Assembly: GCF_963853765.1 (NCBI RefSeq)
Contig: NC_088853.1
Location: 23,498,001 to 23,562,000, forward strand
Direction of reading: 5' to 3'
DNA from: Magallana gigas
Taxonomy: Eukaryota
Length of the DNA: 64,000 bases
Part shown: positions 1 through 64,000 of the stretch, one piece after another
Position numbering within the stretch: position 1 is the first letter of the stretch
How the letters are laid out: every line of letters begins with the position of its first letter
The notes under the pieces: generated by a model
The model's input: only the letters and a program-made list of their open reading frames with translations
Told to the model about the DNA's origin: nothing
Database searches by the model: none
Translations under genes and position numbers: made by a program

Positions 1-1879
1 ATTTGGCCCCCCTAATTCGCAATTTTTTAAAGTGTTTCGGGTACAGTAAAATGTTATATTATTTTTTAGAAGAGTTGATTTAAAATATATTTTTTACCTA
101 TTCATTTGGTTTATTTGCACTCACTTGCAGTATATGACGTCAGAAGTAACGCTATTACTACAATTCAATCAAAATCGGTCAAAAATTGACATTTTTCTTA
201 TCCGTTTACGAATGGGGAATATAGAGCGCATGCTTGAACAAAGATATTTTTTTGTTACTTATTAGTCTTGGCTATATATATCTCTGATTAAAATATTTTG
301 TTTGTTCAAGCACGCGCTCTATGTTTTCTGAAAGAAAAACTGCTTGAAAACAAGCTGTTTATGCTAAAATTGCAAAAATGGCGGGAAAAGGTTGTCTTTA
401 CGATGTCATATTTCTTAAATGTGAGCACTAGAATCAAAATGAACATAATGTATAAACATTACATATATATCTGTACAAAGAAAAAAAGAATTGAAGTAAA
501 ACGATGATGTTCATTTTAGGGGGCCATCTAAGGCGCCCATATCATATATAGTCCAAAGTTTACGAACAAATTATGTTAAAAAGGTACGCAGGTAAATTCA
601 TTATTCTTCAAAACATTTAATCAATTCATAAGATGACTAATGATATAATAAATAACTAGATAAATAAATCAATAAACTTTTATTCATAAAAGGAGCAACC
701 GAAAATAAAAAATAAATTACCAACCTAAGCGCATACATGTATACGACTTTTTTAACTTGTTAGTTGATAAGTCAGCTCATCACCTCATCACAATAGATGT
801 TATGGGGTTTTTTTTGGGGGGGTCGTTTTTTTTTTTAATTACCCTTGTTTCATTGTTCGAAGAAATAATATGGTACACAAGTAAATCTTTATTGCAAAAA
901 TATGAAACAAATAGTAATATACGATTTTTAGGTAAGTGAATCGTATATCTTGATTTATATGGCATCGTTTTCAAAATTGTATATTTATAAATCACGTTGC
1001 AAACTTAAAAGTGGAAAATTAGCAAATACTGAGTGTAAATATATACATAAGGTTAGTTCAGGCTCCATTTCACATTTTCCAAAGTAACCAGCAAAGGTAC
1101 CGACATTGTTCTGGTTGTGAAGACATTTCCTTTTTTGAAACAAAATGTTTACATCATAGAACCTCGCGTTTCGTAAAAAATGTGCTAAAAATATGAATAT
1201 GCGTAACTTTAAAACAAAATTGAAAACACTAACTTTTCACATGCTTTTAATATATAATCAATTAAAATACCCCTTACCCATGATTTAGAACACCATCAAT
1301 CAAAATAAAACTAAAACATTTCAGTTCTCATCATTTCATTGCACCTTGTTTGATATTTAGAAGAAGAAATATATAATTGTTTTTAATTCGAGCGGTATTA
1401 ATTTAAAATTGATAGCCTTTTGGACGAAGGGAGTAATACATTTTCACTTTTTATTCCCTTCCTCTACAAAATAAAGTTAAGATTGTAAAGTTAGTTCCCT
1501 CGGAGAAGCTTATACAGAGATGGTAATACATTGGAAAATTAAAGTTCCAAACCAGCGTATTTTTACTCAAATGTGTTCTCACGTGTTCTTAACGTCGAAG
1601 TCGAAACTGTAGATAAGCATCGATTAGATGAAAAAGATTCGAGGTATTCCGAAATCCGCGTAAAAGGTGTTCCAAAAAGGTGTAAAAACAGGTGAAATAA
1701 ACGATGATGACACATGAATGTTATGGAGGCGCGTGCCTTAGTTCATATTTGGGGTTAAAACACCATGAAATACTATTTTATTCTATGTATTAATAAATGC
1801 CATAATTATCCTTTTCTATGAAAAATTAATATCATATCAATTATTGCAAATTATTACCACGAATGGTCCACCATATAAA

Positions 1880-2088
1880 TGGCCGGAATGTAAAAAAAGG
1901 GGGAAAATCCACTATATAGTAGGTTTTCCGTGGGGGTAATCTGGCTATAAAAAGGGGGAAAGCCCACTATATAGTCAGCTTTCCCTGGGGGTAAAACTGC
2001 TATATAGCCATTTTTCCGGGGGGAAGAACTGCTATATAGCCATTTTTCCGGGGGGAAAGATGGCTAGGGGGAAAATGCACTATATAAC
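1880..2088. repeat. Short tandem array (~30-bp units, GGGGG..CTATATAG..TTTTCC), probably the terminus of a DNA transposon
   Basis: Repeated units such as gggggtaaaactgctatatagccatttttccg end at ...tatataacaccgg, exactly where the Sola-like coding sequence starts. No partner end was found. Confidence 0.5.
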
Positions 2089-3840
2089 ACCGGTTCCTAG
2101 GAACCATCACAACAAAGAAAGAAAGCCGAAGCATGCCCTTTCATTTCGGGTGGTGAGTTTCATCATACGCTATAGTGAGGAATACGGGTTTCCCCTTCCA
2201 GCAGTGCCCCATGGAAATGCATCTGACGAAAATCCAGTCCTTCTGCCAGCATCCTCAACTAAAATTGATATCCATACCAGATATTAATCTGTTTGTGATG
2301 AGAGCAATGAAAGGTATTACATTTGAAATAAAAATATAAATTAAAATTTAGTTTTGCGTGAGCGGCGTTTATGTTCCGATATAAACACCAGAACAATATG
2401 AATTTAAATGTTTTACTATCAAAGGTCTGTAGAACTTTCAACAGTCCCACGGCCCAAACACTGTCATATCTCTGCTGCATCATGCATTTCAGCATTATGG
2501 TTTTGGCGAGATGGCCTGTCATATTCACTGCGATAACTGTGCAGGTTCAAATATTATAAAATACAATAAAAAAATTCTTGAAATGACAAAATCTTAAATC
2601 TACACAATCCCATTGGTCCTTTACATTAGCATTCAATATATTTTCAGGACATAAAAAAAAAATCGCTATGTAATGGCGTACTTTTGCTGGCGGGTAATGG
2701 TCGGGTTACATCGTGAAGTGACGGTTAGATTTCAAATTCCTGGTCACACCAATTGTCTAGTTGATGCTGGATTCGCTCATATTAAGAAGCTCTACATACG
2801 GTAATATCGGTATTGCGTTTGCTTAGGACCCGGCAACACTGTTCAAAAGCCGCGGAAATTTAAGATAAATTGCGCAAGAACTACGGAACGATCATATGCG
2901 TTATATATCACTTATATGTCTGCTAATTTCAGTGGAAAGTCGTCGATGAACGCGATATTTGGCAACATTTATCTTAAACGATCACTTATAGTCCACGCAT
3001 ATTTCAAGCATTGTGCGCATAAGAACCACATTATTTAAGCAAAATTAACGTAACATAGAGCGCATTGCATCGGAAACTCTTACACAAATCCGAGCACTCA
3101 AAACCTTGAATCGCGCATAACGTATATCGGCGGACAATTACAGATGTTCCACGTCAGAAAAAAAACTAGTGTAAATAAATCCTCAAATCGCGGATGTTCA
3201 CGTATCAAGTAAGAATCGAAATTTGTGCGCGTTTTGTGCGTTTACGCAATTTTTGGGCAGTGTGACCGGGCATTAAGATATCTCAGTTTAATCAGTGCAA
3301 ATTTAATTAAGAGAACATACAAAAATTCATTGACATGTATACAAAAATTCCAGGACAGACAATGATTCCCTTTCGGATTTGGTGAGAACGGTAGAAAAGT
3401 CATCGAAAGTTAACAAAGCCGTTATCGTTAATGAAACATTTCAGTGGCGGGACTGGAAGTCCTTCCTTGCCGATGAGTTTTGTCCAATTTATGGCATCAG
3501 AGGCTACCACCACTTCAGATTAAGTGCTCTTAATCCTGGGGTCGTGTTTGCAAAAGAGATTTCTGGGGATGATGAAAGGCCAATCACATTATGCCGCAGC
3601 CCCACCGCTGATTTTTCCAGCAGTACTCTTCCTTTAGTATTAGCCAAAGGTATAGCTAGAATAGTTTGTTTTTGATTCAGAAAAAAATGTAAACATAAGA
3701 CTTAATTTTTAAAAGATTTGTTTTTTTCCAGGCGGCCTCTCTTCTGAGAGACAACGATATTTATATAAAAGTCTGAGACCGTTTGTGCGAGAACATGCGA
3801 GGGATCTGACGTGCCCCGCTCCTACTGAGGAAAAAACTGA
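2089..3840 (+). pseudogene. Degenerate, intron-containing Sola-type DDD transposase (5'-truncated)
   Basis: Exons 2089-2313, ~2435-2544, 2648-2800, 3354-3649, 3732-3840, with GT donors at 2314, 2545, 2801, 3650 and AG acceptors at 2646, 3352, 3730. Motifs: HGPNTVISLLHHAF...HCDNCAG, RYVMAYFCWRVMVGLH, FQIPGHTNCLVDAGF, WRDWKSFL...GIRGYHHFR, GLSSERQRYLY...DLTCPAP*. A stop at ~2285 and a frameshift in the A-run at ~2655 inactivate it. Confidence 0.75.
2826..3272. mobile_element. PIF/Harbinger-type MITE inside an intron of the Sola-like gene
   Basis: Imperfect TIR cccggcaacactg (2829-2841) / cagtgtgaccggg (3258-3270), flanked by TTA at 2823-2825 and 3273-3275. Confidence 0.6.
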
Positions 3841-4368
3841 CTGCTACCACATCCATTCATATCTTTGTTGAACTGTCATTCGTTCATTCATTAACATTGA
3901 TCTTCACTAGAATTGTTATTCATTCAATTCATTCATCTATCGACGGATGTTATGTTCATTTTTGCTTAATTGATTTTATTGAAAATAAGCTTTTGGATCT
4001 TTTTGGATGAATTATGAAGTTATCATTCAAATTGTTGAATCTCCCTTCGATCATTTAAAGTAAAGCGACAATAAAATTTGAAACGAAATTCATAATCATT
4101 TGAGATGGCAATTGTTAACCGATTAGTCTGTTGAAACGATAGTTTACGGCATTAAAAATTGTTGAGTTGGATTAGTTTTTCCCTCGAATTTAATTTTGAA
4201 ATAGTTAAAATTAAAATATCGGCACGTATTAGCTGACACTTTATTTTTATTAATTTATTTTTACTTAAATTACGAATAAATTATATCATGAATTTCTTTC
4301 AGTTTAAAATAGAATTTGTTACAAATTCTAATGATCAAATTATAAAAGTGTTTGAAAAATATTAATGA

Positions 4369-4739
4369 TTATCGTGTACTTTATTTGGAGTGTTTAAAGA
4401 ATTATACGATTTACCAGTAAGATATACAAAACGGGACTTTAAGTTTACCGAATACTAAGTTATCCCTGATAATTATTGATACCTTCCATATAATATTAAG
4501 ATTTTACGACACGAAATCAAGTAAATGTTTGACAAATATTACTAAACGGACACATTATCGTGTACTTTAATATGGAGTGTTTAAAGAATTATACGATTTA
4601 CCAGTAAGATATACAAAACGGGACTTTAAGTTTACCGAATACTAAGTTATCCCTGATAATTATTGATACCTTCCCTATAATATTAAGATTTTACGACACG
4701 AAATCAAGTAAATGTTTGACAAATATTACTAAACGGACA
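4369..4739. repeat. Direct tandem duplication, 2 x ~186 bp
   Basis: ttatcgtgtacttta...actaaacggaca starts at 4369 and again at 4555, nearly identical. Confidence 0.9.
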
Positions 4740-4943
4740 AGCGTTATCACTCCGCAAATGTTTAACGTCATTTGCATAACGTCAACATGTCCTCGTCGAC
4801 TTTACAGATATTTTAAACATTGCATCACAAAAATACCCGTAAAATCGTTAAATTATGTGCTATAAGCAAAAGTTTGGTATTTTTATAAATAAAAAATGAC
4901 AACAAATTGATTTTACGAAAAAACAAAAAATGTGAAAATTTGA

Positions 4944-4976
4944 CCTTAAGGGCCCTTTCCTCATGACGCAAGGCAT
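4944..4976. mobile_element. Possible 3' terminal inverted repeat of the Sola-like element
   Basis: The reverse complement atgccttgcgtcatgaggaaagggcccttaagg resembles bivalve Sola-like termini as I recall them. No left partner was found in the window. Confidence 0.3.
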
Positions 4977-5020
4977 TTTATATCGTATAAAATTAATAAA
5001 TATTGAATTCATTCCCTAAG

Positions 5021-5944
5021 GTATCCCACTCCTCAATGTTGTTGTATCAAAATTTTCTTGAGAAGTATATCATTGAAATCTGTATACAAAACAAACTTAA
5101 AAAATACAAAGATAATGGAGGATCAGTATCCATCCCTCTGAGTTATGGCCCATTTAATTTGACCTTTTTGCACCTAAAATGCAATTTCATCCTGATTAGG
5201 ATTTGTTGTCAGTATTTTTGATTAAGCAAACTTATTTCTTCAAATATTGTTTTTAATTATGCACAATGGTCACAATGAATAGAGGGATTACGAAAAAAAT
5301 TTGTACAAAGCTGCATAAATTTTTGTGTGACCTTTTTGCACTTAAAATAGACAATTTCTATAATAGTTACAATTTGATTTGAAATAAAAACTTTTTGAAT
5401 ATCAAGAATTTTATAAGATTAATCCAGTTTGCCTAAATATGTATTCAGTATCATTTTGACATAATATAACATGGGGGTAAGTGATGTCAAATTTTAGATA
5501 TAGGGCTTCAAAGGTAAAATTCTCGCAAAATTTGGCTTTAAAAAATTCAGACATGTTCTATATATATGCATGATTTTATGCTAAACGGCTATCATATTCT
5601 CAAGATTTGATTTTGTACATGTCACACAGAACCTATAAAATATGTTACAAACCTATCAAATGTTAAAAATGTGAATAATGAATAGAGTATAATAAAAAGA
5701 AAAGTATATTGAAAATTCATAAAATTGCTTGTTTCTGTCATTTTCGTCTAAAAAGCCTTCCGCACGAAAAAATAGTTCCCCATAAAACTTGTTTGTTTCT
5801 TGAATTCAAATGGATTTTCTTTATGAATGTTGTGAAATTATGAAATAATAATCTATCTGTGATGATTAAATAAATAAAATCATATTAATTTTAAATATAA
5901 TGATCATATGCGCAATGAAATCAAAACATGAGGAGTGAGATACC
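5021..5944. mobile_element. Non-autonomous Kolobok-type DNA transposon
   Basis: TIR ggtatcccactcctca / tgaggagtgagatacc (1 mismatch), flanked by (C)TAA at 5017-5020 and TTAA at 5945-5948. Confidence 0.75.
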
Positions 5945-6277
5945 TTAAATAAAAACTACAGGCATAAAATATCACTAGAAACTCTTCTAACTAAATATAT
6001 CTTCGATTTCTCTCTATTACCTATAATTATCATTGATGACGTCACAAGCATGTTTTTTTTAAAAAGAAGATCATGTCGGGGGAAAATCATCGGAATGCAG
6101 TGTAAACAATGCCGAAATAAGACTTATTTAATACAGATACCTAAGATTTAGATGAGTGTCAGTTATGATATAATCAGGATAATACAGGCTTGGATATTTT
6201 GTTTAATCAGCGAGTTTTATAAGGTAAGCAGATCGACATTTATATGGTTTGACCAGCCTTTCCTCTGTCAATGTGTA

Positions 6278-7090
6278 CCAAAAAAAAGGCAAAAGTGTAA
6301 CACTACCCTGGATATTATGAAAGATGACTTTGGTAAATATCAACGGTATATGACCTAAACTACTTGAAAAGTGCTGCTAGAATCCTGTGCTTCGTTGTTT
6401 TAAATGAAAAATACGTAGTATTTTCAATGAAATTAAAGAAGTTGAGAGGGTTTCCGATAAATATTTACAATATTTATTTAATGCGATTAACAAAAGGATT
6501 CTATAGTCTGTCCCAAGTTATTGCTTCCATCAATTTTTGATGATTTTTAATAAAAACACACATACATGTACCTATGCAAGACATACAATTGAAATCGATG
6601 AAAGGGAATATATCCAAGATATCTTCATTGAACCATTATCCCTTTTCACTCAAAAAATTCACAGGAACGAAAACAATTTTCTTACGGAGATTTATAATGG
6701 GAAATGTTTACATCTTTTCGCCATTCGGAATACACTCGGAATACATCGCGCAATTTTTAAACGTTATCATCCGGGCTTATTAATTGCTGATGTAATGCAA
6801 TATCTCCGTAGACTTACAGTTTTGGGATGTGTATTGAAACCTAAAGCGGTAGAGGGGGCGTTTCAAAACAGATAATCTGGACATTGTTCATATTAGTTGA
6901 TGAACGTAGTTTGAGCACAAAAATAGTTACTATTATTGAAATATCAAGCAAAAAGTGGTGGAAGCAAAAACTAGGGACAGAGTATAGCAGTAATACTAAT
7001 AAACATTAACTAATTGCTGATCGAATTATTGTAGCAAACATACAGATGAACTTCGGGGTAGTGTTACACTTTTTGTTTTTTTTTGTTAAG
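6278..7090. mobile_element. Non-autonomous TIR element (~0.8 kb), superfamily uncertain
   Basis: aaaagtgtaacactaccc (6291-6308) pairs with ggggtagtgttacactttt (7055-7073). The inverted match extends outward into A/T runs. Confidence 0.6.
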
Positions 7091-7362
7091 TTAAAAAAGT
7101 GATCTATTTTTAACTGTCTAGTGATACCATGGTACGGCAGCTTCAAAGATCGAGTCGATTCCGAAGTAGAAAAATAAAATTATGGTGAACACATTCACTT
7201 GGTATTAATATTCCGAAATTAAAAACTGTTTATTTTTATGAAAACAGTTGTTTTCATAAAAATAAACAGTTTTTAAATTGATCATAATTTTGACGGTCAT
7301 TAAACTCGGAGTTGCCTTAACCTACCCGAAAGCAAAACGTCGAACACCATCTACATTGAATA

Positions 7363-7418
<56 letters not shown>
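7363..7418. repeat. (CT)n microsatellite
   Basis: Direct dinucleotide run. Confidence 0.95.
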
Positions 7419-7422
<4 letters not shown>

Positions 7423-7478
7423 ATATGAGTCATTTTTTTTTAGAATAATTGAACATTTAGTAATCAATTTGATACATA

Positions 7479-8411
7479 TGTAGCAGGAATGGGTTAAATT
7501 CACGTTATATATTCCCTATTTGCCCCTACTTTTGTTTATAATAATATTTGGAAGTTTCTAGATTATATACTTACTTCCGTGGTTACTATAAATAGGTTTG
7601 TTTTGACATATTGATCGATAATAATCCTTCACACGTGTTCGATCATCATAGGAAATGTCCAGTTTTGTTTATACTTTTCTATTGGTTAACATACCGGAAG
7701 TAACCTTTTTCGGGTGGTGCTAATTACAGTCAAAGGTCATACCCCTACAGTCTATTCACTAGATTTAACGTTATATTTTTCTATTGTCGTGGTTTGCTAT
7801 ATAAAGCCCCGAAATTCGTAGTTTCTTGGGGACTTGTTAAGCATTGATTTGCTGTAAGTTTCTCACTTCTCTAACATGGTTTATTAGATATTTAACAGGT
7901 TGCACCCGTTAGGAGAGTAATTTGATCATTTTGTCGTCGTCATTTGCTCCTGTTGAATTATTTTCGGCCCTTAAACTAAAAGATAAGTGTTAGGTTCTTA
8001 TTAAAAGGGATTTTTGTATTAAACCTAGGCCTTTCCCCCGGTTAGGTGGGCTAGCGTTCCCGTACGCTAGGATGGGGGTGATTTTTGTTGATTATTTTGA
8101 TGGTGGTGTTCATAGGGATTTTTGATAGGAATTTTTGATAGTAACATTTTTGGTCTATACTCGGCAGGAATTTACAATTTTTATCATTATTTTGTTTTTG
8201 TTATTTTCTATAAATATTGTTGTTTGTTGAAGCTGGTGTTTTTCATTACAGTGTGTTGAACGGTGTCAAAAGGTGAAATATCTATTATTTAACTTAAAAT
8301 TAAGACCAAGCAGAATCTCAAATCATAAAGAACCTGGAAAATAAATTATAATACATAGGAAACGGTATACATATTTCAGAGAGTTATTCTGACCAAACCC
8401 GTCCTATTACA
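7479..8411 (+). repeat. 5' LTR (933 bp, TG...CA)
   Basis: Starts TGTAGC and ends ...CTATTACA just before the PBS. TATA-like ctatataaag at ~7797. Matches 15114-15738. Confidence 0.9.
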
Positions 8412-8416
8412 AAAAA

Positions 8417-8434
8417 TGGTGCCGTCTACCAAGG
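8417..8434 (+). promoter_or_regulatory. Primer-binding site, tRNA-His-like
   Basis: TGGTGCCGT... lies 5 nt after the LTR. It is complementary to the 3' end (...ACGGCACCA) of eukaryotic tRNA-His for the first 9 nt, with a partial match beyond. Confidence 0.7.
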
Positions 8435-8566
8435 ATTTGAGCCCGCTGTATTTGGCTTTTTGAGTGATTTTTTGGGGTTGTTGGTAAAACCACTTGTGTA
8501 TTTCACGCCCACGTATTTTTCAGTCAGCTGTTTTGTTATAACCTGGTTCAATAAACATAATCAAAA

Positions 8567-10204
8567 TTGATTGATTTAGATGAAGTTTATAAGAAAAGTC
8601 CACGTACTAAATTATCTGACCGAATTCTAAAAACTGCTGAGTCATACATTGCCCGTGCGCCACGCGTCACAGAACCTGATGTTTACAGAGCACCTGTTCG
8701 AACAATGCATGACACAATAGAAGAGACAGTGTTTTTCAATGACCGATATTATCCGGACACGAGTGGCTTTGTCGATGAAACTACTTTGTCGCAATATGAT
8801 TTAGAGTTAACAGAACCTAAAGAATATTCTGGGACAATAAAAACATAGAGTGGGTTACGCGTACCTGATTCAGAATTTCTAAGGGAAGATATTAGAAAAG
8901 AACTTAGACAATAATTTTTAGAATTTTCAGGTATTTCAGAAAATCACGACACTTCGAGTTATGATCCAAAATTTCAGAGTATGAAATTGGAAACTGAAAA
9001 TAAACATGTTAAAGACATTCGGAAATCAAATCGTGAGTTTGTTACAAGTACTCCAATTAGTTCTGGAGATAAATCTTCATTTTCAAATCAAAATAAAATG
9101 CCTAAAACACCAGCACGCGTACACTTTGACTCGACGTCCACAGATTCCCGTCAATCCCGACGCGACATTCACTCGCGTGAGAGTTCAAGAGATACTTTGG
9201 ACAGAACGTTTTCACAACCTGGTACTCAAAGACACTCTGTTTCAACTCTCAACACTAAGCCGTCCTTGCATGCTTCTCAATTAAACAAGAGTTCCCAGAT
9301 AAATGAGAATTATGAGACCCCGGGCCGAATGTCAAATAATCAGGCAAGGGTACAGGAGTTACCTCCTCGTGAACATTTTGTAAACTCTCATAGACTTTCA
9401 AGAAAAGAAAAAGAACATCAAATTTATGATGGTACAACAGACTTGGAAATTTATTTACTGCATTTTGAATGGGTTGCTAGGTACAACAACTGGACAAGTG
9501 CTGAAAAAGCACAACAGTTGGCCATTAGTTTAAAAGGGGAGGCTCAACAAGTTTTCAGAGATTTGGACCCTTGGGAGATTAGAGAATTTAATGACATTAA
9601 ACAGGTTCTCTTACAGAGATTTAACCCTCCTGGTCGTGAAGCAGCATATCGATGTCAATTTAAAAATCGCAAGCGCATTGAAACTGAGAGCATTTCAGAG
9701 TTTGGTTATGCACTAACACATCTTTCAGCAAAAACGTACCCACAATTAGATAGAGTTGCTAGGGAGACTTATGTCATTGATAAGTTCATTTGTGGTCTTA
9801 ACCATACTGAAATGAAAAAGCATGTTCAATTTAGACACCCCAGATCTGTAGATGAAGCTATTACATTGGCTATTGAATATGAAGCATTTGAGGAGCCCAA
9901 AACAATTCTCAGAAAACCTTTGAGTGAAGAGAAAAGTGTGCATGTTATTTCTGAAACTCCGCAAACTTCTGAAAATTCTGGGAAAGATTTGGCTTCCATA
10001 ATTTCTGAAGAAATGGCTAAACTGATGAGTACGCTCACATCTGAAATAAGATCAATTAAGTCAGAAAGAAGGTTTAAGTGTATATATTGTCAAAGGAGAG
10101 ATCACCCTCATTGGAAATGCCCTAATAAACCAAACTTTAAGAGGGATCAAAATAATGTTCCAACCACTTCATCAATTCAAATTCGGGAAAATAGGTGGGG
10201 TTGA
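8567..10204 (+). pseudogene. gag: Gypsy gag with a CCHC zinc knuckle
   Basis: ORFs 8567-8848 and 8981-10204 are in the same frame, separated by two stops. Capsid-like YDGTTDLEIYLLHFE...LLQRFNP...DKFICGL; knuckle CIYCQRRDHPHWKC (CX2CX4HX4C). Confidence 0.9.
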
Positions 10205-10228
10205 ATTCGAGGCCGACAATTCAGCCCT
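10185..10228 (+). promoter_or_regulatory. Putative -1 ribosomal frameshift signal (G GGA AAA, TAG, stem-loop)
   Basis: Heptamer gggaaaa (10185-10191), TAG (10192-10194), then the hairpin gggttgaatt (10198-10207) / aattcagccc (10218-10227) with one G-U pair. Confidence 0.65.
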
Positions 10229-13200
10229 CAAAACTGGTGAAGAAAACAAACTAACCAATAGACCAATAATTTCATTGAATACAATAAAACCAAGTTGCTT
10301 GTTTGTTGAGGCAAAGATGGATGGTGTTCTAATGAGTTTTCTGGTTGACACAGGTTCTGCAGTTACTATTCTTGATGAGGATATATTTGACATGTTATAT
10401 GGACTGAAAAGCGCAAATAAAACGCTGTTGTGTGCGAAAGGTGAATCAATTCCAATACTGGAAATGTCAAATTTTTCATTTTGTTTATGTGACTCAGATA
10501 CTATCTTTGAGCAAGAGATGATTGTTGGAAAGTTAGAGGGAAATATTAGTATTTTGGGAGTAGACTTCTTGAAGAGTTATTCAGGAGTTATTAATTTCCG
10601 TAATGAAAGTTTGCAGGTTGGCAAACAGATATTTCCTCTTTCACAAACCCCACTAAACTTGCATAGACTTCCAGAATCCGACTCTGTGATACTAATAAAA
10701 TACCCCCTGACACAGAATTCTATTGTAAAGGGCACATTCAAGGGAAACGTGGTACAGATTATGGTTTAGTAGAACCCAAACAAATTGTCAATGTAAATGG
10801 TCTTTTGATGGCTAAAACTTTGGTCAATCCTAAAAAGGATGATATTTCTATTTCACTCCTTAATCTTACAAACAGGTCAGTTAGATTAAATAGAAATACT
10901 TGCATTGTTTATCTAGAGACAGTGGAGAGTGTGCATTATATCGAGCCTCCATTTCAAACTCATTCTAAAATTTCAAAACTCCCAGATCATTTGTCTACAT
11001 TGTTAAATGAAGTTTCAGATGAATTGAATGGAAAAGAAAAAGATCAAGTTAAAAACTTATTGACAGAATTTGAGGATATTTTTATGAAACCAGATGGAAA
11101 ATTGGGTCACACAGATTAGGTTGAACATAACATTGATACTGGGAATGGAAATCCAATTAAAATACCTCCACGTAGACTATCTCCGAAGCAAAAAGAAATT
11201 GTTGACACTGAACATCAGAAAATGCTTGAACAAAATATCATAGAGCCTAGTAATAGTTCCTGGTCTGCTCCTGTTGTTTTTGGTTACAAAGTCTGATGGG
11301 TCTACCAAATTTTGCATAGATTTTTGCAAACTTAATTCAATAACAAAGAAGGATGCATATCCCTTGAACAGAATTGATGATGCACTTGAAGCATTATCAG
11401 GTGCACAATGAATTTCCACTTTAGCTAGTGGGTATTGGCAATGTCCATTGAAAGAGACTGACAAAAGTAAAACCGCATTTACCACTCACAGGGGATTATA
11501 CCATTTCAATGTTATGCCCTTTGGGTTATACAATACCCCTGCAACATTTTCACGCCTTATGAATTTAGTGTTGGGTAGACTCATTTGGACGAGATGCTTA
11601 TGTTATTTAGATGACGTCATTGAATTTGGCAGTACATTTGAAACTGCATTGAGAAATCTCAAAGATGTTTTTGAATGTTTACGGAAAGCTCATCTGAAAC
11701 TCAAACCTAAAAAGTGTACATTGTTTCAAACTGAAGTTGCATATTTAGGCCACCGGGTTTCTAAAGCTGGCATCAGCTGTGACCCTTAGACAATTTCTGC
11801 TGTTCAAAATTGGCCAATTCCAACCAATGTTACGGAAGTTCGATCATTTTTAGGTACTGCGGGTTATTACCGAAAATTCATTCCAAATTTCTCAACCATA
11901 GCATCTCCCTTAAGTCAACTCACGAGGAAAAAAATAAAAGGTTCAAGTGGGATGAAAACTGTCAGTAAGCTTTTGATGAGCTGAAGTTATTGTTAGTTTC
12001 TGCACCAATATTGGCATACCCTATTGCTGATGGAAAGTTCGTACTTGACACAGATGCAAGTGATACTGGGTTAGGTGGTGTTTTGTCCCAAATTCAAAAT
12101 GGGGAAGAAAAGGTTATAGCCTATGCAAGTGTTTCTTTACTAAACTCTCAGAGAAAATACTGTAGAACCCATAAAGAACTTTTAGCAATTGTTACATTTT
12201 TGAAACATTTCAGATATTATTTGTTTGGTCAGAAATTTTTACTGAGAACAGACCATGCTTCTCTCAAATGGCTTAAGAACTTTAAAAATCCCGAGGGGAT
12301 GATTGCTCGTTGGATAAGCATTGTAGATATGTATGACTTTGAAATAGAACATCGAACATCGAACAACTTTACACTTAAATACAGATGGTTGATCCCGAAT
12401 TCCAGTTAAACGCAAATGTACCAGAGAAAAATGCCCCGATTGTGATTCTCCGGAACACTTCGCAATTAATCATGGTTTGAACTTAGAGGTTTTGGCTGAA
12501 GAAGGAAAATTTCCCCACGAAGAATCTAAGCATTCTAAGCAGGGAATCTATCCTGTGCAAGCCATTTAAAATACTTCTGATGTTTCAAATTGGGTAGAAT
12601 CCCGGGGTCCTGATCAAATAAAAGAATGGCAAAATGAAGATGGCAATGTTGGCAAATTTAAAACACTCAAATCAACAACTGATCATAAAACAAACAGACA
12701 AACAATGGGGTCATTCTCCTATGAAGTTAGAATTTTATGTCAAACGTGGGAAGAATTAGAAATCAAACATGATGGGATACTTTACAGAACAAGTGAAAAA
12801 GATCCACAGGGAAACATCTTAAATCAAATTGTAGTGCCTCAAATTATTAGAGAAAAGATTTTAGAATCCCTCCATAATTCCAGAATATCAGGTCATTTAG
12901 GCAGAGACAAAACATATGAATCTATTAAGAGAAAATTCTATTGGCCTGGAATGTCCCACGATGCAAAACTTTGGTGTCAATCATGTGATCTTTGTGCACG
13001 TCGAAAACCAGGTCCAGGTTTTGGGAAATTTCCACTTCAATCTTCTCTTCTACAATCTACAAAACCTTTAGATAGAATTGCAATAGATATTTTGGGTGGT
13101 TTACCTAAAACTAATAATGGAAATGAATATATAATTATTGTTGGGGATTATTTTTCAAAGTGGAAAGAAGCTTATGCTGTTTTAGATCATACTGCACTTA

Positions 13201-14093
13201 CAGTTGCTGATAAAATTGCTACTGAATTCATTTCACACTATGGTGTTCCAAATCAGATACATACAGATCAAGGGAGAGAATTTGAGAGTGAATTATTTTC
13301 TGAACTTTGTAGACTCCTGAGTATTGAGAAAACAAGAACCATTCCTTATCAACCCCAGTCTGATGGACTTGTAGAGCGTTTTAATAGAACCATAATTGCC
13401 ATGTTGTCTGCTTTTGTTAATGAAAATAAAGATGACTGGGATGATCATTTGCCTTACTTAAGATAGCTTATAGAGCTACCCCCATATTAGTACAAAATGT
13501 AGTCCAAATTTACTTATCTTGGTAGAGAAATATCTTGTCCTCTAGATATTATGGTTGGAATACATCCTGAAAATCCCCGGAAATTGTGTCCTTCAATGTA
13601 TGTCAAATGGTTAGAAATTGCAATGAATAATGCTTTTGAATTTGCTCATGATAATTTGTGCATTGCAGCTCAGAGACAAAAACAATATTATGATAAAGGG
13701 TTAAAACCAAGATACTATGAGCCTCGTGATTGGGTTTGGAGATGGTATTTACCTGCGGTTTCCAATAAATTAGGTCAAGGTTGGACAGGACCATATCTGG
13801 TAATAAAAAGAATTTCAGATGTTACATACGAAATACAGCTTAATTCTAAAAAAAATCCAATAGTCGTCCATGTGGATCATCTGAAACCATTCCAAGGGAG
13901 ACAACCTCCTATCAATTGGCTGGAAGAGGTGGAGAGCTTCCAGGCTGATGAAGAAAATCTGAGCGAAACTTCCTCTTCACAAATTTATGATGATTCTCTG
14001 GTGCAACCTGTACATAATTCTCCTGTGAAAACAAGAACTGGGAGAATAGTTAAGCCAAGAGAGATCTACACACTCTCCATAATTTGCAGATAA
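10185..14093 (+). pseudogene. pol: Gypsy pol (protease, RT, RNase H, integrase), multiple stops and frameshifts
   Basis: FLVDTGSAV (aspartic protease); VMPFGL...YLDD (RT); VLDTDAS...ELLAIV...TDHASL (RNase H); GHLGRDKT..CQSCDLC, IAIDIL, IHTDQGREF, GLVERFN (integrase). Split over the ORF-track fragments from 10155 to 14093. Confidence 0.95.
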
Positions 14094-14319
14094 GTTAAAA
14101 ATTAAACCAAATTCTTTATATCAATATCTTTTATGCAGAAATATACATTCGATTAATGGTTATTTTTTGTTTGTAAGAAGGGGATTGGAATATATATAAA
14201 CAGCTGGTCTGTTGAGCGCTGTTTTCCAAACCCTGTAATTACTAGTACACTCCGACAATAAATAATGATCTGTATATATTGTACGTACTTAATTGTCATA
14301 AATAATTTCAGAAATATCT

Positions 14320-14874
14320 ATGGAGGAGTTTGTTCTGGAACTGTTTGTCAGTGAGGAAGAATTAATGGAGTTAGACAGGAATATCCGTCCCCTCTGGCAG
14401 GAAGGAGGAATGAGATGTCCAGCCGACGGATGCGACGTCTTCCTAGAATGCATTACAAAATGTCGGAGACATTGGTCGGAGATCCATACTGAGTTTATCT
14501 ATATATATTCCAGTGCACCCTGTGTCGGTTTGCGACCATGAGAAGAAATCAAATCATCAGACATGAGTCGGGTACATCCAAACCAGCCGACCGAGGGCCT
14601 GGAGCCGAGGACCTTTTTAAACAGGAAGTACAGGAATCCAGGGAATGGCCTTATGCCAATTTGTGAAATCTCAGACAATAGAAGGCAGTTTAGAGATCAA
14701 GAGGCCAAGCGGCGGAGGTCACTTGTTGCAGGGATCGAGACCTCTTTAATAAAAGAGGACACCAACTCCCCCGACCAAGTGGTGTTCCCGTACGACACAG
14801 AGACCGTTAAAGTGACCAAGAAACTCTGGGGGCCAAAGAGCAAAGAGAAAGTTGTGAGATTGAGGAACTGTTAA
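14320..14874 (+). pseudogene. Extra ORF3 of the Gypsy element encoding two C2H2 zinc fingers
   Basis: ORFs 14320-14541 and 14563-14874 share a frame. Finger 1 is CPADGC-x12-HWSEIH. Finger 2, CTLC-RFATMRRNQIIR-H..RVH, lies in the -1 frame between two compensating indels (~14505 and ~14560). Acceptor-like tttcAG at 14310-14311. Confidence 0.65.
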
Positions 14875-15100
14875 ATTAGATTGAGTTATCTACACAGTTA
14901 ATACAAATATTTGGTCAATATAGTTTTGTTTTATGTTCTAATAATGATTGTTAATCACTGGCCATATATTGATTTATATCATTGTTGAATTTTATATTTT
15001 GTTTGTAGGGAAAGAAAAATGTTTGTTTTATTTTTATATTAATTCCTGATATGATTATGTAAAGTTGTCCTTAAAATAAATGATTATATCATTTATTCTT

Positions 15101-15113
15101 AAGCAGGGGGGAG
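15101..15113 (+). promoter_or_regulatory. Polypurine tract
   Basis: aagcagggggga g immediately precedes the 3' LTR TG. Confidence 0.85.
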
Positions 15114-15738
15114 TGTAGCAGGAATGGGTTGAATTCACGTTATATATTCCCTATTTGCCCCTACTTTTGTTAATAATAATATTTGGAAGTTTCTAGTTTA
15201 TTTACTTACTTCCTTGGTTACTATAAATAGGTTTGTTTTGACATATAGATCGATAATAATCCTTCACACGTGTTCGATCATCATAGGAAATGTCCAGTTT
15301 TGTTTATACTTTTCTATTGGTTAATATACCGGAAGTAACCTTTTTTGGGTGGTGCTAATTACAGTCAAAGGTCATACCGGTACCCTGCAGTCTAAACACT
15401 ATATTTAACGTTATATTTTTTCTATCGTCATGGTTTGCTATATAAAGCCCCGAAATTCGTAGTTTCTTGGGGACTTGTTAAGCATTGATTTGCTGTAAGT
15501 TTCTCACTTCTCTAACATGGTTTATTAGATATTTAACAGGTTGCACCCGTTAGGAGAATCATTTGATCATTTTGTCGTCGTCATTTGCTCCTGTTGAATT
15601 ATTTTCGGCCCTTAAACTAAAAGTTAAATGTATGGTTCTTATTAAAAGGGATTTTTGTATTAAACCTAGGCCTTTCCCCCGGCTAGGTGGGATAGCGTTC
15701 CCGTACGATACGATGGGGGGGGGGGGGGTGATTTTTGT
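15114..15738 (+). repeat. 3' LTR, missing its last ~320 bp
   Basis: Matches 7479-8088 (about 5% different by eye), then joins directly to tandem-unit sequence. Confidence 0.9.
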
Positions 15739-16092
15739 AATATTTTGTAAAAATTTAATAAAATCAATATATCCAAGCACTCAAACGTCATATTTTAAAA
15801 GCTTATCAATCCAAAAATCTCCAACGTTAATGTTTTATCATAAAATTGCTTTGAAATGAAAAAGTTGAAATTGTGCCATTTGAATGTCAATGTTCATAGA
15901 TCTTGATCAATGACTTAAAAACCTAGAACAGATGATTTTTTATGATGTTTCGATCGATGACTAGATGTAATTACTTTGAACTGAAGTGTGCCTTACACAT
16001 GACGTTGATAAATTAAATTGTTCCTTAGATCTTTGGAAAATTTCTTGGTTTGTTTACGGACTTTTCTGGGGTTTTTTTTCCGATTCCGACAT

Positions 16093-16265
16093 ACAGCACA
16101 CGGCAGGTGTGACCAGTCAGCAGAGGATGCTCACTTCTCCTTGGCACCTGATCCTATCTTTATCTTTTTGGAGGTCCGTGCTGCTCTGCTTTGAATGTGT
16201 ATTTCGTTTAATGGATTTTTGAGATGGTTTACGGTTCTTTATTGTCGTTTTTTTCATTTTTGTTT
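16093..16265 (+). mobile_element. Fragment of a dispersed bivalve repeat (probably the 3' end of a non-LTR or Penelope-like element)
   Basis: cggcaggtgtgaccagtcagcagaggatgctcacttctcc recurs at ~36175 and ~55795 (+ strand) and inverted at 17250-17340 and ~37320-37410. Confidence 0.5.
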
Positions 16266-16292
16266 AATTTATCGCCATAATTTGTCATTTTT

Positions 16293-16432
16293 TGTCCAAC
16301 GAAAGTAAGCTGCCAAGGGGATATAGTTATTCTCAGACAATCTTCCTCACAATCCAGAATGCTGTAGATGTTAAATTATCATCTTCTTTCCAATTGTTTC
16401 TGTACTATAACACTGAGTAGCCATTCCGAAAG
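16293..16432 (-). pseudogene. Heavily degraded PAN-exon copy
   Basis: tctcagacaatcttcctcacaatccagaatgctgta and gagtagccattccgaa align with the intact exon at 35407-35512. Contains indels and stops. Confidence 0.7.
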
Positions 16433-19329
16433 TATTTATTAAACTTGTTAATGAACAAAATGCCTTAAGCATCATAAAACAGAATTTCAAATTATCTTTA
16501 AGTGGAAACAATTTTGTCAAGTCCTAGCGTTAAATATTTTAAAAGGTTACTGTGCGTCGTATTAGACAATAATCGATCGATCTAATCTTGGTTGAACGCA
16601 GACGGTATTTTTGGAAGTAAATTACATGTGGAATAAATTCATAAAGATAAGCAAATAATTTACACCGTAAATTACACGGAAACAGCATATCCATTATTTG
16701 TATTGAATTGTCCATTTCTGTTATACATGTAGCTACTGAGTGATATTTTCTAGAATTTACTGGGTGTCGACAAATCTTAAAATCTCAGTACACTAGGTGC
16801 TTGTTTTCATTGGCAAAAACTGTAGAGTATTCCATTCGGTCCTTTAATTTGTTTACTATGAAATATAAAATCGGGTCACATAAATCTCATATCAATTTAA
16901 GGACTGTATCTCTGTTTTGATAATGTAGATGATTTTTGATGCTACCACATCGAGCAAATCTGAAGCGTGACTCGTAAAGGAAATACATAATTGATACGTG
17001 GAAATCCACCTTCTGTTCCATTCGTCGAAAATTTTTAGCATTTTATAAACCACGTTAATTAAAATTCTGTGAAAATGAAGTACTTTTTTTCTTAAATGAA
17101 CGTAAGACTTCAGGATAGAATTTTTGTTTGCTGTATTAAAAGTAATTCAACGTATTTAAAAAATCAGATTATCATTTATTTTATATAAGCTTTGCAAATT
17201 GAAAGTTTTTGATACAAATCCAAAGGAAAAATGCATAACAGGAACAGAGGAAACAAGGACCTCAACAAAGGGAAAAGTAGGGTCAGGTGCCACTGAGGAG
17301 TGAGCATTCTCTGTTGACCGGTCACACCCGCCGTGCTCTTTGTCGTGATTGGGAAAACGAAACCGGAAAATCCTTAGACAATTTGGAGATTAATTATGGT
17401 CTTACAATAAGTACACGTATAAAAATTGTCAGTCAGCATGCGACCCATTGGAAGATTGTATTTGCTGCATCGACTATAGACCTTACGAAGATGCCTTCTT
17501 TCGAGACTGATGCATTGTAAAATTGAATGTTGCAACCACTTAAAAATTTTATACCTTAAATAGACTACCAACATAATTCTATTAGTAGGTAAGAACAAGT
17601 CCACGTACGGGCCCTGGTTAAAGGTGAACAAAATGAAGATTCAAATTAAGCATACTTTTTTATCCCACATCATCTGTTGATATTTTAACCTTAAGAATCA
17701 ACAAGTTTTAGCGCTAAAAAAGTGTATATAAATAGCACAAAGCTTTACAACATAGTAGGAGTGAGCCGACATTTATGATTCTGTATAGTAAATCAAGGAC
17801 GGGCATTAATTTCAAAGCCTTTGTTTACTGTCAGCCTAACCAAGTACAAACATGCAGAAAAGATAAAAGACGCATTATATATTTAGAAATCTTCTGTTAA
17901 AATAAAATGTTTGTAAAACATTAGGCTGGTACCTAAAATCAAATAACGTATGGAAATTTTCAGGTTTTTCCTATAGTAAGTGGCAGCTGTTACCTGCATG
18001 ACCCATGTTTGAACGTACATATGAAATAAATCATTTCAAACAGTTACGTGGGTTATTTCCAGGTAGTCTTGTCAAATGTGATCACTGCATAACACTGGTA
18101 CGTTTTAAATCGATCTCCATCGATTTTGTATCTTCAGGAATGTTTGTTTCATCCCTATGGTCATCTGCAATTTCAAAACTTTATTTTTTTTTTTCAGACG
18201 TAAAATAATCCATAAAAAATATTCAAAAAACGCACCGATCGATCCACCAACAGAAAAATGCTGATTAAAATGTCTCCTCCCTCTGAGTTAAATAGACACA
18301 ATTCAAGTAGCTTCCGGATTTAGATTATCTATAGGCATTAAAAATTCCTCAATTGTTTAAAGCAATATGAGCTGCAATTTCCATGTTTGAATTGTTTTTA
18401 CAATAATGCTATTTTATACTAATATGAAAAAAAATATCATGGTTATAAAATTTCTGTGACCCGTATTGCTGTAGGAATAGCCGTAAATAATTTTTTATTT
18501 GAGCAAAATTGAAATATTATGGTCCGGTACAAAACTTGATCTGCTATCATATTCCTTAGTAGAGAAATCTTTCTCCTGACAAAAATTGATGATTTTTTCA
18601 TATCTTATTTATCATAAAAGTTTAAGTCACATGCAGATTTATCATACTAACAGGTTTTTGCGGCAATATTAAAATGCTTTAAACTGTATTCTCATTTTAG
18701 TAAATTATAGCGTGCTTATAAATCAGGAGTTTCTATCAGTGCTGAAATATTACGGGAAGAAGCAATTGTTACATATTTTCTACATAAAAACGGCACTAAA
18801 ACGGGTTCATTTTCAATAGCTTAAATGCACTTGTACTTTGCGTTTTTTAATTATTGTTCAACCTATTTTACGATAAAATACATAGTTTTTGTTCAATGAA
18901 ATTAAACTAAAAAGGGATATTCATTCACTTTTTGAATTCTTATAAAGAGGATTTTTGAGACTGGGCAAATGCAAATAACGTAAATTATCACTCTTAAAAC
19001 AGAATTTTGTCTAGGCGTATTCAAAACTGGGAAAAACTTTTCAAAGTGTAGAGGGGTTAAAAACGAATGGAATATAAATCTTACACATTACCGATATTTT
19101 TTATGTCAACATCGAACATGCATATCTGAAACTAATTGTGTTTATTATCCACATGGTAGTTTTCTGGTTCAGTTCACCCGATCAGATAAAATTTATGACA
19201 CCCACTGCCTTCTAGATTTCGCTCTCTCCATCTGACACACGATGAGATATTGAATTTTTAATTTATTGTCGAGAAAGCAAAATTTACATACTTAAAAAAA
19301 CCAAAAAAACATTGTAAAGTGCACCTAAT

Positions 19330-19581
19330 GATACAAAGCCATCCTTTTTTTTAAAGTTGGTCTGACAGAAGTGGGCTCCCAGGTGGTAGTTGACGGACCG
19401 ACATCGTGTTGTTCTCAGACATTCCTCCACACAATCCAGAATACTATATTTATATTCGTCATTTGATCCGTCTGTCCAGTTTGTGTTCGTACAGTAGCAT
19501 CATGTCGAATATCAGCAAAACACCGTTTGATAAGCAAAATGTAAAAAAAAAACATATCTTTAAATTATAAAGAGGATGCAA
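19330..19581 (-). pseudogene. Degraded PAN-exon copy (start ATG changed to TTG, deletions)
   Basis: Reverse strand reads ...TTRCRSVNYHLGAHFCQTNF. Upstream 19590-19860 resembles 35600-35900. Confidence 0.85.
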
Positions 19582-19887
19582 CTTATGTTGAATACTAATT
19601 TGAAATCATCGCGGCATTTATCCAATCTATGTTGCTCTTAATGGCATTTGAAATAGTAAATTATTGCGAAGCTTTAAGGTATAAAAGAATACAATAATTC
19701 ATTGTTTAAATCAAATTATCTTTTTGTCAAAGTTACCATTGTGATATTTGATGTAATTCTTCAAATGGTTTCATAAAATCAATAAATTCAAGTACATTCA
19801 TTTCCTATTTTCAAAATGTTATCAATCCAGAAAGGTCAGCGTTGATGTTTTATCATTGAAATACTTTTGAAACGTAATGTGATGTTA

Positions 19888-19990
19888 CATGCGGGTAGGA
19901 AGTAAGCGATCTTTGCAGAAAAAAATTACATAACCCGCTAATGCAGGTTACGTATTTTTCTGCAATGTCGCCACCTTCATATCCTGCATG
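19888..19990. repeat. ~100-bp foldback mini-element (copy at 39954-40056)
   Basis: Outer inverted repeat catgcgggtaggaag / cttcatatcctgcatg; inner inverted repeat gcagaaaaa..tacataacc / ggttacgta..tttttctgc. Confidence 0.6.
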
Positions 19991-20419
19991 AATCACCAAG
20001 GAAATCATTTTATTTTTTTTTAATATCAATGGCTTGAAAACCTATGGAATATTATTGTTTACATGATGTTTTGATCGATAGGTGTATTTACTTTGAGCTA
20101 ATGGTTTAACTCATCTTAAGCAAATTTGAAAAGCAGTGTTACCATGAAAGTGTTTAGGCCTATATATTCACTATAGTTATTCCTAGAATTGGAACAGCCA
20201 GTCTCGCCGTCACCTTTATATCGATCGTTGATCTAAAGCAGACGAGATCGTGAGAAGACGCTTAATTATATATTTAGTAAATTAAATAATGTGTACTTTC
20301 TGTTAAGTCTAAGCATTTAATTTGGTACATTTATAAAGTAGTATTTCGTTTCCTTACAATTAAACAGACACAGCTTCACATTTTGTAGACAGTGTTTATT
20401 TTGGAAATTCGCCTTCTAT

Positions 20420-21411
20420 ACAATTTGTTAATCGTAAACGTACAAGTACACTGACGATTTTGGACAATCACCTATACGAGCGTTTCACTAAACCTATCGT
20501 AAATGTAGCACTTACGATTTGCGAGTTACGTTCAACTCAGTGGAATTCGTCAAACAACGGAGGTATATTTTAAGCATACGTAAACCTTTTCACTTTTGAC
20601 AGACGACACTGCCAAGATTTTAGCTAAAACATAAGTTATTCATTTCGTATACAAACCTTAGAGATGCGTCTGCAACGACTTGGATATTTATGGGGTGGTA
20701 TCCCCTATGACACACATATTTTGCCTCATTCACCTTGGGTGCAATAATGAGAAGGAGAGTCCTATCAATGGCACCAAGGATATTGGGAAATACTGCTGTT
20801 TGGTACAAATCATGTTTAACATGATTTGCTTCCTCCTCTAGAACGAAAAAAGCAATTACTTATTGATAATTTTTTTGTACTTATCTTTTTTAGTTAGTTA
20901 ATAAATTTATTCATAATTTTTTTTACCGATTAATCGACTAAGCCAACCGAGTAAAATTGATATCCCTACTACAAAGTTATTAAAATGATTTTTGAAAATA
21001 CCTTTTAGGAATTGGATATTGTCAATTCTCTTGACAAATTGACTTTGTGACGGCATCAACCGCTCTGGATACACTGACCCTAGATATGCGGTGTAAATCA
21101 CCACAATCGGAGAAGAATGATGCTTTGGCAAGATACCTCATGGTCACAAGAACCTTTGAACATTTAATAAAATTTCTCATTGCTTTACGTACCTAAATAT
21201 GTATCAATAATGTTCTCTTTCAGAATAAAAAGTAGTGCGGCTAAAAACATGCATGAATGCTTGACTGACATTCAGAAGCCCCATACTCAGTAGATAATCA
21301 GATTGCATTTATGTTGATCAAAAATAATAACAAACATTACATACAAAAAATCACACTGCTACAGTTTGGTAATAATGAGTTGTAAAAGCCATTCCAATTT
21401 GGTAGTGTATT

Positions 21412-21486
<75 letters not shown>

Positions 21487-22030
21487 AAGTTTCGGTGTGT
21501 AATGTCTTTGTATTAAAGCAGTTGACACGAAAACTTTTTTCAGACTGCATGTTGTATTTTCACTTCGTGTTTACATAAACCGTTCATAAAATGAAATATA
21601 TAACGGCAGATAACTCTAAATATACATTGTTTAAATTTATTCACCTGTGGGTGCAATCTGACAGTGCATGGCTCCTGTGGGTGTCTGGCTCAACGTCCTC
21701 TCTGACGAGATCTTTGTGACGAAAAAAAAATTCTCTGGGCAGTCGATAACGCTCTATCACATTGGTGTCGGTCAGAAAGTCTTGGAGGTTAGTCCTGTTT
21801 CTGAAAACTCGTTTTTTTCGTAATTTTCTCTGCATTACGTCGTCTGCTAATATAAACAAGGTTGTCATTTTTATTTGTTTATGTGCACGTAGATCAATTT
21901 AAGAGTGCCCCTGGCTGCTCGTAGACTTAAGCGTAACTTCAATCGTAACTGGCAACTTGCAACTCTTAACTACACGCATTTACGTGCTACGTTTATGATC
22001 TACCTACGGTCTCTTGGTGACAATGGGGCC
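20420..22030 (-). mobile_element. PIF/Harbinger transposon deletion derivative, copy 1
   Basis: Spliced transposase remnant 20657-21868: MTTLF...RYRL; RYLAKASFFSDCGDLHRISRVSVSR; FPNILGAIDRT...YVCHRGYHPINIQVVAD (HARBI1/DDE_Tnp_4-like). GGCCCC terminus at 22025-22030 and subterminal inverted repeats. The left boundary is approximate. Confidence 0.8.
21416..21484. repeat. (CT)n microsatellite in a Harbinger intron
   Basis: Direct run; it produces the spurious poly-RE and poly-SL ORFs. Confidence 0.95.
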
Positions 22031-22821
22031 TGTTTAATATTATATTAATATGTTATTAAAATGATTGTGAAATTTTGAAAGTAAACCTTTCTAGAATGTC
22101 TTAACAATATAATATTTTTAAAAACCAATTTCCTGTTTCAAAATCAGAAAGATGTGACGCGTGCTTGCTTTAAATATCGTTTTAAAAATTTCAATTACAC
22201 AAATATTTATGAGCAATCTCCTCCAGCTAAAGTGTCTCTCATGCAAGACATACAAATACTATCCATACTAAATCTTATCTCAACTATTCATTGAAAGATT
22301 GATAGGTTTGGGAAAAAGAGGTAAGTTTACCATGTTTGAAGGTAATAAATAACTTCCGCTTAATGCATTGTCAGGTTAAAGTAACCGGTTATTATGTACA
22401 AGGATGCATATGGCGTTTACATCAATTTATCACAAATCTATGTACTCGATATTTGGTTTATGTCAGATTTTTTTTTCTCGTACAATTGTCTAAATGTATT
22501 GATGTTGCATCTGTTACAACCCCAAAAGAAAATTATGGGTCTTAGTAAAAAGGTGAACAAGTCTCAAAATGCAGTTGCTTGATTTCTATTGCAATATGCT
22601 GAAATAATGACATCATGAATATCTAACAACAATGTTACGATGTCATTAATACATGTTGTTTACTGTAACAGTTTTATGACGTTTTCATAATGGTTTTAAT
22701 ATTCACAACTTTTTCAAGTTGAAATTTTGTGAAAACCGGTAAATCTGTGACATAACGAGAAAACTTACTCAAAAAGTAAAGTTATATATATTTTTTTATT
22801 ATAGACAAAATTAAATGAAAC

Positions 22822-22953
22822 NNNNNNNNNNNNNNNNNNNNNNNNNNNNNNNNNNNNNNNNNNNNNNNNNNNNNNNNNNNNNNNNNNNNNNNNNNNNNNN
22901 NNNNNNNNNNNNNNNNNNNNNNNNNNNNNNNNNNNNNNNNNNNNNNNNNNNNN
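22822..22953. other. Assembly gap (132 N)
   Basis: N run; homologous to the microsatellite at 62661-62784. Confidence 0.99.
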
Positions 22954-23748
22954 TTTCTTTATTATTAATAAAAAAATAGGAATGACATTATCTACTTTTT
23001 TAATGTTATTCAAAAAATACAATGCTTTCTGTGATGATCAATGAGGTCATAAAATATGTTTCCGACGAAAGTAATGTAACAAATGTCATATCTTTTTTTG
23101 TGAAAAAGAAATTTTGGCGAGATTCCCTGGAGTCTTATTGTCACAAATATTTCTCGACAATAACAGGTTCTTGCCGCGCCAGTTTAAAATACAATATGGG
23201 CGTGGTTAAGGCTTTAAGGCGACAAATAGTCAATGCGAAATATTTCATCTACTGTACCTCGTTAAATAAAGTTTTTGCGAATAAAAGTCGTATTACTGTA
23301 ACCGATAGAAATAAACGTATTTGTTCATTAATTAATGCAAGGTCAATTCAACCGAACTGAAGTCAGTCTCCGCTTCCAAACAGCGATTTTGCGTTTAAAG
23401 GTAGGCTTGATAAGTTCAGGCAATTAGACTTTGATTACTATATCCTGAGGCTGTTTTGTCAGTAGATGTAAACTGAATAGTCTTTTTTCCACAAAGGGAC
23501 TTTAAGGACTTAAAAGAGGTAAGGGTTTATAGTCTTGCTCGAAAAATTAATTGCCTCGCGCGACTTCTACATATAACCCCCTGACAAGACTTGTACAATC
23601 CATAGAATCGTCAACTCTCTGAGGAACATACATGTACAAGCAGAGCTGCAAAATAACGGCGCTAATACTTTTAAATTAACAAGGCCAGTTCATATGTTTT
23701 GGTGTTATGTTTTGGTGACGTTAGGACCAGTAATACATGTAACTAATA

Positions 23749-23986
23749 TACTGTGGAATCATTAAAATTCGTAGGGGCGAATCTTCGTGGATAGCTTGAA
23801 TTATACAAGTTCATGGGGCTGGAATTTCGTGTATTAGTTTATACCTACAAAGAAATTATGACTTTATAACACTTATCTATTAATTCGTAGATGATTCGAT
23901 TTGTGGATGATTTCAAGTTGTGGATGGGAGGTACCCACGAATTCCACGAAAATTGAGTCACAACGAAATAAAATGATTTCAGAGTA
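23749..23986. mobile_element. Tc1/mariner-type MITE (copies at 43576-43813 and 63575-63812)
   Basis: TA-ctgtggaatcatt ... aatgatttcagag-TA. Confidence 0.7.
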
Positions 23987-25144
23987 TATTTTAAGCATTC
24001 TTGTTAATGAGGATCAGGCTATGCATCTAAAGCTACCCCTGCGTTTCATTTATATTATAATAAAAGTAACTACGCAGTTCATCTTATGTTCAAGGTGCCG
24101 ATTTCAACCCCTGGTGGAGAGAGTGCACAATTAGAGTTACGTTATTTGCCAAAGGTTACATTGTTATCATGATATCGATAGACCAGACTCGAACATGTGT
24201 CCAGATCAGTCGATGCTATCAAATGCTCCAACACCTCTACTTAATTCCGCATTGTTGTATTAAACCATAAAAATCGTAAACGCCAAAAAGTTTTTATTAT
24301 TTAATATTTGATTGTTTTAAAGTTTAGGCATGCAGACAATCACTGTTCGATAATACATGTAAATGACACTAGTGGTTTAAAAGATAGAAGGGTCAAGCAA
24401 TATGGTTAGAAATATAGAGAACGCAAGAGAATAGTTACATGGTTATTTCATCATTTTACATGTATCATTTCAATGCGAGATTTTTCAGCACACATTTAAC
24501 TCAAAAGCAACAAACAGCCAATGTAAATATTGGAGCCTTCATGCTGTTTGTTTGCCTATTGCAGTATGGTATGATGTTCCTTACAAACCAATAATTGTCA
24601 AAAGTTATAAACTTTCACCTATTTACACCAGCAGAATCGTTCTCTTTATATTTACAAACATGAATATATTAAAATATTACAGTAAACACATTTATTTGTC
24701 ATTCTTTTTATTGTTTTTGTTTTCGTTACTACTTGAAGAAACGTTTGTTCTATTAATAACCTTTGTGTTTTGTTTTGTTTTATTTTTTTTTAATTAAAAT
24801 CTTCTAAAAGACCGACACAGCTACTGCAATACCTATTATTATACTTATGCTACTTAAGCATTGAATTAATTAATGATTTAATGCTCATTTTTACATTTTT
24901 GGGGGAAATTTTTTTGTCTTGTCTACAAATGTGATCAGTATCTTCGCAGTCCTTTTTTTATCCTTAGGGTAAGTAAATGTATAGGAAGAGCCACTCTAAC
25001 AGCAACAAGCGTGAACTTTGATATCTGCTTGTTACGTTGCATACATGCATTGATATTGGTTTTATCTCCCCAGCTGATTAGCTCTCAGCTCAAAGTCTAT
25101 ATGTTCGTAAGATTTATTTTTATATTTTTCCCCTTTTTTTCAGT

Positions 25145-25595
25145 TAGGTTCATGTATGTAGGGTGTTTCAAGGACAGCTAAGATCGAGTTTTTAAATCAG
25201 AGAAAATGTTTTCTTTTCCTATGGAAGACTTCAATGCTAGAATGTGTGCTCTACACTTGGCAATTTTAAATATTTCGGCATGGAAATGTGTATTTGTATA
25301 CTTTCTTCTTTGTTTTTTATAGGCGAATAAGCAAAACAGTCAAGGAAGCATGAAACCATTAATGCCTCAAAGTTATACACTCGTTTCCTTTTATCATATT
25401 GTCTATAATCCCCCCCCCCCTGTCTCTCTCTTATTAAAAGAATGTATTTTTGTATTTATTTAGTATGGATCTCAATGTTTTTGCGGACATCCTTTTTAAA
25501 AAAAATACTTGATAGCGAGTGTAATGACCCCTGCGATGTAAACATTGAAGACACGTGTGGTGCAGTTTGGGAAATAGATGTATATAATTACCTCT
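25145..25595 (+). pseudogene. WSC-domain pseudogene, unit 1 (convergent with the PAN-WSC gene)
   Basis: First exon YVGCFKDS*DRVF...MCAL/GNFKYFGME; second exon (after AG at ~25463) YGSQCFCG/..DSECNDPCDVNIEDTCGAVWEIDVY. Contains a stop and frameshifts. Confidence 0.75.
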
Positions 25596-26104
25596 AACAA
25601 AACCAATAGTTTTGAAACGAGGATGGAACCTAACAGAACTAAGATGCTGTATCATATGATTTAATATGACGCAAAGTTGAAAATATAATAACTGTATTTA
25701 TAGCAAACATCAGTTGTAGCATTTTCAAATTTGGGACCCTTGGCTCTCCTCTACTTGTTACCTAACATTAGGAGCGATGTAAAACAATTGCAATGGTTAC
25801 ACTATTCTATCTGGTCACTTCCATAACCCGAGGAGTTATACTTGGAAAATAAAATGAATAGTAAACAATATAGTAATGAGGTATAGCATTCAAGCGAAAG
25901 ATTCTTTCAGAAAACATGGGAACATGAAAATACATTTCATTTCCTTCCAATAAAAGCAAAATTGAAATAACAATTTACATCTCAAAGTAGTCATGTACGT
26001 AAGATCAAATTGTATAGCACTGACTGGTACTAATTTACATATTGATTTTAATGACACAATAGTATTCGAATCAAGGTGATGATGTTTTCAGCATATTTAA
26101 TTAT

Positions 26105-26595
26105 ATGGGCATGGTCACGATTTTGGTCAAATTTTATTTTTCTGTTTTATTATCTGCAATGCCTAAATAATGCATTTCTAATGATCATATCAAATTTGGG
26201 TTCCAATCGTTGAGTTTTAAGCAAGATACAGGGCTTACAATTCTTCGTCATGTAAACAAGGCTCGCGCCCTGTTTTTGTTTACATAGGTTCAATATACCA
26301 GTAACAAATCTGTTTAAAGCTGGTTTGAATATCTTATTATTCATTTAAAGCATAAATAAACAGTTCCTAACGATTAACACATTTATTTTAGGTCTAAAAC
26401 TAGAATTTTAACTTCAACATTCGAAATGTAAACAAACCCTTTGTTTACATATCGAAGAATTGTAAGCTTTGTAACTCGCTTATATCTAATCAAATGACAC
26501 TCAAATTTTGGTTGCCTATAACAATGCCTTACTAAAGCATTGTAAACATTAAAATTGAAAAAATAATTTTTGACCAAAATCGTGACCATGCCCTT
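26105..26595. mobile_element. Kolobok-type MITE (copy at ~45917-46408)
   Basis: TIR gggcatggtcacgattttggtcaaa / tttgaccaaaatcgtgaccatgccc; TTAA on the right side. Confidence 0.75.
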
Positions 26596-28639
26596 TTAAA
26601 AAGGTGTTTTAGTGCATCATTTATTTTTTTATTATGAAATGAATATTTTCCTATTCAGATTGCTAATTTATCTAACAAATATCTACAAATAAAACAAACA
26701 CTTCGTGGGTATCAAAATAAAAGTTTTTATTAGGAATAAAATAATTCCAGGTATACAATGAAAACATGACAATAACAAACTAAGAAATCAACAAACCCTA
26801 ATGTCTCAAAGAGGATTTTCACAAAAGTATAAGTATTCATTGATTTTATGTAAAACTAATTTAAAAAGCCGTCAATGATTCACTTCAACACGAGAGATTT
26901 AATAACCATGTCGTATATCACAACCCTATTATAAGGACTTGATAACAATGTCAAAAATACATAAAGTTATGGGCACTTTTTCTTTCAGTACACAATAACT
27001 TAGATAATTTAGATTGTACGTCAATTTACATTCATTTCAACTCTACAAAAACATTCACAGAAACGTGTATAAATAAAACATTGCTGAAACTACAAAAATG
27101 TTATACCTTAAGTTAGGTAATCTTTATTGTATTAAACGTGCAAGAAAAACATTATTTTAACCCAAGGCTTTGATTTACATACAGAAGAATGTTCTAAAGT
27201 CTAAATACTATAAAAAAAAATATTTTAATTTAAAAAGTACAAAAGATGATAAAATACAACATTTCGTTCATAAAGCTTTACGAAATAGATAAGAGATGTG
27301 CATTTTTTTGTACTAAAAATTCGAAACATTACATAAAAAACTAGTTTCTAATACCGTCAACAACGAATAAGTTTGACGTACTTACCCTATCTATGAATAT
27401 ACACTATAAGTTATACATGAATTATATACACTTTGTTTTTTTTAATCTACTGTGTAAAAAAAGTAACATAAACAAAAAATTGAAATGTTGTCAAAAACAT
27501 TCAAACGTAATTTACAAAAAAATGTTTCTTGTACTGAAAAAAAAACAATCTTGATTTGATACAGTGTACCATTGTTACATCAGCAAACCTGCAAGCTATC
27601 TAAGGTTTTTTTTTTGTTTAGTGCGTGTGAATTTAGTAAAGTTACTTATCGTTGCTTGCATGAATTTTTACATATAGCAGCAAACAAATATTGAAGGTGT
27701 TGCAACCTCGCAATTAGTCCTAGCCTAGAAATCATCCCTTCCATTGCCCCATCATCTCCTTTACGGTGATTTTTGAAATGATCAGTCTGAATTATATATG
27801 AGTTTGTCTTTAACAAGAGCTTGAAATCCTGGCGAAGGGTCAGTGAGGACAGCAATTGTGTCAATAGAAAGAGGAGATAAATATACAAAAAATGATGAAA
27901 TTCTTTAAAGTGTTTGCGCCATAATTATTTTTTACGATGAAAAAAATGAGGCCACATTTGCTTAAAACCTTCATGATCTTAATTGTCAGGGTACATTACA
28001 TCAGCTGCAAACAAGACTCCATAGTGACTTAGGGTTTTATATAAGTTTCTTACGCAGCTATGCCACGCATCACCAATTTTCTTTATGTTTTAATTCATAG
28101 ATACACCTGTGTGTAATGAACAAAAAGACACCAACATTAGGCTGCTGGCGAGAACTGTTACCATAGTTACCGATAATAATAACGACAAATTGCAAAATAT
28201 AAATACTTTGAAGACGTATGATATGGTAATGCCCACTTATATAAAGTATGAAAGACCTGAAACAAACTTTTTATAGTGTCAAATTTCATTTTATAGAAGA
28301 AAATTATACGAGCTATTACCTTTTAAATGTTATTTTTGAAACAGCTAGAATCATATAAATGAATATGTAACTATTAAATTTTTACGTCCTTATCGATTTC
28401 AAAGCAATAAACATTTTTAATACGAACATTGAAACCTGTTGCTATGGTAACATTTCTTATAAATAGAAATACATGAAAACACAACTGAACTGTTTTGTAA
28501 CTACTTATTCATATCTGCCTTGGTTCCTTGATATACCTCAATATCTTGTTATGCGACACGGAGGTATCGCCACTCTAAAATTGATGTAGCATTGAAAATC
28601 ATACACCAACATTTCATTCAATGTATGTAAGTAATTTCT

Positions 28640-28783
28640 TTATATATATGTAAAGATGTACAACCTTGATTTACCACCACACAACTCATTACTGTTCCCA
28701 CGACAGGGCGTATTGCAGTCTCCATCCGGCGCAGAAGTAGGTGGATTCAGAATTTCATTTCCGCAAAAGCAAAATTCACCATA
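28640..28783 (-). CDS. Gene 1 exon 5: WSC domain, C-terminal half and stop
   Basis: YGEFCFCGN...DGDCNTPCRGNSNELCGGKSRLYIFTYI*. Confidence 0.85.
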   Translation of the reverse strand, partial: YGEFCFCGNEILNPPTSAPDGDCNTPCRGNSNELCGGKSRLYIFTYI

Positions 28784-31700
28784 CTGAAAAACACATCATC
28801 GTAAACTTGCACTTTTGGATATGAATATATGATGTGTCCAACAAAAACGACCATTTAAAAAAAAAGTTTGTACAGTATTGTTGTAAAACATATTTTTCAT
28901 ATTATTAATATGCATGTATATAAGCAAAGTTCTTTTTTGTATCAAATGACATAACAAATTATGAATGATAATCTTTTCGTTTGTCCACTCTCTAAACTTG
29001 TTATTTTCTACCCAATATTATTTTTCTGAAGAAGTTGTAATATTCATATCAAATATGCAATGTACATACAGAATAATGCTTTAAGTATTTGGACAAAATG
29101 GCGGCTCCTTTACATTTGCGACAGAATAAGGTAAAATTTCTTTCATCCAGTTTTCATATTTAAAATATCTTTAGAACTAAAACTTACTAATTTCTTTGTA
29201 AGATTTATTTAAACAATATTTTATTATGTAAAAAAAATATAACATAATATGATTTGGCAGCAGGCAATCTGCCTATTTGAGCCCTCTCCTTTGTTTGTTT
29301 TCTTTGTAAGATGACTTTTTAGTCAAAAGACATTTTGTAAACGTCGAGAATTTGCCTGTTACAGGCTAAATACATACAATGGTTTAATTTTAGTCCAGAA
29401 GAGCTGGATTTCACAAATATAATCTTCCTTGGTCTCTATTCTACTAGCTCTTCCTTGATGTTTTCTTTTGATTAGAAGCCAAATATTTTCGATGATGCTG
29501 ATGTCAGGGCTCTTTGCCTGCCAGCTCATTCGTCTTAGGTTATTGCTATGTTAGCTTCACACTATTTTTAAACCCTAGGGCAAGGAAAACTACTTCACTA
29601 TAAGCGTCGATTTATTATGAGCGTGTTGGCTATAATCGTGTTTTATACTGTAAATAATCCTGGGTGGAAAGCTCACGACGTACCGGATCATATCGTATTG
29701 AAAAACTTCTATTTTGGAAAATGATTGGCTAAAACAGGGTACAAATTGTCATCTAATATCTTTTGATATTGCAAACATTAATGTTACCGTCAACTCATAT
29801 ATAGGGCCGACACCTTGCCATGTGAGACACCCCCTAGTCATCACTTTGTAACAGGGCTATGCCTTTTGTGCTTCCAACAAATCGGGTCCTTAGCCATTGG
29901 CTCCCGCATGAAAATCCTTTACAGTAAGCCTTTGCTTTTACGGCATCAAGACAAACGTTTTGACTATTACTACTACTACGCTTTTTCAAACTCCCAGCTG
30001 TAGATCTTAGTATATGCAAGGCATTTGACATGGCAATGGTTTTACCCGCCTCCAAAGATTTCTGAGTGATTTCTTTTACCAACTTTTTTACTTCTTTTCC
30101 GCTGCGACAATTTTTTTTACGATGACCGAGGTTTGTTTACAAAAGCAGATGACATTAAAACTCGTGATATTTAAAATGACATTGTTGCAATGTAACACTA
30201 ATAAATGCGTTGTAAACATGCCGCCGTTTCGTCCAAATACTAGTACATATTGCATCAGACTTTATTTCCTAAGACTATACAAACCCGCAGGCCGTAATAT
30301 TTAAAGTTGTTTTGGTGTCGGAGTAAACAATAGTCTTCACATTCATGTTCTCCATTAGGCTTAATACTATATTGTCCAAATTCTAGAACATCCTGATTGT
30401 AATCGTATTTAAAACATCCCAATTTTTCTAAATGGAAAAAAAAAGTTTCAATTGAATCATGTACATGTACTTATACATGTATATTTCTAAATAGTCTTGG
30501 AAAAGAGAATGTTGCTTTTACGATCACATATCTTTGATGAAATAACTCTTCATTATGTGTATGTTTTTTGCATTGTTTTTAAATTGAATTTTTGTTAAGT
30601 TTTTTTTTTTTGGTGGAGTTGGGAGGAAGGGTTAATCAATTAAAAGATTGTTGACTCTTGACCGAAATTTGAATGCTTATAAGTTTCTATTTCTAAAAAA
30701 AATTATATACACACAATTACCTATGATAATATATTTCTTTAATAAATTTTTATTTCCCAGTAAGCTTTCAATATGATTTGGAATTTTTTTTCTACTTAAA
30801 AATTATGTTTCAGAAACTGAAAGAAAGTGAAAGGCATGATTGTAAAAGGTATGCCTTACAACCCTTCGAGAAAAGAAAAGAAGGGATACCGTTAAAACAT
30901 CTGCAATGGAATGGAGGATATTAATATATCCTTTTAGGGAATTTAAAGAATAGTTCCAGAACAATAATCATTTATAAAGCAACTGTTAAACATCGATTTT
31001 TTAACGATACGATTTGATTTTTCCCCCTAAATACAATTTATACTTCTTAGTGTTAGCATAGGTTTAATGTGTTGGAAAGTCAGCTTGTCACGTTATCTTA
31101 CGTTTCATTGTGCACTTCAAATTTGTCTTCCAAGATCCATCAGGGCAACAGACAAAACGCTCAGAACCTTGAGGCTTGTATCCGGCAGAACAGGTAATAT
31201 GAATTCCTCTTTCTAATCCAATGGCATCCCATTCCCTAACCTTTTCCATCGAGAAACGTTCATTTGAAGGTATACCACAATCTGTTAATTAAAAATGAAA
31301 CATCAATTTTCGGTTATTAATATAAGTTCTTTTTTGGATGCGTGAAATAAATGCTATAAAAAGATCTTACCAAATATTGAGGGATGTCTAAAATAGCCGA
31401 CAATTGAGATGTTATCATAATAAAGAGTTTATAGAAATAAAGGTGATGTCCGTTTAGTGCCCTGCACCAAGTTTCTTTTTATACGTACATCTAATAAAAA
31501 GATCCTTATAAGTGTCTATTAATTTATCTACATTATTAAATATTTTGATTGAAAAAAAAAAATGTGAGATTTAACGTGATTGTCTCTTTCACCGTTATTT
31601 GTGACACAAAAAATATATGAAAATGAAGAACCTGAAATGACACAGCTGAACTGTCCAAAAGGTTTTGGAATGCACTTTTCATTCATGGAACAGTTTGACA

Positions 31701-34700
31701 TCGAACATGCTCCTGCAATGGTCTGGAAAAATATAAATGCTACAGTGGTTTTCCCAGTATTCGTAAAACTCTAAGGCTTTTGGATTTAAGTATTGAGTAT
31801 GCCAAAAATTACTATACATTGCTGTGCAATTTCTTGTTAACGAATTTATATTTTAAAGACCAATGGCCAAGAATATGTGTATTTTTTTTTAAATCTTTCT
31901 TTTACACAAAATTTACGAAATTTTGGGCATGATTAAATATGAAATTACAGATTTACTGTAAAAAAAATATAATAATAAGTGATTAAACATTTGAATAATA
32001 ATGCTGCCTTTTTGGTTCTCTCGAACATGAGCATTTGCTTCCTTTTTGTAGCATATACACAATTTAATACAATTTTATTTTCAGAACATTTTATTTAAAA
32101 ATCATACCAAATCAACAGGCGTAATCTATTTAACTCCTAACTGCACAACATAAAACTTTATTTAAGCGTTATAAAAATTAATTTGTTTGCTCTTTTTTTG
32201 TTTGTGCTGGAATACAGTGTATGAGCGGTTTATTCCCACTTATCAAACATTCTGAAATTCTCAATTCCCACTTGACCAACATTTTGATTTTCACACCTTA
32301 GAGATCAGGAGACCACTGTTTTTTGATAATATTCTTTTAAATATACCAACACATTTTTAATAATTCTCAATTATCTCCCTTTGATAAAGGGCGTGACCCT
32401 TCATTTTTAGACGGGGTCACGTGACCCCGTCTTTTAGTTTACTGTCAGCCAAAGTCTAAAACTAGAAGGCACGCGTAGAACACATGAATTGAGTTTACGC
32501 GTAAGAAAATAGTGCAGAAAGTTTTCATGCATATCAGTAAATATATATTATAAAAACATGCATAAATCTTTCAAACGCAATGTACCATTTTTAAAAAGTT
32601 GTGAATTTTATTTTGATAATCTTTCACATGAATACCACCAAGCTTCATGCGCAAACCGAAGTTAAAAATTAGGACGGATTTTACACATATGTCTTACATA
32701 TTAACTAGGCGTTTCATTGGCTTCCAGTCTACCTGCGGTATGACTGCTGTTCGTTTCTAACGGAATCTTGTACATAGAAAATAAAAACAAGTCTGAATTT
32801 GCCTTCTTGTTCATTGGTTCTTTAATCAATTAAACTGAATTAAAATTTTGAACAAGCAAAATCTATATACTGTGGTTTCATCAATATTCGTTGAATACCA
32901 ATTTTCGTGGATTTCGTTATTAAAGGGAATTTGACACGATTTGACTTAAAATTTTCAAATTTTATTTTTCCATTTTCAATGTTTATACTCATAAATATAG
33001 ATGTTTGTAATGCTATGTCAAAATTTGAAACTCAAATATTAAGTTATAAGCAAGATACAGAGTTCATAATTCTTTGTTTTGTAAACAAAGCTCGAGTATT
33101 GTCATTTTTTACATATTCGTTTTATTGGTATCAATTTTAATCAAATGTAACTTTCTTTTGTTGATAATAGTATTTAAAAAGATATTGAATAAACAGGAAA
33201 AGTAATACAGTTCTTTCCAAAATATACCAATACTTCGATTGAAATAAATAAATATCTTCCAAGATCGAATTTTGAAGACAGAAAACAATTTAATTATTGC
33301 GCCAAAATGCACGAACTAATGTGCGGGGTATTTAATCTGAAAAATAATCAGACATATACAAACACTTCTGACACCATTGTTGAGACGGTATATATTTGTC
33401 AATGATACTCACAAATATGAGTTATGAGTTGTTAAAAACCTCTAAAGTCTGACGGATAAAATCTACGTCCAACTCGGGCAAGGTACAGGTAACAACTGAA
33501 CTTTGTTTACAATGGATATATATTTATGTTGTTATTAATGGAATTCCGAACCCGATGGTAATATTCACTACATTAATTCAAATTGTTTTTTACCTGTCAT
33601 TTTTTCTAAGAAATGGTAATTCTCTACATTACATTTTTTGTAAACAACTATAAGACTCGAGCTTTGTTTACATAACTATCAATAATTACCTCTGTATCTC
33701 CCTTGTAACTTGACTTTAACATTTAATATTTTGGTCAATCATTTAAAATGCACCAATAAACCATTTTATACATAAAAAATAAAAATAAAATTGTTGATCT
33801 TAAATCGTGTCCAAGTCCCTTTAAGTTGATCCACGAAATTAAGTGTTAATTGAAGTACAATTTCTATTAACATTTTGTATTGATAGGGTCACTGGCCACG
33901 AATTTTGAAACTGTGATTTTCACTTAATCCACGAAAAATGATACCTCTGATTATTAATGAAACCACAGTAGATTATTCATTTTGGGTGATCAATACATCA
34001 AATAAACCATTACCATTACTTTGTGAAAATGTTGTATATGTTTCATGAATAAAACATGCTTAAACATATTTACAGGTCTGTGTTCTCTATCAGGTTCAAA
34101 TTTAATGGCTTATACAAGATTGCTGTAACAGTTGCATTTGTAGTTCTCAAAGTAAGGTTGATCCCGTAACATTTACACGCTAATGGCGGAGTTGCCAATC
34201 TTTGTTATTTATGTCTCTGAGTATGGTTTTTAATGAACGGAAAGGTTGTGTCGTAATTCGTGTAGGTGATGCACGAGTTTACACCAAAAAGTAGTAAGTG
34301 GCGAACGGATTTATTTTTACCTATTAATTTTGCATGAATCGCTGCAAGAAAATCGTGTCAGATAAGTCGGTCTAAAAAATCAAAATGGCGACCGTGACAA
34401 ACCTTTTTGTTGTTAGAGTACTTGGAATCTTACTGTAAAAAGAAATATTTCTAACGTCAGGTGCCTGTGTTTGTTATCGGTATACAAATATTAACTTTGC
34501 TTATTAATTCAGCAGTTTGAGAGTTTTCGGTGTTTTCATATGCCTTGTATAACGGATACCGTCCGACTTGTGGATTTTCTCTTGGATCACAAAATTGAAT
34601 AAATCTAGTGATTTAAATTATTTCCTTGATATAGTTATTTTGATTTTCCCGGTTTGTAGTAATTTTTTAAATGTTTCCTTTGGGTCTTATTTTACATAAA

Positions 34701-35594
34701 ATACCGTTGTGTCAATTTTCTACAATTATGAAGGCTGGGATATAGTAAAATTTAGACAAAGTATCAGACAACTGCAAAAGCCAATTTAACGTAGATTGAA
34801 ACAACTAATTTGGAAGCTGTTCGAGAAAATCAAGGACAAATACAAATTCAAACTTTCAAGACCCCGTCTTTCAGTACTCTCAGTACTTTGATAACAAACT
34901 TGAATTCCCTTCACCTAAGGATGCTTTGTCAAATATTGGTTGAAATTGGCTAGGTGTTTCTGGAGAAAAAGTCAAAAATGTAAAAAGTTTACAGGACTGA
35001 CAGACAGAGAGACAGACGGACTCTATGCAAAAAGCAATCAAAAAAGCTAGCGTATGGGATAAACTTTAAACGAATCTGTTCTGATATTTTATACAATGAT
35101 ATGAGTTTTCTTTAACTAAGAAAGGTATTATAAAAAATGCTGTTGTAATTTTCGTAGAAGTAACAAGGCGATACAGTATATTAATTTTTATAAAAGAAAC
35201 CTGATGTTATTCATATGTTATATTAATCAATGATATAAATAGACCTGAATCCTTCTATAATACTTACCGTGTCCCAGTCCTCTATATCACTGTAAATCCA
35301 GCCAGACTTTTCTATAAAGAGATCAGGTACAGTTGTCCTGTTTTCAAAGTTGGTCTGACAGAAGTGGGCTCCCTGGCAGTAGTTAATGGATTGACATCGT
35401 GTTGTTCTCAGACAATCCTCCACACAGTCCAGAATACTGTATTTATGATACGACGTTATCATCCTTCTCTCCAGTTTGTGCCCGTACTTTAGCATCGAGT
35501 AGCCATGTCGAAGGTCAGCAAAACAGCGATTAATGAGCAAAAGTGCAAAACAAATCCTTAGACTTAGGCACAGATTATCGTAAAGAGGATGCAT
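28640..35594 (-). CDS. Gene 1: secreted PAN/Apple-EGF-like-Sushi(CCP)-WSC protein, 294 aa, 5 exons
   Basis: Exons 35268-35594, 31632-31722, 31102-31281, 30285-30427, 28640-28783 (327+91+180+143+144=885 nt). All introns are GT-AG with compatible phases 0,1,1,0, and the frame is open to TAA. Predicted signal peptide MHPL...CFA; no transmembrane segment. Confidence 0.85.
29067..30258 (-). mobile_element. Degenerate Tc1 element in intron 4 of gene 1
   Basis: TA-cagaataatgctttaagtatttggacaaaatggcggc pairs with gccgccgtttcgtccaaatact (30220). Minus-strand remnants: GCLTWQGVG..VDGNIN..ILDDNLYPVL and WQAKSPDISIIENIWLLIKRK. Confidence 0.75.
30285..30427 (-). CDS. Gene 1 exon 4: WSC domain, N-terminal half
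   Basis: LGCFKYDYNQDVL...ECEDYCLLRHQNNFKYYGLR; donor GTTTGT. Confidence 0.85.
31102..31281 (-). CDS. Gene 1 exon 3: Sushi/CCP domain
   Basis: DCGIP...ITCSAGYKPQGSERFVCCPDGSWKTNLKC; donor GTAAGA. Confidence 0.85.
31632..31722 (-). CDS. Gene 1 exon 2: four-Cys EGF-like module
   Basis: TIAGACSMSNCSMNEKCIPKPFGQFSCVIS; acceptor ttccAG, donor GTTCTT. Confidence 0.8.
32868..33970. mobile_element. Tc1/mariner-type MITE (host of a Kolobok insertion)
   Basis: TA-ctgtggtttcat ... atgaaaccacag-TA. Confidence 0.75.
32924..33820. mobile_element. Kolobok-type MITE
   Basis: TTAA target duplication (32920-32923 and 33821-33824); TIR agggaatttgacacgattt / aaatcgtgtccaagtccct. Same family as 56495-56994, opposite orientation. 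Confidence 0.8.
35268..35594 (-). CDS. Gene 1 exon 1: signal peptide + PAN/Apple domain
   Basis: SILDCVEDCLRTTRCQSINYCQGAHFCQTN; donor GTAAGT at 35267. Confidence 0.9.
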
Positions 35595-36359
35595 TTTTGA
35601 TAACTTGAAACAACGTATGTTGAATATTTCTTAAAAAGTTGCACCAAACGATAGCCTATAGATAGCATGTAAAACTATCGCCGTGTTTATACAGCATGTC
35701 TGGTGTTTATTGGCATTCGAAATAGCTTATCAAATTTAAGCTATAAAGTATAGAAGAATAAAATATTCATTATCTATATCAAATTGGATATTTGTAATAG
35801 TTACCACTGTGATACTTGATATAAAAATTTCAATAATTTAATAAAATCAATATATTCAAGCACTCTAACGTCATGTTTTAAAAGGTTATCAATCTAGAAA
35901 ACTTCAACGTTAATGCTTTATCGTAAAATTGCTTTTAAATAATAAAAAATGAAATTGAATGCCAATGTTCATAGATCTTGATCAATAGCTTGAAAACCTA
36001 GACAATCTTTTCATGATGTTTTGCTTGATGACTTGGTGTAATCACTTCGAGCGAAAGTGTGCCTTACACATGACGTTAATAAATAAAAAAAAAATAAAAT
36101 GCTACTTAGAACTTAGAAAATTTCTTGATTTGTTTACAGACTTTTCCAGTTTTTTCCCGATTACGACATAGAGAACACGGCGCTTGTGACCGGTCAGCAG
36201 AGTATGCTCACTTCTCCTTAGAACCTGATCCTACCTGTATCTTTTGGAAATCCCTTTTGCTCTGCTTTGAATTTGTATTTTGGATTTTTGAGATGGTTGA
36301 TGGTTTTTTATTGTCATTTTCTCATTTCTGTTTAATTTATTGCCATAATTTGTCATTTT

Positions 36360-36505
36360 TTGTCCGACGAAAGTGGGCTTCCTGAGGGTAGAGTTATCCT
36401 TACACAATCCTCCTCACTATCCAGAATGCTGTAGTTTATAAGTTAAATTATCACCCTTCTGTCCAGTTTGTGTCTGTACTGTAACATTGAGTAGCCATTC
36501 CGAAA
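36360..36505 (-). pseudogene. Heavily degraded PAN-exon copy, unit 2
   Basis: Homologue of 16293-16432. Confidence 0.7.
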
Positions 36506-39402
36506 TTAATTATTAAAATGTTGTTAATGAACAAAAATGCCCAAAGCATCATAAAACAGAATTTCAAATTATCTTTAAGTGGATACAATTTTTTAAAGTC
36601 TTAACATTAAATAATTTAAAAAGTTACTGTGTGTCGTACTTGACAATAATCGATCGATCTAATCGTGGGTGAACGCAGATGGCATTTTGGGAAGTTAATG
36701 GCATGTTGAATAAATTCAGAAAGATGAGCATCAATTTACATCGTAAATTACACGGAAACAACATATCTATTATTTGTATTGAATTGCCCATTTCTGTCAT
36801 AGCTACTGTGTGATATTTTCTAGAATTTACTGGGTGTCGACAAATCTTAAAATCTCAGTACACTAAGTGTTTGTTTTAATTGGCAAAAACTGTAGAGTAT
36901 TCCATTCGGTTCTATAATTTGTTAACTATGAAATGTAAAATCGGTTCATATAAATCTCATATCAATTTAAGGACTGTATCTCTGTTTTGATAATGTAGAT
37001 GATTTTTGATGCTACCACATCGCGCAAATCTGAAGGGTGACTCGTAAAGGAAATACATAATTGATAAGTGAAAATCCACGTTCTGTTCCATTCGTCGAAA
37101 ATTTTTTAGCATTTTATAAACCACCTTACTTGAAATTCTGTGAGAATGAGGTACTTTTTTCTTAAATGACCGTAAGACTTCAGGATAGAATTTTTGTTTG
37201 CTGTATTAAAAGTAATTCAACGTATTTAAAAAATCGGATTATCATTTATTTTATATAAGCTTTGCAAATTGAAAGTTTTTGATACAAATCCAAAGGAAAA
37301 AATACATAACAGGAACAGAGGAAACAAGGACCTCAACAAAGGGAAAAGTAGGGTCATGTGCCACTGAGGAGTGAGCATTCTCTGTTGACCGGTCACACCC
37401 GCCGTGCTCTTTGTCGTAATTGGGAAAACGAAACCGGAAAATCCTTAGACAATTTGGAGATTAATTATGGTCTTACAATAAGTACACGTATAAAAATTGT
37501 CAGTCAGCATGCGATCCATTGGAAGATTGTATTTGCTGCATCGACTATAGACCTTACGAAGATGCCTTCTTTCGAGACTGATGCATTGTAAAATTGAATG
37601 TTGCAACCACTTAAAAATTTTATACCCTAAATAGACTACCAACATAATTCTATTAGTAGGTAAAAACAAGTCCACGTACGGGCCCTGGTAAAAGGTGAAC
37701 AAAATGAAGATTCAAACTAAGCATAATTTTTTATCCCACATCATCTGTTGATATTTTAACCTTAAGAATCAACAAGTTTTAGCGCTAAAAAAGTGTACAT
37801 AAATAGCACAAAGCTTTACAACATAGTAGGAGTGAGCCGACATTTATGATTCTATATAGTAAATGAAGGACGGGCATTCATTTCAAAGCCTTTGTTTACT
37901 GTCAGCCTAACCAAGTACAAACATGCAGAAAAGATATAAGACGCATTATATATTTAGAAATCTTCTGTTAAAATAAAATGTTTGTAAAACATTAGGCTGG
38001 TACCTAAAATCAAATAACGTATGGAAATTTGGAGGATTTTCCTATAGTAAGTGGCAGCTGTTACCTGCATGACCCATGTTTGAACGTACATATGAAATAA
38101 ATGATTCCAAACAGTTACGTGGGTTATTTCCAGGTAGTCTTGTCAAATGTGATCACTGCTGAACACTGGTACGTTTTAAATCGATTTCCATCAATTTTGT
38201 ATATTCAGGAATGTTTGTTTCATCCCTATGGTCATATGCAATTTCAAAACTTTATTATTTTTTTTTCAGACGTAAAATAATCCATAAAAAAATATTCAAA
38301 AAACGCACCGATCGATCCACCAACAGAAAAATGCTGATTAAAATGCCTCCTCCCTCTGAGTTAAATAGACACAATTCAAGTAGCTTCCGGATTTAGATTA
38401 TCTATAGGCATTAAAAAATCCTCAATTGTTTAAAACAATATGAGCTGCAATTTCCATGTTTGAATTGTTTTTACAATAATGCTATTTTATACTAATATGA
38501 AAACAAATATCATGGTTATAAAATTTCTGTGACCGGTATTGCTGTAGGAATAGCCGTAAATAATTTTTTATTTGAGCAAAATTGAAATATTATGGTCCGG
38601 TACAAAACTTGATCTGCTATCATATTCCTTAGTAGAGAAATCTTTCTCCTGACAAAAATTGATGATTTTTTCATATCTTATTTATCATAAAAGTTTAAGT
38701 CACATGCAGATTTATCATACTAACAGGTTTTTGCGGCAATATTAAAATGCTTTAAACTGTATTCTCATTTTAGTAAATTATAGCGTGCTTATAAATCAGG
38801 AGTTTCTATCAGTGCTGAAATATTACGGGAAGAAGCAATTGTTACATATTTTCTACATAAAAACGGCACTAAAACGGGCTTATTTTCAATAGCTTAAATG
38901 CACTTGTACTTTGCGTTTTTTAATTATTGTTCAACCTATTTTACGATAAAATACATAGTTTTTGTTCAATGAAATTAAACGAAAAAGGGATATTCATTCA
39001 CTTTTTGAATTCTTATAAAGAGGATTTTTGAGACTGTGCAAATGCAAATAACGTAAATTATCACTCTTAAAACAGAATTTTGTCTAGGCGTATTCAAAAC
39101 TGGGAAAAACTTTTTTAAGTGTAGAGGGGTTAAAAACGAATGGAATATAAATCTTATACATTACCGATATTTTTTATGTCAACATCGAACATGCATATCT
39201 GAAACTAATTGTGTTTATTATCCACATGGTAGTTTTCTGGTTCAGTTCACCCGATCAGATAAAATTTATGACACCCACTGCCTTCTAGATTTCGCTCTCT
39301 CCATCTGACACACGATGAGATATTGAATTTTTAATTTATTGTCGAGAAAGCAAAATTTACATACTTAAAAAAAACCAAAAAAACATTGTAAAGTGCACCT
39401 AA

Positions 39403-39646
39403 TGATACAAAGCCATCCTTTTTTTAAAAGTTGGTCTGACAGAAGTGGGCTCCCAGGTGGTAGTTGACGGACCGACATCGTGTTGATCTCAGACATTCCT
39501 CCACACAATCCAGAATACTATATTTATATTCGTCATTTGATCCGTCTGTCCAGTTTGTGTTCGTACAGTAGCATCATGTCGAAACACCGTTAAATAAGCA
39601 AAATGTAAAAAAAAAAACATATCCTTAAATTATAAAGAGGATGCAA
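39403..39646 (-). pseudogene. Degraded PAN-exon copy, unit 2
   Basis: Near-identical to 19330-19581. Confidence 0.85.
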
Positions 39647-40479
39647 CTTATGTTGAATACTAATTTGAAATCATCGCGGCATTTATCCAATCTATGTTGC
39701 TCTTAATGGCATTTGAAATAGTAAATATATTGCGAAGCTTTAAGGTATAAAAGAATACAATAATTCATTGTTTAAATCAAATTATCTTTTTGTCAAAGTT
39801 ACCATTGTGATATTTGATGTAATTCTTCAAATGGTTTCATAAAATCAATAAATTCAAGTACATTCATTTCCTATTTTCAAAATGTTATCAATCCAGAAAG
39901 GTCAGCGTTGATGTTTTATCATTGAAATACTTTTGAAACGTAATGTGATGTTACATGCGGGTAGGAAGTAAGCGATCTTTGCAGAAAAAAATTACATAAC
40001 CCGCTAATGCAGGTTACGTATTTTTCTGCAATGTCGCCACCTTCATATCCTGCATGAATCACCAAGGAAATCATTTTATTTTTTTTTAATATCAATGGCT
40101 TGAAAACCTATGGAATATTATTGTTTACATGATGTTTTGATCGATAGGTGTATTTACTTTGAGCTAATGGTTTAACTCATCTTAAGCAAATTTGAAAAGC
40201 AGTGTTACCATGAAAGTGTTTAGGCCTATATATTCACTATAGTTATTCCTAGAATTGGAACAGCCAGTCTCGCCGTCACCTTTATATCGATCGTTGATCT
40301 AAAGCAGACGAGATCGTGAGAAGACGCTTAATTATATATTTAGTAAATTAAATAATGTGTACTTTCTGTTAAGTCTAAGCTTTTAATTTGGTACATTTAT
40401 AAAGTAGTATTTCGTTTCCTTACAATTAAACAGACACAGCTTCACATTTTGTAGACAGTGTTTATTTTGGAAATTCGCC

Positions 40480-42133
40480 TTCTATACAATTTGTTTATCG
40501 TAAACGTACAAGTACACTGACGATTTCGGACAATCACCTATACGAGCGTTTCACTAAACCTATCGTAAATGTAGCACTTACGATTTGCGAGTTACGTTCA
40601 ACTCAGTGGAATTCGTCAAACAACGGAGGTATATTTTAAGCATACGTAAACCTTTTCACTTTTGACAGACGACACTGCCAAGCTTTTAGCTAAAACATAA
40701 GTTATTCATTTCGTATACAAACCTTACAGATGCGTCTGCAACGACTTGGATATTTATGGGGTGGTATCCCCTATGACACACATATTTTGCCTCATTCACC
40801 TTGGGTGCAATAATGAGAAGGAGAGTCCTATCAATGGCACCAAGGATATTGGGAAATCCTGCTGTTTGGTACAAATCATGTTTAACATGATTTGCTTCCT
40901 CCTCTGGAACGAAAAAAGCAATTACTTATTGATAATTTTTTTGTACTTATCTTTTTTTAGTTAGTTAATAAATTTATTCATAATTTTTTTTTACCGATTA
41001 ATCGACTAAGCCAACCGAGTAAAATTGATATCCCTACTACAAAGTAATTAAAATGATTTTTGAAAATACCTTTTAGGAATTGGATATTGTCAATTCTCTT
41101 GACAAATTGACTTTGTGACGGCATCAACCGCTCTGGATACACTGACACTAGATATGCGGTGTAAATCACCACAATCGGAGAAGAATGATGCTTTGGCAAG
41201 ATACCTCATGGTCACAAGAACCTTTGAACATTTAATAAAATTTCTCATTGCTTTACGTACCTAAATATGTATCAATAATGTTCTCTTTCAGAATTAAAAG
41301 TAGTGCAGCTAAAAACATGCATGAATGCTTGACTGACATTCAGAAGGCCCATACTCAGTAGATAATCAAATTGCATTTATGTTGATCAAAAATAATAACA
41401 AATATTACATACAAAAAATCACACTGCTGCAGTTTGGTAATAATGAGTTGTAAAAGCCATTCCAATNNNNNNNNNNNNNNNNNNNNNNNNNNNNNNNNNN
41501 NNNNNNNNNNNNNNNNNNNNNNNNNNNNNNNNNNNNNNNNNNNNNNNNNNNNNNNNNNNNNNNNNNNNNNNNNNNNNNNNNNNNNNNNNNNNNNNNNNNN
41601 NNNNNNAGTCTTTGTATTAAAGCAGTTGACACGAAATATTTTTCAGACTGCATGCTGTATTTTTACTTCGTGTTTACATAAACCGTTCATAAAATGTAAT
41701 ATATAACGGCAGATAACTCTAAATATACATTGTTTAAATTTATTCACCTGTGGGTGCAATCTGACAGTGCATGGCTCCTGTGGGTGTCTGGCTCAACGTC
41801 CTCTCTGACGAGATCTTTGTGACGAAAACAAAATTCTCTGGGCAGTCGATAACGCTCTATCACATTGGTGTCGGTCAGAAAGTCTTGGAGGTTAGTCCTG
41901 TTTCTGAAAACTCGTTTTCTTCGTAATTTTCTCTGCATTACGTCGTCTGCTAATATAAACAAGGTTGTCATTTGTATTTGTTTATGTGCACGTAGATCAA
42001 TTTAAGAGTGCCCCTGGCTGCTCGTAGACTTAAGAGTAACTTCAATCGTATCTGGCAACTTGCAACTCTTAGCTACACGCATTTACGTGCTACGTTTATG
42101 ATCTACCAACGGTCTCTTGGTGACGATGGGGCC
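40480..42133 (-). mobile_element. PIF/Harbinger deletion derivative, copy 2
   Basis: Transposase remnant 40723-41971; GGGGCC terminus at 42128-42133. Confidence 0.8.
41467..41606. other. Assembly gap (140 N)
   Basis: N run at the position of the 21391-21507 (CT)n region. Confidence 0.99.
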
Positions 42134-42921
42134 TGTTTAATATTATATTAATATGTTATTAAAATGATTGTGAAATTTTGAAAGTAAACCTTTCTAGAAT
42201 GTCTTAACAATATAATAATTTTAAAAACCAATTTCGTTTCAAAATCAGAAAGATGTGACGCGTGCTTGCTTAAAATATCGTTTTAAAAATTTCAATTACA
42301 CAAATATTTATGAGCAATCTCCTCCAGCTAAAGTGTCTCTCATGCAAGACATACAAATACTATCCATACTAAATCTTATCTCAACTATTCATTGAAAGAT
42401 TGATAGGTTTGGGAAAAAGAGGTAAGTTTACCATGTTTGAAGGTAATAAATAACTTCCGCTTAATGCATTGTCAGGTTAAAGTAACCGGTTATAATGTAC
42501 AAGGATGCATATGGCGTTTACATCAATTTATCACAAATCTATGTACTCGATATTTGGTTTATGTCAGATTTTTTTCTCGTACAAATGTCTAAATGTATTG
42601 ATGTTGCATCTGTTACAACCGCAAAAGAAAATTATGGGTCTTAGTAAAAAGGTGAACAAGTCTCAAAATGCAGTTGCTTGATTTCTATTGCAATATGCTG
42701 AAATAATGACATCATGAATATCTAACAACAATGTTACGATGTCATTAATACATGTTGTTTACTGTAACAGTTTTATGAAGTTTTCATAATGGTTTTAATA
42801 TTCACAACTTTTTCATATTGAAATTTTGTGAAAACCGGTAAAACTGTGACATAACGAGAAAACTTACTCAAAAAGTAAAGTTATATATATTTTTTTTATT
42901 ATAGACCAAATTAAATGAAAC

Positions 42922-43093
42922 NNNNNNNNNNNNNNNNNNNNNNNNNNNNNNNNNNNNNNNNNNNNNNNNNNNNNNNNNNNNNNNNNNNNNNNNNNNNNNN
43001 NNNNNNNNNNNNNNNNNNNNNNNNNNNNNNNNNNNNNNNNNNNNNNNNNNNNNNNNNNNNNNNNNNNNNNNNNNNNNNNNNNNNNNNNNNNNN
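42922..43093. other. Assembly gap (172 N)
   Basis: N run homologous to the 22822-22953 gap and to 62661-62784. Confidence 0.99.
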
Positions 43094-44969
43094 TATTTCT
43101 TTATTATTAATAAAAAAATAGGAATGACATTATCTCCTTTTTTAACGTTATTCAAAAAATACAATGCTTTCTGTGATGATCAATGAGGTCATAAAAATAT
43201 ATTTCCGACGAAAGTAATGTAACAAATGTAGGCTTGATAAGTTCAGGCAATTAGACTTTGATTACTATATCCTGAGGCTGTTTTGTCAGTAGATGTAAAC
43301 TGAATAGTCTTTTTTCCACAAAGGGACTTTAAGGACTTAAAAGAGGTAAGGGTTTATAGTCTTGCTCGAAAAATTAATTGCCTCGCGCGACTTCTACATA
43401 TAACCCCCTGACAAGACTTGTACAATCCATAGAATCGTCAACTCTCTGAGGAACATACATGTACAAGCAGAGCTGCAAAATAACGGCGCTAATACTTTTA
43501 AATTAACAAGGCCAGTTCATATGTTTTGGTGTTATGTTTTGGTGACGTTAGGACCAGTAATACATGTAACTTATATACTGTGGAATCATTAAAATTCGTA
43601 GGGGCGAATCTTCGTGGATAGCTTGAATTATACAAGTTCATGGGGCTGGAATTTCGTGTATTAGTTTATACCTACAAAGAAATTATGACTTTATAACACT
43701 TATCTATTAATTCGTAGATGATTCGATTTGTGGATGATTTCAAGTTGTGGATGGGAGGTACCCACGAATTCCACGAAAATTGAGTCACAACGAAATAAAA
43801 TGATTTCAGAGTATATTTTAAGCATTCTTGTTAATGAGGATCAGGCTATGCATCTAAAGCTACCCCTGCGTTTCATTTATATTATAATAAAAGTAACTAC
43901 GCAGTTCATCTTATGTTCAAGGTGCCGATTTCAACCCCTGGTGGAGAGAGTGCACAATTAGAGTTACGTTATTTGCCAAAGGTTACATTGTTATCATGAT
44001 ATCGATAGACCAGACTCGAACATGTGTCCAGATCAGTCGATGCTATCAAATGCTCCAACACCTCTACTTAATTCCGCACTGTTGTATTAAACCATAAACA
44101 TCGTAAACGCCAAAAAGTTTTTATTATTTAATATTTGATTGTTTTAAAGTTTAGGCATGCAGACAATCACTGTTCGATAATACATGTAAATGACACTAGT
44201 GGTTTAAAAGATAGAACGATCAAGCAATATGGTTAGAAATATAGAGAAAGCTGAGTAGTTACACTATTATTTCATTATTTTACATGTATGATTTCAATGC
44301 GAGATTTTTCAGCACACATTTTACTCAAAAGCAACATGCAGCCAATGTAAATATTGGAACCTTCAAGCTGTTTGTTGGCCTATTGCAGTATGGTATGATG
44401 TTCTTTACAAATCAATAATCGTCAAAAGTTTTAAACTTTCACCTATTTACACCAGCAGAATCGTTCTCTTCATATTTACAAACATGAATATATTAAAATA
44501 TTACAGTAAACAAATTGATTTGTTTTTTTTAATATTGTTTTTTGTTTGTGTTACTACTTGAAGAAACGTTTGTTCTATTAATAACCTTTGTGTTTTGTTT
44601 TGTTTTATTTTTTTTTCAAATAAATATCTTCTAAAAGACCGAAACATCTACTGCAATATCTAGTAATAAACTCTTGCTATTTAAACATTGAATTACTTAA
44701 TGATTTAATGCTCATTTTACATTTTTTTTGGAAATGTTTTTGTCTTGTCTACAAATGTGATCAGTATCTTCACAGTCCTTTTTTTATCCTTAGGGTAAGT
44801 AAATGTATAGGAAGAGCCACTCTAACAGCAAAAAGCGTGAACTTTGATATCTGCTTGTTACGTTGCATACATGCATTGATATTGGTTTTATCTCCCCAGC
44901 TGATTAGCTCTCAGCTCAAAGTCTATATGTTCGTAAGATTTATTTTTATTTGTTTTCCCTTTTTTCAGT

Positions 44970-45415
44970 TAGGTTCATGTATGTAGGGTGTTTCAAGGAC
45001 AGCTAAGATCGAGTTTTTAAATCAGAAAAAATGTTTTCTTTTCCTATGGAAGACTTCAATGCTGGAATGTGTGCTCTGCACTTGGCAATTTTAAATATTT
45101 TGGCATGGAAATGTGTATTTTTATACTTTCTACTTTGGTTTTATAGGCGAATAAGCAAAACAGTCTAGAAATCATGAAACCATTAATGCCTCAAAGTTAT
45201 ATACTCGTTTCCTTTTATCATATTGTCTATAATCTCCCCCCTCTCTCTCTTTTTAAAACAAATGTATTTTTGTGTTTATTTAGTATGGATCTCAATGTTT
45301 TTGCGGACATCCTATTTAAAAAAATGCCTGATAGCGAGTGTAATGACCCCTGCGATGTAAACATTGAAGAAACGTGTGGTGCAGTTTGGGAAACAGAAGT
45401 ATAAAATTACCTTTA
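44970..45415 (+). pseudogene. WSC-domain pseudogene, unit 2
   Basis: Same agc-TAA-gat stop as the unit 1 copy; second exon YGSQCFCG/..KKMPDSECNDPCDVNIEETCGAVWETEV. Confidence 0.75.
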
Positions 45416-48400
45416 ACAAACCAATAGTTTCGAAACGAGGAAGGAACTTAACAGAACTAATATGATGTGTCATATGATTCAACAGTTTTATTTCGTATGC
45501 TTTGTAAAAGATATGTTTAAAATAAAACTTCCACAAAGATATTACTTTTTGTTAATATGACGCTCCTCTGCTTGTTGCCAACATTAGGAGCAATGTAAAA
45601 TAACTGCAATGGTAACACTATTCTATATGGTCACTTCCATAACAAAGCTATACTTGGAAAATAAAATGAATAGTAAACAATATAATAATGAGGTATAGCA
45701 TTCAAGCGAAAGATTCTTTCAGAAAACGTGAGAACCTGAAAATACATTATATCTCCTTCCAATAAAAGCAAAATTGAAATGACAATTTACATCTCAAACT
45801 AGTCATGTTTGTAAGTTCAAATTTTATAGCACTGACTGATACTAATTTACATATTGATTTTAATGACACAAAAGTATTTGAATCAAGGTGATAATGTTTT
45901 CAGCATATTTAATTACATGGGCATGGTCTCGATTTTGGTCAAATTTTATTTTTCTGTTTTTATTATTTGCAATGCTTTAGGAATGCATTTCTAATGATCA
46001 TATGAAATTTGGGTTCCAGTCGTTGAGTTTTAAGCAAGATACAGGGCTTACAATTCTTCGTCATGTAAACAAGGCTCGTGCCCTGTTTTTGTTAACATAG
46101 GTTCAATATACCAGTAAAAATCTGTTTAAAGCTAGTTTGAATATCTTATTATTCATTTAAAGCATAAATAAACAGTTCCTAACGATAAATACATTTATTT
46201 TAGATCTAAAACTGGGATTTTCAATTCAACATTCGAAATGTAAACAACCCTTTGTTTACAAAGCGAATAATTGTAAGCTCTGTAACTCGCTTATAACTCA
46301 TCAAATGCCACTCAAATATTGGTTGCCTATAAAAATGCCTTACTAAAGCATTGTAAACATTAAAATCGAAAAAAATAATTTTTGACCAAAATTGTGACAA
46401 TGCCCCTTTAAAAAGGTGTTTTAGTGCATCATTTATTTTTTTTATTATAAAATGAATATTTTCCTTTTTAGATTGCTAATTTATCTAGCAAATATCTACA
46501 AATAAAACAAACACTTCGTGGGAATCAAAATATTTTTTTTTATTAGGAATAAACTAATTCCAGGTATACAATGAAAAAATGACAATAACAAACTAAGAAA
46601 TCAACAAACCCTAATATTTCAAAGAGGATTTTCACAAAAGAATAAGTATTGCTTGATTTTATGTAAAATAATTTAAAAAGCCGTCAATGATTCACTTCAA
46701 CACGAGAGATTTAATAACCATGTCGTATATCACAACCCTATTTTAAGGACTTGATAACAATTTCAAAAATACATAAAGTTATGGACACGTTTTTCTTTTA
46801 GTACACAAAAACTTAGATAATTTAGATTGCACGTCAATTTACATTCAATTCAAGTCTACATAAACATTCACAGAAACGGGTATAAATTAAAAATGCTGAA
46901 ACTACAACAAATGTTATTCCTAGTTAGGTAATTTTTATTGTATTAAACGTGCAAAAAAACCAATATTTTACCACAAGGCTTTGATTAACATACAGAAGAA
47001 TGTTCTAAAGTCTTAATACTATAAAAAAAAATATTTTATTTAAAGAAAAGTACAAAAGATGATATAATACAACATTTCGTTCATAAAGCTTTACGAAATA
47101 GATAAGAGATGTGCATATTTTTGTACTAAAAATTCGAAACATTACATGAAAAAACTAGATTCCAATACCGTCAACAACACATAAGTTTGAGGAACGATAC
47201 CCTACCTATTAAACAAATAGTGAGAACATAAATCTAATTAATCAAAATAACCATTAGGATTTTATTAATTGCAGTACGTTTAGATACATATAAAACCATG
47301 TTTTTAAGTTATATGCATTTTGTTTTTTTAACCTGCTGTGTAGAAAAACGTAACGTAAACTTCAAATCAAAATGTTGTCATAAAACATTGAAATGTCATT
47401 TACATAGAAATATTATTTGTACTGTAAAACACAATCTCGATTTGATACAGTTTACCATTGTTACGTCAGCAAACTTGCGAGCTATCTAAGGTTATTTTTT
47501 TTCGGTGAGCGTGAATTTAGTAAAGTTACTTATCGTTGCGTGCATGTATATATACATTTAGCAGCAAAATAATGAAGGCGTTGCAACATTGCAATTAGTC
47601 CTAGCCCATAAATCATCCATTCCATTGCCCCATCATCTTCATTTGGGTGGTTTGTAAAATGATCAGTCTGAATTATATGTATATCAGTGTGTCTTTAACA
47701 AGAGCTTGAAATCCTGGTATAATTGTTTGTGCCCTAATTATTTCCTACGATGAAAGATGTATACGAGGTCACATTTGCTTAAAACTTTGATGATCCCAAT
47801 CGTCAGAGTACATTTTATTACCATTACATCAGCCGCAAACAAGACTGCACAGTGACATAGGGTTTTGTATTTGTTTGTTACGCAGCTATGCCACGCATCA
47901 TCAATTTTCGCTATGTGTAAATTCATGGATACACCTATGTGTAATGAGCAAAAAAACAATAAAATAAGGTTGCTTGGGGAGAAAAGTTACCTTAGTAACC
48001 GATACTTAAAATGGACAAAATGAAAAATATAAATACTTTGAAGGCATATGATATGGTTATGCCCACTTATATAAAGTAAAAAAGACATGAAACAATCTTT
48101 TTATAGTGTCGAATTTCATTTCATAGAAGAAAATTATAAAAGAGCTATTACTTTTTTAAATGATATTATTGAAGCAGCTAAAATCATATAAATGAATAGG
48201 TAACTATTAAATTTTTACGTCCCTATCGATTACAATGCAATAAACATTTGTAACACGAAAATTGAAACCTGTTGCTATCCTAACATTTTTTTGAAAATAG
48301 AAATAAATGAAAGTATACAACTGAAATGATTTGTAACTACTTATTAATATCTGCCTTGATTCCTTGTTATAACTCAATATCTTGTAATGCAACACGGATG

Positions 48401-48476
48401 TATCGCCGCTATAACATTTGATGTGGCATTGAAAATCATACACCAACATTTCATTCAATCTATGTAAGTAATTTCT

Positions 48477-48620
48477 TTATATATATGTATAGATGTACAA
48501 CCTTGATTCACCACCACACAACTCATTTTTGTTCCCACGACAGGGCATATTGCAGTCTCCATCCGGCGCAGGAGTAGGTAGATGCAGAATTTCATTTCCG
48601 CATAAGCAAAATTCGCCATT
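48477..48620 (-). CDS. Gene 2 exon 5: WSC domain, C-terminal half and stop
   Basis: NGEFCLCGN...DGDCNMPCRGNKNELCGGESRLYIYTYI*. Confidence 0.85.
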   Translation of the reverse strand, partial: NGEFCLCGNEILHLPTPAPDGDCNMPCRGNKNELCGGESRLYIYTYI

Positions 48621-51600
48621 CTGAAAAACACATCATCATATACTTGCACTTTTGGATATGAATATATTATTTGTCCAACAAAAGCAACCATTTAAAAAAA
48701 GTGTTTGTACAGTATTGTTGTAAAACATATTTTTTATATTATTTAAATACATGTTACAAGCAAATCTTTGTTGTATAAAATGACATAACAAATTATGAAT
48801 GATAATCTTTTCGTTTGTCCACTTTCTAAACTTTTTTAGTTTTACCCAATATTCTTTTTCTGAAGAAGTTGTACTATTTATATCAAACATGCAATATGCA
48901 TACAGAATGATGCTTTAAGTATTCGGACAAAATGGTGGCTCTTTTACATTTGCGACAGAATATGGTAAAATTTCAAGCTCCAGTTTTTATATTCAAAATA
49001 TCTTTCAAACTAAAATTTACTAATTTCTTTGTAAGATGACTTTTCGGTCAAACGACATTTTGTAATCGTCGAGAATTTGCCTGCTACAGGCTTGATACAT
49101 ACACTTTAGTCCAGAAGAGCTGGATTTGACAAATATAATCTTCCTTGGTCTCTATTCTACTAACTCTTATCTGATGATTTCGTCTAATCAGAAAACCAAA
49201 TATTTTCGATGATGCTGATGTCGGGGCTCAGTGCCAGCCAGCTAATTTGTCTTAGGCTGTTGCTATGTTAGGTTCAAAATATGTTAATACCCTAGTGAAA
49301 GGAAAACCACTTCACTATAAGCCTCAATTTATGATGAGAGTGTTGTCGATAATCGTGTTCTACACTGTAAATAATCCTGGGTGGAACGCACACGACGTAC
49401 AAGATCATTGTCGTATTGAAAAACTTCCATTTTGAAAAAATGGTTCGCTAAAACAGTGTGCAAATTGTCATTTAATATCTGTTGATATTGTCAGCATTAA
49501 TGTTACCGTCAACGTCATATATAGGGCCGACACCATGCCATGTGAGACACCCTCAAATCATCACTTTGTAACAGGGCTTAGTCTTTTGTGCCTAAAACAA
49601 ATCAGGCCTTCATCCATAGGCTCTCGCATGAAGATCCTTTTTTACTGTAATTTTCTACAGCGAGCCTCTGCCTTTTCGGACAAACATTTTCGACTGTTTA
49701 CATCACTATTGACTGTATTTTCTTTCTTGAAACTGATATTTTCTTTTCATCTTGAAGTTAATGAAACTGCAAAGTTGGTTTGTCTCCATTTTCATTTAAT
49801 TTTGATTCAATGTCGTGTAAATTGTCTCTTCTGTTAACATTTACTTACCTCTCTGATAGATTATATGTATTGTAAACCGTTGCTTTATCCTGGAGGGTTC
49901 GTCATCTTCAGGAAGTGTTTTTTATTACGCCCCGTTGTTCTAAACTACCAACTGTAGATCTTAGTATATACAAGGTATCTGATACATGACAATGGTTTTA
50001 CCCGCCTCCAAAGATTTCTGAGTGATTTCTTTTACATGATTGCTTATTTCTTTTCCGCTGCGACCAATTTTTTCTTACGATGACTGAGATTTGTTAACAA
50101 ATGCGGACGAAATAAAATTCGTGATATTTAAAACGACATTGATGACATAATACTAAATAACTACTGAAATCTCAAATCCATGTATAACCTATTTTATCTT
50201 AATTGCAATTTAACGCTACTAAGCGCGATGTAAACACGCCGCCATTTCGTCTGAATTCTAGTACATACTGCATCATACATACTGACTTTATTTCCTAAGA
50301 CTATACAAACCTGCAGGCCATAATATTTAAAGTTATTCTGGTGATAGCGTAAACAAAAGTCTTCACACTCATGTTCTCCATTTGGGTAAACTTTATATCG
50401 TCCAAATTCTAAAATATCGTGTCTGTAATCGTTTTCAAAACATCCCAGTATTTCTAAATGGAAAAAAAAGTTCAAATTCAGTTATATACATGTACCTTTA
50501 TATGTATATTTCTATATAGTCCCAAAAAATGTTGCCTTTACGATCCCCTGTCTAAGATGTAATAACTAGCTACCTCTTCATTATGTGTATGTTTGGTTTT
50601 TTTTTAATTTGAATATTTGTTCAGTTTCCTTTGATTTAGTTGGGGGGGGGGGGGTAATGTTTTACCGAAATGTTGTCTCCATATTTTCTTAAAAATACCC
50701 TATCTACTATATAATCCCAAGTTAAAGATGCCTTTGCTTGATTACCGTCCGTATCGTGTATATTTAATTCAAACAACATTATCAATTCAAAGATCGATGA
50801 ATCTTGACCTAAATTTGAATACTTGTAAGTTTTTATTTCTAAAGAAATTTTTATACACACACAATTGTTTATGATAATATATTTCTTCTTTTATAACTTA
50901 TGATTTCCCAGTAAGCTTTCTATATGATTTGGAATTATTTGTTCTATTTAAAAATTTTGTTTTAGGCACTGAAAGAAAGTCAAACGCATGATTGTAAAAT
51001 GGTACACCTTACGACTTACACCTCGAGAAAATAAGGGATACCGTTGAAAAATCTGCCAGGGAATGGTTGATATTAATATGTCCTTTAAAGTAGATCCAGT
51101 GTTCTGTGACGTCACACTATTTTGTAAAACTTTAAATTCTTAAAAAATTGTGCAAGGTAGTTTTATTTATTTTATGTGAATATAATCACATGGATGTAAT
51201 TAGAATTATTGGTAGGTTCAAGATATTTTCGCACTTAATTTTATCCTAAATTTCCAAATTTTTATACATCTTATCTATGCAAAGGGGAAATAACTCTTTT
51301 TCTGACTTTTCTCTCAGATGTATGTCTAAATGCTATAGTTTTACTTATTCCAACGATTAATTTTAAAATATTTTTGTAATTTTAGTTTTCTGATAAAGTT
51401 GACATTAAAATTAAACAAGAAAAACAAATTTCTGCCTACATGATTTTACTTTTAACAAAGCAAAATACAGTTTTCTGATGCTAAAATATGCTTTAGTTTA
51501 TGTTTATCTGGCATCTCAAACAGTATGATGACATGTATATTTTTTCTAACAATTGATGACATTTAAATCTATTAAGTTGAAATCAATTCGGTTTTTCAAC

Positions 51601-62769: not shown

Positions 62770-64000
62770 CGGTTATATTGTTTATTTCTTTATTATTAAT
62801 AAAAAAATAGGAATGACATTATCTACTTTTTTAATGTTATTCAAAAAATACAATGCTTTCTGTGATGATCAATGAGGTCATAAAAATATGTTTCCGACGA
62901 AAGTAATGTAACAAATGTCATATCTTTTTTTGTGAAAAAGAAATTTTGGCGAGATTCCTTGGAGTCTTATTGTCACAAATATTTCTCGACAATAACAGGT
63001 TCTTGCCGCGCCAGTTTAAAATACAATATGGGCGTGGTTAAGGCTTCAAGGCGAAAAATAGTCATTGCGAAATAGTTCATCTACTGTACCTCGTTAAATA
63101 AAGTTTTTGCGAATAAAAGTCGTATTACTGTAACCGAGAGAAAAAAAAGTATTTGTTCATTAATTAATGCAAGGTCAATTCAACCGAACTGAAGTCAGTC
63201 TCCGCTTCCAAACAGCGATTTTGCGTTTAAAGGTAGGCTTGATAAGTTCAGGCAATGAGACTTTAATTACTATATCCTGAGGCTGTTTTGTCAGTAGATG
63301 TAAACTGAATAGTCTTTTTTCCACAAAGGGACTTTAAGGACTTAAAAGAGGTTAATAGTCTTGCTCGAAAAATTAATTGCCTCGCGCGACTTCTACATAT
63401 AACCCCCTGACAAGACTTGTACAATCCATAGAATCGTCAACTCTCTGAGGAACATACATGTACAAGCAGAGCTGCAAACTAATGGCGCTAATACTTTTAA
63501 ATTAACAAGGCCAGTTCATATGTTTTGGTGCTATATTTCGGTGACGTTAGGACCAGTAATACATGTAACTAACATACTGTGGAATCATTAAAATTCGTGG
63601 GGGCGAATCTTCGTGGATAGCTTGAATTATACAAGTTCATGGGGCTGGAATTTCGTGTATTAGTTTATACCTACAAAGAAATTATGACTTTATAACACTT
63701 ATCTATTAATTCGTGGATGATTCGATTTGTGGATGATTTCAAGTTGTGGATGGGAGGTACCCACGAATTCCACGAAAATTGAGTCACAACGAAATAAAAT
63801 GATTTCAGAGTATATTTTAAGCATTCTTGTTAATGAGGATCAGGCTATGCATCTGAAGCTATCCCTGCGTTTTATTTATATTATAAATAAATAACTACGC
63901 AGTTCATCTCATGTTCAAGGTGCCGATTTCAACCCGTGGTGGAGAGAGTGCACAATTAGAGTTACGTTATTTGCCAAAGGTTACACTGTTATCACGATAG

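What the first reader, a model, noticed from the sequence alone, without database searches (positions are those of the whole stretch)
14100..14874. Gypsy element carries an env-position third ORF encoding a tandem C2H2 zinc-finger protein
Seen: between pol and the PPT lies a ~185-codon frame with an acidic N-terminus (MEEFVLELFVSEEELMEL). It contains C-x4-C-x12-H-x4-H and a second finger, C-x2-C-x12-H...H, visible only in the -1 frame between two compensating indels (one in a TA run), followed by a basic or coiled-coil-like segment. An AG acceptor sits 9 nt before the ATG and a GTAAGA donor-like site lies at ~14173. Established: Gypsy/Ty3 elements normally encode gag-pol and sometimes env; env is expressed from a spliced RNA. 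Inference: an element-encoded nucleic-acid-binding accessory protein, possibly for regulation, targeting or anti-silencing. There is no signal peptide or transmembrane segment, so it is not env.
Basis: partly seen in the sequence, partly recalled or inferred. Interest (0 to 1): 0.7.

Follow-up and report, generated by a model that had tools for sequence, protein, structure and literature searches.

The report
Zinc-finger accessory gene in mollusc retrotransposons
One branch of Gypsy retrotransposons in an oyster-type genome carries, where retroviruses keep their envelope gene, a conserved double zinc-finger gene, with relatives in other molluscs, that likely regulates the element itself and whose DNA sequence diverges several times faster than the rest of the element, for reasons still unknown.

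Summary
Confirmed and extended. The window holds an old Gypsy copy (LTRs 4% apart) whose third ORF (14320-14874) is broken by two indels; 5 of 10 near-complete sister copies have it open at 184 aa. Homologues follow integrase in nine families of this genome. ORF3 bearers form one side of a 100/100 RT branch; 0 of 18 outside Gypsy copies have it. Relatives occur in scallops, mussels and a snail. dN/dS is 0.07-0.27 between diverged copies. The predicted fold is two C2H2 fingers plus a conserved N-x-x-[YF]-x-x-P motif, with no membrane segment: not env. A splice-acceptor-like AG precedes the ATG in 11 of 12 lineages, but no spliced joint appeared in 8 runs, and the proposed donor is unsupported. 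New: ORF3 diverges far faster than its own element (59/555 group differences versus 9/1280 in integrase), mostly silently; third positions run 2-6 times faster in all five families tested; mechanism unresolved. Function is inferred: likely an element-encoded regulator. Ten literature searches found no description; Repbase/Dfam were unavailable. The scan had no sequence look-alike; it noted two larger, differently described third ORFs in other genomes.

The parts
7479..8411 (+). 5' LTR (TG...CA)
   Evidence: 94.5% to the LTR of sister copy L053
8417..8435 (+). primer-binding site (tRNA-His-like; label recalled, not tested)
   Evidence: TGGTGCCGT follows the LTR here and in L053, L055, L058, L071, L087
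8571..10204 (+). gag, broken at its 5' end
   Evidence: Retrotrans_gag E 2e-8; about 95 bases missing against L053
10050..14082 (+). pol (PR, RT, RNase H, integrase), broken by stops and frameshifts
   Evidence: Pfam RVT_1, RT_RNaseH, Integrase_H2C2, rve, Integrase_p58_C
14083..14319 (+). AT-rich spacer with GTAAGA (14173-14178), a TATA-like box (14193-14200) and an acceptor-like TTTCAG (AG 14310-14311)
   Evidence: sequence; acceptor rule met in 11 of 12 lineages, 1.3 expected; no spliced joint seen
14320..14874 (+). ORF3, zinc-finger accessory gene; this copy is broken by two frameshifts
   Evidence: 76% protein identity to the open copy P0001
14320..14385 (+). acidic N-terminal segment, conserved in element ORF3s
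   Evidence: alignment A1; charge -8 in 30 residues
14416..14487 (+). finger 1, C-x4-C-x12-H-W-x3-H
   Evidence: C33, C38, H51, H56 at least 90% conserved in 78 homologues; W in 66 of 78
14514..14577 (+). finger 2, C-x2-C-x12-H-x4-H, spanning the second break
   Evidence: zf-H2C2_5 E 2.9e-5 on P0001, below the curated cut-off; zf-C2H2_16 E 0.002 on the window's shifted frame
14620..14640 (+). conserved N-x-x-[YF]-x-x-P motif closing the domain
   Evidence: N in 74, Y/F in 76, P in 73 of 78 homologues
14875..15113 (+). 3' untranslated stretch and polypurine tract (about 15101-15113)
   Evidence: sequence; same layout in five families
15114..15738 (+). 3' LTR, truncated

Best explanation
ORF3 is a conserved, purifying-selected accessory gene of one Gypsy clade that encodes a small soluble double-C2H2 protein, which likely is made from a separate sub-genomic (probably spliced) mRNA and would act in the nucleus on the element's own DNA to raise or protect its transcription, family by family. 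Shown: the gene, its fixed place between integrase and polypurine tract, its clade-wide presence, selection on the protein, the finger motifs, the lack of membrane features, and its fast silent divergence. Predicted: the two-finger fold with a closing strand and a basic helix. Inferred: splicing to the AG before the ATG; nuclear location; binding through finger 2 (R, N, Q, R at helix positions -1, 2, 3, 6, unchanged within the family, different between families); the acidic N-terminus as effector; positive action on LTR transcription (transactivator or anti-silencer). The window's own copy is a decayed insertion and makes no such protein.
For: Open frame in 5 of 10 near-complete family copies. 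dN/dS 0.07-0.27 in 20 of 23 ORF3 pairs, 0.06, 0.31, 0.39 and 0.52 being the outliers or young pairs with wide intervals. 23 of 40 loci fetched around ORF3 hits have integrase upstream on the same strand, 1 is rearranged, 16 are pol-less fragments. Prospective test: 5 of 5 copies picked by integrase similarity alone carry an ORF3 homologue, 0 of 18 more distant Gypsy copies do (16 of the 18 read through to a 3' LTR). RT tree: the 10 ORF3 rows are one side of a 100/100 branch; the ORF3 tree shows no supported conflict with it. 5 of 17 foreign contigs picked by integrase C-terminus carry it (5 of the 9 with over 1.2 kb downstream); Pecten and Mytilus gene models hold integrase end and ORF3 in that order. 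AlphaFold2 mean pLDDT 89.9; structural neighbours are C2H2 proteins such as 2LVH (Z 5.3), CTCF (4.5), Tramtrack 2DRP (4.4). Finger-2 positions -1/+3/+6 are R 28, Q 24, R 40 of 78; none of positions 74, 76, 77, 80 differs between young and older copies. The acidic N-terminus is a feature of the stand-alone ORF3s; the repeats in long host-like proteins mostly match from profile position 11-34 on. Precedents: CERV from a spliced mRNA of Cer1 (PMC10309623, abstract and passages), VANC (PMC5735166, abstract).
Against: No spliced joint into the acceptor in 8 runs; contigs of six runs pass through it unspliced, though the runs were picked with a query that included the spacer and the two raw-read runs had depth 0-2.7 over ORF3. 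No conserved donor found. All fold matches are weak (Foldseek E 0.03 or more, Z under 8) and Pfam scores of P0001 lie below curated cut-offs. Finger 1 has no conserved base-contacting residues. No repeated candidate binding motif in four LTRs (9-mers at most twice), unlike VANC targets. Two host-like proteins combine the domain with RRM or G-patch domains, which points to RNA. Nothing here tests function.
Confidence: 0.5

Rival explanations
1. Rev/CERV-like factor: ORF3 protein binds the unspliced element RNA and lets it leave the nucleus or escape splicing, needed because the element carries a strong acceptor.
For: Conserved acceptor implies the intron-retention problem that CERV solves (PMC10309623, abstract and passages); arginine-rich helix 119-137; domain joined to RRM and G-patch in two host-like proteins.
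Against: The problem only arises if splicing happens, and none was seen; finger 2 has DNA-type helix residues; no Rfam element in the copy; CERV is described with a C4-type cysteine loop, not C2H2.
Confidence: 0.22
2. Integration-targeting module: ORF3 is joined to, or binds, integrase and steers insertion, as a chromodomain does.
For: Pecten and Mytilus gene models join the integrase end to ORF3; AG-to-ATG distance is 2, 5 or 8 in 7 of 11 lineages (one phase).
Against: Distances of 0 and 4 occur in 4 of 11, so the phase is not fixed; no conserved donor at the pol end; pol ends in a stop 180-940 bases before ORF3 in five families; the gene models may be ab initio joins.
Confidence: 0.12
3. Other host-interaction role (silencing suppressor by protein binding, restriction of sister copies, or addiction factor), the fingers being a protein-binding module.
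For: Compact two-finger unit with H-W and a closing motif; weak Pfam likeness to OrsD, ZNF462, ZHX and POGZ double fingers; up to 21 repeats in long host-like proteins; fast sequence turnover.
Against: No partner known; no direct sign of positive selection on amino acids (dN/dS about 0.13).
Confidence: 0.14
4. One-off captured host fragment or chance frame with no role for the element.
For: Similar domains occur in host-like mollusc proteins; this copy is broken.
Against: Present across nine families and other hosts, always at the same place, dN/dS far below 1.
Confidence: 0.02

Closest known systems
CERV of C. elegans Cer1 (PMC10309623; abstract, Background section and passages seen)
   Same: Ty3/Gypsy element with a non-env product from the region between pol and 3' LTR; cysteine-based motif; regulator of the element's own expression
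   Different: CERV is 517 aa with a C4-type loop and a shown function in RNA export; ORF3 is 150-200 aa (about 320-350 in two families) with two C2H2 fingers and no tested function; sequence relationship not tested
Non-env ORF3s of bdelloid LTR retrotransposons: GDSL esterase, DEDDy exonuclease, TM and coiled-coil types (PMC5408684; passages)
   Same: third ORF downstream of pol, separate unit, not env
   Different: enzymes or membrane proteins, family-specific and repeatedly acquired; 'zinc' and 'C2H2' do not occur in that text; here one gene marks a whole clade
VANC anti-silencing proteins of Arabidopsis VANDAL transposons (PMC5735166; abstract)
   Same: element-encoded protein proposed to act family by family on its own elements
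   Different: DNA transposons of plants; targets are tandem motifs, of which none was found in four LTRs here
env and env-like ORF3 (errantiviruses PMC13524379, Boudicca/Saci-3 PMC2582038, plant aORFs PMC7264820, Athila PMC2410132; passages or first part seen)
   Same: position, sense orientation, acceptor-like site; Athila shows exchange of the third ORF between families
   Different: no signal peptide or membrane segment; small, with zinc fingers
Foamy-virus Tas and lentiviral Tat/Rev (recalled, not from a call)
   Same: small regulatory gene near the 3' LTR made from a sub-genomic RNA
   Different: Retroviridae; no sequence or fold likeness was tested or found

Membership tests
Ty3/Gypsy LTR retrotransposon | LTR pair, PBS, PPT | tested here: met
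Ty3/Gypsy LTR retrotransposon | gag, then PR-RT-RH-INT order | tested here: met
Ty3/Gypsy named mollusc clade (MolGy1-16, C-clade, Cigr-1 of PMC6238403) | RT/RNase H placement with reference elements | not testable with these tools
   no reference sequences at hand; tree holds only this genome's copies
env / env-like ORF3 | signal peptide and transmembrane segment | tested here: not met
   best 19-residue hydropathy 0.44 in P0001, over 1.5 in only 3 of 78 homologues; acidic N-terminus
env / env-like ORF3 | expression from a spliced RNA | tested here: inconclusive
   acceptor-like site in 11 of 12 lineages; no joint in 8 runs
C2H2 zinc-finger protein | C-x2,4-C-x12-H-x3,5-H spacing conserved | tested here: met
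   7 of the 8 ligands at least 90% conserved in 78 homologues; H86 invariant in A1
C2H2 zinc-finger protein | Pfam C2H2 model above curated cut-off | tested here: not met
   best zf-H2C2_5 24 bits against 27
C2H2 zinc-finger protein | beta-beta-alpha fold | tested here: inconclusive
   model helices 45-56 and 75-85; neighbours nearly all C2H2, but Z at most 5.3
C2H2 zinc-finger protein | zinc and nucleic-acid binding | not testable with these tools
   needs bench assay
CERV | C4-type cysteine loop, H/M/G domains, about 517 aa | tested here: not met
   184 aa, C2H2 motifs against the description
VANC | tandem target motifs in the element's non-coding DNA | tested here: inconclusive
   no 9-mer more than twice in four LTR-leaders; shorter or gapped motifs not tested
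Chromovirus-type targeting domain | domain in frame at the integrase C-terminus | tested here: not met
   pol stop and a spacer of 181-938 bases precede ORF3 in five families

The most novel reading that the evidence does not exclude
A mollusc-wide Gypsy clade encodes its own family-specific zinc-finger transactivator or anti-silencer, and this one gene is driven to change its nucleotide sequence about ten times faster than the rest of the element while keeping the protein, either to outrun host small-RNA silencing of its early mRNA or through a local mutating or exchange process not yet described in retrotransposons; hosts have in turn multiplied the same domain up to 21 times in their own proteins.
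Probability: 0.25. Interest if true: 0.87.

Novelty: new variant of a known kind. Interest (0 to 1): 0.64.

Why it matters
Accessory regulators are known for complex retroviruses and for a few retrotransposons (Cer1 CERV). A small C2H2 gene kept by a whole Gypsy clade across oysters and, by homologues and gene models, scallops, mussels and a snail, would add a new type and is now sitting in protein databases as anonymous host 'C2H2 proteins'. The sharply bounded, mostly silent acceleration of its sequence is a measurable signature that makes a standing question testable: whether transposons change sequence locally to escape small-RNA silencing. Existing oyster small-RNA and long-read data could test it.

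Tried and rejected
Spliced joint: 8 of 24 listed runs laid on L053:518-8313, none showed a joint into the acceptor; run choice favoured unspliced holders, 6 of 8 were contigs, 4 only guessed to be RNA. Higher contig depth over ORF3 in X3, X5, X7 is not counted (holders cover the query by choice). Shares of words were not used as evidence. Spliced retrocopies: none of the 22 DNA hits starts at the acceptor. Cluster of pol-less ORF3 pieces at C1 53-65 Mb as a capture or piRNA locus: rejected, L064/65/66/70/72/73 and L078/80/90 share flanks, so they are segmental duplicates. Causes of the fast divergence: post-insertion decay rejected (private changes 0.033 against 0.025 and 0.024 per site); CpG decay rejected (non-CpG divergence 14.9% against 2.7% and 14.4% against 3.3%; weaker in one pair, 9.5% against 5.1%); one-way A-to-G or G-to-A editing not supported (young branch A>G 6, G>A 8, C>T 5, T>C 2); recombination not shown (291 of 2775 site pairs incompatible, no decay with distance, p 0.9); frozen pol silent sites not supported (four-fold sites near saturation between families). 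A first, stricter acceptor rule missed F053 and L094 and its script stopped early; the rule was then changed, so 11 of 12 is after one adjustment. Viral contigs: no relative of the integrase end. Rfam: nothing. Foldseek PDB and viral: no match at E 0.001. Atlas: only unnamed or generic C2H2 clusters. No multi-repeat host gene evident in this genome; 5 of 36 hits were not examined. No complex prediction was run. Literature: ten searches found no description of this ORF; supplements were not read; Repbase and Dfam were not available.

Full report
The observation. The window holds a Gypsy element with LTRs at 7479-8411 and 15114-15738 (the second cut short), 24 mismatches in 606 aligned LTR bases, and decayed gag and pol in PR-RT-RH-INT order. 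Between the pol stop (14082) and the polypurine tract lies the frame described: ATG 14320, finger 1 at 14416-14487, finger 2 from 14514 in the shifted frame, stop at 14874. Two compensating frameshifts lie near 14509-14510 and 14562/14563. The AG is at 14310-14311, eight bases before the ATG. The genome (564 Mb, 29 contigs) is by inference an oyster: two homologues at 82-83% identity are named Magallana gigas in UniRef.

Sister copies. A DNA search gave 22 matches and a protein search 51 (lower bounds). Of ten near-complete family copies, five have the frame open at 184 aa, one lost its first ATG, one ends 12 codons early, two have stops and the window's is frameshifted. Six young copies have LTR pairs 99.3-100% identical where both LTRs were in the fetched stretch (five of six). 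Pairwise dN/dS for ORF3 is 0.13 (0.07-0.22) for window against L053; over 23 ORF3 pairs in five families it is 0.06-0.27 in 20, and 0.31, 0.39 and 0.52 in three.

A clade-wide gene. Of 40 loci fetched around ORF3 hits, 23 have integrase upstream on the same strand, one is rearranged and 16 are pol-less fragments, many of them segmental duplicates. In an RT-RNase H tree of 28 rows (8 near-duplicates dropped from 36) the 10 ORF3 bearers are one side of a 100/100 branch (midpoint root, one genome). An ORF3 tree of 12 rows shows no supported conflict with it but is poorly resolved. Nine families carry the gene here. Outside, a profile search found 619 representatives at E 1e-10 or better, many of them stand-alone proteins of 120-240 aa; those with names come from Argopecten, Mizuhopecten, Pecten, Mytilus and Gigantopelta (most have no name). 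Pecten and Mytilus gene models hold the integrase end followed by ORF3. Of 17 metagenome contigs picked by the integrase end, 5 carry ORF3 downstream, 5 of the 9 with over 1.2 kb to read; L130 runs on without one, and L137 has a different two-finger frame.

The protein. In 78 homologues C33, C38, H51, H56, C65, C68, H81, N101 and P107 are at least 90% conserved. Pfam C2H2 models score below their cut-offs (best 24 bits against 27). The AlphaFold2 model (pLDDT 89.9, pTM 0.64) has two finger helices, a strand at 96-100 and a basic helix at 119-137; its neighbours are C2H2 proteins at weak scores (Z up to 5.3). There is no membrane segment and the N-terminus is acidic, so it is not env. Finger 2 has R, N, Q, R at helix positions -1, 2, 3, 6 (numbering by established C2H2 convention); these do not differ between young and older copies but differ between families. 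The same two-finger unit with its closing motif is repeated up to 21 times in long host-like proteins, two named from Sinanodonta and Gigantopelta, two with RRM or G-patch domains. Whether host or element had it first is open.

Expression. A T-rich tract and AG lie 0-8 bases before the ATG in 11 of 12 lineages, against 1.3 expected from their spacers (rule adjusted once; lineages are related). In L137 an AG is followed by fingers with no ATG before them. Against this, 8 runs showed no joint into the acceptor, and contigs of six cross it unspliced; my query included the spacer, which favoured such runs, and raw-read depth over ORF3 was 0-2.7. The GTAAGA at 14173 lies upstream of a TATA-like box and has no match in the spacers of F071 and F074. 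Splicing is likely, not shown; an internal promoter is not excluded.

An unexpected pattern. ORF3 diverges much faster than the element around it. Differences shared between six young and four older copies: ORF3 59 of 555 sites, integrase 9 of 1280, RT-RNase H 2 of 509, spacer 1 of 229, 3' untranslated 9 of 232, LTR 12 of 946; they start at the eighth base after the ATG and fade about 50 bases past the stop. Of 43 changed ORF3 codons 27 are silent; of 735 pol codons 13 changed. Third positions show the same in all five families tested: 30% against 4.7% in pol (window), 25.5% against 5.2% (F071), 22-34% against 5-6% in LTRs (F074), 3-6% and 16% against 0.4-2.5% and 4% (F087), 15-18% against 6.5% in LTRs (F075, where spacer and 3' end are also 7-16%); one of the pol comparisons (L092) is not significant. 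Contigs from other samples agree: 18 differences in 4575 gag-pol bases and 18 in 840 bases over ORF3 (run X10). Four-fold sites are 75-80% A+T in pol and 50-66% in ORF3. Private changes per site are alike (0.033, 0.025, 0.024), so the excess arose in the replicating lineage. CpG decay and one-way editing do not explain it; recombination is suggested by scattered old-type bases in young copies (12 of 27 variable sites against 6 of 35 in pol) but not shown. Module exchange as in Athila (PMC2410132, passages), selection to escape piRNAs, which are active on Gypsy in oysters (PMC6128900, passages), and local hypermutation all remain open.

How it most likely works. Inferred: a sub-genomic mRNA yields a small nuclear protein whose second finger reads a family-specific site in the element and whose acidic N-terminus raises or protects transcription (0.5). 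Rivals: a CERV/Rev-like RNA export factor (0.22), a protein-binding host-interaction factor (0.14), an integration-targeting module (0.12), a functionless capture (0.02).

What is known. Third ORFs other than env are known: CERV (PMC10309623; abstract, Background section, passages), bdelloid GDSL and DEDDy ORFs (PMC5408684; passages), plant additional ORFs (PMC7264820; first of three parts), accessory domains (PMC6338049; first of four parts). The mollusc surveys PMC6238403 (passages, section 6) and PMC10294476 (passages), the annelid survey PMC8220671, the env survey PMC13524379 and PMC2582038 (passages) have no occurrence of 'zinc' in their main texts. VANC is from the abstract of PMC5735166. 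Ten searches found no description of a C2H2 third ORF in this clade; supplements were not read, and Repbase/Dfam entries, which I could not see, may already annotate it. The scan had no look-alike by sequence or in this genome and two notes on much larger cysteine-rich third ORFs elsewhere (unchecked).

Verdict. Real, conserved and wider than first read; a new variant of a known kind, with an unexplained rate signature. Interest 0.64.

Noticed in passing
window 15749-64000: An approximately 20-kb unit is present three times in tandem; the first unit begins where the element's 3' LTR is cut off.
   Followed up: no
L075/L076 and L085/L086: Head-to-tail dimers of full-length elements sharing one LTR, about 100% alike.
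   Followed up: partly
L094 7148-8095; L096 (minus strand): Longer ORF3 variants (about 316 and 347 aa) with low-complexity repeats and a charged, coiled-coil-like C-terminus.
   Followed up: partly
L137 2349-3635: A related Gypsy lineage has a different two-finger frame after integrase that begins at an acceptor-like AG with no ATG before the fingers; it would need an upstream exon.
   Followed up: partly
proteins P0009, P0010, P0013, P0019, P0030, P0087: Long host-like proteins with 2-21 repeats of the ORF3 two-finger unit, which no Pfam family covers; possible source or co-option.
   Followed up: partly
G000 C1 53-65 Mb (L064-L066, L070, L072, L073, L078, L080, L090): Many ORF3-bearing fragments that are segmental duplicates of a few old insertions.
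   Followed up: yes
L074 1562-1585: This family has a different primer-binding site from the other ORF3 families examined.
   Followed up: no
window 54845-55348 (-): Open frame with a cysteine pattern that recalls a PAN/Apple domain exon (label recalled, not tested).
   Followed up: no
window 59829-60398 (-): Open frame that looks like a fragment of another retroelement integrase (not tested).
   Followed up: no
UniRef K1PNR1, K1QEB3 (P0003, P0005): ORF3 copies are annotated as host C2H2 or uncharacterised genes in protein databases.
   Followed up: yes

Follow-up and report, generated by a model that had tools for sequence, protein, structure and literature searches.

Amino acid replacement between two tandem paralogues of Magallana gigas, 20 kb apart, is concentrated in their WSC domain, as a sequence-only reading of the locus had proposed. 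For this gene pair, the Nei-Gojobori omega is 0.77 in WSC vs 0.21 in the remainder of the protein (Fisher's test on Nd:Sd, p=0.0099), and dN is 0.135 vs 0.057 (p=0.002). The best single reading, to which we assign a probability of roughly 0.5, is that the WSC head has been diversified between copies by selection at a subset of its sites. Positive selection on the head is thus plausible and as yet unproven.

Array genes and their products

The window, meaning the whole 64,000-nucleotide stretch analyzed (contig NC_088853.1, positions 23,498,001 to 23,562,000), is AT-rich eukaryotic DNA that contains a tandem repeat of ∼20 kb, as revealed by self-BLAST. Two full units, A and B, are followed by a third that begins near 55950 and continues past the window end (Table 1). 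Units A and B are 93-98% identical across 15.7-27.4 kb and 80-87% identical across the gene body, and the middle of intron 1 is not alignable. Runs of N occupy 22822-22953, 41467-41606, and 42922-43093. Each full unit bears one gene of five exons on the minus strand, with AG/GT splice sites throughout and the same coding length of 885 nucleotides, or 294 amino acids. The boundaries of the segment from 28640 to 30427 are exactly the stop codon of gene 1 exon 5 and the first exon 4 base. The gene 1 model is identical to XP_065934122.1 (database protein P0128, "uncharacterized protein [Magallana gigas]," on OY970745.1), and a full-length protein for M. gigas gene 2 was absent from the searched protein collection.

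Table 1. Repeat units and exons of the two array genes, in window positions
Feature	Position	Strand	Evidence
Repeat unit A, ∼20 kb, bears gene 1	15749..35831		self-BLAST
Repeat unit B, bears gene 2	35832..55950		self-BLAST
Gene 1 exon 1: ATG at 35594, hydrophobic leader, PAN/Apple	35268..35594	-	GT donor; Pfam PAN_1; RNA loose end
Gene 1 exon 2: short EGF-like module, four cysteines	31632..31722	-	Pfam EGF below cut-off; RNA joint 31281>31632
Gene 1 exon 3: Sushi/CCP	31102..31281	-	Pfam Sushi; spliced in RNA contigs
Gene 1 exon 4: WSC N-terminal half	30285..30427	-	AG/GT; no Pfam match alone, part of full-protein WSC match 202-284; RNA joints
Gene 1 exon 5: WSC C-terminal half and stop codon	28640..28783	-	AG acceptor, in-frame stop; Pfam WSC 5e-9, profile 46-82; RNA joint to exon 4
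Gene 2 exon 1: leader and PAN	54890..55216	-	same five-exon model as gene 1; Pfam PAN_1
Gene 2 exon 2: EGF-like	52345..52435	-	same five-exon model as gene 1
Gene 2 exon 3: Sushi	51804..51983	-	same five-exon model as gene 1; Pfam Sushi
Gene 2 exon 4: WSC N-terminal half	50311..50453	-	same five-exon model as gene 1
Gene 2 exon 5: WSC C-terminal half	48477..48620	-	Pfam WSC 4.9e-9

Evidence for transcription of gene 1 includes RNA contigs from two studies (X16 and X18) with joints 28783>30285, 30427>31102, and 31281>31632, exactly at the modeled junctions; on the plus strand, the ends read CT..AC. On their loose side, at 31723, these contigs continue with sequence from the 3' end of gene 1 exon 1. 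Because the contigs join exons 5-4-3-2, the gene 1 transcript includes both WSC exons. Several older annotated gene models end after the Sushi exon, and given these models some transcripts may lack the WSC head.

Sequence variants were also seen over gene 1. One X18 contig joins gene 1 exons 2-4 to an exon 5 carrying five differences, and at its loose end the sequence agrees with the L004 variant of exon 5; this contig could be allelic, recombinant, or chimeric through assembly. Two sequencing runs compared with gene 1, one of DNA and one of RNA, display five differences in the WSC exons (four replacement, one silent) and four in Sushi (two replacement, two silent). These differences, which mostly have the gene 2 state, may be alleles, products of conversion, or cross-mapped paralogues.

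The 294-residue gene 1 protein has the order signal peptide-PAN-EGF-like-Sushi-WSC. Domain scans covered single exons of both genes and, at full length, XP_065934122.1 only. PAN_1 (PF00024, cut-off 21.4 bits) scores 23.5 bits in gene 1 and 30.7 bits in gene 2 with exon 1 alone, and falls under the cut-off at 17.7 bits on the full-length gene 1 protein. Sushi (PF00084, cut-off 20.7 bits) behaves in the same way, with 23.7 and 26.0 bits for exon 3 alone of genes 1 and 2, respectively, and 20.3 bits, just under the cut-off, at full length. The exon 2 module, which has four cysteines where EGF calls for six, scores 19.6 bits against the EGF cut-off of 21.5 (PF00008). WSC (PF01822) reaches 56.5 bits against a cut-off of 27.8 on the full-length gene 1 protein, spanning profile positions 2-82 of 82, and for exon 5 by itself the score is 36.6 bits in either gene. 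The protein appears to be secreted without a membrane anchor, because it starts with a hydrophobic leader and its C terminus lies seven residues past the last cysteine-rich block.

Among solved structures, the top sequence match to the gene 1 WSC domain is the human Kremen1 WSC domain (E=1.3e-5, residues 195-292). An AlphaFold2 model of residues 196-294, for which a WSC-only family alignment was the input, has a pLDDT of 85.7, and Foldseek aligns it with Kremen1 (TM 0.77, E=1.4e-6, 33% identity) and yeast Wsc1 (TM 0.70). As modeled, the domain has the PAN/Apple-like fold and the long L5 loop of solved WSC structures. Its eight cysteines, whose disulfide pairing is predicted, were said in the sequence-only reading to be retained in both genes; they are, and together with a CGG motif they are kept amid long identical blocks in all six copies compared below.

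Uneven divergence along the protein

The earlier per-exon counts of changed codons were all reproduced exactly, and exon totals were off by one through split-codon assignment only. Gene 1 and gene 2 differ by 18 amino-acid-changing and 17 synonymous-only codons of 109 in the PAN exon, 0 and 2 of 30 in the EGF exon, 5 and 5 of 60 in the Sushi exon, 14 and 7 of 48 in WSC exon 4, and 9 and 1 of 48 in WSC exon 5. The corresponding Nei-Gojobori omega values are 0.20, 0, and 0.29 for exons 1-3, 0.45 for exon 4 (dN 0.173, dS 0.384), and 2.8 for exon 5 (dN 0.096, dS 0.034). The gene-pair omega for WSC does not differ from 1 (p=0.5).

Non-coding divergence between units A and B varies along the gene. 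In 200-nucleotide windows it is 6-8.5% at exon 5, 15-19% at exon 4, 4-10% at exons 2-3, and 10-12.5% at exon 1. With the 400-nucleotide non-coding flanks on either side of each exon as a local neutral yardstick, flank divergence is ∼10% at exon 5 vs ∼15.5% at exon 4. The ratio of pN to flank divergence reaches 0.99 in exon 4 and 0.89 in exon 5, as against 0.57 in exon 1, 0 in exon 2, and 0.36 in exon 3, so the WSC domain evolves at the neutral rate on average. Exon 5 pS is not different from the rate of its flanks (p=0.35). The exon-5 omega of 2.8 is the product of a single synonymous change in a locally young tract and is not evidence for omega above 1. Gene conversion had also been raised as a source of the low exon-5 dS; the young tract accounts for it, and there is no need to invoke a recent conversion of gene 1 exon 5 from gene 2. 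The branch to gene 1 has zero length in the exon-5 tree, where the changes map to the Cg2/Ca116 and Ca118/Lg branches.

Additional copies extend the comparison to six: gene 1, gene 2, three C. angulata genes, and one public genomic contig (L004). The annotations of the C. angulata genes LOC128174116, LOC128174118, and LOC128174119 stop after the Sushi exon. In all three cases, WSC exons 4 and 5 are present downstream, intact and flanked by good splice sites. Family surveys therefore undercount array genes, given these three truncated models and the missing full-length protein for gene 2. The L004 copy has a two-codon deletion in exon 4. A word search with the WSC part of gene 1 returned its own cluster only, with no close relatives among 162-514-residue records, and a degenerate pattern for the exon 4 end, scanned against metagenomes, gave no match.

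Pairwise omega among the six copies is 0.33-0.80 for WSC and 0.10-0.37 for the stalk, and exon-5 omega is 0.39-0.65 in every pair without Cg2 (gene 2) or its near-twin Ca116. Codon models were fitted to the six copies with our own Goldman-Yang F3x4 code and trees from IQ-TREE. Under M0, omega is 0.245 for EGF plus Sushi and 0.286 for PAN, with the stalk well below 1 (p<1e-5), in agreement with the earlier view that this spacer is under purifying selection. For WSC, M0 omega is 0.58, ∼2.4 times the stalk value and itself below 1 (p=0.02). A two-rate model (WSC 0.6, stalk 0.25) with exon-specific trees is better than a shared rate (2ΔlnL=8.0, p=0.0047), and the excess of WSC dN/dS over that of the other domains thus holds once copies are added. 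The sequence-only reading had the WSC surface changing at a neutral or faster rate. The neutral part stands, as judged from the flank ratios; a faster rate for the whole domain does not, as judged from the M0 estimate.

The copies do not share one history. Exon trees conflict, with PAN pairing Cg2 with Ca118 and WSC pairing Cg2 with Ca116 and Ca118 with L004, and in the database variant XP_034322415.1 PAN resembles gene 1 and exon 4 resembles gene 2. Array members therefore swap exons.

Variable sites and rival explanations

Recombination inflates site-model tests, and results are given here both for one tree and, where available, for exon-specific trees. Comparison of M1a with M2a for WSC yields 2ΔlnL=5.96 (p=0.051) on one tree, with 22% of sites at omega 2.5, and 2ΔlnL=4.27 (p=0.12) on exon-specific trees. 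M8 improves on M7 on one tree (2ΔlnL=6.82, p=0.033) and on M8a both on one tree (2ΔlnL=6.33, p=0.006) and on exon-specific trees (2ΔlnL=4.63, p=0.016). The site class detected comprises 17-22% of WSC sites at omega ∼2.6, an estimate from six copies of which several are mosaic. The stalk site models contain no class with omega above 1 (2ΔlnL=0). In a small simulation under M1a, with exons evolved on their own trees and analyzed on one tree, 1 of 26 replicates reached at least 5.96, for a p of ∼0.07. The proposal of diversifying selection therefore receives borderline support from its site-model check, with p between 0.006 and 0.12 depending on the comparison; the outcome is suggestive and falls short of proof.

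Eleven WSC sites have a posterior above 0.8 (206, 210, 220, 222, 231, 236, 264, 272, 275, 278, and 285), and the posterior of site 261 is 0.80. Across the six copies, site 278 shows five residues, and two additional database variants bring further residues at sites 206, 210, 232, 235, and 236. Variable sites number 42 of 94 in WSC vs 48 of 174 in the stalk (p=0.0065), and sites with at least three residues 12 of 94 vs 9 of 174 (p=0.033). By predicted secondary structure, the candidate sites lie in L1, L2, L5, the helix, and strand ends, with none in the central strands b3 and b4. In yeast Wsc1, L5 together with L1, L2, and L4 covers one end of the fold (PMC9024836). Since the candidates occupy L1, L2, and L5, and the Wsc1 loops gather at one end, it is possible that the variable WSC residues form a one-sided patch.

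How might selection have acted on the head? We infer ligand binding, surface exposure of the WSC sites, and positive selection, and a scheme that combines them would run as follows. The PAN-EGF-Sushi stalk is held by purifying selection (omega ∼0.25), and the WSC scaffold of eight cysteines, CGG motif, and central strands is frozen. About one-fifth of WSC positions, in L1, L2, L5, and the helix, are replaced repeatedly, with as many as five different residues across the six copies. The WSC head would serve as the ligand-recognition end of the protein, with a putative and probably glycan-binding role, and selection would favor new variants at some exposed positions, atop a generally tolerant surface. 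Recombination in the array would then reshuffle heads and stalks.

A real possibility, if one we favor less, is that constraint has simply been relaxed: the WSC head became largely dispensable or very tolerant after duplication, its surface drifted neutrally, and the disulfide scaffold was kept for folding. The match of WSC pN to flank divergence is what relaxation predicts, mean WSC omega (0.58-0.8) is never significantly above 1, and the neutral class of M1a holds 47-55% of WSC sites. The borderline site-model tests and the annotated models that stop after the Sushi exon point the same way. However, every one of the six heads is intact and retains conserved blocks, and gene 1 mRNA includes both WSC exons. 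Moreover, the same few sites are hit repeatedly, with up to five residues at one site, M8 beats M8a on either kind of tree (p=0.006 and 0.016), and a neighboring WSC paralogue is as constrained as its stalk (see below).

Mosaic ancestry combined with small numbers could also generate uneven change, with exons of different divergence times recording age rather than selection. The non-coding divergence of units A and B, which ranges from 4% to 19% along the gene, makes such an artifact conceivable, as do the disagreement of the exon trees (PAN Cg2 with Ca118, WSC Cg2 with Ca116), the low exon-5 dS of a young tract, and the database variant P0113, in which PAN is like gene 1 and WSC like gene 2. 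Nevertheless, the contrast survives local normalization, both as omega (0.6 vs 0.25) and as the ratio of pN to flank divergence (0.9-1.0 vs 0-0.57), and most pairwise comparisons of the five closer copies show it as well. We regard an artifact of this kind as improbable.

Relatives and known systems

A neighboring gene serves as a control. The pair XP_034322005.2 (M. gigas) and LOC128171663 (C. angulata) has the same five-exon PAN-EGF-Sushi-WSC organization as gene 1, and the M. gigas member occupies the opposite strand, ∼11-14 kb ahead of the window. Unlike in the array genes, its WSC domain, which is ∼40% identical to that of gene 1, shows no rate excess, with omega 0.30 for WSC and 0.28 for the stalk. 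Thus the excess belongs to the array and not to WSC domains as such.

A HMMER search with the PAN exon recovered 107 proteins. Close relatives, from M. gigas, C. angulata, and Saccostrea, have the same stalk, with up to 88% stalk identity to one another, and the last domain on this shared stalk may be WSC, Lectin_C, SUEL lectin, fibrinogen C, or F5/8 type C. WSC thereby occupies the place taken by recognized carbohydrate-recognition heads in sister genes, which supports, by analogy only, the idea that it is the binding end. The literature search found no paper describing the PAN-EGF-Sushi-WSC architecture.

Bivalves have no adaptive immunity and possess large, fast-changing lectin-type gene families. 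To our knowledge, animal WSC ligands are known only for Kremen. If selection has diversified the array heads, WSC heads would be a further head type for the bivalve lectin-type families, and the array would offer a compact test of WSC ligand choice, with 95 residues, ∼15 variable positions, and natural variants in hand. A bolder extension, which we consider doubtful, is that oysters use a PAN-EGF-Sushi chassis with interchangeable recognition heads (WSC, C-type lectin, SUEL, fibrinogen-related, or F5/8-C), that exon-level recombination within the WSC array and selection at ∼15-20 loop positions would produce a germline binding repertoire, and that this would amount to a so far undescribed modular soluble recognition-receptor system.

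Several known systems resemble the oyster proteins in part. The Kremen1 WSC domain (PDB 5FWS/5FWW) shares their eight cysteines, CGG motif, and fold. Kremen1 is a membrane receptor of kringle-WSC-CUB organization, and the partners known for it, Dickkopf and LRP6, are proteins (PMC9024836), whereas oyster gene 1 encodes, within a tandem array, a small and apparently anchorless protein that ends in WSC. Fungal WSC domains have a PAN/Apple-like core with the long L5 loop around it, held in place by two extra disulfides (PMC9024836), and yeast Wsc1 (PDB 7PZ2) has the same fold as the oyster domain (TM 0.70). Fungal and oyster domains are 21-22% identical in sequence, and the fungal members function as cell-wall sensors or effectors. 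Some WSC members are cited as binding carbohydrate, among them SiWSC3, a β-glucan-binding lectin (cited in PMC9024836). The expanded tandem lectin-type families of bivalves, such as the C-type lectins (PMC10140915), share with the array lineage-specific expansion, a secreted stalk with a recognition-type head, and fast change in that head. Unlike these lectins, the oyster array has WSC as its head and PAN-EGF-Sushi as its stalk, and its immune role is putative.

Possible domain exchange and sequence variants at the C-terminal head

In this family, similar stalks can carry different heads. Over the stalk (PAN, EGF-like and Sushi), the family proteins P0005 and P0109 are ∼75% identical to the gene 1 protein (P0128, XP_065934122.1) and 88% identical to each other. 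Their C-terminal domain, which is silent in Pfam and differs from WSC, occupies the place of the WSC head. The pairing of similar stalks with different C-terminal domains suggests that the head was swapped relatively recently in this family.

An RNA contig from run X18 (record 7) matches gene 1 exons 2-4 with 0 differences, joined to an exon 5 that differs at 5/75 letters from gene 1 (window 28708-28782), and beyond this stretch it continues as does the exon-5 variant of L004, a public genomic contig with a sixth copy. Allelic variation, recombination or chimeric assembly could each account for this contig.

The head can also be missing from gene models. In the RefSeq proteins of three C. angulata genes (LOC128174116, LOC128174118 and LOC128174119), translation reads on past the Sushi exon and then stops. 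Further downstream, each locus has both WSC exons (4 and 5) intact, with AG/GT splice sites. A full-length protein for gene 2 of the window was not found in the searched collection.

Divergence between the repeat units

The gene-free part of the units (15749-27400 in unit A) is 93-98% identical between A and B, whereas the gene body (27400-32226 in unit A) is only 80-87% identical, and the middle of intron 1 is unalignable (32.2-34.9 kb versus 52.9-54.5 kb). This contrast between gene-free and gene-body identity may reflect either uneven conversion or different ages.

Mobile elements and relics

The left edge of unit A adjoins an LTR retrotransposon, at a place where another array gene would be expected to have a PAN exon; the element's LTRs (7479-8099 and 15114-15747) are 93% identical. 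Intron 4 of gene 1 contains a short high-copy repeat, which has great word depth in a DNA run and many varied flanks and also occurs in RNA runs.

Both units contain decayed PAN exons, which are remnants of older duplications within the repeat unit. A WSC-like pseudogene has an in-frame stop and a frameshift in units A and B alike, and was thus broken before the unit duplication.

Locations of mobile elements, relics, and C. angulata array loci (window positions unless a sequence is named)
Feature	Position	Strand	Characteristics
LTR retrotransposon	7479-15747	+ (open frames)	LTR pair; gag-pol-type frames at 8915-14090
Decayed PAN exons	19348-19550, 39422-39646, 16325-16433, 36392-36504	minus	frameshifts and stops
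WSC-like pseudogene	∼25150-25600, ∼44950-45400	plus (opposite to array genes)	GCFKD... and ...C.DPC......CG motifs
High-copy repeat	29204-29292		word depth in thousands (DNA run)
Transposase-like open frames	29362-29550, 29837-30136		beside high-copy repeat
Further transposase-like open frame	57789-58536		
LOC128174116	L001 13947-15923		
LOC128174118	L003 16877-19596		
LOC128174119	L002 12201-14089
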